Position numbers and translations under genes: made by a program
Part shown: positions 1 to 46,702 of the stretch, piece after piece
Layout: each line of letters starts with the position of its first letter
How positions within the stretch are numbered: position 1 is the first letter of the stretch
The notes under the pieces: generated by a model
The model's database searches: none
What the model saw: the letters and a program-made list of their open reading frames with translations, nothing else
What the model was told of the DNA's origin: nothing
NCBI GenBank assembly: GCA_011174815.1
Contig: DUFF01000083.1
Location: 1 to 46,702, forward strand
Direction: 5' to 3'
Origin: Dehalococcoidia bacterium
Lineage (GTDB): Bacteria > Chloroflexota > Dehalococcoidia > Dehalococcoidales > RBG-16-60-22
DNA length: 46,702 nt

Positions 1-932
1 GCCAGTATGTCCTCCACGGTCTGGCACTGCTCGGCGGCATCCGGCGATGACAGGTCAACCACATGCAGCAGCAAAGCCGCTTCATCAAGTTCTTCCAGCG
101 TGGCCCGGAATGCGGTGACGATGGCCGGCGGCAGCTTGTGGATAAAGCCGACGGTATCCGTTACCAGTATTGTTTGCCCGTCCGGCAGCAGCAGGCGCCT
201 GGTGGTCGGGTCCAGCGTGGCAAATAGTTTATCCTCGGTGAAAACGCCGGCCTGGCAGAGGGCGTTGAGCAAGGTGCTCTTTCCCGAGTTGGTATAGCCT
301 ACCAGGGACGCCACCGGTATACCGCTCTTCAACCTTTTCTGGCGGTAAAGAGCGCGGTGCCTCCTTACCTCTTCAATTTTTTCTTTCAGACGATGGATTT
401 TGCGCCTTATGAGCCGCCTATCGGTTTCCAGCTGCGATTCTCCAGGTCCTCGCGTGCCGATGCCGCCCCCAAGCCTTTCCAGATGGCTCCATTGCCCAGC
501 CAGTCGAGGCAGCAAATACTGGTGTTGCGCCAGTTCCACCTGCAGCTGTCCCTCACGGGTATGGGCACGCCGGGCAAATATGTCCAGGATCAGCGCCACA
601 CGGTCGATAACTTTAACCTGCAGTGCTTCTTCCAGGTTGCGCTGCTGCAGCGGGGTCAGCTCATCGTCAAGGATAACGACATCGTAACCGGTCTGGTTCT
701 TTTGTGCGATTAACTCTTCCAGCTTTCCCTTGCCAACATAATGCGTCTTTGAGGGCGATGGCAGTTTCTGGATAATCTGGCCGACCACACTTGCCCCGGC
801 AGTACCGGACAGCAGTGCCAGTTCCTTGATTGATGCTCTGGCCGACCACCTGCCCGTGGTGCCTTTTGACTCCACCGCCACCAGAAAAGCCCGTTCCGGC
901 GCGTTCTTGGTAAGAACTGTACCCCTCGTGAT
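1..932 (-). CDS. hflX: GTPase HflX (3' end runs off the window; start codon uncertain)
   Basis: Manual translation of the minus strand gives ERAFLV..., G1 GYTNSGKS, DKLFATLDPTTRR and DTVGFI. It is absent from the ORF track because it is truncated by the window edge. Confidence 0.93.
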   Translation of the reverse strand, partial: MTRGTVLTKNAPERAFLVAVESKGTTGRWSARASIKELALLSGTAGASVVGQIIQKLPSPSKTHYVGKGKLEELIAQKNQTGYDVVILDDELTPLQQRNLEEALQVKVIDRVALILDIFARRAHTREGQLQVELAQHQYLLPRLAGQWSHLERLGGGIGTRGPGESQLETDRRLIRRKIHRLKEKIEEVRRHRALYRQKRLKSGIPVASLVGYTNSGKSTLLNALCQAGVFTEDKLFATLDPTTRRLLLPDGQTILVTDTVGFIHKLPPAIVTAFRATLEELDEAALLLHVVDLSSPDAAEQCQTVEDIL

Positions 933-964
933 AACTCCTTTATGTCAATTTACTCTCTAGCCAT

Positions 965-2134
965 TCACCGGCGAGTACTGCGCCAGTTCGCCAACCGGGA
1001 CAGCCCTTTTACCAGTGCTGCATCCGGTATGGTCAGGGATAATCTCACATATCCCTCGCCACTCTTGCCATACCCTACACCGGGAGTGACCGCCACTCCT
1101 ACCTGGTCCAGCAGGTCAGCGGTAAAGTCCATAGAGTTATAGCCTTCCGGTACTTTCGCCCAGATATAGAGGCTGGCCTTCGGTGGTTCCGCCTTCAGCC
1201 CGATATCGTTCAGCACTTCAATAATCAGGTTGCGACGCCTTTCATAAATGGCGTTATGCTCATGAATGCAGTCCTGAGGCCCATTCAGTGCCTCGATGGC
1301 GGCGTACTGAATCGCCTGAGGTATTCCAGAGTCCAGGTTCGATTTCAGCCTCATCAGTGCGTTTATCATGGTGGCATTGCCCACGGCCATCCCGATGCGC
1401 CAGCCGGTCATATTGTAGCTCTTAGAAAGCGAATGGAATTCCACCCCAATATCCATGGCCCCGTCCGCCTGCATGAAGCTCACCGGCTGATACCCATCAT
1501 AAGCGACCTCGGTATAAGGGCCATCATGGCAGACCACCAGGTCATGCTGTTTGGCAAAGTGAACGGCCCGGTTGAAGAACTCAAGGTCAGCCACGGCGGC
1601 GGTAGGGTTATTGGGGTAGTTTATCCACAGCAGCCGGGCTTTTTCCAGAACATCCTTCGGGATGGCATCAAGGTCAGGCAGCCAGTTGTTCTCCTCCCGG
1701 AGCGGCAGGTAATACGGCTCACCGTCAGCCAGCAGAGCACTCACCGAGTATACCGGATATCCCGGGTCAGGCACCAGGGCGATGTCTCCGCTACCGATGA
1801 AGCAGAAAGCAATATGGCCGATCCCTTCCTTGGACCCTATCAGCGGAAGTACTTCTTTATTCGGGTCAAAGGAGAGGCCAAAGCGCCGTTCATACCATTG
1901 TGCCACGGCACGGCGCAGCTGCGGCAGGCTATCCGACTCCGGGTAGCGATGGTTTGCCGGGTCGCGGGCCGCCTCACAAAGGCGATCGATGACGTGTTTT
2001 GGCGTGGGAATATCAGGATCACCAATGGCGAAACTGATAACCTCTTCGCCTCTGGCCTTCTTTTCGGCGATCTTACGACTGATTTCAACAAACAGATATG
2101 GCGGTAGTTTTTCCACACGTTTGGCTAACCTCAT
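965..2134 (-). CDS. dapL: LL-diaminopimelate aminotransferase (class I/II PLP enzyme)
   Basis: LPPYLF N-terminus, NYPNNPT, SLSKSYNMTGWRIG PLP-lysine motif; adjacent to dapF. Confidence 0.9.
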   Translation of the reverse strand: MRLAKRVEKLPPYLFVEISRKIAEKKARGEEVISFAIGDPDIPTPKHVIDRLCEAARDPANHRYPESDSLPQLRRAVAQWYERRFGLSFDPNKEVLPLIGSKEGIGHIAFCFIGSGDIALVPDPGYPVYSVSALLADGEPYYLPLREENNWLPDLDAIPKDVLEKARLLWINYPNNPTAAVADLEFFNRAVHFAKQHDLVVCHDGPYTEVAYDGYQPVSFMQADGAMDIGVEFHSLSKSYNMTGWRIGMAVGNATMINALMRLKSNLDSGIPQAIQYAAIEALNGPQDCIHEHNAIYERRRNLIIEVLNDIGLKAEPPKASLYIWAKVPEGYNSMDFTADLLDQVGVAVTPGVGYGKSGEGYVRLSLTIPDAALVKGLSRLANWRSTRR

Positions 2135-2144
2135 TGTTTACTCC

Positions 2145-3005
2145 TTAATCTGGCCATTCGCCCTGAAATACTGTTTCCGCCGGACCGGCCATCAACACTT
2201 CACCGGCACCGTCCCACTCCATCTTCAATGTACCGCCCAGCAGTTTTATATTAACCTTATCGCCGGCGTAACCCAGGAGCCGTGCCGCTACGGCCACCGC
2301 CGAGGCGCCGCTCCCGCAGGCCAGCGTTTCCCCGGTGCCTCGCTCCCAGGTACGGACCTCGATTTCCTTTTTATTTAGCACACGGGCGACCTCAAAATTG
2401 GTGCGCCGCGGGAAAATGTCCAGACGCTCCACCTTGGGCCCGATAACAGTTAAGGGGAAGTCGGCCACCGGGCTGTCCTGAAAACAGACTGCGTGTGGAT
2501 TTCCCATTGAGACAAGGTTGAGAAGTAGTTCCGTACCATCGACATTAACGGGATAGCTCATCATATTTTTTATGTAAACTATCTTCTCCCTGCCCTGCTC
2601 AATCCCAACCGGTATTTCTTCGGCTCTGAAGGCAGGTTCACCCATGCCAGCCTGAATACTTACCAGCTTACCAGCTTCCTTATAAAGCTTGAGCTGTCTC
2701 ACGCCCACTATCGTTTCTACAGATATCTGACCTGTGCTGGCATCTATCATGCCATTATCATACACGTAACGGGCTAGGCACCTGATGCCGTTGCCGCACG
2801 CTTCTGCCTCGGAACCGTCCGGGTCGAACATGCGCATGCGGAAATCCGCCTTACTCGAAGGCAGCATCAGCAGCAAACCGTCGCTGCCGACGCCAAAGTG
2901 GCGGTCGCACATAGTCAATGCCAGCTTCGACCAATCGCGTCGTTCATCGCTGGTTTCCACCAGGACGAAATCGTTTCCCGTGCCCTGTAGCTTGGTGAAC
3001 TTCAT
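2145..3005 (-). CDS. dapF: Diaminopimelate epimerase
   Basis: FTKLQGTGNDF, EACGNGIRC, SMGNPH and ERGTGETLACGSG motifs. Confidence 0.96.
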   Translation of the reverse strand: MKFTKLQGTGNDFVLVETSDERRDWSKLALTMCDRHFGVGSDGLLLMLPSSKADFRMRMFDPDGSEAEACGNGIRCLARYVYDNGMIDASTGQISVETIVGVRQLKLYKEAGKLVSIQAGMGEPAFRAEEIPVGIEQGREKIVYIKNMMSYPVNVDGTELLLNLVSMGNPHAVCFQDSPVADFPLTVIGPKVERLDIFPRRTNFEVARVLNKKEIEVRTWERGTGETLACGSGASAVAVAARLLGYAGDKVNIKLLGGTLKMEWDGAGEVLMAGPAETVFQGEWPD

Positions 3006-3011
3006 CTGTCT

Positions 3012-3965
3012 TCACTCACTAACAGAAACCACTTCTTTATTATTACGCCTGCCTTCCATAAACCTGGACACAAGCGCTTCTACTTCCGCCTCCTGAGCTT
3101 GAGCCATATCGAACCAGTGAATTCGCGCCTCATCCAGGCGAAACCAAGCGTACTGATGACGGATGAGACGATGCGTCTCATATTTTATCTGCTGTATCGC
3201 GTCATTTAGATTTATTTCGCCTCTGAGAAACATGGCTATTTGCTTGTAGCCAATACTGGACATGGCTGGCAAGTTAAAATCATACCCTAAATCGACCAAT
3301 TTTTCCACCTCAGCGACCAAGCCCTGCTCTATCATCTCATTCACCCTTTTGTCCACTCGCCGGTACAGTTCTTTCCGCTCGGCAGTAAGCCCAATTAGCA
3401 ACGTACGGTAAGACAAAGCCTTTCTGTACTGAAGTCGAGAGGGCGTCCTGCTTGTCTGGCCGTGCACCTCCAAAGCCCTTATTACCCGCCGTACGTTGCG
3501 GGGGTCAATTTTCTGCGCCGCTGCCGGGTCAATCTTCATTAATTCCTGATAGAGAGCTTCATATCCAGCATCGGCGACCTGTTTCTCCAGGCGGTGCCTC
3601 AGCTCAGGGTCCGGCTTCGCCTGCGGCAACTGCCAGCCTTCCAGCACCGCCCGCACATAGAGGCCACTGCCGCCGACCAGAAGCGGCAGTTTACCTCGCT
3701 GCTGGATATCTCCGATGGCACTGAAGGCCAGCTTTTGATATTGCGCCAGGCTGAAATCCTCATCTGGCTCAACAATGTCGATTAGGTGGTGCCGGACCTG
3801 CGCCCTGTCTTGCGGGCTTGGTTTGGCGGTGCCAATGTCCATATGCCGGTAAACTTGGCGGCTGTCGGCGCTGACGATTTCGCCGTCGAATTTCCGGGCC
3901 AGATGGAGAGCTATTCGACTTTTGCCGATGCCGGTCGGACCAACAATTGCAACCAGAGATTTCAT
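3012..3965 (-). CDS. miaA: tRNA dimethylallyltransferase
   Basis: GPTGIGKS, SADSRQVYRHMDIGTAKP, VGGSGLY. Confidence 0.97.
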   Translation of the reverse strand: MKSLVAIVGPTGIGKSRIALHLARKFDGEIVSADSRQVYRHMDIGTAKPSPQDRAQVRHHLIDIVEPDEDFSLAQYQKLAFSAIGDIQQRGKLPLLVGGSGLYVRAVLEGWQLPQAKPDPELRHRLEKQVADAGYEALYQELMKIDPAAAQKIDPRNVRRVIRALEVHGQTSRTPSRLQYRKALSYRTLLIGLTAERKELYRRVDKRVNEMIEQGLVAEVEKLVDLGYDFNLPAMSSIGYKQIAMFLRGEINLNDAIQQIKYETHRLIRHQYAWFRLDEARIHWFDMAQAQEAEVEALVSRFMEGRRNNKEVVSVSE

Positions 3966-4726
3966 TTCCTGTGTTTAATCAGAGATGTCTGATTGACAAT
4001 GCTTATAAATTCATTGGCTTTGAGGCTTGCCCCGCCGACCAGCGCGCCATCGATTTCAGGCTGCTGCATGAACTCGGCGGCGTTGGCCGAGTTCACACTG
4101 CCACCGTAAAGAATTCGTATCTCCTGGGCAGCCTTTTCCCCATATGCTTCAGCGATACTCTGGCGGATAAAAGAGATGGTGCCATTTGCCTGCTCACCAG
4201 TAGCTGGTTTGCCGGTGCCTATGGCCCAGACCGGCTCATAGGCAACCGTCAGACCATTGAGGTCTACCACTGCTGCCAGAGATAAGCTTAATTGTTCTGC
4301 CAACACCTCTTCAGTACTGCCAGCCTCATTCTCCTCCAGGCTCTCGCCGATGCACAGAATAGGCTTGAGACCCGCCTGCAATGCCGCCGTCACCTTTTTA
4401 TTCACAATATCTCCGGTCTCGTTAAAATACTGTCTCCGCTCCGAGTGCCCGATGATGACGTACTCGCAGAGGTCGGCCACCATCAAAGAGGAAATCTCGC
4501 CGGTATAGGCGCCCTTTTCGGCAAAGAACAGGTTCTGCGCCCCCAGCTTGATGGTGCTGCCGGCAAGCAACTCCTTCACCGGTGCCAGCGAAACAAACGG
4601 CGGGCAGATGGCTGTCTCCACATCGGTGACCTTCTCAAGCTCGTCTTTCATCGCCCGAACCAGGTCTAGAGCTTCCGCTACCGTGGTATTCATCTTCCAG
4701 TTGCCCGCAATCAATGGCACGCGCAT
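3962..4726 (-). CDS. tpiA: Triosephosphate isomerase
   Basis: AGNWKMN, GHSERR, AYEPVWAIGTG, YGGSV, LVGGASL. Confidence 0.98.
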   Translation of the reverse strand: MRVPLIAGNWKMNTTVAEALDLVRAMKDELEKVTDVETAICPPFVSLAPVKELLAGSTIKLGAQNLFFAEKGAYTGEISSLMVADLCEYVIIGHSERRQYFNETGDIVNKKVTAALQAGLKPILCIGESLEENEAGSTEEVLAEQLSLSLAAVVDLNGLTVAYEPVWAIGTGKPATGEQANGTISFIRQSIAEAYGEKAAQEIRILYGGSVNSANAAEFMQQPEIDGALVGGASLKANEFISIVNQTSLIKHRK

Positions 4727-4739
4727 CTTTCTCTCCTAG

Positions 4740-5930
4740 CTATTTTTTGCCCGGCAGTGCCTCCACACCCGGCAGTTTTTCTCCGCTCAGGAACTCCAGA
4801 GAAGCTCCACCTCCTGTAGAAACGAAGGTCATTTTCTCCGCCAGGCCCATATCGCCGACCGCCTCAGCGGTAGAGCCCCCGCCGATAACCGTCATCGCTT
4901 CCAGTCCGGCCAGCAGCTTTGCCAGTTCCTCCGTTCCTCCAGCAAACCCGGGAATTTCGAATATACCCACGGGGCCGTTCCAGAAAATCGTTTTGCATTT
5001 CTGCAATTCCCGGCTGAAGTTATTTATTGTCTGCGGCCCCATGTCCACAATCCTCTTTTCCCCGGGTATCTCTGTCACCGGGACGATTTCCGTTTTCGCC
5101 TCGTCGCTGACCTCATCGGCGACCATGACATCCACCGGCAGCATTAAATCGACTTTCTCTCTCCCTGCCAGTTCCATCAGACGGCTTGCCGCCTCCAGCA
5201 TGTCCACCTCCACCAAAGACTGGCCCACTTCATATGACTTGGCCTTTAAGAAAGTGGCCGCCATACCGCCGCCGACCATGACGTAGTCCACTTTGTCCAT
5301 TATGTTTTCCAGCATGCCCACCTTATCACTTATCTTGGCGCCGCCCAGCAGAGCCGCAAATGGCCGCGCCGGGTTCTCCAGTATTTTACCCAGAGTTGCC
5401 ACTTCTTTTTCCATGAGGAAGCCGGCCGCAGCCGGCAGATACTCCGTGATAGCCGATACCGAGGCATGCGCCCGGTGTGCCGCACCAAAAGCGTCATTGA
5501 CATAGACATCGCCCAGTCGGGCCAGCGCCCGGGCAAAGAAGACATCTCCCGCTTCCTCTTCAGCATGGAAGCGAAGGTTCTCCAGCATGAGCACATCTCC
5601 GGGTTTCATTGCCGCCACCATATTTCCCACATCGGGCCCAACACAGTCCGGGGCCATAGCGACCGGCTGCCCCAGGATTTGAGCAAGACGTTTGGCAGCC
5701 ACGCCTAACCTCATACTTTCAACCACTTTCCCTTTGGGGCGACCCAGGTGGGACATCAATATAACCTTAGCCCCCTGGCCCCTCAGGTATTCAATTGTCG
5801 GCAGAGCGGCGCGAATACGATTGTCATCGGTTATCTCACCCGTCTTTTCATCTAAAGGCACGTTAAAGTCAACGCGGACCAGCACACGCTTGGCCTTTAC
5901 CTCTATGTCCTGCACCGTCATTTTATTCAT
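4740..5930 (-). CDS. pgk: Phosphoglycerate kinase
   Basis: RVDFNVP, SHLGRP, LENLRF, STGGGASLE. Confidence 0.98.
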   Translation of the reverse strand: MNKMTVQDIEVKAKRVLVRVDFNVPLDEKTGEITDDNRIRAALPTIEYLRGQGAKVILMSHLGRPKGKVVESMRLGVAAKRLAQILGQPVAMAPDCVGPDVGNMVAAMKPGDVLMLENLRFHAEEEAGDVFFARALARLGDVYVNDAFGAAHRAHASVSAITEYLPAAAGFLMEKEVATLGKILENPARPFAALLGGAKISDKVGMLENIMDKVDYVMVGGGMAATFLKAKSYEVGQSLVEVDMLEAASRLMELAGREKVDLMLPVDVMVADEVSDEAKTEIVPVTEIPGEKRIVDMGPQTINNFSRELQKCKTIFWNGPVGIFEIPGFAGGTEELAKLLAGLEAMTVIGGGSTAEAVGDMGLAEKMTFVSTGGGASLEFLSGEKLPGVEALPGKK

Positions 5931-6068
5931 CAGTTGCCTCTAAATACCGGAAGCCCGTCCTAATAACGTATCGACATCTGAAAGGAAAGTATCAACGTTG
6001 GTTCGAAAATCATACCCTTACGCTTCCGCCGCCACGTCTTAACAGCAAATCTAACTAGCTCGCTGGCT

Positions 6069-7961
6069 TTATTTCGCCTGCCTTGCAGAACGTCCGCTTG
6101 CCTTATGAACAGTGAACATGGACAAAACCTGCCGGGCTATTCCTTGGGCATCCAAGCCGTACTTGGCGCGGATTGCCGCCTGAGTCCCCTGCTCAACATA
6201 TTCATCCGGGATGCCAATGTTCTTTACCGGTATCTCACCAGCGCCTAAATCATGCAGCAATCTGGTCACACTACTGCCGAAGCCACCGCTCAAGGTATTT
6301 TCCTCAACGGTAACCAGGCGCGAGATACAGCTCGCCAGACTGGTGAGCAATTCAACATCAAGCGGCTTGATAAAGCGTGCGTTGACCACGGCTGCCTGAA
6401 TCCCGTTTGTCGCCAGCTCATGTGCGGCCTCGAGGGCCGGGGCTACAGTAACGCCGACCGCCAGGATGGCAACATCGTTTCCTTCACGCATTATTTCCCA
6501 GTTGCCAATCTGTATTTTATGTAAAATAGTGTCCAGCGGAACCCCTACACCAGACCCACGAGGATAGCGTATGGCTATGGCCTGGCCTGAGTTCACCGCG
6601 GTATAGAGCAGGTGCTGCAGTTCATTTTCATCCCTCGGCGCGGCAACGCTCAGATTGGGGATAAGCGTCAGGTAAGAGAGGTCAAACGTTCCCTGGTGCG
6701 TTTTGCCATCGTCTCCGACGATACCGCCGCGGTCTACGGCGAAGACGACAGGCAGGTTCTGGAGGCAGACATCATGTATTATCTGGTCAAAGGCGCGCTG
6801 CAGGAAAGTAGAGTAAATGGCGACGATGGGAATGAAACCCTGAGTAGCCAGCCCGGCGGCGAAAGTAACCGCGTGCTGTTCACAGATGCCGACATCATAG
6901 ACACGCTTCGGGAACTCGGCAGCGACGATGCTCAGGCAGTTACCCTCCGGCATAGCCGGCGTTATGGTCACTATCTTGGGGTCATCACGGGTCAGACGAA
7001 GCACCGTCTGGGCAAATACCTCACTGTATGTGGGTATGTTCTGATTGCTGACACGCTGCGCGGGAATGCCGTGGAAATAAACCGCGTTATCCTCAGCAAG
7101 ACGATAGCCTTTGCCCTTGGTAGTCAGAACATGAATGAACACCGGTTTCGAATGGTACTCTTTGGCTTGTTGCAACGCCCGTTCCAGCTCGACAGTATCA
7201 TGCCCGTCAATGGGGCCAATATAGGCAAAGCCCAGTTCCTCCCAGACCATGGTCGGCAAAAGCAGCCCTTTAAATCTTCCCCGGGCCTGCCGACCTACCT
7301 CCCACACCATTTCCCCCAGGGGTAGGGCTTTAATTATCCTGCGGCTCTCTTCCTTCGCCCAGCGGTAGCGGGGGTCAAAACGCAGCCGATTGAGCACTCT
7401 GGCCAAGCCACCCACCGTCGGGGAAATCGACATGCCGTTGTCATTGAGGATTACGATAAGCCTGGAGCCCAGATGGCCGGCGTGGTTCAGCGCCTCAAAA
7501 GCCATGCCGCCTGTTATCGCTCCGTCGCCAATGACCGCTACCACATTGTGGTCATCTCCATGAAGGTCACGGGCGATAGCCATTCCCAGCGCGGCTGAAA
7601 TCGATGTGCTGGCATGGCCGGTGCCAAATGGGTCGTGCGGGCTCTCTTCAGGATTGGTGAAACCGGAAAGGCCACCGTGCTGCCGTAATGAAGCAAAATG
7701 GTCTTTCCTTCCAGTAAGCAATTTATGGACGTAGCTCTGATGACCGACATCCCAGATAATCTTATCCTTTGGGCTGTCAAAGACACGATGCAGAGCTATG
7801 GTGAGCTCAACCACGCCCAGATTGGACGCAAGATGACCACCGGTAACGCTAATGGTGTCAACCAGCTTCTGCCTGAGCTCGCTGGCAAGCTGCTTGAGCT
7901 CGTGCTGGCTCAGCTTCTTTAAATCGGCAGGGTTATCAATTTGGTCAAGCAGTCGAGTCAT
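6069..7961 (-). CDS. dxs: 1-deoxy-D-xylulose-5-phosphate synthase
   Basis: GGHLASNLG, WDVGHQSY, GDGAITGGMAFEALN, DGKTHQG. Confidence 0.97.
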   Translation of the reverse strand: MTRLLDQIDNPADLKKLSQHELKQLASELRQKLVDTISVTGGHLASNLGVVELTIALHRVFDSPKDKIIWDVGHQSYVHKLLTGRKDHFASLRQHGGLSGFTNPEESPHDPFGTGHASTSISAALGMAIARDLHGDDHNVVAVIGDGAITGGMAFEALNHAGHLGSRLIVILNDNGMSISPTVGGLARVLNRLRFDPRYRWAKEESRRIIKALPLGEMVWEVGRQARGRFKGLLLPTMVWEELGFAYIGPIDGHDTVELERALQQAKEYHSKPVFIHVLTTKGKGYRLAEDNAVYFHGIPAQRVSNQNIPTYSEVFAQTVLRLTRDDPKIVTITPAMPEGNCLSIVAAEFPKRVYDVGICEQHAVTFAAGLATQGFIPIVAIYSTFLQRAFDQIIHDVCLQNLPVVFAVDRGGIVGDDGKTHQGTFDLSYLTLIPNLSVAAPRDENELQHLLYTAVNSGQAIAIRYPRGSGVGVPLDTILHKIQIGNWEIMREGNDVAILAVGVTVAPALEAAHELATNGIQAAVVNARFIKPLDVELLTSLASCISRLVTVEENTLSGGFGSSVTRLLHDLGAGEIPVKNIGIPDEYVEQGTQAAIRAKYGLDAQGIARQVLSMFTVHKASGRSARQAK

Positions 7962-7996
7962 CTTACGCCGCCCGCGCCAATAGCTTCAATTACCTC

Positions 7997-8026
7997 ATAC
8001 TAACAATGCCAGAAAGCTATTGTCAA
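7997..8026 (-). promoter_or_regulatory. Sigma70-type promoter for dxs
   Basis: TTGACA-18-TAGTAT with a TG extension, upstream of dxs. Confidence 0.55.
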
Positions 8027-8051
8027 GATAGGAGAAGCCAGCGCACAATCC

Positions 8052-8081
8052 TTGACCGGTTTTTGCCTTTCGTGCTACATT
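8052..8081 (+). promoter_or_regulatory. Sigma70-type promoter for tRNA-Arg
   Basis: TTGACC-18-TACATT with a TG extension, 16 bp before the tRNA. Confidence 0.55.
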
Positions 8082-8097
8082 TGATGGGTAATAGAAT

Positions 8098-8174
8098 GTC
8101 CCTGTAGCTCAGCTGGACAGAGCGGCTGCCTTCTAAGCAGCGGGTCGTGGGTTCGAATCCCTCCAGGGACGCCA
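8098..8174 (+). tRNA. tRNA-Arg (anticodon TCT)
   Basis: Acceptor stem GTCCCTG/CAGGGAC, anticodon arm GCTGC-CTTCTAA-GCAGC, T-loop GTTCGAATC, encoded CCA; 77 nt. Confidence 0.97.
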
Positions 8175-8370
8175 CAGCTCGTCCAGAGCAACTATCTTTC
8201 CCCAAAACTATCTTCCTCCAAAATGTATGCAATGTAGCACTGCGTTATAGCTTTCAAAGACTCCATCACAAGCTGTCAGCGCAAGGAGTTCAATGTGGCT
8301 ACCCTGCCCGAAGCTCCGGCCTCTTTCATATTACATGATCCAAGCGAACTATCATTGCTCATCTGTTTTT

Positions 8371-8408
8371 AGTACTAAAGTAATAGTTGGGCAGTACTAT
8401 TGTAATAG
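8371..8408. promoter_or_regulatory. Tandem 16-bp direct repeat, candidate regulator binding site
   Basis: AGTACTAAAGTAATAG (8371-8386) and AGTACTATTGTAATAG (8393-8408): 14/16 identical, 22-bp period, just upstream of a -35. Confidence 0.55.
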
Positions 8409-8428
8409 AAATAAGTAAGCACCTTTGA

Positions 8429-8457
8429 TTGATTGGCTAAAGAGCACGGGTTAGAAT
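8429..8457 (+). promoter_or_regulatory. Sigma70-type promoter of the signalling cassette
   Basis: TTGATT-17-TAGAAT upstream of the AGGAG RBS of ORF 8494. Confidence 0.55.
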
Positions 8458-8493
8458 TAAATACATTCAAATAGTATCAATAGGAGTCATAAT

Positions 8494-8736
8494 ATGGTGG
8501 TAATGATAAAGGGAAAAAAATACTACCGAACAGCAGAAGTATGTCAAAAGGCTGGAATAAGTAGAAGCACCTTTTTCCGATGGTTAAGGCAGGGGACTTT
8601 TCAGGACGTGGCCAATTTCGATCGTAGAGGATGGAGATTATTTAATGAATATGATTTAAAAAGGCTAAAAGCTGAAGCATCTCAAATAAAACCGGATAAA
8701 AAAGATGAAGTTCCCGAGATGGCCTTCAAGAAATAA
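8494..8736 (+). CDS. Small MerR-type helix-turn-helix DNA-binding protein
   Basis: YRTAEVCQKAGISRSTFFRW...DRRGWRLF winged-HTH pattern; AGGAG RBS. Confidence 0.8.
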   Translation: MVVMIKGKKYYRTAEVCQKAGISRSTFFRWLRQGTFQDVANFDRRGWRLFNEYDLKRLKAEASQIKPDKKDEVPEMAFKK

Positions 8737-8789
8737 GTCCAGATAATCCAAGCCACAGTGGGGCAGATTAATAAAAGACGGATCAGTAC

Positions 8790-10667
8790 ATGAATATACC
8801 ATTTAGGGAAAAACACATCGCGGTCGGCTTGATAATTGCAACTGTTATTGGTATTGTCCTCTGTTTAGCATTTGCCTTTGATTTATTTTATACCTATCAG
8901 CAACGGAGTACCGATTTCTATTTTCAGGCGGCTAACCTACAGCAGAGCTCAGAGCCGCACGAAAACGTTGTTATTGTTAGCATTGATGATAAAAGTTTAG
9001 CGGAATTAGGACACATACAATCTTGGTCGCGATCCCATTATGCTCGACTTATAGACGTGCTGGCGGAAGCTAAAACTAGAGTTATTGTGTTTGACCTTCT
9101 TTTTGCCGAGCCAGCGTCCGGTGATGAAGAACTGGCAACTGCCATCGAAAATGCTGGCAATGTGGTTCTACCGGTTATATATAAGCCGACTTCTACCGAG
9201 TTCACGTCACCACGACAGCTAACCCCAGATGACAGTTTCGTCGAACCACTGGGAATTTTCCAAAAAGCAGCTGCTGCCCGTGGACATGCCAATGTGAACC
9301 CGGATAATGATGGAATCGTACGAAGGTTGTCCGTTGCTTTACACAATGATGATGATTATGAACCTGCCCTGGCATTGGCAGCAGTGGCTCAATATCTGCG
9401 ACGGCCTCAGGTAATAGAGACACCTGTTGGAGATAAAGAGCTGCCCTTTGCCAGCCGCTCCATTCCCCTGGTTGACAATAACGAAATGTTGATCAACTAC
9501 ATGGTTAGCCCGCAGGATATCGGTAGCATAGTGAATTTCCCCATCGTTTCCCTAGTTGATGTCCTACATGGGAATGCTGCCCTTTCCCTTTTTCGAGATA
9601 AAATCGTAATTATCGGGGCCACCGCCAGTGGCCTTGGCGACACTTTCTGGACGCCAATGGGGTCGATGATAAGCGGTGCCGAGGTACATGCCAGCGCCAT
9701 GCATACCATTCTAACCGACAATTTTCTCAAGACCGCCCCTTCCGTGATTACGATTGCGCTGATATTGTTATTGGCACTTCTCTGCGGAATAGCCGTGTTG
9801 TATCTTCGCGTGCTCATAGCGAGCTTAGCGGTCATCTTCCTTTGCTTCGCTTATTTCCTTATCGCTTTCTTCCTTTTTGATAACGGCATCTTGCTCAATA
9901 TGCTATATCCGCCACTGTCTATTATTGCTACGTTTGCGGGATTAAATCTGCATAACCTGGTCATGGAAAGGGCTGAGAAAAGGAAAATAACCGAGACCTT
10001 TGGCCGCTACATATCCCCGCCAGTAGTGGCTGAAATTATGACGACTTTGAAGGAAGGGCGACTGGAGCTGGGGGGTAAGGAACATGAAGTAACCGTAGCC
10101 TTTGCTGACGTCCGAGCTTTTACCTCTATCTCAGAAAAAATGCCGCCAGCAGAGCTGGTAGCGCAATTGAATAGTAATTTGACCGCCGTCATAGAAGCCG
10201 TTCTCAAATTTGGCGGTATGATAAACAAATTCGGTGGCGATAGCGTTATGGCAATTTGGAATGCACCTTTAGATTGCAAAGGGCATCCTTTCTTGGCGAT
10301 AAAAGCAGCAATGAGTGCTCAATCTGGCATCAGAAAACTAAAAGGAAAAGAGAAAAATCTCGTTGGTATGAAGTTTGGTATTGGCATAAATACAGGGGAA
10401 GTGTTGGCGGGAAATCTTGGTTCAGAAGACCGCCTGGAATATTCTGTGGTCGGAGATACGGTCAACATCGCAGCCAGGCTAGCCGATGCTACACCTGGCG
10501 GTAAGGTGTGGATTGGCGCTAATACCTACGAACTGGTAAAAGATGACATTATAGCAAAGCCGTTAAGTCCGTTAACCGTAAAGGGTAAACGCGAACAAAT
10601 TCAAGCTTACGAAGTGTTGGATATTAAGAATGATGAAACGGTAAATGAAAACGTTGAGCAACGATAG
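8790..10667 (+). CDS. CHASE2-domain membrane adenylate cyclase (class III)
   Basis: N-terminal TM; CHASE2 motifs IDDKSL, WSRS.YA, DNDGIVRR, DKIVIIG, SGAEVHA; three TMs; cyclase motifs FADVRAFT, KFGGD, YSVVGDTVNIAARL. Confidence 0.92.
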   Translation: MNIPFREKHIAVGLIIATVIGIVLCLAFAFDLFYTYQQRSTDFYFQAANLQQSSEPHENVVIVSIDDKSLAELGHIQSWSRSHYARLIDVLAEAKTRVIVFDLLFAEPASGDEELATAIENAGNVVLPVIYKPTSTEFTSPRQLTPDDSFVEPLGIFQKAAAARGHANVNPDNDGIVRRLSVALHNDDDYEPALALAAVAQYLRRPQVIETPVGDKELPFASRSIPLVDNNEMLINYMVSPQDIGSIVNFPIVSLVDVLHGNAALSLFRDKIVIIGATASGLGDTFWTPMGSMISGAEVHASAMHTILTDNFLKTAPSVITIALILLLALLCGIAVLYLRVLIASLAVIFLCFAYFLIAFFLFDNGILLNMLYPPLSIIATFAGLNLHNLVMERAEKRKITETFGRYISPPVVAEIMTTLKEGRLELGGKEHEVTVAFADVRAFTSISEKMPPAELVAQLNSNLTAVIEAVLKFGGMINKFGGDSVMAIWNAPLDCKGHPFLAIKAAMSAQSGIRKLKGKEKNLVGMKFGIGINTGEVLAGNLGSEDRLEYSVVGDTVNIAARLADATPGGKVWIGANTYELVKDDIIAKPLSPLTVKGKREQIQAYEVLDIKNDETVNENVEQR

Positions 10668-10678
10668 TGTAACAAAGT

Positions 10679-11287
10679 ATGGATAATAAACGTAATAATA
10701 TTGCCAGAAGAAAAACACTAACGGCCAATAAGCCGGAAAATGTCAGACAAACCGATATCATTATATTGGTTGAAAAAGCTATCGAGGGTAATGTAGAGGC
10801 ATTTGGCGAGCTATACGGCATCTTCCTTGACCGGATTTACCGATATGTTTTCTATCAGGTCAGAGACAGGATGACCGCCGAGGACATAACGGAGGAGGTT
10901 TTTATAAAAGCCTGGAACGCTATCAGTTCCTGCAAGGGGAAAGAAAAGACATTCTCGGCATGGCTTTACCGCATCGCTCACAACCGAGTAATTGATATCT
11001 TCCGTAGTCGAGAAAAAGAACAACTGATTGAGATGGACCCTGTAGCTGAAGCGGGCAGCACCGAATTAGAAGTAGAGACGGAGATAGACCATCGTGAATT
11101 ACTTGATAGCATAGCTGAACTACCTCCGAACCAGAAGCAGGTCATTATTTTGAAGTATATTGAAGGTTTAGATAATCGCGAAATCGAGCGGATAATGGGC
11201 AAGAAGCAGGGAGCGATAAGAATATTGCAAATGCGGGCTCTCGCCAGACTTCGAGAAAGATTAAATGGTGGAGCAGAAGAAAAATGA
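10679..11287 (+). CDS. ECF RNA polymerase sigma factor
   Basis: Region 2 AEDITEEVFIKAW..FSAWLYRIAHN and region 4 LPPNQKQVIILKY..EI..IMG; ~200 aa; overlaps the next gene (ATGA). Confidence 0.92.
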   Translation: MDNKRNNIARRKTLTANKPENVRQTDIIILVEKAIEGNVEAFGELYGIFLDRIYRYVFYQVRDRMTAEDITEEVFIKAWNAISSCKGKEKTFSAWLYRIAHNRVIDIFRSREKEQLIEMDPVAEAGSTELEVETEIDHRELLDSIAELPPNQKQVIILKYIEGLDNREIERIMGKKQGAIRILQMRALARLRERLNGGAEEK

Positions 11288-13044
11288 ATGACAAGTTTTC
11301 CAGAATCCTCGACGAAAGCATTGAAAGGCTGATTAAAGGGGAAACCATAGAATCCTGTCTGGAGGAATACCCGAATGACCGGGAGCAATTAGAGCCCCTT
11401 TTAAATACGGCACAGTTGATTTCCTCTATTCCTAAAGTCTCAGTTTCCGAAAAATACAGTCGCGTATCAAAGGCCCGTTTGATAGCGCGGATCCGTCGGG
11501 AGTCTGTGCAGGCCAGAGAGGCAGAGACAAGATCGGGTATAGGCCTGTTTGATGAGCTGGGCCTCGCCTGGCACCGAATGTGGCAAAGTATACTCGGCGC
11601 CAAAAAGGTTGCCATTCCTGTGGCGCTGGCGTTAATTCTAGCACTCGTATTAAGCGTTTCAGGGTTGCTTAATCATCTATCAACAACCCCGGCTCTCGCC
11701 TCACAGTGTACCCTGACCATACTATCCGGTAATGTCGATGTTCAAATGCCAGGGTCAAATGCCGAAAAGACAGGCACAGATGGGATGACTCTCAATATTG
11801 GTACGAGGGTAAAGACCGCGCCCGGTTCCCATGCCGTTCTCACCTTTTTTGAGGGCAGTACCGTCAAGCTCGAGCCTGAAACCGAAATCGAAATTCAGCA
11901 AATTGAATATGATAACGAGCAGCCCACCGCCATTGTCTTGAAGCAATGGTTGGGCAGAACATGGAGCCGCGTAGTTAAAATGGCTGATCCCGGTTCACAT
12001 TATCAAATAGAAACACCTTCAGCCACTGCCATAGTACGGGGAACTCTATTTACCACCGAGGTTGAAGCAACTGGAACTACAAAAGTAGCGACTACGGAAG
12101 GGCTGGTCAGCGTTGTTGCGCAAGGGGATGAAGTATACCTGCCTGCCTGCCAACAAACTCAGGTTGATGCTGGAGAAGTCCCTTCGCAACCGCAACCGGT
12201 GCCTATCTCCAGGTCTGAAATTATCATCACATTTGATATGCCAGCCACTGGCTCGGTGACTGACCCAACCGGCTCAAGCACGGGGATTTTACCAAGCGGT
12301 TTCTATTTTAACCAGATACCCGAGTCTCAATCCTTCTTGACCGCTGAAGACAGGCAACAGATAAATATTTCAGAACCGATGACAGGAGAGTATATCATTG
12401 CGCTGCGGTACCTCTCTGAGGGGCAAGCACATTTCAACATTCTGGGAGCATCTGATGGCAACGTGGTCTTCAATTATACTGGTAATTGGGGTGCCTTCCA
12501 GGAACACGGATGGCTTATACACCTTGGCATACATGCGGAGAGTGGTCGGATTATAAGCGGTGAAGTAACCTCCGCAGAACCGCTCGGGGAAGAAACCCCA
12601 GAGGATATAGTGGAGGCGCCGTTAGCTGGCGGAAAAGCGTCGAAGATAATGACGCAGGACAGCGATACCAATAGTACTGCGGATGTGGACAAAGGCAAGC
12701 CCGAGGACAAGGGTAAGCCCGAGGACGAGGATAACACCGGGGACAAAGGCAAGCCTGAGGATAAGGGTAAGCCCGAGGACGAGGATAACACCGAGAACAA
12801 AGGCAAGCCCGAGGACAAGGGTAAGCCCGAGGATAAGGGTAAGCCAGATAAGGCCAAGGACGAGAATAACACCGGGAACAAGGGTAAACCTGAGGATAAG
12901 GGTAAGCCCGAGGACGAGGATAACACCGGGAACAAGGGTAAGCCAAATAAGCCCGAGGACGAAGATGCCACCGGGAACAAGAGTAAGCCTGAAAACAAGG
13001 GTAAGCCAAAGGACAAGGATAAACCACCATATTGGTTCTCATAA
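11284..13044 (+). CDS. Putative anti-sigma factor: cytoplasmic N-domain, TM helix, FecR-like domain, beta-rich domain and KGKPED repeat tail
   Basis: Translationally coupled to the ECF gene; TM VAIPVALALILALVLSVSGLL; FecR-like motifs VKTAPGS.A.L.F.EGS.V.L and ETPSATAIVRGT.F. Confidence 0.78.
   Translation: MNDKFSRILDESIERLIKGETIESCLEEYPNDREQLEPLLNTAQLISSIPKVSVSEKYSRVSKARLIARIRRESVQAREAETRSGIGLFDELGLAWHRMWQSILGAKKVAIPVALALILALVLSVSGLLNHLSTTPALASQCTLTILSGNVDVQMPGSNAEKTGTDGMTLNIGTRVKTAPGSHAVLTFFEGSTVKLEPETEIEIQQIEYDNEQPTAIVLKQWLGRTWSRVVKMADPGSHYQIETPSATAIVRGTLFTTEVEATGTTKVATTEGLVSVVAQGDEVYLPACQQTQVDAGEVPSQPQPVPISRSEIIITFDMPATGSVTDPTGSSTGILPSGFYFNQIPESQSFLTAEDRQQINISEPMTGEYIIALRYLSEGQAHFNILGASDGNVVFNYTGNWGAFQEHGWLIHLGIHAESGRIISGEVTSAEPLGEETPEDIVEAPLAGGKASKIMTQDSDTNSTADVDKGKPEDKGKPEDEDNTGDKGKPEDKGKPEDEDNTENKGKPEDKGKPEDKGKPDKAKDENNTGNKGKPEDKGKPEDEDNTGNKGKPNKPEDEDATGNKSKPENKGKPKDKDKPPYWFS
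12688..13026 (+). repeat. Coding tandem repeat (KGKPED; ~54-bp higher-order unit KGKPEDKGKPEDEDNTxx)
   Basis: Repeated AAGGGTAAGCCCGAGGAC-like 18-mers encoding 11 copies of KGKP. Confidence 0.95.
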
Positions 13045-13075
13045 TCATGAGGATAAGAGTCCAGAGATTCAGAAG

Positions 13076-14311
13076 ATGCAGATGGCTTATAACCTGAAAA
13101 ATCACAGTCAAATTGAAAATACTTCTGAAGGCTGCCCCGATCTATCAACCATAGAGCAAAAACTAGGCCACGGATACGTCACAAGCACACCGGAGGCCGG
13201 TACTATGCTGGGTCTTCTCTATGAAGTTGGTAAAAAAATTGGATCGATTACAAAACTAAATAAATTAGTGAAACAAATTACACAGATGACGCAAAGCACC
13301 CTTAATGCGACAGCCTCTTCGGTCCTACTTTTCGACGAGAAAGAGCAAGAATTGTACTTCGAAGTGGCTGAAGGTGAATCGGAAAAAGCTTTGCGGAAAA
13401 TCAAGCTAAATGCCAAATCTGGTATTGCTGGTTGGGTCGCCCAGAACAAAAAGCCAATAATAATTAATGATGTTATGAAGGATCAACGCTTTGATCCAAG
13501 CGTTGATGAAATTACCGGTTTCACCACCAGGTCCATTATCTGTGCTCCTTTATTAGTGCAGCGTAAATTAATCGGCGTTATTGAAGTACTCAATAAGTCA
13601 GATGGCAGTGATTTCAATGGGCGGGACTTGGAAACATTAACCTCGGTAGCATCAACAGCGGCCATGGCTATAGAGAATGCGCAACTGCACCAAACGGTAC
13701 TTAACGCCTATAAAAGTACAATTAAGGTACTTGCGGCAGCCATCGATGCTAAAGACCATTATACCCGAGGGCATTCACAGCGCGTGATGGAATACACCCT
13801 CATGGGGGCTATGCCACTTTCCCTACCCAGAGATGAAATGGACGTTCTGGAATATGCCGGTATCCTACATGACATTGGGAAAATAGGCATTGCCGACAGT
13901 ATACTAAGCAAAGACGGGCAATTGACTGACCGAGAGTGGGAAATAATGCGCCAACATCCTCTGATAGGGTCGGATATGCTGAAAGACATCCCATTTTTAG
14001 AAAAAGCCAGGGTTCTCATCCTTCACCATCACGAAAGATATGACGGCAGTGGATATCCCAATGGCATAAGCGGGGAAGATATTCCGCTGGGTGCCAGGCT
14101 CATAGCTATCGCTGATGCCTTTGATACGATGACCACAGATCGCGCCTATCGTGCTGCACTTAGCGTAGATAGGGCAATTAAAGAATTAGTCAGATACTCT
14201 GGCACCCAATTCTGTCCGATTGCTTTGGAGGCATTTATCTCAGGTTATAACAATCAGCAAAAGAGCCTCGACACTGGAAATGGTAATTACGACCTATCAG
14301 AGAAAGATTAG
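13076..14311 (+). CDS. GAF + HD-GYP phosphodiesterase (start 13076/13082, or 13205 behind a GGAGG)
   Basis: GAF motifs GIAGWVA, D.RFD..VDEITGFTTRSIICAPL; HD-GYP motifs DAKDHYTRGHSQRV, HDIGK, HHERYDGSGYP, IADAFD.MT.DR.YR. The track's 12683 start is an artefact of the repeat. Confidence 0.9.
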   Translation: MQMAYNLKNHSQIENTSEGCPDLSTIEQKLGHGYVTSTPEAGTMLGLLYEVGKKIGSITKLNKLVKQITQMTQSTLNATASSVLLFDEKEQELYFEVAEGESEKALRKIKLNAKSGIAGWVAQNKKPIIINDVMKDQRFDPSVDEITGFTTRSIICAPLLVQRKLIGVIEVLNKSDGSDFNGRDLETLTSVASTAAMAIENAQLHQTVLNAYKSTIKVLAAAIDAKDHYTRGHSQRVMEYTLMGAMPLSLPRDEMDVLEYAGILHDIGKIGIADSILSKDGQLTDREWEIMRQHPLIGSDMLKDIPFLEKARVLILHHHERYDGSGYPNGISGEDIPLGARLIAIADAFDTMTTDRAYRAALSVDRAIKELVRYSGTQFCPIALEAFISGYNNQQKSLDTGNGNYDLSEKD

Positions 14312-14320
14312 AATATATCT

Positions 14321-15094
14321 ATGAACATACGCATTTTGGGAGCACACAATGTTGAATCCAAGAGAACAAGGTGTGTATCGCTGCTTATAGATGATACCCT
14401 GGCCATAGATGCTGGCGGACTAACTTCAGGTTTGTCTGTTTTGGAACAGAACAGTCTTAAGGCAGCCCTGCTAACCCATCAACATTATGATCATATTCGC
14501 GATATTCCGACCTTAGCTTTAAACCTTTCCATAAATGGGAACGGTATTAACGTATATGCTACCCCCAGCGCGTGTAAAGCTATTGAAACCCATTTGCTGA
14601 ACGGCACACTATACCCCAAATTTCAGGAATCAGCGGAAGCAAAACCAGTGATTAACTTTAAATTTGTTGAGCCTTATAAGCGGCAAAAGATTAAAGCTTA
14701 TGAAATCCTGGCGATACCGGTAAGACATGCCGATTCCACAGTTGGTTATCAGGTCAGCAACGGGGCGGGAAAAACGCTGTTCTATACAGCAGACACGGGG
14801 CCCGGTCTGTCTGATTGCTGGCCATACGTGTCTCCCCAATTGCTCGTTGTTGATGTAACCGTACCAAACAGGTTCGAAGAGTTCGCCAGAAAGACGGGAC
14901 ATCTGACTCCAGCGCTTCTCTACAATGAGCTGGTCAAATTCCAGGAGTTGAAAGGATACCTGCCCCAGGTGGTCACCGTACACATGAATCCGGCGTTAGA
15001 ACGAGAAATCAGGGAGGAATTGGGGGTTATTGCCGGAGCACTGGGTGGTGAAATAACCCTGGCCCATGAAGGTATGAGGCTTCACCTCAAGTAA
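14321..15094 (+). CDS. MBL-fold metallo-hydrolase, class II cyclic-nucleotide phosphodiesterase-like
   Basis: IRILGAH, LAIDAG, THQHYDH (HxHxDH), YTADTG, GHLTP, VH; sits next to a cyclase. Confidence 0.8.
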   Translation: MNIRILGAHNVESKRTRCVSLLIDDTLAIDAGGLTSGLSVLEQNSLKAALLTHQHYDHIRDIPTLALNLSINGNGINVYATPSACKAIETHLLNGTLYPKFQESAEAKPVINFKFVEPYKRQKIKAYEILAIPVRHADSTVGYQVSNGAGKTLFYTADTGPGLSDCWPYVSPQLLVVDVTVPNRFEEFARKTGHLTPALLYNELVKFQELKGYLPQVVTVHMNPALEREIREELGVIAGALGGEITLAHEGMRLHLK

Positions 15095-15798
15095 TACGCC
15101 ATACGCATGGGCAGCCCCTTGGCATCAAGAATTAATTTCTCCGGAAGGAAGGACAGCCCCTGCCCTCCATTGGACGCGGTGACCGCCGCCACAAGCGCAT
15201 CCAAAATATCATCTCTGGCCAGCTCTCCACGAGGATAGCTTTTTTCCGCATAACGAACCAATTCTCCGCTACAGGGATAAATAGAACGCAGGACTTCCAT
15301 CTTCTCCAGAAAACCCTCTTTTTTCTTTTTGGAGTATTTCATGGGCATACCGCCATTCAGTGCCCAGAAACACAGCTCCGGATGGGTTTCCAGAATGCGC
15401 GACCTGGCATTCCGGTCACCCAGAAGGAGCTCGTCCACCTGTTTTATCTTATTGATTATGTTCAGGGATTGCCGGGATAGTCCTTTACCCGTGATTTTCC
15501 AGTTCAGTTCATTCGCCTTCTCTGTATCAGCATGAATTACCTCTCTACAGGGAACTGGAAATACACTTGAGCTTCTCTTGCTGCCGAGCAATCTCCGGGC
15601 TTTTTGGTCGCAAACACGCTGTACCGAAGAACCCTGTCTCAATCCGATGGGAATATCAATGAGTATCAGCTTTGAGTCCTGGCAATGCTTCCAGAGATTG
15701 AATATATCAGGGAAGATGTCGGCCCGCCAGTCGTGCCCTTCCCCCAGCATAACAGCGAACCACCCTGTTCTACAAGCATCCACGCCAGTATAGACCAT
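15082..15798 (-). CDS. DUF429-family protein (predicted RNase H-fold nuclease)
   Basis: GVDAC..GW, IDIPIGL, R.CD..AR, ETHPELCF, DDILDA. Confidence 0.85.
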   Translation of the reverse strand: MVYTGVDACRTGWFAVMLGEGHDWRADIFPDIFNLWKHCQDSKLILIDIPIGLRQGSSVQRVCDQKARRLLGSKRSSSVFPVPCREVIHADTEKANELNWKITGKGLSRQSLNIINKIKQVDELLLGDRNARSRILETHPELCFWALNGGMPMKYSKKKKEGFLEKMEVLRSIYPCSGELVRYAEKSYPRGELARDDILDALVAAVTASNGGQGLSFLPEKLILDAKGLPMRMAYYLR

Positions 15799-15859
15799 TT
15801 CTCAAGCCTTCAAAAGTTGAAGAGATTGTGGAGCCAATTGTTTCAGATATTGGGACTCC

Positions 15860-15888
15860 AATATAGCCCTTTACCCGGACTTTGTCAA
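15860..15888 (-). promoter_or_regulatory. Sigma70-type promoter for the DUF429 gene
   Basis: TTGACA-17-TATATT. Confidence 0.65.
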
Positions 15889-15969
15889 TAACTACAAGTA
15901 GCACTACCATTCGGCGTGCGGAAGACAAAGACATGGTAGATAAGGGTCGAGCTGTAATGGGCGGTGTTC

Positions 15970-15998
15970 TTGACAACGCAAAGATTGCGGTGTAAATT
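15970..15998 (+). promoter_or_regulatory. Sigma70-type promoter for the DAK2 gene
   Basis: TTGACA-17-TAAATT. Confidence 0.65.
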
Positions 15999-16043
15999 GT
16001 ACCTAGATTATCTAGGTATCAACTGGAACGTGCGTGTGCCAGT

Positions 16044-17696
16044 GTGGAGCCAGATAAGATGAATGATACCAGAGAAATCGATGGCAAAAACTTCATACAG
16101 ATGTTTAGCGCCGCTACCAATTGGCTGGAAAAGAGCGCTTCAGATATCGATGCCTTAAACGTCTTTCCGGTGCCAGACGGTGACTGCGGCACCAATATGC
16201 TGTTGACTATGCGTTCCTGCATCGAAGAAGCATACCGGTCTGCCGACCATAACGTGTCATCGGTCGTTCAAGCTATGTATCGGGGGGCACTGATGGGGGC
16301 CAGGGGTAACAGCGGCGTGATACTGTCGCAGATCTGGCGGGGCATCGCCAACAGTTTGGATAAAAAGAAGCTCATTGATGGGAACGACCTAGCTGAAGCA
16401 TTGCTTCAGGCAGCGGAAACCGCCTATAAAGGATTAAGCAACCCGGTAGAGGGTACCATGCTGACCGTGATCAGGGAAGTAGCGATGATAGCCAAGGAAA
16501 GGTCGCCTGTGGTTAAAGGTGACCTAGTATCAGTGCTCGATGCCGCCGTCGCAGCCGCAAGGGAAGCAGTAGCCCGTACCCCTGAGTTATTGCCAGTCTT
16601 GAGGGAGGCTGGAGTGGTGGATGCCGGCGGGCAGGGACTATATACCCTGCTGGAGGGTGCCCTGCTTTTCCTTAAAGGTGAAGAGAATCTGATGAAGTCC
16701 GGTAAATCCAAGGTGGTTGCCAGCAGCGCCCCGGTATCCGTGACATCATTCACCGCGACCGATGAAGAGGAAGTACCATACGGTTACTGTACCGAGTTCC
16801 TTTTAAAGGGAAAAAACCTGAACCCGGATAAAATCAGGGATGAACTCAGCACAAAAGGACAGTCACTGATTGTCGTTGGTGATGAATCCACGGTCAGAGT
16901 TCACATACATGTTCCGGACCCAGGTGAGGTGATCCATTATGCCGCCTCTTTAGGCACCATGCACGGTATCAGCATCAGAAATATGGATGAGCAGCACGAA
17001 GAATTCCTGGCCAGGCAAAAGCAGAAAAAGATGCCTTCCGGTAAAATAGGAGTCATCGCTGTAGCCAGCGGCGACGGCTTAACGAAGGTATTTGAAAGCC
17101 TGGGAGCATCGGCTATTGTATACGGTGGCCAAACGATGAACCCGAGTACCCGCGATATGCTTAGAGCGGTCGATACAGTGCCCGCAAACAAAGTCCTTAT
17201 CCTGCCCAACAACGAAAACATAATACTTACCGCCAGACAGGCTGCGTCATTAACCAATAAAGAAGTTGAAGTGATACCAACGGAATCCATACCGCAGGGT
17301 GTGGCGGCGCTTATGGCCTTTGATCCCGATGCTGACCTGCAGCTTAACATTAATTTGATGCAGCGCGAGATAGAGGCGGTAAAAACAATAGAAGTCACGC
17401 ACGCAAGCCGTTCAACAAAGCTAAACGGATTGAATATAAAAAAGGGACAGGTTATCGGCCTCCTGGACGGCAAATTGGTCGCCGCAGGCGACAGTCTCAG
17501 CAGCGTGGTGGATGAGGTACTGAGTTCCCTTAGTTTCGATGAAGCCCAACTGCTAACGATTTACTCCGGGCGCGATGTGCCGGAGGCTGAGTCGAAGAAG
17601 TTGAGCAATGCCATTCAGCGGCAACACCCCTCGCTTGAAATTGAAGTCGTTAACGGCGGGCAGCCGCACTATGACTATATCATATCGCTAGAGTAA
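16044..17696 (+). CDS. DAK2-domain protein (YloV/FakA fatty acid kinase catalytic subunit-like)
   Basis: LNVFPVPDGDCGTNM, GARGNSGVILSQ, VVDAGG, YGYCTEF, GGQTMNPS, GGQPHY. Confidence 0.92.
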   Translation: MEPDKMNDTREIDGKNFIQMFSAATNWLEKSASDIDALNVFPVPDGDCGTNMLLTMRSCIEEAYRSADHNVSSVVQAMYRGALMGARGNSGVILSQIWRGIANSLDKKKLIDGNDLAEALLQAAETAYKGLSNPVEGTMLTVIREVAMIAKERSPVVKGDLVSVLDAAVAAAREAVARTPELLPVLREAGVVDAGGQGLYTLLEGALLFLKGEENLMKSGKSKVVASSAPVSVTSFTATDEEEVPYGYCTEFLLKGKNLNPDKIRDELSTKGQSLIVVGDESTVRVHIHVPDPGEVIHYAASLGTMHGISIRNMDEQHEEFLARQKQKKMPSGKIGVIAVASGDGLTKVFESLGASAIVYGGQTMNPSTRDMLRAVDTVPANKVLILPNNENIILTARQAASLTNKEVEVIPTESIPQGVAALMAFDPDADLQLNINLMQREIEAVKTIEVTHASRSTKLNGLNIKKGQVIGLLDGKLVAAGDSLSSVVDEVLSSLSFDEAQLLTIYSGRDVPEAESKKLSNAIQRQHPSLEIEVVNGGQPHYDYIISLE

Positions 17697-17933
17697 TGGC
17701 ATTCCTCGATTCAACAGACATAACTATTTCGGATAATGCCATCTACTTTCTATTCCACCAGATGTCTAAATGTATTCAGCCTTTTTGTTGATGAAGCAGC
17801 ATTCTCTGATACCAATTAAAAGCTACCGGGATTTTACACTGGTTCCTTTTCCCTAGTATACTTAATTGGCTTGTTTTACCTTCAGATAAACTCGGAAGCC
17901 ACATTTTTTATTTTACTAGGGAGGTAGTCTATC

Positions 17934-19562
17934 GTGAGGGCAATTGATGCGATCGCGGAAGTACTCAAGCGCGAAGGAGTGGATTTTCTCAGCTGTTTCC
18001 CTTCCACTCCGATGATGGATGCGGCAGCGAAAGCGAAACTGAAGCCCATCGTATGCCGGCAGGAACGAGTTGGCGTAGGTATTGCCGACGGTTACAGCCG
18101 TATTTGCAACGGCCAGCGCATCGGGGTATTTGCCATGCAATTTGGCCCAGGTGCCGAGAATGCATTCTCCGGAGTGGCCACCGCCTACTCTGACTCGGTG
18201 CCAGTTCTGTTACTTCCCCTGGGCCATGCCAGCGACCGTTCCGGTATGAAACCCTATTTCAGCTCGGTTCGTAGCTACGATGCGGTGACCAAGTGGGTGG
18301 AGCGTATCAATCTTCCGGAACTGGTGCCGGAAGTTATGCGCCGCGCTTTTTCCCTGCTGAAAATGGGCAAGCCCGGCCCGGTTATGCTGGAAATACCCGA
18401 GGACATAGTAAATAAAGAGGTGGCACCATTTGACTACCAGCCGGTGAAAGCAGCACGTGCCGCCGGCGACCCTCAGGACATCGAGAAAGCAGCACGGATA
18501 CTGGTTAATGACAAGAGCCCATTGATTCATGCCGGACAGGGGGTACTCTACGCTGAAGCATGGCATGAGCTGCTGGAACTGGCCGAACTCCTGCAGGCAC
18601 CTGTGATGACCACCATGATGGGTAAGAGTGCCTTCCCCGAAGACCACCCTCTGTCTTTAGGCACCGGCGCCCGTGTCATGACCAAACCGGTGTACCATTT
18701 CCTGAACAAGGCTAATGTGGTATTCGGTATCGGCTGCAGCTTCTCGCGCCACTACTTTTCCGTCAAGATACCTCCTGAAAAAGTCATCATCCATGCTACC
18801 AATGATGCCGGAGATATAAACAAAAATTATCTGGCTGATTACCCAATCATCGGAGATGCCAGGCTGGTGCTGCACCAGTTCATTGATGCCGTAAAGGACC
18901 TCCTCGGCAATTCAAAAAGGCAGGCCGACATTGCCGGGGAGATAAAGAGGGTAAAAGAAGGATGGATGGCGGAATGGATGCCCAAGCTGACCTCGGACGA
19001 AGTGCCACTCAATCCCTACCGCGTTATCTGGGATTTAATGCATACCATTGACCCGGCCCAGGCAATGGTCACCCATGATGCGGGCAGCCCAAGGGACCAG
19101 CTGTTGCCTTTCTATCCGGCAACACGTCCACGGAGTTACATCGGATGGGGCAAATCTCACGCCCTGGGGACCGGTCTGGGCCTGGCTATTGGTGCCAAGC
19201 TGGCACAGCCGGAAAAGGTGTCCATTAACATCATGGGAGACGCTGCCTTTGGCATGGTAGGGCTGGACTTCGAAACTGCAGTGCGAAACAACATACCCAT
19301 CATAACTATAGTGTTAAACAACTCCACTATGGCCATAGAGGCTCCGGATGAGCCGCTGTCGCAGGAACTTTATCAGTCTCTTGACCTTAGCGGCAACTAT
19401 GCCGGCCTGGGCCGTGAAATGGGTGGTTACGCAGAGCGAGTGGAGACACCAGCAGAAATCGTACCGGCAATTCAGCGTGCCCGCCGGGCGAATATGGAAG
19501 AAAAACGTCCGGCACTGCTTGAATTCATCACCAGTGAAGAGATAACGTTTTCCCTGTTTTAA
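17934..19562 (+). CDS. Thiamine-diphosphate-dependent enzyme, acetolactate-synthase-like family, substrate unknown
   Basis: RQER..ADGYSR, GPGAEN, PGPV.LEIP.D, GDAAFGM...NN ThDP motif; GGAGG RBS before the GTG. Confidence 0.88.
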   Translation: MRAIDAIAEVLKREGVDFLSCFPSTPMMDAAAKAKLKPIVCRQERVGVGIADGYSRICNGQRIGVFAMQFGPGAENAFSGVATAYSDSVPVLLLPLGHASDRSGMKPYFSSVRSYDAVTKWVERINLPELVPEVMRRAFSLLKMGKPGPVMLEIPEDIVNKEVAPFDYQPVKAARAAGDPQDIEKAARILVNDKSPLIHAGQGVLYAEAWHELLELAELLQAPVMTTMMGKSAFPEDHPLSLGTGARVMTKPVYHFLNKANVVFGIGCSFSRHYFSVKIPPEKVIIHATNDAGDINKNYLADYPIIGDARLVLHQFIDAVKDLLGNSKRQADIAGEIKRVKEGWMAEWMPKLTSDEVPLNPYRVIWDLMHTIDPAQAMVTHDAGSPRDQLLPFYPATRPRSYIGWGKSHALGTGLGLAIGAKLAQPEKVSINIMGDAAFGMVGLDFETAVRNNIPIITIVLNNSTMAIEAPDEPLSQELYQSLDLSGNYAGLGREMGGYAERVETPAEIVPAIQRARRANMEEKRPALLEFITSEEITFSLF

Positions 19563-19564
19563 AG

Positions 19565-20512
19565 TTATCGCTTCGGGGAAAGGTGCACAGACGGAAAAGC
19601 ATATCCCAGGCGCATAGCAGCAAACAGGTAAGCGGTGATGTAGCTTCGGTAAGACGACCATCGGTGTGAATACTCGAGCGCCTCTTCCGGCTGGAACGGC
19701 CTGCCTTTATTCAACAACTGCCCCAGGATACGGCAGAGAGCCAGGTCACCGTGCGGAAAGCCATCGTTACGTCCCAGAGCACGGATAAGCAACCACTGCG
19801 CCGTCCAGAGGCCAACGCCACGAAGGCCTGTCAGCACTTGAATCACCTCTTCGTCAGAAAGCGCGTGCAGACCCTCCAGGTCAAGCTGGCTGGAAGTCAC
19901 TTTCCGGGAAATATCAATAATGTATTCCGATTTCCGGGCGCTGAATCCCAGAGCGCGCAGCCCATCCACCTCGGCAGTAACCAGCGCATCTGGTCGGGGA
20001 AAGCTATGGTAAATATTACCGGCCACTTTCAGGGTTGCACCATACATTTTAATGAGGCGGGTGCGCAGCTCACGCGCTACGTGGGCGCTGATTTGCTGCC
20101 CCAGAATTGCCTGAACAAGGGCTTCATAAACCGATGCCGTATGAGGGATATGCAGCCCCCACAGATCCTTAATGAGCGGTTCCAGCGCCCGGTCACTGAG
20201 CACCATCTGGTAAAACGGTTTGATATCCCGGTCAATGCTCAGCACCCAGTTCAGGCGCTCTATCGCCCTGGCTACCATAGCATCATCAAGCGACCTGCTG
20301 AGGAGTTCCACTTCAAGCTGCGGCGGGTCTGCTTTACCTGAAGTCCGCACACCGGCCAGACAGAGGCCTTCCTTCAGGTCCAGTAATCTCTGATAGAGGC
20401 CGTTTTCAAAGATATCGCCGCCGTAACGACCCCGAAAGAAGGTGGCATAAGCAGCAGTAAGCGAGAAAGAATAGGGTGGCACAGGTTTTAGCGAAATAAC
20501 GGCTCGTTCCAT
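19565..20512 (-). CDS. alkA: AlkA-family DNA-3-methyladenine glycosylase II
   Basis: ILGQQIS, HhH motif LRGVGLWTA..FPHGD, W..YRSY. Start reassigned to ATG 20512, downstream of ogt. Confidence 0.88.
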   Translation of the reverse strand: MERAVISLKPVPPYSFSLTAAYATFFRGRYGGDIFENGLYQRLLDLKEGLCLAGVRTSGKADPPQLEVELLSRSLDDAMVARAIERLNWVLSIDRDIKPFYQMVLSDRALEPLIKDLWGLHIPHTASVYEALVQAILGQQISAHVARELRTRLIKMYGATLKVAGNIYHSFPRPDALVTAEVDGLRALGFSARKSEYIIDISRKVTSSQLDLEGLHALSDEEVIQVLTGLRGVGLWTAQWLLIRALGRNDGFPHGDLALCRILGQLLNKGRPFQPEEALEYSHRWSSYRSYITAYLFAAMRLGYAFPSVHLSPKR

Positions 20513-20531
20513 ATCAGTCTGCACGGGAGAG

Positions 20532-21041
20532 TCAGTGTTCGCCGAGATGTTTGGCTTCCAGCTCGAGAAGCGCCTGTTTCCGGTGCAGCCCGCCGCCATA
20601 GCCAACCAGTCCGCCGCTGACACCGATAACACGGTGACAGGGCACGATAATCGCCACCGGGTTGGTGCCAATGGCCTGCCCGACAGCACGGCTGGCCTTG
20701 GGCCGTCCCAAGGCACCAGCAATCTGGCCGTATGACCTGGTCTGACCATAAGGTATCGCCATGAGGAGTTCCCAGACTTTCCGCTGGAACTCGGTGCCAC
20801 GGAGGTCGAGAGAAACACTAAACTCATGCAAATCACCGGCAAAATAGGCGTCGAGTTCAGCGATTACACCATCATTGTGACTGGCAGCGTCTTTGACTTC
20901 GATGCCCTCCCTGCGCCATCGCGACGTCAACGATGTCATGTGGGACTCGGTCTTTACACAGATAACGCCGCGAGAGGAGCTACCAATCACATAGGTTCCG
21001 AGTGGGCTATCATAGCGTTTTAAGTAGAATGTTTCTGTCAT
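20532..21041 (-). CDS. ogt: Methylated-DNA-protein-cysteine methyltransferase
   Basis: GTEFQRKVW, IPYG.T.SY, RAVG.A, active site PCHRV. Confidence 0.95.
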   Translation of the reverse strand: MTETFYLKRYDSPLGTYVIGSSSRGVICVKTESHMTSLTSRWRREGIEVKDAASHNDGVIAELDAYFAGDLHEFSVSLDLRGTEFQRKVWELLMAIPYGQTRSYGQIAGALGRPKASRAVGQAIGTNPVAIIVPCHRVIGVSGGLVGYGGGLHRKQALLELEAKHLGEH

Positions 21042-21102
21042 GCTGATTCTAGCCTTTTCAAGAAGCCAAAGCGGTGCGCCCTTTCAGTATAGCATAAATG
21101 CC

Positions 21103-22329
21103 CTACTTTAGACTTTCCAGCAGGTCCTGGCGGCTGGTCATGGACGATACCGTATCCAGAAATTCTTTCAACGATGCACTCTGTTCCCTCAGCCTTTCCA
21201 GTTCACCCCCAATGGGACTGATGGAAGTCGGCCGGTCGGCGTAGGTTCCATGAAAGGCAAAGTAGGCCTGGTTCAGCTTCCTGATATAGTATCCTTTAGA
21301 GGCGAGATACTGCCGCCTTTCTTTCATAAACTCCTCAGCCTGTTCAATTTCACCCTGTGCCAGGTATTCATCCACCGCCCGGCGTATCTGACGTATCTCA
21401 TGGTTGAAATCAAACCCGGACTTTTTGCTCTGTTCACCATTCGTGCTTTTTAAATCGGGGTAATAATTTTCCACAACCATACTGCCGATCTCCTTGCTAA
21501 CCATACTGGCTACGGTCTCGTTCATAGTCGCAATCTCATAGTCGCGTTTCACCCCCAGCACGTCCATCGCGTAGCGAAATCCCAGAGGCTTGAAGAACAG
21601 GTATTGATGCAGCCACTCTTCCACTGCCGCGTCAATGGTGAAACGCAGACTGGCCTCGTTGGTGACAAATGCCGGGTAAGTTCCACCAAAGCCACCAAGC
21701 CCCACCACTATCGAAGATACATCCAGCTTGTCGACTTCCTCCTCAATCCGCTCTGTGTCTTCCAACTCCATCTCCTGCTGGAGCAAAATTTCCCGCATAC
21801 TTTCAATCCTGTCCCGGGGGGAGACGACCAGCAAATGAGGCGGCTTCTCCAGTTTGAAATCCACCGGCGGGAAATGTATTTTAAACTTTACGTATTTATC
21901 GGCGGGATTATAGATACCCTGCTCACGAAGTATCTCCTTTACCTGCCCGACAATGACCGTTTCCACCGTGTTTACCAGAGAATCTCTCTTCTGCTGCAAT
22001 TCGCCCAGTTCTGCTTCAAGAGAAGCCAGGTCACCCCCCCTATTGCCCATCTTTATCGCCTCTATCTCAGAGGTCAGGATTTTGCTCTGCTCCACAGCAT
22101 TGAAGTAGTCCTGCACTTTCTCCATTTCATCGCCAGTTGTCTTGTTCTCCCTACTGATTAACCCTTTTACCCCTTTGACAATGCTGCTGGCCTCCCATTG
22201 CGCGATATTGAAGCGATAGGGCCTGACAATCTGGCTTAACTGTTTATTGAAATCCTTGGCGGCAGCACATCCAGCGCTGAGCAACCAGACCGAGAATATA
22301 ACTGCCATTACCGCAAGCTCTATCTTCAA
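21103..22329 (-). CDS. Putative lipoprotein with a zincin-like motif
   Basis: Signal peptide with lipobox LSAGC; EEWLHQY...NETVA; IRKLNQAYFAFHGTYAD. Confidence 0.65.
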   Translation of the reverse strand: MKIELAVMAVIFSVWLLSAGCAAAKDFNKQLSQIVRPYRFNIAQWEASSIVKGVKGLISRENKTTGDEMEKVQDYFNAVEQSKILTSEIEAIKMGNRGGDLASLEAELGELQQKRDSLVNTVETVIVGQVKEILREQGIYNPADKYVKFKIHFPPVDFKLEKPPHLLVVSPRDRIESMREILLQQEMELEDTERIEEEVDKLDVSSIVVGLGGFGGTYPAFVTNEASLRFTIDAAVEEWLHQYLFFKPLGFRYAMDVLGVKRDYEIATMNETVASMVSKEIGSMVVENYYPDLKSTNGEQSKKSGFDFNHEIRQIRRAVDEYLAQGEIEQAEEFMKERRQYLASKGYYIRKLNQAYFAFHGTYADRPTSISPIGGELERLREQSASLKEFLDTVSSMTSRQDLLESLK

Positions 22330-22458
22330 TTCAGATTTGCCTTTGTTATAATTGCGTTAATGAGGAGCTGGATTGACTGACTTCAATAGTGCCATGTTAT
22401 GTAAACTTACTCCCCCGGTAATTGGCCAGTCCTTCGCTTTCTGGAAATTTCTGGCGTT

Positions 22459-23106
22459 TCAGTCCATTCTCACCGCAATTTTAGCCAGCTCCCAGGAGTA
22501 CTCGTAAAGGTGCAGGCCCTTGCTCATGGCGATTATCTCCCCATCTTCCACCCCGACCTCGCTGGCCATATATTCCTTGAGGAGTTGAATCGCCGCCAGA
22601 TTTGAGGGGAAACCGGCCCAGAGGTCCCAGGAGCGGAAATAGACCACAAAATTGAGCTTGTTGTGCCTGACCCGGGTATCTATGGCTCTCAGACAGGGTG
22701 GGTCGGAAAGAAAGATGGACTGCGCATCACCCACCGCCATAAAGGCCTGATTGGTGTTATAGCCATCTTCCTGGTACATCTTTATAACCTCGGCTATCTG
22801 TGTTTCCAGGTACTGGCCGTAGGTGTACTGCTCCCCTTCTCTCCGGTGCGCCGTCATCAGGTACGGCAGATATTCCTCGATGTAGTCCATGGTGCTCGGT
22901 GGGGGCACTCCCTGAGGCACATCCGGTATCAGCGGCCTGGTTCCAGGATACTTAATCTTGATGACAACGAAGTCGAGCTCCTTCCGCCTTTGCCCAGCAT
23001 AGCTCCCCCGGTCAATTTTATACTCGTAACCATCGGTCAGCGTTTTACAGACACACTGGAACCAGGCTTCGGAGAGGTCCCGTGCTTCAACAAAAGTGAT
23101 ATTCAT
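22459..23106 (-). CDS. Short thymidylate synthase (ThyA-fold) protein
   Basis: YTYG, PPCL catalytic Cys, FRSWD, GFPSN, LHLY. Confidence 0.85.
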   Translation of the reverse strand: MNITFVEARDLSEAWFQCVCKTLTDGYEYKIDRGSYAGQRRKELDFVVIKIKYPGTRPLIPDVPQGVPPPSTMDYIEEYLPYLMTAHRREGEQYTYGQYLETQIAEVIKMYQEDGYNTNQAFMAVGDAQSIFLSDPPCLRAIDTRVRHNKLNFVVYFRSWDLWAGFPSNLAAIQLLKEYMASEVGVEDGEIIAMSKGLHLYEYSWELAKIAVRMD

Positions 23107-23128
23107 CCCGCAAGTCCTTTTCAGGCTA

Positions 23129-23830
23129 TTACTTTTTCCGGAAGATGGCGAAAAATCTGTCCTCGTACTCAGTGAAGAGGTTCCAGCGGTCCAGCTCCTT
23201 CTTCAGTTCATCCGGGTCAAACTCCCCCTTTGTCACACGGCGGAACATCTCCTCAATTCTCAAACGGGCATCCGCGGGTACACCGCTGGCATCCACGTCC
23301 AGCAGTCCCCTCGCCCCCATCTGGGTAACATGGTGCGGGAATGAACCTCTGGCCACCTCATAGATGAATTTGAGCAGTGATACATCCCAGAGCTCATCTT
23401 CGCCTTTTATAATCGCCGCCAGTGGGTCGCCCTGTTTATCGATCTCTACATTCAGCCTGTCGACCACCGTCCGCCAGTGCTCCGAGACGATGTTGAGTTC
23501 TTTGGGCTCATTACGATAGGTGTAAAAGAGCCCGGGGGCATCGGAACCGTAGGTCTTGATGAGTGCATCAAGGTACCGGCGAGCTTCATGGCTGAACCCT
23601 TCCAGATGGGAAAGATAGTACGGGGTGACAATCCTTGGCCTTTCGGCAATGACCCTGCCCTCCCTCACCACCGTTTCATTGACCTCCCTAGTCATCTCCG
23701 CGTACGCGGGCTCGGTAAGCAGATAGTAATGAATATTGGTCGAGCCGAAGGTAGCCAGCTTTTGCTTCGGTGGCCTTATCACCTCGGTACGCCAGACGGC
23801 ATATTCAATTCGGTCATCGTTGGCAGCCAT
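23129..23830 (-). CDS. Hypothetical protein
   Basis: 233-aa ORF with GAGG RBS, in an apparent operon with its neighbours. Confidence 0.8.
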   Translation of the reverse strand: MAANDDRIEYAVWRTEVIRPPKQKLATFGSTNIHYYLLTEPAYAEMTREVNETVVREGRVIAERPRIVTPYYLSHLEGFSHEARRYLDALIKTYGSDAPGLFYTYRNEPKELNIVSEHWRTVVDRLNVEIDKQGDPLAAIIKGEDELWDVSLLKFIYEVARGSFPHHVTQMGARGLLDVDASGVPADARLRIEEMFRRVTKGEFDPDELKKELDRWNLFTEYEDRFFAIFRKK

Positions 23831-23839
23831 CGTATCCCT

Positions 23840-24433
23840 CTAAGTTATCGTCATCAGTTCCTGCTTGTATTCATTCAGCAGACTGATATACTGCGCATCC
23901 ATCTGCGAAAGCACGCGCCGCCACTCCTCCTGAAATTGAGGCTGTCTCTCCACGTCTATCCTGACATTGGCCAGGGTACCAATCTGCTGCTTCAGAGCCT
24001 GCTGTAGCCTGGCCTCGACATCGACTTTCAGTGATTCATACGCCTGCTTTCGCTGCTGTTCTCCCTGCTCCACGTAATGGTCAAATATACGCCTCACCTT
24101 GCTGAATACGTTCTCCACGCTCACCTTATTGTTTTTCAGCAGCTTGATACCTTCCATAGCACGTCTGTTTTTCTTACGCAAAAAATCGTTCCGGGGCAGT
24201 TCCAAGTTCCGTATCAGCACTTCCTGAGTCCCTTTGATAACGTACTTCTTCGCCTTGTCCTCGAACTTTCCCAGCTCGGATAACATATTCAGGTTCTGTT
24301 TCAAGTACCGAGCGGCTAGCTTCTCCCCTTCCGGAGCATACTTCCACCCCAGGCGTTCCTCTTCCGTTACCTCCCCCAGCTTCTCCACCTTCTCCATGGC
24401 TATTTCCCGGGCGCTCTTTATTTCCTCTCCCAT
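23840..24433 (-). CDS. Hypothetical helical protein
   Basis: 197-aa charged helical ORF (IKSAREIAMEK start); upstream TTTAAG-17-TATAAT at 24493-24521. Confidence 0.8.
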   Translation of the reverse strand: MGEEIKSAREIAMEKVEKLGEVTEEERLGWKYAPEGEKLAARYLKQNLNMLSELGKFEDKAKKYVIKGTQEVLIRNLELPRNDFLRKKNRRAMEGIKLLKNNKVSVENVFSKVRRIFDHYVEQGEQQRKQAYESLKVDVEARLQQALKQQIGTLANVRIDVERQPQFQEEWRRVLSQMDAQYISLLNEYKQELMTIT

Positions 24434-24629
24434 GTCCGATTTCCCGAAATTTTTATCTCATTCTCGCCTTGTCAGTTTTCTCTTTATTAAGTATTATACT
24501 AAATGCCTGCTAAAGCTTAAAGCGTGGATATACGCAGATGAATCGACAGTCGGCTTGGATTTCTTGATAAAGGTCGGCGCTACTTATATATTATTAAGGT
24601 AGCTTGCATTCAGAAAGGAGGCGCTTATT

Positions 24630-25079
24630 ATGCATAAGAACTGGAAGTTCCACCACGTCTCGGTGGTGGTCAGGGACATGGAAAGGGCGATGAATTATTA
24701 CGAATCTCTGGGAATAGGGCCCTTCCCTCCCCTGCTGGGGCCACAGGGTAAAGTACCACTGGCGGATAAAACATTGCACGGCAAGTCTGCTGACTGGGAG
24801 CTCGACCTGCGGCATGCCGAGGGCGGCGTGGGCGACCTTACCTTCGAGTTGATTCAGCCGCTGGAGGGCGATACGCCGGTCAAGGATTTCCTGGAGAAAC
24901 ATGGAGAGGGCATCCAGCACATCGGCTTCTTCGTCGATGATATTGAGGCTGAAACAGCCAAACTGGCCGAGAAGGGGTTCAAAATTACCCAGAGCGCAGA
25001 GACCCCAACGGTGAAATGGGCCTACTTCGGCACCGATGCTGTTGGCGGCTTCTCCATCGAGCTCATGCAGAAGAAATAA
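24630..25079 (+). CDS. VOC/glyoxalase family protein (methylmalonyl-CoA epimerase-like)
   Basis: HHVSVVVRD, FELIQP, FLEKHGEGIQHIGF, IEL; AGGAGG RBS; TTGATA-17-TATATT promoter at 24564-24592. Confidence 0.88.
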   Translation: MHKNWKFHHVSVVVRDMERAMNYYESLGIGPFPPLLGPQGKVPLADKTLHGKSADWELDLRHAEGGVGDLTFELIQPLEGDTPVKDFLEKHGEGIQHIGFFVDDIEAETAKLAEKGFKITQSAETPTVKWAYFGTDAVGGFSIELMQKK

Positions 25080-25091
25080 GGCTGCCTGCGG

Positions 25092-26180
25092 TCACAGCTT
25101 CCCGACGATAAGCTCGCCCATCTCCCTGGTGCCTACCTGCTTCTTCCCTTCGTCCATAATATCGTAGGTGCGGTAGCCTTCGTTCAACACGTCGATTACG
25201 GTCTTTTCCACCGCCTGCGCCTCTTTGGCCAGCCCGCAGGAATAGCGCAGCATCATCGCCATGCTCAGTATGGTGGCGATGGGGTTGGCCAGGTTCTGCC
25301 CGGCACGCCGGGGGGCACTGCCATGAATCGGCTCATAAAGGCCGAGCGTTCTGACGCCCTCCTGAGGCACGCCGGCCAGGCTGGCGGAGGGCAGCATTCC
25401 CATTGAGCCCGCCAGCATCGAGGCTTCATCGGTCAGGATATCACCGAACGTGTTCTCGGAGACCACGACGTCAAAATGTTTCGGGTTCTGTATCAGGCGC
25501 ATGGAGCAGGCATCAACCAGCATATGCTCCAGCTCCACATCTGGGTAGCTTCTGGAAAGGTCAGTTGCCACCTGCCGCCACAGCCGCGAGCATTCCAGCA
25601 CGTTGGCCTTGTCAACGGAGATGAGTTTCTTCTTTCTTCCCCGGGCCAGCTCGAAACTAACCCTTACGATGCGCTCAATCTCCCCTTCCGAATAGATCAT
25701 GGTGTCGACCGCCCGCCACCCTTTGGGCGTCTGCCAGCGCTTCTTCGGTCGGCCGAAGTACAGTCCGCCGGTTAGCTCCCGGACGAAGATGAAATCAACT
25801 CCATCAATAACTTCGGGCTTCAAATTGGTGGCATTTACGAGCATGGGCAGGGCTTTGACCGGGCGCAGGTTGGCAAAGAGACCCAGCGCCCGGCGCAGCG
25901 CCAGTATGCCATCTTCGGGATGGACTTTTGTGCCGGGAGCGTCAAATCTGGGGTCGCCGACCGCACCCATCAGCACGGCATCGCTTTTCTTGCTTATCTT
26001 TTCCACATCGGGCGGCAGAGGCATGCCGGTGGCATCGATCGCCGCCCCACCGATATGCCCGTGATATAAATCAAAGGTATGCCCGTATTTCTTGCCCACA
26101 GCCTGGAGTACATTGACCGCGGCCTCGGTTATTTCCGGACCAATGCCGTCGCCGGGTAAAACCGCGATGTGAAACTTCAT
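25092..26180 (-). CDS. leuB: 3-isopropylmalate dehydrogenase
   Basis: GDGIGPE, RELTGG.YFG, DKANV, FGDILTD, EPIHGSAP. Confidence 0.97.
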   Translation of the reverse strand: MKFHIAVLPGDGIGPEITEAAVNVLQAVGKKYGHTFDLYHGHIGGAAIDATGMPLPPDVEKISKKSDAVLMGAVGDPRFDAPGTKVHPEDGILALRRALGLFANLRPVKALPMLVNATNLKPEVIDGVDFIFVRELTGGLYFGRPKKRWQTPKGWRAVDTMIYSEGEIERIVRVSFELARGRKKKLISVDKANVLECSRLWRQVATDLSRSYPDVELEHMLVDACSMRLIQNPKHFDVVVSENTFGDILTDEASMLAGSMGMLPSASLAGVPQEGVRTLGLYEPIHGSAPRRAGQNLANPIATILSMAMMLRYSCGLAKEAQAVEKTVIDVLNEGYRTYDIMDEGKKQVGTREMGELIVGKL

Positions 26181-26181
26181 C

Positions 26182-26682
26182 TTATACCCTCCCGCTCATT
26201 AAACGTTTCTTAGTATATTCAATTAATCCGCCGGAGGAGATGATTTCGGCCATAAAGTCGGGATAGGGGCTGGCGGTAAAAGTACGTCCGCGCGTTATGT
26301 TTTTTATCTCTCCTTTGGACAGGTCAACCTCCAGTACATCGCCGGCTTCGGTGTTATCTACCGCTTCCTCGCACTCCAGCAGTGGCAGGCCGATATTGAT
26401 GGCATTGCGGAAGAAAATGCGGGCGAAGCTCTTGGCAATGACGCAGGAAATGCCGGCCGCTTTTATCGCCATCGGGGCGTGCTCCCGCGAGGAGCCGCAG
26501 CCAAAATTAGTGGTCGCCATAATAATGTCCCCCGGCTCCACCCTTTTCAGAAAATCCTCATCGATGTCTTCCATGCAGTGCTTGGCCAGCTCCATCGGGT
26601 CATAGATATTGAGATAGCGCGCCGGGATGATGACATCCGTGTTTACATCCGCGCCGTACTTATGGACTTTGCCTTTCAGCAT
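26182..26682 (-). CDS. leuD: 3-isopropylmalate dehydratase small subunit
   Basis: [30 protein letters not shown]. Confidence 0.96.
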
Positions 26683-27089
26683 TTAGTGCCCTCCTTTCTG
26701 TATTTCTTCCTGATGACGAACTGGATAGCATATTCCTCTTTATTTATGGAGACAACCTTATTGTCCACCAGTTTCGTTTTCAGGACTTCCTTCTGCACTT
26801 CATTCCAGTCAATATTCAGTTTTCTTTCCGCAGCCACCTCTTTCCTGGGCATAATGACCCAGATGCGGCCGTCCGGTTTAACTTTGCTTTGCAGAAAGGC
26901 CATTTTCTCCCCGATACCTTTCGACTGGTCAATCCAGTAGAGAATAACATCACAGTTCTCTTCCAGTCCGTTGACAATTAAAGTTATGTCACGGCCGCTG
27001 AGCCGGGAAACGGTATCCTCATCTGGCCGCAGCAGGCACACCTTGCTCCCCGGCCTTATCCCCAGTCTGGCAGCTAAATCCTTTTCCAC
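26676..27089 (-). CDS. Hypothetical protein, DUF3052-like
   Basis: LAARLGI.PG start, G.IWV, LVDNKV motif; overlaps the leuD start. Confidence 0.6.
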
Positions 27090-27101
27090 GGCCGTTTAAT
27101 A

Positions 27102-27590
27102 TCAAAGTTTATGCAGTGCTTTTTCAAAGCCCTTTACCATCGGGGGCTTTTTGCCCCGGCCCGGCTCGATAGTGTGCCCCTCGGCTTGAAGTCGGGCGGC
27201 CTGTGCCTCGGTGCCGCCCGGGTATTTCTCGTTCAGCTCTCCCTTCGATTTCAGCGTCCGCCAGTACGGGGTAATCTCTTTCTTGCCATCACCGGCATCT
27301 TCCTCGGCGGCGCGGGCGGCAATATTGCTGAAAATCCCGGTGGTAATGGGACAGCCGATGGTAGCACCATGCTTTCGGGCCAGAGACTCACGTATCTGGT
27401 TGATTGTGATCAGCCTGCCCTCCGGCACACTTCGCATGATTTGGTCAACTTCAATAGGAGCGGGAATGACACAAGTCCCGGTGCCCCACCGCTGGCTCAT
27501 TTTATCATTGATCTCGACCACTCTGGGCAGGTCCTTGCTGTCGTGCAGTTTTTCGCGCCAGCTTTTCCGCATCTTGGCCATCGCTCCCAT
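27102..27590 (-). CDS. Alkyltransferase-like (ATL/MGMT DNA-binding family) protein
   Basis: VPEGRLIT, CPITTG, PYWR in place of PCHR, YPGG..Q...L..EG. Confidence 0.8.
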   Translation of the reverse strand: MGAMAKMRKSWREKLHDSKDLPRVVEINDKMSQRWGTGTCVIPAPIEVDQIMRSVPEGRLITINQIRESLARKHGATIGCPITTGIFSNIAARAAEEDAGDGKKEITPYWRTLKSKGELNEKYPGGTEAQAARLQAEGHTIEPGRGKKPPMVKGFEKALHKL

Positions 27591-27593
27591 TCC

Positions 27594-28052
27594 TCAATAT
27601 CCCGACTTTTTGCCGGTGATATTTTCAATATCAATTCTTACCACCGCGGCGCGAGCGGCCTTTTCAAATTCCAGGTCCGGCTTCTTCTCACCGAACTGCC
27701 GCATAAGCACCGCCAGGCCACGAATCTTATCTTCTTCATCCTCCAGAATATGCGCCCACCCCACGCCGATCACACTCCGGTATCTCGTTGACCAGCCACA
27801 GGGTTTTTCAGCATCGATGACCTCTACATCGGTGTCGATTTCAAAACAGACGCGATTGTTTCTCCTGATAAGGTCCATTTTACGACCTTCATGAGCGCTG
27901 TGGAAATACAGGGCATTTCCCTCATAGCCAAAACAAACCGGCACGATGTACGGTTCCTCACCATCAACCAGGCCAATCCGGCATATCTTCGCCTTCTTGA
28001 CTATCTCCTCAATCTCAGCGGGGTCGGCGATTTCCTTCTCTTTTCTTCGCAT
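27594..28052 (-). CDS. Pyridoxamine-5'-phosphate oxidase/NimA family flavin-binding protein
   Basis: MRRKEKEI, PYIVP, LYFHSA.EGRK, VCFE, YRSVIG.G, ITGK. Confidence 0.9.
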   Translation of the reverse strand: MRRKEKEIADPAEIEEIVKKAKICRIGLVDGEEPYIVPVCFGYEGNALYFHSAHEGRKMDLIRRNNRVCFEIDTDVEVIDAEKPCGWSTRYRSVIGVGWAHILEDEEDKIRGLAVLMRQFGEKKPDLEFEKAARAAVVRIDIENITGKKSGY

Positions 28053-28060
28053 CGGCCGTT

Positions 28061-29317
28061 TTACTTCATAACCTCATCGGGATGGGTGATTCTTCCGGTC
28101 ACGGCGCTGGCGGCGGCAACTGCCGGATTAGCCAGATATACTTCTGACTTGGGATGTCCCATCCTGCCGACAAAGTTGCGATTGGTGGTGGAGATACACC
28201 TTTCCCCTTCCGCCAGCACGCCCGTATGTCCACCGAAGCAAGGTCCACAGGTGGGAGTGCTGACCGCAGCACCGGCCTCAATGAAAACTTCGATAAGCCC
28301 TTCTTTCAGAGCATCAGCATATACCTGCTGGGACCCTGGAATGACAATGCAACGCATACTGGGATGCACTTTCTTCCCCTTCAGTATCTGGGCAGCAGCC
28401 CTTAAATCATCAAGCCGGCCATTAGTGCAGCTGCCGATAATCGCCTGGTTGAGTTCTACGTTCCCCGCCTGGCTGGCCGGCCTGGCATTGGCCGGCGAAT
28501 GCGGAAATGACACCTGCGGTTCCAGGTCCGCGACATCATATTCGATGACCCTGGCATACTCAGCATCCGGATCAGGCTCATAAACATTATAGGGGCGCTG
28601 CGCTTTCGATTTTATGTAAAGCTGTGTCTTGTTGTCCACATGGAAAAGCCCGGCCTTGCCCCCGGCTTCAATGGCCATATTGGCCATGGTGAAACGCCCG
28701 TCCATGCTCAGCGCATCTATTGCCTCGCCGGTGAATTCCATCGCCGAATAGAGCGCCCCGTCAACGCCGATGTCGCCGATGGTATGGAGGATCAGGTCCT
28801 TCCCCCCTACCCACCTCTTCAGGTTACCATTATAGACAAACTTGATTGTTGGAGGCACCTTCATCCAAAGGTCACCGGTGGCCATGGCCGCAGCCAGATC
28901 CGTTGAACCGACCCCCGTGGCAAAGGTGCCCACTGCTCCATAGGTGCAGGTATGGGAATCGCCGCCGATGACCACCTGGCCGGGCAGCACAATGCCCTGC
29001 TCGGGCAGCAGAACATGTTCAATGCCCGCCTTACCTATCTCAAATAACACCGCTTTCTGCTCGCAGCAGAACTCCCGCATCATCTTGCCAATCTCGGCGG
29101 AAGCGATGTCCCGGGTGGGCATAAAGTGGTCGAGCACCATTACAATCTTCTTCGGGTCAAAGACGCGACTAACGCCGATTTTCTGGAACTCCTTGATGGC
29201 GATTGGTGCCGTGATATCATTGGACATAACCACGTCCACTTTGGCGTTAACGAATTCCCCGGGGCTCACCTTTTTTCGGTCCGTATGCGCAGCCAGTATC
29301 TTCTCAGCCAGATTCAT
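28061..29317 (-). CDS. leuC: 3-isopropylmalate dehydratase large subunit
   Basis: DSHTCTYG, IGSCTNGR, CGPC.G, TTNRNF.GRMG. Confidence 0.96.
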   Translation of the reverse strand: MNLAEKILAAHTDRKKVSPGEFVNAKVDVVMSNDITAPIAIKEFQKIGVSRVFDPKKIVMVLDHFMPTRDIASAEIGKMMREFCCEQKAVLFEIGKAGIEHVLLPEQGIVLPGQVVIGGDSHTCTYGAVGTFATGVGSTDLAAAMATGDLWMKVPPTIKFVYNGNLKRWVGGKDLILHTIGDIGVDGALYSAMEFTGEAIDALSMDGRFTMANMAIEAGGKAGLFHVDNKTQLYIKSKAQRPYNVYEPDPDAEYARVIEYDVADLEPQVSFPHSPANARPASQAGNVELNQAIIGSCTNGRLDDLRAAAQILKGKKVHPSMRCIVIPGSQQVYADALKEGLIEVFIEAGAAVSTPTCGPCFGGHTGVLAEGERCISTTNRNFVGRMGHPKSEVYLANPAVAAASAVTGRITHPDEVMK

Positions 29318-29362
29318 CTCCGTTCCCTTCCTTACATTTTTCAGTACATTCTTAATCGAGGT

Positions 29363-29764
29363 TCATCCTATCCAGCGAGGCATGATAAGCACACCAAGAA
29401 CCAGAGCCGTGGTTACTGCGGCAATAATATACAAACCCGTGCCAGCGGCAAGGCCAATGCCGGCCACCACCCAGATTGTAGCCGCAGTGGTCAGGCCAGC
29501 AACAATGCCTCCTTGCCGATGCAGGATAACTCCGGCTCCCAGAAAACCAACGCCAACCACCACGCTGGCGGCCACCCTTGCCGGGTCACTGTCGCCGCCA
29601 AAACCATAGATGGAGACCAGAGAGATAAGCGCCGCCCCGGTGGAGATAAGGATATGCGTCCTCAACCCTGCCTGTTTTCCGGCCCTTTCTCTCTGGTAGC
29701 CGATGACTGCTCCCAGAGCGGCAGCCAGCAAAAGACGCAGCACCATTTCCAGTGCTATAGGCAT
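29363..29764 (-). CDS. MgtC/SapB family membrane protein
   Basis: AGLRTH, DPARVAA.VV.GVGFLGAG, GLTTAATIW. Confidence 0.93.
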   Translation of the reverse strand: MPIALEMVLRLLLAAALGAVIGYQRERAGKQAGLRTHILISTGAALISLVSIYGFGGDSDPARVAASVVVGVGFLGAGVILHRQGGIVAGLTTAATIWVVAGIGLAAGTGLYIIAAVTTALVLGVLIMPRWIG

Positions 29765-29783
29765 CTCATCACACCTGCCCAGC

Positions 29784-31295
29784 TTATTTCTTAGCGGTCA
29801 GCAATCGATTGAGAGCGTTCACGTATGCTTTGGCGCTGGCCACTATGATGTCCGTATCGGCACCGCGACCGGTATAGGTAACGCCGTCGCTCTCGATGCG
29901 GCACAGCACCTCACCGATAGCGTCTATGCCCTCGGTTATCGATTTGATGCTGAATTCGGTAAGAGTGTTGGGTACTTTTACTATCTTGTCGATTGCCTTG
30001 AAGGCAGCATCAACCGGCCCGCTGCCCAGCGCAGCATCAGATAGCGCCTCCCCACCGAGGCCGGTGATGACCACCGATGCCGTGGGAATGCCACGGTCGC
30101 CGCAGGATACCTGAATGCGGTCAAGGTGATATACTTCGGAAACCGTGCGTTGCTCCTCGGCAACCAGCGATTCGATATCCCGGTCGGTTACTTCCTTCTT
30201 TTTATCTGCCAGCTCCTTGAAAGCACGAAAGACGCGATTGAAGTCTTCATCTTCCAGGCTGTAACCCAGCTCAGCCAGTCTCTCGCGCAGGGCGTGTCGC
30301 CCGCTCAATTTGCCCAGCACCAGGCTGCTCGATGGTATGCCCACTGTCTTGGGGTCCATGATTTCGAACGTGATGGGCATTTTGATAACCCCGTCCTGGT
30401 GTATACCGGACTCATGCCGGAAGGCATTGGCGCCAACAATAGCTTTATTCGACTGCACAGAAAAGCCAGTCAATTCGCTTACCATCCGGCTCGTCTTATA
30501 GATTTGCCGGGTATCTATACCCGTATCGAGGTCGAATAAGTCGCGGCGGGTCTTGAGTGCCATCACGACTTCCTCGAGCGAAGCATTGCCCGCCCTCTCC
30601 CCGATGCCGTTGATGGTGCATTCCACCTGCCTGACGCCCCGCCTCACCGCCTCCAGGCTGTTCGCCACCGCCAGGCCGAGGTCATTATGACAGTGCACGC
30701 TGACCACCGTCTTTTCGATGCCGGGCACGTTCTGGAAAATGCCGTCAATCAGGCGGCCGAACTCCTCCGGTATGGCATAACCCATGGTATCCGGGATATT
30801 GAGCGTATTGGCGCCAGCTTCAATAGCAATCTGCAGTATCTGGTACAGGTAGGCCGGCTCGGTGCGGCTGGCATCCATGGGTGAGAACTCGATGTCATCG
30901 GTATAACCCTTCGCCCAGGCCACCATGTCACGCGTTAATTGCAGAATTTCATCGCGGTTCTTTTTCAACACGTGCATGAGGTGGATATCCGAAGACGAGA
31001 CAAAAACGTGAATACGGGGATAGGCTGCGCCTTCAATCGCCTCCCAGGCGCGGTCAATATCATTCGGATTCGCCCGCGCCAGACCACAGATAATGCTGCC
31101 ACGCACCTCCTGAGCGATGAGCTTTACCGACTCAAAATCGCCCGGTGAAGTGATGGGGAAGCCCGCTTCAATGATATCCACACCGAGCTTTTCAAGCTGC
31201 CTGGCGATTTCAAGCTTCTCATTAAGGTTAAGGCTGCCACCGGCTGCCTGTTCGCCATCGCGCAGTGTGGTGTCAAAGATAATCACTTTGTCCAT
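29784..31295 (-). CDS. leuA: 2-isopropylmalate synthase
   Basis: [34 protein letters not shown]-terminal regulatory domain. Confidence 0.96.
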
Positions 31296-31347
31296 CTTGC
31301 TCCCCCATTATTTTTAACGCCTATTAAATTTGTAGCATGTTTTCTGC

Positions 31348-32340
31348 TTATTTAGCCAGCCACGGCATCATCTTGCGCAGTTCAGCTCCGACTATCTCAA
31401 TCGGGTGCTCCCTGTCCTTGCGCGTGAGCGCGTTGAATACGGGCAGACCGGCCTGGTTCTCCAGAATCCACTCCCGGGCAAAGGTGCCGTCCTGAATCTC
31501 GCCCAGAATCTCCCATAAATTCTCTCTCACCCCTTCGTCAATTACTCTTGGCCCTCTGGTTATATCACCGTACCGGGCAGTATGGCTCACCGAGTCACGC
31601 ATAAAGCTGATGCCGCCTTTATAGATAAGGTCAACAATGAGCTTGAGCTCGTTAAGGCACTCGAAGTAAGCCAGTTCCGGCTGATAGCCAGCCTCCACCA
31701 GCGTTTCAAAGGTAGCTTTGAGGAGAGCTGTCACGCCGCCACAGAGTATCGTCTGCTCGCCGAAGAGGTCGGTCTCAGTTTCCTCGGCGAAGGTAGTCTC
31801 CAGGACGCCAGCACGCGCGCAGCCGATGGCCGCCGAGTAGGCCAGCGCTTTGTCCTTCGCCTGCCCGGAAGCATCCTGATAGACTGCTATCAGCGCCGGT
31901 ACGCCCTGTCCCTGAGTAAAGAAATCGCGGAGCAGGTTTCCGGGACTCTTGGGCGCTATCATGGTTACATCGATGTCTGGCGATGGCACCACCTGATTGT
32001 AGTGGATGGTGAAGCCGTGGGAAACCATGAGCATATTGCCCTTGGATAGTCCCGGTGCGATATGCTGATTGTAGATTCTCTGATGCAAATTGTCCGGGGC
32101 CAACAGCATGACGATTTCCGCCGCTTTTGCCGCCTCGGCCACCAAAGCCACCTTAACGCCATCAGCCTCAGCTCTCGCCTTGCTCTTGCTACCTTCCTGA
32201 AGTCCCACCACCACCTCACAGCCGCTGTCTTTAAGGTTCAGCGACTGGCCGCGCCCTTGGTTGCCATAGCCGATAATGGCAATTGTCTTGCCTTTCAGCA
32301 AATCTAGGTTTGCGTCTTTCTCATAATACACCTTAGCCAT
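31348..32340 (-). CDS. ilvC: Ketol-acid reductoisomerase
   Basis: [31 protein letters not shown]. Confidence 0.97.
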
Positions 32341-32412
32341 GTACCCTTTACTTTACCTCCTTTATCGTTTTATGCGTCTGCTAATGCGCATTAATTCAGG
32401 AAAAGAACGTAT

Positions 32413-32961
32413 TTACAATAAGTTATACCTTTCTTTTCTAGTTTTCGATGGTTTTTGTTCAACAGGCAGCTGGCTGGTACTCCCTCGCAGCATAGCGATG
32501 CAACCTGTCCTGGCCACTTCCTTGACGCCAAAGCTGCGCAATAAATTCAATAAAGAATCAACTTTATCCTCATCGCCGGTAATCTCGATGGTCAGCGAAT
32601 CAGACGCTACATCGACGATATTGGCACGGAAAATATCGGCGATTTCAATGATCTCGCTGCGGGTTGAGGAAGTTGCCTTCACCTTTATGAGTGCCAGCTC
32701 TCTCACCGTGATATTGTCATCAGTAACGTCAGCGACCTTAACCACATTTACCACCTTGCCCAGTTGCTTTCTCACCTGCTCGAGAATACTGGCCGTACCG
32801 TTGACCACGATGGTCATGCGAGACAGATTGGGCAGTTCGCTGTGCCCCACGGCGATGCTTTCGATATTGAAGCCCCGCCTTCGAAAAAGGCTGGCCATAC
32901 GGGTCAGTACTCCGGGCTTATCCTCAACCAGTGCCACCAGGGTGTGCTTCATTTTCGACAA
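32413..32961 (-). CDS. ilvN: Acetolactate synthase regulatory subunit (full length)
   Basis: EDKPGVL.R...LF.RRGFNIES ACT domain; RELALIKV; E.ARTG. Confidence 0.95.
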   Translation of the reverse strand: MSKMKHTLVALVEDKPGVLTRMASLFRRRGFNIESIAVGHSELPNLSRMTIVVNGTASILEQVRKQLGKVVNVVKVADVTDDNITVRELALIKVKATSSTRSEIIEIADIFRANIVDVASDSLTIEITGDEDKVDSLLNLLRSFGVKEVARTGCIAMLRGSTSQLPVEQKPSKTRKERYNLL

Positions 32962-33006
32962 AAGCTATCCTTAAATCCGGTCCAGCAAAGGGCTCTCCTC
33001 TTCGCC

Positions 33007-33282
33007 TCACGCCACATCTTCGGTGGTGATATCCAGTACTTTTACCACGTCGATTATCTTTTCCAGCTGTTTTCGAACCTGACCCAGAATCACCGCCGAG
33101 CCGGAGACCACAATGGCAACCCTGGTCAGACCGGGCCGAGAGCCATCCTCAGTTTCAATGGTTTCCAGTACATTCACGCTGTGAATATTGAAACCACGTC
33201 TGCGGAACACGTTTGACATCCGGTTCAACACGCCGGGTTTGTCCTCTACCAATGCCAGCAGAATATGCTTCGTTGGCGCCAT
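33007..33282 (-). CDS. Second, ACT-domain-only acetolactate synthase small subunit paralog
   Basis: ALVEDKPGVLNR...FRRRGFNI, QVRKQL.K; own GAAGGTG RBS; 91 aa. Confidence 0.8.
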   Translation of the reverse strand: MAPTKHILLALVEDKPGVLNRMSNVFRRRGFNIHSVNVLETIETEDGSRPGLTRVAIVVSGSAVILGQVRKQLEKIIDVVKVLDITTEDVA

Positions 33283-33301
33283 TTTGCCACCTTCTCCGAG
33301 C

Positions 33302-35026
33302 TTAGATATTGCTCACCTTCAGTCTCTTGGAATCGGAAATGGCCTTTATCGGTTGCTTGGGCTCCTCAATACTCTCGGCAACGGTTGCCCCGGGCGGGAT
33401 CATGGGATAAACGTTCTCTTCCGGCTCCACCATGAAGTCGATGAGGAACGGCCCCTGGTACGCCATCGCCTGCTCAATCGCCGGTATTACCTCTTCTTTG
33501 TGCTTGACCCGTAACGCGGATATGCAGTACCCCTCTGCAACCTTGACAAAGTCCGGGCAGGATATCGGTGTGGCGACGTACCGCCCTTTATAAAACAACT
33601 GCTGCCACTGCCTTACCATACCGAGATAGCCATTATTGATAATGGCTATCTTGACCGGTGCCTGCTCCTGAGCGATGGAGCCGAGCTCCTGTATGGTCAT
33701 CTGGAAACCGCCATCGCCATCAATGCACCACACCGGCGCATCAGGGCAGCCAATTTGCGCACCGAAAGCCGCCGGCAGACCAAACCCCATAGCCCCGAGA
33801 CCTCCGGAAGATATCAGTGTATTGGGTTTATTGAACCAGTAGTGCTGCGCCGCCCACATCTGGTGCTGCCCAACTCCAGTTACAATAATCGCTTGGCCTT
33901 TGGTTATTTCATATATCTGCCGAACCACATACTGAGGCAGGAGTCCATCATCATCCCGGATATCGATTGACGGGTGTTCCCTCCGCCAGTCATCCACCTG
34001 ACCTATCCAGTCAAGATGGTCAACTGGGGCTATCTGTTTGTTCAATGCCTGTAAAACCATCTTGACGTCGCCTACGATAGGCACGTCCACGCGGACGTTC
34101 TTGCCGATTTCCGCCGGGTCAATATCAATGTGAACGATGTGGGCATGGGGAGCAAAAGCACTGATCTTGCCCGTTACCCGGTCATCAAATCTCATACCGA
34201 TGGCGATGAGCACGTCAGCATTCTCGATGGCGTAATTCGCGTAGACCATTCCGTGCATGCCCACCATACCGTAGCTGAGGGCATGTTCTTCCGGGAAGCA
34301 GCCAATGCCCAACAAGGTAGTCACCACCGGTATCTGTGCCATTTCCGCAAGGTGCTTCAATTCACCGTAAGCTTTCGAGATATTGACCCCCCGGCCGGCA
34401 ATGATAACGGGATGCCTGGCTTCATTTATCATCTTGGCAGCTTTTTTGATTTGCGCGGGATGACCCTGAAGCGTCGGCCTGTAGCCGGGTAAATCCACCC
34501 TGTCCGGGTAACTGAAATCAGCCTGCTCCAAGAATACGTCGCGAGGTATATCGATTAATATCGGCCCTGGGCGTCCGGTACGGGCCAAATGAAAGGCCTG
34601 CTTGATTACCACCGCCAAGTCATTTACGTCCATAACCAGGTAGTTATGTTTGGTAACAGGCAATGTTATACCGGTAATGTCTGTTTCCTGAAAGGCATCA
34701 CGCCCGATGAAGTCCCTCCGCACCTGGCCGGTTACCGCAATTACCGGCACCGAATCAAGAAAAGCATTGGCAATGCCGGTAACAAGGTTGGTCGCTCCGG
34801 GCCCGGAGGTGGCAAAACATACCCCCACCTTTCCCGTCGCCCGTGCATAGCCATCGGCGGCGTGGGCGGCACCCTGCTCGTGGCGCACCAGAATATGCCG
34901 GAGCTGTGGATACTGCGGCAGGGTGTCATAAAGCGGAATGACCGCCCCGCCGGGGAAACCAAAAATAATATCCACTCCTTCTTTTACTAAGCCTTCGCAT
35001 AGAATCTGTGCCCCTGTCAGTTTCAT
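33302..35026 (-). CDS. ilvB: Acetolactate synthase large subunit, biosynthetic type
   Basis: FGFPGGA, RHEQGA.HAADGYAR, TSGPGATN, RFDDRVTG, GDGGFQM, LGMVRQWQ. Confidence 0.97.
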   Translation of the reverse strand: MKLTGAQILCEGLVKEGVDIIFGFPGGAVIPLYDTLPQYPQLRHILVRHEQGAAHAADGYARATGKVGVCFATSGPGATNLVTGIANAFLDSVPVIAVTGQVRRDFIGRDAFQETDITGITLPVTKHNYLVMDVNDLAVVIKQAFHLARTGRPGPILIDIPRDVFLEQADFSYPDRVDLPGYRPTLQGHPAQIKKAAKMINEARHPVIIAGRGVNISKAYGELKHLAEMAQIPVVTTLLGIGCFPEEHALSYGMVGMHGMVYANYAIENADVLIAIGMRFDDRVTGKISAFAPHAHIVHIDIDPAEIGKNVRVDVPIVGDVKMVLQALNKQIAPVDHLDWIGQVDDWRREHPSIDIRDDDGLLPQYVVRQIYEITKGQAIIVTGVGQHQMWAAQHYWFNKPNTLISSGGLGAMGFGLPAAFGAQIGCPDAPVWCIDGDGGFQMTIQELGSIAQEQAPVKIAIINNGYLGMVRQWQQLFYKGRYVATPISCPDFVKVAEGYCISALRVKHKEEVIPAIEQAMAYQGPFLIDFMVEPEENVYPMIPPGATVAESIEEPKQPIKAISDSKRLKVSNI

Positions 35027-35038
35027 GGCAAGCCTCCT

Positions 35039-36715
35039 CTAACCGCCAAATACCGCTCCGGTACTCGCTGAACATACCTTCTCGGCATAATACTTGAGAT
35101 AACCGGACTTTACTTTCGGTTCAAACTCCGGCAATTGCGCCAGGCGACGTTTTATCTCTTCATCCGTGAGCTCCACCTCCAGCTTGTAATTGGGAATATC
35201 GATAACAATAGTATCACCATCCTGTAAAGCGGCAATCGGGCCCTGGCTCGCCGCCTCAGGAGAAACGTGGCCGATGGCAGCACCGCGGGAACCGCCGGAA
35301 AAACGCCCGTCAGTGATAAGAGCCACCTTGTTATCTATTCCGAGACCGCTTAATAAAGAGGTGGGAGTGAGCATCTCCCTCATTCCCGGACCACCTTTTG
35401 GCCCTTCGTAACGGATGACGACCACATCGCCCTCCTTGATACCGCCGCTCATAATGGCCTTGGTGGCCTCCTCCTCCGATTCGAATATCCGGGCCGGACC
35501 GCGGTGCGACAGCATCTCCGGAGCCACCGCCGAGCGCCGCACCACGGCACCATCCGGAGCCAGGTTGCCAAACAGCATCGATAGCCCGCCGCTTTGGGCA
35601 AAGGCATCGTCAGCCGGCCGTATTACCGCCCTGTCCAGAACCCGGCTGCTGGCGATATTATCGGCCAGTGTTCCGCCGGTAGCGGTTTTCAGATTCAGTT
35701 TCAAAAGGCCTTTTATTTCACTCATCACCGCCGATATGCCGCCGGCACGGTCCAGGTCTTCAATGTGATATTTGGTTTTGGCATCTATATAGGCCGGTGA
35801 CAGCTTGCAGAGACACGGCGTCTTCTGGCTTATCTCATTGACCAGCGACAGGGGAAAGGCAACGCCTGCCTCGTGGGCAATGGCCATCAGATGCAGCACC
35901 GAGTTGGTGCTGGCGCCGAGTGCCATATCGACGGTTAAAGCATTATAAATGGACTCTTTATTGATGAAATCACGGGGCCGGACGTTATCTTTCAGTAGCC
36001 TCATCACGGCACGCCCAGCATTCCTAGCCAGGCCACGACGCCTAGCGTCAACCGCCGGGATAGTGCCATTGCCCGGCAACCCTATCCCCATAACTTCAAT
36101 CAGGCAGTTCATGGTATTGGCGGTGAACATACCGGAGCAGCTACCGCAGCCCGGACAAGCGACCTGCTCCATCTGCTCCAGCTCCTCCTGGCTCATCTTG
36201 CCGCTGAGAACCGCTCCCACCCCCTCAAAGACCGAGATGAGGTCAACCTTCGGGCCATCATTGCCGAACTTGCTCGCCAGCATGGGGCCGCCGCTGATGA
36301 AGATAGACGGGATGTTCAACCTCGCCGCCGCCATGAGCATCCCGGGGACAATCTTGTCACAGTTGGGAATGAAAACAAGTGCATCAAAGGCGTGTGCCTC
36401 GGCTACCGCCTCCGCGGAATCGGCAATCAACTCCCGGCTGGGCAGGCTGTATTTCATGCCGGGATGGTTCATGACAATGCCATCACACACCGCAATGGTA
36501 TTGACCTCAAAGGGGACACCGCCCCCCTCCCGTACACCCGCCTTCACCGCCTGCGCAATATCACGCAGGTGTATGTGCCCAGGAACAATCTCGCTGTAGC
36601 TGTTGATAATGCCCACAAACGGCTTGCTCATTTCCGAGCGATTGCAGCCCAGAGCATACAGCAGAGACCGGTGTGGCGCCCTTTCTATCCCCTTTTTGAC
36701 AACGTCACTTTTCAT
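35039..36715 (-). CDS. ilvD: Dihydroxy-acid dehydratase
   Basis: [41 protein letters not shown]. Start reassigned to ATG 36715 (MKSD) behind a GGGGA RBS. Confidence 0.96.
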
Positions 36716-36742
36716 ATCCGATTCCCCATTATTAGATTGATT

Positions 36743-36839
36743 AAAAAAATAAAGGCCACATATGTACGGACCAAAGACACGGAGAAAAAACCGCTGCAGC
36801 CCGTACCACAAAATAGCATAGAATAATTTAAATTGTCAA
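36743..36839 (-). promoter_or_regulatory. ilv-leu operon promoter plus structured leader (candidate attenuator)
   Basis: TTGACA-18-TATTTT with TG extension (36810-36839); leader stem GTACGGGC/GTCCGTAC overlapping a hairpin followed by TTTATTTTTTT. Confidence 0.5.
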
Positions 36840-36858
36840 ACTGGCGAACTGTGTCCGG

Positions 36859-37530
36859 TTACTTCTGCCCTGAGCCAGGGTCTTGAATCGCCCGCAGCAC
36901 CTGCCGTATCTCCAGCCAGCTGACCAGCCCCTGTCTCAGAAGCTGCGGTGGGCTGACGGTCAAATCAACGATTGTGGAGAGCCCGCGCGATGGTATTGCG
37001 CCCTGGTCCAGAATCAGAGAGACCTGCTCCACTGCCTCTCCAAGCAGTTTCATCACTTCCGGCACAGAGTACGGCGTCGGCTGCCCGCTGGCATTGGCGC
37101 TCGTGGCCGTAATGGGCAGGTCGGCTATAGCAGTCAAGTCCAGTATCACCCGGTTATCGGGGATTCTGATGCCAACGGTATCCCTCCCGGCAACCAGCAA
37201 TGATGGAATGCCCTCTTTTCTGGTCAGTACCAGCGTTAGAGCACCGGGCAGGAAACTGTGCGCCAGTTGCTCTGCTTCCGGGATGACGTGGGCATACCTC
37301 CCGGCCATTTCCAGCGAGTTGACCGCTATGTGTATCGGATTGGAGTAAGCGCGTCCCTTCAGGTTGAAGACCTTGACAATAGCTTTGGCATCAAGGGCAT
37401 TGGCTGCCAGTGCATACCCGGTATCGGTGGGGCATACGATGACAGCACCCTTGCGGATAAGACGCGCTGCCCTTCTGAGCAACTGCACCGATGGTTTCCC
37501 GGGATTTACTTTTTTAACCTCAACCCGCAT
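36859..37530 (-). CDS. tsaC: Threonylcarbamoyl-AMP synthase (YrdC/TsaC type)
   Basis: PTDTGY, K.R...NP, PGALT, VGIRIP, ATSAN.SG, STIVD; start set at ATG 37530. Confidence 0.92.
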   Translation of the reverse strand: MRVEVKKVNPGKPSVQLLRRAARLIRKGAVIVCPTDTGYALAANALDAKAIVKVFNLKGRAYSNPIHIAVNSLEMAGRYAHVIPEAEQLAHSFLPGALTLVLTRKEGIPSLLVAGRDTVGIRIPDNRVILDLTAIADLPITATSANASGQPTPYSVPEVMKLLGEAVEQVSLILDQGAIPSRGLSTIVDLTVSPPQLLRQGLVSWLEIRQVLRAIQDPGSGQK

Positions 37531-38548
37531 GCTGCACCTCAAGCGGCACATTCGGAATGACATCAAGCGACAGGTCATCGGCATAGCCGCGCCTCAGCCT
37601 GGCATGGCCGGCCGCGGCAATCATGGCCGCGTTATCTGTGCACAGCGAGAGAGCGGGAAAGTACACTTTGATACTCTCTCTGTCACCGGTATCGGTGAAC
37701 ACTTCTCTCAACCGCCGGTTGGCCGAGACGCCGCCGGTAACGCTGATGGCAGATACCCCGCTTTCCCTGGCCGCCCGCAACGTCTTGGCTACCAGCACCT
37801 CCACCACTGCTTCCTGAAAGCTGGCCGCGATATCCTCAAAAGGCAGTTTTTCACCGCCGGCAAGCTGGTGCTTGAAGGCATTGATGATGGCCGTCTTCAA
37901 GCCGCTGAAGCTGAAATAAAATGATTTGGCCTTCAGTAAGGGGCGGGGGAAAGCAAAGGCCTTCCGGTTGCCTTTTGTGGCCAGGCGGTCAATGGCCGGA
38001 CCGCCGGGGAAGCCGAGGCCGAGGAACTTGGCAATCTTGTCAAAAGCCTCACCGGCGGCATCATCAACCGTCCCACCGAGTTTCTCATACCGGCAGTGGT
38101 CTCTGACGTACACCAGCAGGGTATGTCCGCCGGACACCGTCAGGCAGACGTGGGGCAATGGTATTTCCGGATTGCTCAGCAGGTTGGCAAATATGTGCCC
38201 CTCGATGTGGTGCACCCCGACCAGCGGCACCCGCAAAGCATAGCTGAGCGTCTTGGCCGCCGCCACCCCGACAAGCAGGGACCCAACCAGCCCCTGTTTG
38301 GCCGTCACTGCTACTGCCTGCACATCAGACAGGCTTTTCCCTCCCGCATCAAGCGCCTCATTGATGACGTAGCCGATGAGCTCGGTATGCCGCCGCGCTG
38401 CAATCTCCGGTACCACGCCGCCGTATTTACGGTGCAGGTCAAGCTGATTGGCGATGATATTGGATAGCACCGTCCGGCCGTCAGCTACCAGCGCCGCCGC
38501 CGTTTCATCACAGGAAGTCTCGATACCCAATACCAGCATCCCGGTCAC
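37520..38548 (-). CDS. tsaD: tRNA N6-adenosine threonylcarbamoyltransferase
   Basis: LGIETSCDET, GGVVPEIAAR.H, HHIEGH, SGGHT, DDAAGEAFDK, TDNAAMIA. Confidence 0.97.
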   Translation of the reverse strand: MTGMLVLGIETSCDETAAALVADGRTVLSNIIANQLDLHRKYGGVVPEIAARRHTELIGYVINEALDAGGKSLSDVQAVAVTAKQGLVGSLLVGVAAAKTLSYALRVPLVGVHHIEGHIFANLLSNPEIPLPHVCLTVSGGHTLLVYVRDHCRYEKLGGTVDDAAGEAFDKIAKFLGLGFPGGPAIDRLATKGNRKAFAFPRPLLKAKSFYFSFSGLKTAIINAFKHQLAGGEKLPFEDIAASFQEAVVEVLVAKTLRAARESGVSAISVTGGVSANRRLREVFTDTGDRESIKVYFPALSLCTDNAAMIAAAGHARLRRGYADDLSLDVIPNVPLEVQHAG

Positions 38549-39256
38549 CTAAGGCACTGCCTGAGCACGCCTTTTGTATTTATTGATAAAAGCCCGCGCC
38601 GTTGACTCTTTCAGGTATAGAGGTGCCAGCGCCAGCGTATCATCATTCTCTCCGCTTTCCAGACGGGTCGCTGCCAGCAACGCCACCACCGCCCCACCGG
38701 GCGCAGTCTCCAGCGCTTCAACAGCATCCGATTTGAGCAGCTGGCCTAGCACACTCAGGTACTTCTGCGCATCGGTGGCCACCAGTGTTATCGGCTCCTT
38801 TACCAGCTCAGCCAGACCGGGGAGGTCGCCGACATAATAATCGCTTACCTGATGAATACCGTTATGGCCACTCCGGTATAACGCCGCATATATCGTCTCT
38901 CTGGCACCGGCGTCAACGATCGCGCAGATGAGCCTCTGACAATCGCGAGCGCAAAAGGCAAGCGCTTCCAGGGTGGAGATACCCTTGACCGGCTTGCCCG
39001 TACAATAGGCCAGCATCTTGCCCACGGTCACCCCGATTCTTATGCCCGTCCATGAGCCCGGCCCCAGGCCCACACCGAATCCTCCGATATCTTCAAGGCC
39101 GAGGTTGTTCTCCCCGAGCACGCTATCTATATTGAGCATTATCCTGGCCAGCGACTCGTTTCGAGTCTGGAAAGCAAAATCGGCGAGAACGCGCTCACCA
39201 TCGACCACACCGATGGCGTTGGCGTAACCGGATGTATCAATGCCCAATACCAGCAT
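38549..39256 (-). CDS. tsaB: t6A biosynthesis protein TsaB
   Basis: LGIDTS, GPGSWTGIRIG, STLEALA, PLYL. Confidence 0.93.
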   Translation of the reverse strand: MLVLGIDTSGYANAIGVVDGERVLADFAFQTRNESLARIMLNIDSVLGENNLGLEDIGGFGVGLGPGSWTGIRIGVTVGKMLAYCTGKPVKGISTLEALAFCARDCQRLICAIVDAGARETIYAALYRSGHNGIHQVSDYYVGDLPGLAELVKEPITLVATDAQKYLSVLGQLLKSDAVEALETAPGGAVVALLAATRLESGENDDTLALAPLYLKESTARAFINKYKRRAQAVP

Positions 39257-39765
39257 CAGTCATCAAGCCCCCTGATAAGCGCTCCCGCCCTCTCCCCGAA
39301 ACCAGTAAGCTCCAGCCGGCGTCTCTGCGGAGCGAGCACCTCAAACTGCACCTGCAGATAATCTTCCGGCAGGATAGATAATACTTTCTCCGCCCACTCC
39401 AGCACGATGACCCCGTCCTCCCGGGCTAGATAATCAAGCATCCCGATTTCAAATCCATCTTCAATATCGTCGATTCGGTACAGGTCAACGTGAAAAACGG
39501 GAAGTCGCCCCCGGTACTCGTTGACAAAGGCAAAGGTGGGGCTGCTGACCTCCTTTTCCGGAATACCCAGGCCGGTACACAGACCACGGGTGAAAAGCGT
39601 TTTGCCACAACCAAGCTCACCGACCAGGGCGATAACACCACCATCAGTCATTTTTTCGCCCAATCGTCTGCCTAAACGCAGCGTAGCTGCCGGGCTATTA
39701 CTCAAAAAAACGTACGTCGATGCGATGGTTTTCGAAGTTGACATTCTCTGATAGTAGCTGGTCAT
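39256..39765 (-). CDS. tsaE: t6A biosynthesis ATPase TsaE
   Basis: GELGCGKT, VSSPTF, HVDLYR, EW. Confidence 0.95.
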   Translation of the reverse strand: MTSYYQRMSTSKTIASTYVFLSNSPAATLRLGRRLGEKMTDGGVIALVGELGCGKTLFTRGLCTGLGIPEKEVSSPTFAFVNEYRGRLPVFHVDLYRIDDIEDGFEIGMLDYLAREDGVIVLEWAEKVLSILPEDYLQVQFEVLAPQRRRLELTGFGERAGALIRGLDD

Positions 39766-39902
39766 TCCCCTTGACGGTAGTATATCACAATGTCAACTTA
39801 TCGTCAGCGATGGATATTTAAGGTTTTATTTGCATTTAGTTGGTGTGCTATGACAAATAAATGGTATCCTCTACTTAAACAAATAGTAGGGGGATTAAAT
39901 AA

Positions 39903-40319
39903 ATGGCTACTATTAAATCAGCTTGTAAGAGATTGTGGGTGTGGCTTACCACAAACACCTATAAGCCACCACCAGATACAGTTGGTCAAAGGCGAGCTAA
40001 AATGATACTTCAAGGAATAGCAAACTTAATGATTGCACTTTTAGGCATTTGGTTAGCGTGGGTGGAATTTGGCTCTGTTATCTTTAGAGCGAATCTATTT
40101 TGGTTAATAGTAGGAGTATGGGTTTACTTAAGTTTTGCAATGTTCTTGTCCCGATGGGATGAGGCTGCAAAGAAAACGACGAGTGATAAGGTGGATGATT
40201 TAGATGCGAAGTTAGATGGTTTAGGCACAAAGTTTGATGACCTAGTTAAAGAAATGAGGGGATTACGAGCGGATTTAACAAATAGGGGGGATAATAATGG
40301 AATTAATAAAAACAAATGA
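39903..40319 (+). CDS. IS passenger: 2-TM membrane protein with C-terminal coiled coil
   Basis: AGGGGG RBS, two hydrophobic segments, heptad-like tail; overlaps the transposase start. Confidence 0.7.
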   Translation: MATIKSACKRLWVWLTTNTYKPPPDTVGQRRAKMILQGIANLMIALLGIWLAWVEFGSVIFRANLFWLIVGVWVYLSFAMFLSRWDEAAKKTTSDKVDDLDAKLDGLGTKFDDLVKEMRGLRADLTNRGDNNGINKNK

Positions 40320-41283
40320 GATACCAGTCTGCAAACTCTGCCAATCGGATGATGTAATCAAGTACGGCAAGTATAAAGGCGTTCAGCGTTATTTCTGCCG
40401 AACCTGTAAGTCTAAATTCAAGGCTGATGATACCTTATTCCATATGAAAACCCCCGCCAATCAGGTATCATCGGCACTCAATATGTATTACGAGGGTATG
40501 AGTATCAAGGCTATCAGCCGTAATCTGAAGCAGGAATACGGCAATATGCCCTCAACCGCCACGATTTATGAATGGATACAGAAATACACTCAATACGCCG
40601 CTGATAGCATAGAAGGTTACAAGCCAAAACAAGTTGGTAATACGTGGATAGCAGATGAAACGGTTATTGAGATAGATGGTCAGAATGTTTGGCTATTCGA
40701 TTTGATAGATGATAAAACTCGATACCTCTTGAGCACACGGATTTCAAGAAGCCGTACTACCAAAGATGCTCAGATACTTTACGACAGAGCCGTAAAGACT
40801 GCTGGCAAAGAGCCTGATAAGATTATTACTGATAAGCTAGCATCATACCTAGATGTACGTTACGGCAAAGCTACTGAGCATATTCAAGGCAAGCCATTTG
40901 CGCTCGAAAACAATACCCAGATGATAGAGCGTTTTCACGAAACCTTGAAACAGCGCACGAAGGTAATGCGGGGATTAAAGAACATAGAGTCAGCGCACGA
41001 CTTCATTAACGGCTGGCTAGTTCACTATAATTACCTTCGCCCACATACTGCGCTAAATGATAAGACGCCTGCAGAAGTGGCGGGGATAGAATTCCCCTAT
41101 AAGAACTGGGCTGATATTACACGGCATAAGCCTTCAAAGCCTATCATAATTGAACATAAACCTAGAGGCTCTTTGAGAGTAGAACCAACACAGATAGGCA
41201 GGCCACATAAGCTAACCCGTATGCCACGAATAGATTTTAGCCGTAGTAATGTTAAAGATAAGTTTACAGGTAGAAGGCTATGA
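40297..41283 (+). CDS. IS6-like DDE transposase with N-terminal zinc ribbon and HTH
   Basis: CKLC..KYG..GVQRYFCRTC; TIYEWIQKY; WIADET / IITDKL / IERFH catalytic triad; HYNYLRPH..L.DKTPAE. Confidence 0.9.
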   Translation: MELIKTNEIPVCKLCQSDDVIKYGKYKGVQRYFCRTCKSKFKADDTLFHMKTPANQVSSALNMYYEGMSIKAISRNLKQEYGNMPSTATIYEWIQKYTQYAADSIEGYKPKQVGNTWIADETVIEIDGQNVWLFDLIDDKTRYLLSTRISRSRTTKDAQILYDRAVKTAGKEPDKIITDKLASYLDVRYGKATEHIQGKPFALENNTQMIERFHETLKQRTKVMRGLKNIESAHDFINGWLVHYNYLRPHTALNDKTPAEVAGIEFPYKNWADITRHKPSKPIIIEHKPRGSLRVEPTQIGRPHKLTRMPRIDFSRSNVKDKFTGRRL

Positions 41284-41768
41284 TAATGGTTGTGGACAGA
41301 ATTATCATACCGATAGCGATAATAATAGTAGGAGGAATATTAGCTTGGTATTTGATTGTCCCTCTTATGCTTTATATATTGGACACTATTGCTTTTCTGA
41401 TTGCTAAGATACTAACCAAACTATTTCCGAGAAATGTGAATATGCCTAACAATCCAAATCAAAGTACTATACAAAGCGGAAGCAGAACTTATAATCCAAA
41501 CCCAATACAATATCTCTTGCACAATTATCCACATATCCCAAAAGGCTTTGCTAACAACGCAAAGAATAGTAGCAAAAACCCATTCCCAGAGGATAACTTT
41601 GATATGCCCTATGACCCAGTCGTTAAAAATGCTAACGGCTGTTCTCTTAAGCCGCATCATAACAAGAGTATTATATCAAGGAAGCAACCAAATGCAAATA
41701 AAACCATATTTAAGGCAAAAGGCTATATGATTACCCGTGGTGCGGAACACGATCACGATGGGCTCTAA
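41280..41768 (+). CDS. Possible IS passenger ORF (N-terminal TM; C-terminus crosses TIR-R and is doubtful)
   Basis: ATGA coupling to the transposase stop and a hydrophobic N-terminus; the remainder is N/P-rich and antisense to another ORF. Confidence 0.4.
   Translation: MIMVVDRIIIPIAIIIVGGILAWYLIVPLMLYILDTIAFLIAKILTKLFPRNVNMPNNPNQSTIQSGSRTYNPNPIQYLLHNYPHIPKGFANNAKNSSKNPFPEDNFDMPYDPVVKNANGCSLKPHHNKSIISRKQPNANKTIFKAKGYMITRGAEHDHDGL
41421..41660 (-). CDS. Possible IS passenger: small Trp-rich membrane protein
   Basis: 79 aa, two hydrophobic segments; 9 nt downstream of TTGCAT-16-TATAAT (TG-extended), whose -35 lies in TIR-R. Confidence 0.5.
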   Translation of the reverse strand: MMRLKRTAVSIFNDWVIGHIKVILWEWVFATILCVVSKAFWDMWIIVQEILYWVWIISSASALYSTLIWIVRHIHISRK

Positions 41769-41788
41769 GACAACAGTGACACAATATT

Positions 41789-42241
41789 TCAAATCAGAGG
41801 AAGCAATAAATATACTATATAAGCAATGGCGAAAATGAATGCTGTTATTACCACCATTGCCGCGCAAACCCTCAGACGCATTTTAACCCTTAGAGAATCA
41901 TCCGGGTGATAGCGTATAATATAAAGAGGTTCTTTCCATCTTGATGCCCTTTTAATATATATATGGGAACCTTCTTCCAATCTTAATGGTAAAATTCCAA
42001 TAGAAATGGAGTTAAGTAATATCCGTATATGTGGACTAATATATATCTTGCCCGAACCTGCCTTACCGCTTGGTTGTAGTTTTACCGTTACCCAATGCTT
42101 AGCGTCTGCAGAGATATGCATATAGTCGCCCCATTCCAGGTTATCGGGCTTCGCTGCTTTATGGAGTCGCACTATCAATTTGTCATAGTCATCCACAGGC
42201 GCGTCTCTAACTCTTAGAAATTGCTGGCTCGGTTGCGGCAT
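41789..42241 (-). CDS. Hypothetical protein with C-terminal TM anchor
   Basis: 150-aa ORF, AAAGGGG RBS, hydrophobic C-terminus. Confidence 0.7.
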   Translation of the reverse strand: MPQPSQQFLRVRDAPVDDYDKLIVRLHKAAKPDNLEWGDYMHISADAKHWVTVKLQPSGKAGSGKIYISPHIRILLNSISIGILPLRLEEGSHIYIKRASRWKEPLYIIRYHPDDSLRVKMRLRVCAAMVVITAFIFAIAYIVYLLLPLI

Positions 42242-42387
42242 AACCCCTTTCCTTGTTCGTTAATGGCCATCATAGTAGCACCTTATTCTGTCTTTATCAA
42301 AGGTAAGACGCGCAAACATATTATGTATCTTATGTATCCTCCTTTTTGATTACCTCATACGCACTATTGCTGATTCTAAAATAGAAC

Positions 42388-42429
42388 GGGCGCCAGCAAC
42401 CACCGCATAATTGGTGGTTACCAACACCC
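42388..42429 (-). terminator. Probable intrinsic terminator downstream of the USP gene
   Basis: 17-bp stem with G-U pairs (GGGTGTTGGTAACCACC / GGTGGTTGCTGGCGCCC) followed by GTTCTATTTT on the minus strand. Confidence 0.6.
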
Positions 42430-42480
42430 ACTATCTATCATCCCGCTCCTAAAACTACGCGCTATCTTTATTTTTCAATA

Positions 42481-42954
42481 TCATGCTCCCGCTCTCACCA
42501 TTAAAACGGGTACCTTGCCTCCTCGTAGCACTTTGTCAGTGACACTACCAAAGGCCCAGCGGGTAATGCCAGCCCGTCCGTGTGTTGACATGGCCACCAA
42601 GTCAGCATTGACTTCTTTCTCAGCTTTAATAATCTCGTCTGCAGGGTTTGAACCGGTGACCACTTTAGCTAACACGCTGGCCCCTTTGTTTTTCAGGTTT
42701 TCTCCAACCTTATCAAGATACTTAAGGGCATCGGTTTTCAATCGCTCCAGATCACTTTCGCTATAGGGCACGGTAATAGTGCCCGCCCCGCCTCCACTGA
42801 TATGAACATCATGCGTCAGTGCGGTAACCACATGGAAAAGCGTAACCTCGACCTTTTTCTCTGATGAAATTCTAGAGACCAAGTCTTCAACATAATGCAG
42901 AGCGGCTTCGCCCAATTCAGACCCATCCAGGGGAATAAGTATTCTCTCAGACAT
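42481..42954 (-). CDS. Universal stress protein (UspA family)
   Basis: RILIPLDGS, DLVAMSTHGR.G..RW.FGSVTDKVLR...PVLMVR; AGGAGG RBS. Confidence 0.95.
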   Translation of the reverse strand: MSERILIPLDGSELGEAALHYVEDLVSRISSEKKVEVTLFHVVTALTHDVHISGGGAGTITVPYSESDLERLKTDALKYLDKVGENLKNKGASVLAKVVTGSNPADEIIKAEKEVNADLVAMSTHGRAGITRWAFGSVTDKVLRGGKVPVLMVRAGA

Positions 42955-43060
42955 TTGGTACCTCCTTTTTCTTTAACCAAGTGAGTTAAACTATAGCTCA
43001 ATTTGATTAATTGGCTATACCCATAATGCCGCTGAATACCGGGGCTTGAATGAGCAGACC

Positions 43061-43219
43061 TCAGGTTATACCCAGAGCCGCCAGGACAGCAAAAACCCCG
43101 AATATTATTAAATATATGCCAAGTACCCAGGCTATTATCTGGGGTTTAATTATCACGACGATTCCCCCCAGAATTGCCAGGATGCCCCCGATGACGCCGC
43201 TGATCTGTGGAATCCCCAT
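43061..43219 (-). CDS. 52-aa two-helix membrane protein (DUF3096-like), not in the ORF track
   Basis: MGIPQISGVIGGILAILGGIVVIIKPQIIAWVLGIYLIIFGVFAVLAALGIT; AAGGAGGT RBS; TTGACT-16-TATAAT promoter at 43273-43300. Confidence 0.8.
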   Translation of the reverse strand: MGIPQISGVIGGILAILGGIVVIIKPQIIAWVLGIYLIIFGVFAVLAALGIT

Positions 43220-43302
43220 AGTTACCTCCTTATGCACTATATTCCCGGGTCATTTTAGCCTCAGGTAAGCTAATTATATCTTTTTTATCACTTTAGTCAA
43301 TA

Positions 43303-43920
43303 TTATTTCTTTTCCTCCGGGCGCCAAAGATGGGTTACTTTCATCCATACCCTCCAACCAACCAAGATAAGGAATGCTATAACCACAAATAACCAGTTAA
43401 TTGCGGTTGGAACCGGGGGATAAACGAATACCCAGATAGTGTAGGCTACAGCCGCTGCGAGTGCCAGCATACCGCACGTAGTAATAATAATTAATGGTTG
43501 TGGGCGTTTAGTTATTCTAATTCTTATGACACGGAGAAGTTGTGATGGGGTGAACAAAACAACCAAACCCCATAGATAACTCAATGGAGAAATATGCGCC
43601 CTGCTGGCAAAATACATAAGAGCAAGTATTATTATCCACTGTATCACCAAGATCACCATCATAGTCCGTAACAAAGGTCTATCTATGTAAGGGGTATTTC
43701 TAGACCAGGATACAACCCCAAACCAACCATCTAGAGCAATGACGTAGACGGGAAGGAGTGCCCAGAAGCTGATGCTGGTTATTTTAGGTGGAAAAAGCAG
43801 CTCATTAAATTCTAAAAGACTAGAGCCAATAACGATGGCAGCTATTAATGTGTAGAATGTCATTAGGGGTGAATAAAGCAATGTCTGGGGCATAGCACTT
43901 GTTTCAACTTTGGTACTCAT
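43303..43920 (-). CDS. Multi-pass (about 6 TM) membrane protein, paralog of 43946-44545
   Basis: AGGAGGT RBS; shares G.S.LEF.E..FPP..TS..FWAL..VY and YLWG motifs with its neighbour. Confidence 0.8.
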   Translation of the reverse strand: MSTKVETSAMPQTLLYSPLMTFYTLIAAIVIGSSLLEFNELLFPPKITSISFWALLPVYVIALDGWFGVVSWSRNTPYIDRPLLRTMMVILVIQWIIILALMYFASRAHISPLSYLWGLVVLFTPSQLLRVIRIRITKRPQPLIIITTCGMLALAAAVAYTIWVFVYPPVPTAINWLFVVIAFLILVGWRVWMKVTHLWRPEEKK

Positions 43921-43945
43921 TTCTTTTACCTCCTGGGTAGTGTTA

Positions 43946-44545
43946 CTATCTGCTAGCTCTGAAAAAACGCCACAGAAAACATCTGTAACTCACATGGATA
44001 CCTAATGTAATAAACAAAAATATCCAGATGGCTGTAGTGTCAAGCGAAGCAGAAATCAAAGCCCAGATAGTGCAGGCTATAGAAGCAATAAGCTGGAAAA
44101 CCCCGTGAGTGAACATTATGCGTGTAGGTTCGGGACGATGTGAATCACGTCGCCGTACTTTGGAATTCACCACATATGTTCCGTATACAATTACAAAGCC
44201 CCACAGGTAACCGAAAAAGTGTTCAGGCAATAGCGTGCCCAGATATAAGAGACAAGCGTATACAATGATACAAAACGCTTCCAGAAGGGACCTGAGCCTC
44301 GACCAGAAGGAAACAATATAAGGTGCTCGACTAGTCATTATTTGCCAGGAATACCATGTCGCAAAGCCAAAGAAGTACACAACAAATAGTGCCCAGAAAT
44401 TTGCGCTTGTCCCCATAGGTGGGAAAATGCTCTCTCTGAATTCCAAAATACTGCCTCCCAGCACTACAGCGAAGAAGATTTGAACCAGCGTAATACCCTG
44501 TGGTGCCGCACTTTCTGGCAAAACAGCTTTACTTTCAGCACTCAT
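43946..44545 (-). CDS. Multi-pass (about 6 TM) membrane protein, paralog of 43303-43920
   Basis: AGGAGGT RBS; same shared motifs. Confidence 0.8.
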   Translation of the reverse strand: MSAESKAVLPESAAPQGITLVQIFFAVVLGGSILEFRESIFPPMGTSANFWALFVVYFFGFATWYSWQIMTSRAPYIVSFWSRLRSLLEAFCIIVYACLLYLGTLLPEHFFGYLWGFVIVYGTYVVNSKVRRRDSHRPEPTRIMFTHGVFQLIASIACTIWALISASLDTTAIWIFLFITLGIHVSYRCFLWRFFRASR

Positions 44546-44584
44546 CTTTTACCTCCTAGCCAGAAATTTATACGAGTGAATTGA

Positions 44585-44612
44585 ATTATAGTCCTATTCG
44601 GTGGGATGTCAA
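44585..44612 (-). promoter_or_regulatory. Consensus sigma70 promoter for the membrane-protein pair
   Basis: TTGACA-16-TATAAT. Confidence 0.75.
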
Positions 44613-44743
44613 TACCTCAATTTCAAGCTATCAGGTCAATTAATGCTTTGTAAGCCAAATTTAGAACCGTTGCGAGTTGCCCAAAATACTCCCCGGACGT
44701 ATTGAAACTTTCATAACATAATGGTAATCTGTGTTCTATAAAC

Positions 44744-46429
44744 ATGGTGAAAAGGAAGGCAAAACCAGCCGCCAACAAGGGCCTCCGCATCGCCACCACT
44801 GACGACATCGAAGTCTCCACCTACCTGGAAATAGCCAAAGAGATAGGCGGAGAACAGCCGTCAGTGGCGGAGGAAGCGGTCTCCGGGGCGGAACGTGAAG
44901 CAATCATTGTAATCGATTTTGGCTCCCAGTACAGCATGCTGATCGCCCGCCGCGTGCGTGAGTGCCAAGTCTACTGCGAACTGGTGCCCCATGACGCCCC
45001 CTGGGAAAAGATAGCCCCACTTAATCCCCGGGGCTTTATTCTTTCCGGCGGACCAAGGAGCGCTTACGAACCAAGCGCACCACTGGCGCCATCTTATATC
45101 TATGAAAGACATCTCCCGGTGCTCGGCATCTGCTACGGGATGGGGGTTATCGCCAGGCAACTGGGCGGCAAGGTATCGCCAGGAGCAAAGCGCGAGTATG
45201 GCCATGCCATCCTTCACCTGAGCCGTCTCGACTCACCACTGTTTACCGATTTGCCCGAGTCCACACCGGTCTGGATGAGCCATGGCGACAAGATCGAAGA
45301 GATGCCACCCGGTTTTGCCGCCCTTGCCTACACGGAGAATTCGCCGGTGGCCGTAATGGGCGACGGCGATGGCATCTTCGGAATCCAGTTTCACCCCGAG
45401 GTTATCCACACCCCGGAAGGGAAAACGATATTGCGTAATTTTGTCTACCGGGTATGCGGCTGTAAGGGAAACTGGACCATGGGCAGCTTCATTAATGAGA
45501 GCATCGCCCGGGTCAAGGAAACTGTGGGCGACGGCAAGGTCATCTGCGCCCTCTCCGGCGGCGTTGACTCGGCGGTGGTAGCCACGCTCATTCACCGCGC
45601 CGTTGGTGACCAGCTTACCTGCATATTTGTCAATAATGGGCTTTTGCGCCGCGAGGAAGTGGAAAGAACGCTCAAAGTCTTCCAGCAGAACCTGGGTATG
45701 AATATCTGCTACGTTGACGCCAGCGAACGATTCCTTGACCACCTGAAAGGCGTCATCGACCCGGAAGTGAAACGCAAGGTAATCGGCGAGGAGTTTATTC
45801 ACGTCTTTGAAGAGGAGGCGAATAAGGTCGGCAAGGTCGACTTCCTCGCCCAGGGAACGCTGTATCCGGATGTTATTGAGAGCACATCCTCGGTGAGCAA
45901 CGTCTCCGCCAAAATAAAGACCCACCATAACGTCGGCGGCCTGCCGGCCAGAATGACGCTGAAATTGCTTGAGCCTCTGCGCTACCTCTTCAAAGATGAG
46001 GTGCGCCAGGTGGGACTGGAACTGGGCCTTCCCGAAGAGATGGTCTGGCGACAGCCCTTTCCCGGTCCCGGGCTGGCCATTCGCATCATCGGTGAGGTAA
46101 CCAGGGAAAAGCTGGAGGTCTTGCGCAGCGCCGACTACATCCTCATGAACGAGATTAAAAAGGCGAAGCTTTACCGCCAGCTATGGCAGAGCTTCGCCAT
46201 CCTCCCCGATATTCACAGCGTGGGCGTGATGGGCGACTACCGGACGTACGGTCACGTGGTTGCCATCCGCGCCGTGACCAGCGAGGACGCCATGACCGCG
46301 GACTGGGCGCGCATGCCCTATGATGTTCTGGCGCACATCTCAAATCGCATCGTCAACGAGGTGCCCGAGGTAAACCGCGTCGTCTTCGATATAACTTCCA
46401 AACCCCCCTCGACCATAGAGTGGGAGTAA
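44744..46429 (+). CDS. guaA: GMP synthase (glutamine-hydrolysing)
   Basis: [47 protein letters not shown]. Confidence 0.98.
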
Positions 46430-46462
46430 CGGAAAAACCCAGAGGAGTACAAGGGGCTTAAC

Positions 46463-46560
46463 CTCCAAATATATTGGGGAGTTTTAGAGGGGTGAAACCC
46501 CTCTAGCATCTTCCTCCCCCCTCTCCTTTGAAGGAGAGGGGGACACAGGGGGTGAGGTAG
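46463..46560. repeat. REP/MITE-like multi-hairpin palindromic element
   Basis: TAGAGGGGT-GAA-ACCCCTCTA (46485-46505) and CCCCCTCTCCT-TTGA-AGGAGAGGGGG (46517-46542), followed by GGGGGTGAGG. Confidence 0.7.
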
Positions 46561-46702
46561 ATAAAAATCCTCGTTGTCGGCAGCGGGGCACGGGAGCATA
46601 CCTTGGTCTGGAAGCTGGCGCAGAGCCCCAAAATTTCAGCGCTTTTCGCGGCGCCGGGCAATGCCGGCACGGCCCAGCAGGCTTATAACCTGCCCATAAG
46701 CC
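46561..46702 (+). CDS. purD: Phosphoribosylamine-glycine ligase, 5' part (runs off the window)
   Basis: [23 protein letters not shown]...APGNAG; the first codon is ATA. Confidence 0.92.

Follow-up and report, generated by a model that had tools for sequence, protein, structure and literature searches.

The pairing of CHASE2-domain receptors with FecR-domain proteins has been previously reported in Campylobacterota (PMC9239204), in Burkholderia, where the receptor is a CHASE2 kinase (PMC5192318), and in S. meliloti (PMC5498481). The Campylobacterota cluster comprises a CHASE2 class III adenylate cyclase, a FecR-domain protein and a cAMP phosphodiesterase, together with a TPR protein, and its patchy distribution suggests horizontal transfer (PMC9239204). 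In the available part of that report, the FecR protein is described as outer-membrane and without an anti-sigma domain, and neither an ECF gene nor a GAF-output or HTH gene is described. The CHASE2 adenylate cyclases CyaD1 and CyaD2 of S. meliloti belong to a pathway with the periplasmic FecR-domain protein SMc02177, in which the CRP-like Clr is the reader and the FecR-domain gene is a Clr target; no ECF pair, HD-GYP or MBL protein appears in the accessible sections of the account (PMC5498481). In the Burkholderia "BiofilmReg" operon (response regulator, LysM/FecR protein and CHASE2 histidine kinase), the gene of a secreted FecR-domain protein adjoins the CHASE2 receptor gene and the output is a histidine kinase, with no cyclase or sigma factor in the portion of the source available (PMC5192318), implying that FecR-CHASE2 pairing is independent of the receptor's output domain.

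Two other groups of systems are relevant. In FecI/FecR/FecA and PupI/PupR/PupB (6ovk), an ECF sigma gene is followed by the gene of a single-pass membrane protein. Tlr0485 of Thermosynechococcus vulcanus and PmGH of Persephonella marina have the GAF-HD-GYP architecture, the likeness of Tlr0485 to the protein studied here being one of domain architecture and not of sequence comparison; the partial descriptions available mention no cyclase, sigma-factor or FecR gene next to that of either one.

Here we analyzed a six-gene cassette of an uncultured marine-sediment Dehalococcoidia-type bacterium (Chloroflexota), located in a 46,702-nt stretch of DNA (the window). Its parts are known and the CHASE2-FecR pairing has been published for other phyla, but the proposed way in which they are wired together is a new variation. 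An earlier note on this DNA knew of no characterized system with the full combination; this needs narrowing, because the grouping of cyclase, FecR protein and phosphodiesterase is common to the Campylobacterota cluster, in which the TPR protein has no counterpart here, and the ECF pair, the GAF output and the HTH gene are additional in the present locus as far as the available text of that report goes (PMC9239204).

A tRNA-flanked operon-like unit

All six genes were found at 8494-15094, co-directional on the + strand and tightly spaced, as first described, in the order MerR-type HTH, CHASE2 class III cyclase, ECF sigma factor, FecR-domain membrane protein, GAF-HD-GYP and MBL protein. The features are as follows.

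8098..8174, + strand: tRNA-Arg, anticodon TCT (ARAGORN); the variable region is bounded on the left by its 3' end
8175..17911, strand not applicable: 9.7-kb insertion relative to the congener G009 (blastn of congener loci)
8371-8386 and 8393-8408, + strand: two direct repeats AGTACTAWWGTAATAG, 22 nt start to start, candidate operator of the HTH protein
8429..8457, + strand: sigma-70-type promoter-like site TTGATT-N17-TAGAAT upstream of the HTH gene (consensus scan)
8494..8736, + strand: MerR-type winged-HTH protein, 80 aa, without effector domain (Pfam MerR_1, 25 bits, above cut-off)
8790..10667, + strand: CHASE2 receptor with predicted class IIIb adenylate cyclase (Pfam CHASE2, 194.9 bits; Guanylate_cyc, 69.2 bits)
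10679..11287, + strand: ECF (group 4) sigma factor, 202 aa (Pfam Sigma70_r2 and r4_2)
11284..13044, + strand: putative anti-sigma factor with FecR domain (Pfam FecR, 40.2 bits)
13076..14311, + strand: GAF-HD-GYP protein of the PmGH family, 411 aa (Pfam GAF and HD_5/HD-GYP)
14321..15094, + strand: MBL-fold phosphodiesterase, 257 aa, proposed cAMP eraser (Pfam Lactamase_B_2, 59.6 bits)
15082-15798, - strand: DUF429 gene, inside the insertion beyond the cassette
16044-17696: gene of a FakA-like paralogue, inside the insertion beyond the cassette

The intergenic gaps are 53, 11, -4, 31, and 9 nt, the negative one being an ATGA overlap between the ECF sigma and FecR genes; the listed GAF-HD-GYP reading frame begins at 12683, and its likely start is the ATG at 13076, after the FecR stop. 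The promoter-like site, which is conserved, and the direct repeats lie upstream of the first gene only. These observations support one conserved operon-like unit. Within 6000-19000 of the window, six short stretches are matched by contigs from a single RNA library. Four of these stretches lie inside the cassette, and a match at 14239-14398 spans the HD-GYP/MBL junction, which gives a weak hint of expression, with DNA carry-over possible.

Both promoter hexamers keep their position across six aligned loci. In the alignment, the AGTACTAWWGTAATAG repeats are recognizably conserved in L027 and, with alterations, in L033 and L040, weaker in L028 and not conserved in L029; the sequence has just two exact matches in the genome, both at 8371-8408, and with two mismatches its genome matches are no commoner than in the control. 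The HTH protein is 57-67% identical to homologues in six other loci, with weak Pfam matches to HTH_17 and AlpA and weak profile matches in the PDB to MerR-family N-domains (5e01, E 0.009; RacA). It may bind the repeats and would thereby control the operon's own sigma-70-type promoter.

The AT-richer block beginning at a tRNA, which had been noticed from the letters alone, is borne out by the GC content (0.461 in the cassette versus 0.547 and 0.542 in its flanks and 0.539 in the genome; 0.470 in the insertion versus 0.54 in the flanks). When five congener loci were aligned to the window by blastn, the matches stopped at 8136-8175: in four loci they run to the 3' end of the tRNA (8172-8175), and in L045 they stop at 8136, where the L045 contig runs out. 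In the G009 locus, the homologue of window 17912-19480 begins 10 nt after the tRNA. A tRNA-flanked variable insertion is thus supported. No integrase was detected among the ORFs examined for the insertion, and neither an att-type repeat of the tRNA 3' end nor long repeats were found.

A variable insertion adjoining a tRNA might also be a Pycsar-like anti-phage cyclic-nucleotide defence island at a tRNA hotspot, and PADLOC PycC models indeed match the cyclase domain (85 bits), mad1 matches the HTH protein (31 bits), and the MBL protein is similar in fold to Apyc1, an anti-Pycsar nuclease. However, any class III cyclase is expected to match PycC models, which are themselves homologues of this class. 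The other six proteins tested matched no PADLOC family, and no effector-type protein was matched. The cyclase itself has the Lys/Ser pair of ATP-using enzymes and an extracytoplasmic CHASE2 sensor, and its neighbors are regulators, making a defence function highly improbable.

The cyclase, the sigma factor and the FecR-domain protein

The cyclase protein, the genome's only class III cyclase and only CHASE2 protein, consists of a TM helix (7-37), an ectodomain (about 38-310), a TM region (311-385) and the cyclase domain (430-605), according to Pfam and hydropathy. Among 46 homologues, D440, D484, and N559 are invariant and K480, S552, and R563 are at least 90% conserved, which retains the catalytic set of metal-binding Asp, substrate Lys/Ser and transition-state Asn/Arg. 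The best PDB match is P. aeruginosa CyaB (3r5g, E 3e-30), and K480 and S552 align to its K and T, the residues of an adenylate cyclase and not the E/G of the guanylate cyclase Cya2. The ATP-type class IIIb motif recognized earlier therefore holds, and the product is predicted to be cAMP.

Three sigma-70-family genes were found in the genome, among them that of the cassette's ECF sigma factor. This factor scores above the cut-off of TIGR02937 (104 bits), and its best subfamily is BldN-type TIGR02952 (158 bits, below cut-off); no ECF-type target promoter was identified. The FecR-domain protein has an N-terminal helical domain (1 to about 90), a TM helix (about 102-134), a FecR/PupR-like beta domain (142-294), a second beta-sandwich (311-433) and a disordered KGKPED-repeat tail (448-586), with 18-nt tandem repeats at 12660-13043 in the 3' part of the gene. 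In the AlphaFold model its beta domains reach a pLDDT of about 95, and Foldseek matched them (probability 1.0) to the putative anti-sigma factor 4m0h/4m0n and to the C-terminal signalling domain of PupR (CCSSD, 6ovk_R; target TM-score 0.52, 138 of 213 target residues aligned). Thus, the cassette resembles the Fec and Pup systems in gene order and in this fold, but differs in the beta-sandwich and tail that follow. At the position corresponding to the beta-sandwich, PupR presumably has its STN-like subdomain.

The N-terminal domain is not recognizably the anti-sigma domain of FecR or PupR, and it matched no known anti-sigma family in Pfam or the PDB; the only lead was an Atlas hit (0.84) to a cluster with 12% zf-HC2 members. 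An ECF gene lies alongside in all 20 loci that encode this domain and in none of the 21 whose FecR proteins are without it. The same domain (55.5 bits), there joined to DUF5667, follows the genome's only other ECF gene, on contig C8. We infer that it sequesters the sigma factor. The Fec and Pup systems also include a TonB-dependent transducer (FecA, PupB), which the cassette does not encode and for which the genome (84.6% complete) yielded no candidate, which makes the CHASE2 protein the closest candidate for a partner of the FecR protein; a contact between the two is proposed.

It is also conceivable that two modules are merely co-inherited and signal separately, the CHASE2 receptor answering its own ligand and the ECF/anti-sigma-FecR pair another ligand or envelope stress, with only the operon in common. 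The contact between the ectodomains is something that we infer, ECF/anti-sigma pairs are self-contained elsewhere (such as the C8 pair), and in L141 and L142 two other genes separate the FecR gene from the cyclase-ECF genes. Nevertheless, FecR proteins flanking CHASE2 cyclases that have no ECF gene are homologous to the FecR domain found in the anti-sigma protein (35-43% identity by tblastn; HMM 176-260), no TonB-dependent partner was found, and all 20 proteins with the anti-sigma N-domain lie in cyclase loci, although that count is biased, the loci having been fetched with the cyclase. We consider separate signalling unlikely on balance.

A candidate cAMP reader and a phosphodiesterase

PmGH (4mcw) matches residues 44-391 of the GAF-HD-GYP protein (E 1.5e-64), and the HD and HHExxDGxGYP motifs are present. 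The GAF domain matches cNMP-type GAFs (5w10 at 2.5e-26; also PDE5, CyaB2, and PDE10) and is predicted to bind a cyclic nucleotide. In L141 and L142, which come from another family, a GAF-HisKA-HATPase protein takes this slot, and its GAF shares 56% identity with that of the cassette over 176 residues. Retention of the GAF while the output varies between HD-GYP and histidine kinase suggests that this domain is probably the cAMP reader, as in Tlr0485. A GAF kinase lies immediately 3' of the CHASE2 cyclase in L042, and in L043 CHASE2 is fused to an HD-GYP part that shares 61% identity with that of the cassette.

The MBL protein was modelled with a pLDDT of 97.7, and Foldseek hits included YhfI (6kns), yeast PDE1 (4ojv, TMq 0.82), RNase Z, PhnP, and Apyc1; in profile searches of the PDB, PDE1 matched residues 44-255 (E 1.4e-16). 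Its score for PDEase_II, the Pfam class II phosphodiesterase family, is 22.2 bits, under the cut-off of 23.7. Across 70 sequences, H53, H55, H58, H136, D158, and H194 never vary, and the conservation of D57 and H221 is 90% or higher. The protein thus keeps a complete metal site of the phosphodiesterase type, and cyclic-nucleotide phosphodiesterases are among its nearest folds; its substrate may be cAMP. MBL genes of this family occur near CHASE2 cyclases in 12 of 51 loci, plus L050, and a close paralogue on contig C50 adjoins CorA and Vut_1 genes, which indicates that the family is not specific to the cassette.

The earlier note proposed that a FecR-like sensor may drive ECF release and cAMP synthesis, with HD-GYP and MBL both as dedicated erasers, and left the reader unknown. 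In favor of this scheme, the metal sites of both phosphodiesterase-type enzymes are intact, cAMP could be read by three cNMP_binding proteins encoded outside the window, and no GGDEF gene was found in this genome. However, cyclic dinucleotides are the substrates of the closest solved HD-GYP relatives (PmGH, V-cGAP3, and a c-di-GMP phosphodiesterase), our literature search returned no cAMP-hydrolysing HD-GYP domain, and a histidine kinase, as in the L141/L142 slot, cannot erase. All 10 related genomes tested encode a GGDEF protein of about 1020 aa, and, this genome being 84.6% complete, its absence here is probably an assembly gap. The HD-GYP protein is therefore more likely a reader than a second eraser, so that the next gene supplies a candidate for the missing reader, and we regard the scheme with two erasers of the cyclase product as quite improbable. 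The remark that GGDEF and CRP-type genes are absent is right for the window only. The three cNMP_binding proteins elsewhere in the genome, alternative possible cAMP readers, appear by eye to be without the phosphate-binding Arg.

Conservation and a proposed signalling scheme

We examined 51 loci around cyclase homologues from the same order, many of them cut by contig ends. A CHASE2 cyclase with a FecR-domain protein forms the conserved core (41/51 loci); half of the ten loci without a FecR-domain ORF are cut by contig ends. In other phyla, FecR neighbors were detected with a lineage-built HMM in 19 of 80 CHASE2 cyclase loci. The frequent proximity mentioned in the earlier note is thereby confirmed, and the FecR-CHASE2 link appears to be ancestral. 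The S. meliloti genes cyaD1 and smc02177 presumably adjoin as well, judging from their locus numbers.

The FecR proteins of one Dehalococcoidia clade (20 loci) carry the N-terminal cytoplasmic domain and TM helix and always come with an ECF gene, giving a stable core of cyclase, ECF and anti-sigma-FecR. The other genes are less constant: among the core loci with room to judge, 10 of 12 have the GAF-output gene and 4 of 8 the MBL gene, and HTH occurs in 5 of 20. L138 and L148, which contain the cyclase-ECF-FecR core, have neither a GAF protein nor MBL in 5.8-6.1 kb of downstream sequence, implying that the downstream genes are dispensable. The neighborhood search suggested earlier thus upheld co-occurrence for the core but not for the whole set, as L027 is the only one of the 51 in which all six genes recur; the set as a whole does not form a fixed system.

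The best explanation, to which we assign a probability of roughly 0.45, is that one extracytoplasmic cue is turned into three outputs through a movable operon. The CHASE2 receptor-cyclase would make cAMP. The FecR domain, the usual extracytoplasmic partner of CHASE2, would here be fused via a TM helix to a cytoplasmic anti-sigma domain, and because of this fusion the same event may also free the ECF sigma factor encoded between the cyclase and FecR genes. The GAF domain of the next gene product would read cAMP and its HD-GYP domain would then hydrolyse c-di-GMP, the presumed substrate, supplied by the lineage's single conserved GGDEF protein. The MBL phosphodiesterase would clear cAMP and reset the system. 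We propose that this operon is horizontally movable among marine-sediment Dehalococcoidia-type Chloroflexota.

Layout and genomic setting of the cassette

The genome containing the window is a 1.57-Mb assembly of 103 contigs (84.6% complete), in which the window is contig C86. Judged by the taxon names of its nearest homologues in databases, it falls into Chloroflexota, Dehalococcoidia/Dehalococcoidales. The cassette and the elements preceding it are arranged as follows.

Features of the cassette and of the region before it
8098-8174, tRNA-Arg(TCT)
8371-8386 and 8393-8408, two direct repeats AGTACTAWWGTAATAG before the promoter-like site
8429-8457, promoter-like site TTGATT-N17-TAGAAT upstream of the HTH gene
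8494-15094, + strand, cassette of six genes:
gene 1, +, MerR-type HTH protein, 80 aa
gene 2, +, CHASE2 + class III cyclase, 625 aa
gene 3, +, ECF sigma, 202 aa
gene 4, +, FecR-domain protein, 586 aa
gene 5, likely start ATG 13076, +, GAF-HD-GYP protein, 411 aa (the listed ORF overlaps the FecR gene)
gene 6, +, MBL hydrolase, 257 aa

The earlier note had described six co-directional, tightly spaced genes next to a tRNA-Arg in an AT-richer block, and every item of this description proved correct except the start of the fifth gene, where the listed ORF start is replaced by the likely ATG. The intergenic gaps are, in order, 53, 11, -4, 31, and 9 nt, the convergent DUF429 gene overlaps the final 13 nt of the cassette, and the GC content of the cassette is 0.461 versus 0.539 for the genome. 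Ten intrinsic terminators were found inside the operon versus 8.1 expected, which is uninformative.

When five congener loci were compared with the window by blastn, the alignments ended at 8136-8175, four of them at the tRNA 3' end and the fifth (locus L045) at 8136, which is the end of its contig. In the congener genome G009, the tRNA is followed after 10 nt by a homologue of window 17912-19480; thus, compared with G009, the window has an insertion at 8175-17911, which comprises the cassette, the DUF429 gene, and a paralogue of FakA type. Gene content behind this tRNA varies among four congeners, the same tRNA being followed by REC, radical SAM, and FakA paralogue genes in G007, by an MFS transporter gene in G001, and by genes for a PALP enzyme and a cupin in G006. 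The cassette sits elsewhere in G006 and G001, among unrelated flanking genes, and no tRNA was found in the 17 other loci scanned (L027-L043). A tRNA-linked integrative genomic island was considered and rejected for want of an integrase gene and of a far-boundary repeat of the tRNA 3' end: the ORFs of 8175-17911 include no integrase, the cassette is likewise free of accompanying transposase genes and att repeats, the tRNA 3' end has no second copy at up to 3 mismatches, and no informative direct or inverted repeats occur across 7900-16100 besides those encoding KGKPED.

One contig of DNA run X4 (depth 5, shorter side 30 nt, likeness threshold 90) joins 8173 directly to 18247 and may come from an island-free relative in the same sample. 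The DUF429 gene (- strand) and the second FakA/Dak2-like gene of the insertion occupy 15082-17696; the latter is 56% identical to the copy on contig C23 of this genome and 80% identical to that of G007, which also lies near the same tRNA-Arg. A second low-GC block of the window (39500-44500, GC 0.38-0.46), probably also an insertion, encodes a DDE/rve transposase (40297-41283) and a universal stress protein (42481-42954), with small ORFs lacking annotation on their flanks.

The first protein of the cassette corresponds to the winged-HTH part of MerR proteins alone (MerR_1 positions 1-47 of 69), and profile searches of the PDB gave only weak MerR-type matches (E 0.009). Assignment as a full MerR-family regulator was rejected because the C-terminal coiled-coil/effector domain is absent; with only the HTH part present, the protein is a MerR-like stand-alone DNA-binding domain that may resemble small proteins such as BldC. 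The promoter-like site and the repeats before it are recognisable with changes in four other loci (L027, L028, L033, and L040), the repeats occur nowhere else in the genome, and they may serve as an operator for the HTH protein. Loci lacking the HTH gene have a different conserved architecture upstream of the cyclase. In many of them (L031, L034, L135, L137, L138, L140, L145, and others), four TTTA[CT] repeats in a phase of ~11 nt lie 150-200 nt before the cyclase start; HTH-less upstream regions also carry a near-palindromic 'TATCAtGATA'-like element and share a 'TATCAtCATAG' element, and 'ACTAAAGTAnTAGT', found upstream in L032, L139, and L137/L034, resembles the operator repeat of the window. 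A MerR_1 HTH protein with the HTH motif of the cassette is also encoded elsewhere in the genome (L169, contig C98:9299-9814), directly upstream of a HisKA/HATPase kinase gene.

At least 96% of the words sampled from the cassette were present in six DNA runs from five studies, whose labels read marine sediment or seawater metagenome (for runs with small shares, the habitat label was disregarded), and one of these six may be the source sample. RNA run X20 covered 0.06 of the words, all of them in short contigs. One RNA-library contig (14239-14398) spans the junction of the HD-GYP and MBL genes, and together these RNA-library contigs give a weak hint of expression. Uncovered bins in X7 (a sequencing run; 8604-11641) and X20 were not counted as absence.

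Two architectures of CHASE2 cyclase loci

By searching 363 genomes of the same order for homologues of the cyclase (E <= 1e-60), we detected them in 54 genomes including that of the window; 20 of the 131 high-quality genomes of the order had one, and within the genus, of 15 further genomes, 3 had the cyclase at E <= 1e-60 and 4 at E <= 0.001. The distribution of the cyclase is thus patchy. Around these homologues 51 loci were fetched and mapped with HMMs built from the window proteins and their orthologues, with Pfam checks on subsets.

Genes found in the loci around cyclase homologues
FecR-domain ORF: 41/51 loci
ECF gene: 21/51 loci
N-terminal 'anti-sigma' domain: 20/51 loci, all with an ECF gene
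ECF gene without the N-terminal domain: 1/51 (L144, cut by the contig end)
FecR protein without the N-terminal domain: 21/51, none with an ECF gene
GAF-output gene: 10/12 type A loci with enough sequence (7 HD-GYP, 3 of the L141 kind; absent from L138 and L148)
MBL gene: 4/8 type A loci with enough sequence
HTH gene: 5/20 type A loci with enough sequence
Outside the order, with insensitive HMMs: FecR-domain ORF near the cyclase, 19/80 loci
Outside the order, with insensitive HMMs: anti-sigma N-domain near the cyclase, 0/80
Outside the order, with insensitive HMMs: cassette-type HTH near the cyclase, 0/80
Outside the order, with insensitive HMMs: ECF gene near the cyclase, 3/80, none adjacent

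The counts of ECF genes, N-terminal domains, and FecR proteins define two architectures. In type A, the cyclase is 41-65% identical to that of the window and the order is cyclase, ECF, and anti-sigma-FecR in 18 loci, with a variant in L141 and L142 (L144 is truncated) in which the GAF protein and MBL genes stand between the ECF and anti-sigma-FecR genes. Type B cyclases are 33-43% identical to that of the window (48-49% in L036 and L146), and the FecR gene adjoins the cyclase gene with no sigma gene. Type B FecR proteins have a hydrophobic N-terminus, which is lipoprotein-like in L039 as judged by eye, and those of L037, L038, and L041, which were scanned with Pfam, carry DUF11/DUF7507 repeats at the C-terminal end. 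Genes of the same MBL family were found near type B cyclases in eight loci, plus L050.

The expectation that the gene set would recur in other genomes was borne out for the core of cyclase and FecR, but not for the complete set: all six genes in the window order were present in only one of the 51 loci (L027, same genus). The first five were found in L028, L033, and L134; the contigs of L028 and L033 stop ~0.5 kb past the fifth gene, and that of L134 continues for 2.85 kb with no MBL gene. Outside the order, 80 loci from many phyla were scanned with the same HMMs, which are insensitive there because they are lineage-built. The earlier statement that FecR proteins are neighbours of CHASE2 cyclases is supported by the counts both within the order and in other phyla.

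Three cyclase homologues carry one in-frame stop each (TAG, TAG, and TAA), in L035 (G016:C31), L156 (G231:C3), and an L228-type locus; they may be pseudogenes or assembly errors.

Predicted activities of the encoded proteins

The second protein has the layout of a CHASE2 receptor, in which the domain (PF05226, 194.9 bits, residues 21-333) lies between an N-terminal TM helix (7-37) and a TM block (311-385) followed by a cytoplasmic output, the ectodomain extending up to ~310. Its cyclase domain has the residues of class III (IIIb) enzymes, namely two Asp, Asn and Arg, and Lys with Ser replacing Asp. Among 46 cyclase homologues, D440, D484, and N559 never vary, and conservation reaches at least 90% for K480, S552, and R563; in this family, these are the positions that bind metal (D440/D484), act on the transition state (N559/R563), and specify the substrate (K480/S552). 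The closest solved structure is that of the P. aeruginosa adenylate cyclase CyaB (3r5g, E 3e-30), in which Lys and Thr align to K480 and S552; the corresponding residues of guanylate cyclase Cya2 (2w01) are Glu and Gly. The ATP-type Lys and Ser that the first reading had reported are therefore upheld by conservation and by alignment to CyaB, and the cyclase is predicted to produce cAMP from ATP. No other class III cyclase and no other CHASE2 protein turned up in the genome, at 84.6% completeness. A Pycsar anti-phage system was considered since the cyclase domain matches PycC models, but no effector match was found among the other proteins scanned; the only other defence-model match was that of the HTH protein to mad1.

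The third protein shows the features of ECF (group 4) sigma factors, consisting of regions 2 and 4 only (Sigma70_r2, 60.2 bits; r4_2, 46.5 bits) in ~200 aa; it scores 104 bits against TIGR02937 (cut-off 42.9) and reaches none of the subfamily cut-offs. In the fourth protein, the FecR domain (PF04773, 40.2 bits versus a cut-off of 24) is placed extracytoplasmically after the single hydrophobic segment (102-134), as in the FecR/PupR type. The AlphaFold model, based on a 46-row alignment, has N-terminal helices (3-47 and 56-83) before the TM helix, then a beta domain (142-294) and a second beta-sandwich (311-433), both with pLDDT ~95, and a disordered tail (448-586) built of KGKPED units, which correspond to 18-nt tandem repeats in the gene. 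The first beta domain matches the C-terminal cell-surface signalling domain of PupR (6ovk_R) and a putative Bacteroidetes anti-sigma factor (4m0h/4m0n) at a Foldseek probability of 1.0 and a TM-score of 0.52 on target. The tandem repeats span window 12660-13043, and a metagenome contig of run X7 has a 9-nt insertion after 12905 within them, so the repeat length of the tail differs among strains; the tails of FecR homologues also vary in length, the proteins having 447-1026 aa.

The N-terminal domain of the FecR protein gave no meaningful match in Pfam (21 members) or in a PDB profile search, and the genome offered no zf-HC2 protein on which to base a comparison profile. We infer that this protein is a putative anti-sigma factor whose N-terminal domain would bind the ECF sigma, because its start codon overlaps the ECF stop (ATGA), its topology is suitable, the domain lies beside an ECF gene in all 20 of the loci fetched with the cyclase that have it, none of the 21 loci with FecR proteins lacking it has an ECF gene, a similar pair occurs on contig C8, and no TonB-dependent receptor was found. 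The C8 pair (L167, C8:667-2335) comprises the only other ECF gene found in the genome (C8:667-1224) and, next to it, the gene of a 368-aa protein in which this N-terminal domain (55.5 bits) precedes DUF5667 rather than FecR, followed by a SIMPL/DUF541 protein; it looks like a second sigma/anti-sigma pair with the same uncharacterised anti-sigma type. FecR/PupR systems receive their signal through a TonB-dependent transducer, by way of its N-terminal signalling domain, and the window system differs in this respect: there was no TonB_dep_Rec match and no first-look candidate in the genome (84.6% complete), nor was such a receptor seen in the related loci scanned with Pfam, and the classical Fec/Pup partner is thus missing. 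A complex prediction for the CHASE2 ectodomain (38-314) and the FecR ectodomain (131-445), run without controls on 46-row alignments each, scored 0.00 against a mark of 0.32, which counts neither for nor against an interaction.

The translation of the fifth gene contains the HD motif 'LHDIGK' and the HHExxDGxGYP motif 'HHHERYDGSGYP', with an HD_5 match of 132.9 bits and an alignment of residues 44-391 to PmGH (4mcw, E 1.5e-64). With intact motifs and near-full-length likeness to a solved active enzyme, it belongs to the PmGH family of HD-GYP proteins and is a predicted c-di-GMP phosphodiesterase. Its GAF domain matches cNMP GAF domains (5w10, PDE5, PDE2, PDE10, and CyaB2; E 2.5e-26 to 6.6e-15) and carries an 'NK...FxxxDxE' variant of the NKFDE motif. 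In L141 and L142, the same slot is occupied by a GAF-HisKA-HATPase_c protein whose GAF domain is 56% identical to that of the window over 176 residues and whose output is unrelated, and in L042 another GAF kinase gene lies directly 3' of the CHASE2 cyclase gene. A single 573-aa CHASE2-HD-GYP protein is encoded in the same genus (L043, G012:C320:1545-3266, - strand, on a 3.3-kb contig), its HD-GYP part being 61% identical to that of the cassette; an HD-GYP census preprint lists such fusions, none of them characterised according to the census. The likeness to cNMP GAF domains, the GAF kinases, and this fusion point to the GAF domain as a candidate cAMP reader, and cAMP-activated GAF-HD-GYP enzymes have already been described. 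Three cNMP_binding proteins of the genome, judged by eye to be without the usual phosphate-binding Arg, are possible alternative readers. The first reading had seen neither a GGDEF gene nor a cyclic-nucleotide effector. A GGDEF gene was not found in the rest of this genome (84.6% complete) either, and the three cNMP_binding proteins are encoded outside the window, the GAF domain being the candidate reader within it. A GGDEF protein (open frame of 1008-1031 aa) is present in all 10 of the relatives whose genomes were checked, five carrying the cassette and five lacking it, and its absence here is therefore probably an assembly gap. In L156 (G231:C3), a GAF(partial)-GGDEF-HD-GYP protein identified with Pfam is encoded ~4.5 kb from a type B CHASE2 cyclase/FecR pair, and in L160 (G233:C9) a matching hit, by HMM only, lies at the same place ~4.5 kb from the cyclase, which is a further link of CHASE2 cyclases to c-di-GMP enzymes.

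In the sixth protein, H53, H55, D57, H58, H136, D158, H194, and H221 are conserved among 70 representatives of its MBL family. Its model (pLDDT 97.7) is closest in Foldseek to YhfI (6kns), yeast PDE1 (4ojv), BA1088 (1zkp), RNase Z (1y44), PhnP (3g1p), and Apyc1; with an MBL fold that carries the HxHxDH motif and three more metal ligands (His, Asp, and His), the protein falls into the RNase Z/PhnP/YhfI branch of MBL-fold phosphodiesterases. Membership in the class II phosphodiesterases (PF02112) was rejected: the match extends over no more than residues 43-133, its 22.2 bits fall just short of the cut-off (23.7), and the motif is HQHYDH instead of HxHLDH. Likeness to PDE1, a class II cAMP phosphodiesterase, in fold (TMq 0.82) and profile (E 1.4e-16) suggests that the protein may work like these enzymes without being a member. 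A paralogue of the same family is encoded elsewhere in the genome (L168, C50:9410-10180), after CorA and Vut_1 transporter genes.

A possible coupling of sigma release and cyclic-nucleotide signalling

Every protein of the cassette belongs to a known family. Clustering of CHASE2 cyclases with FecR proteins and cAMP phosphodiesterases is already described (PMC9239204), the CHASE2-FecR pairing also being known in print, and according to a 2016 Burkholderia paper (PMC5192318) the factors sensed by CHASE2 are not known. No description of an ECF/anti-sigma-FecR pair inside a CHASE2 cyclase operon was found in the open literature. Within the literature searched, two features appear to be new: a CHASE2-associated FecR protein that carries an ECF-linked cytoplasmic domain and whose sigma gene sits within a cAMP operon, in a lineage that yielded no TonB-dependent receptor, and the exchangeable GAF-output slot.

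We propose as the best explanation, with a probability of a little under one half, a mechanism of one cue and three outputs. One extracytoplasmic cue would lead to synthesis of cAMP by the CHASE2 cyclase, to release of the ECF sigma by the FecR anti-sigma factor, and, through the GAF domain as cAMP reader, to hydrolysis of c-di-GMP by the HD-GYP protein; the FecR-CHASE2 contact, which is the key step, is a proposed one. A stronger version, judged less likely than not, concerns bacteria that show no TonB-dependent receptor: CHASE2 would have replaced the TonB-dependent transducer in FecR-type trans-envelope signalling, its ectodomain sensing the cue and passing it sideways to the FecR anti-sigma factor, from which the ECF sigma would be released, and the receptor's own cyclase domain would simultaneously make cAMP. 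This cAMP would then be read by an exchangeable GAF-output protein, an HD-GYP protein in one family and a histidine kinase in another, a step that the CHASE2-HD-GYP fusion would bypass. A single receptor would in this way feed sigma, cAMP, and c-di-GMP or a phosphorelay.

If true, the stronger version would provide a mechanism for the widespread, unexplained pairing of FecR and CHASE2 genes. Should the FecR protein prove to be an anti-sigma factor, its contact with CHASE2 could be followed as ECF-dependent transcription, a read-out by which the pairing could be tested directly in a heterologous host. The exchangeable GAF-output slot offers comparative evidence for a relay from cAMP to c-di-GMP or a phosphorelay. 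In this ~1.6-Mb genome, the cassette accounts for the sole cyclase found, for the one clear match to HD-GYP, and for one ECF sigma out of the two found; its gain or loss at a variable tRNA locus would therefore alter a large share of the signalling capacity of the cell.
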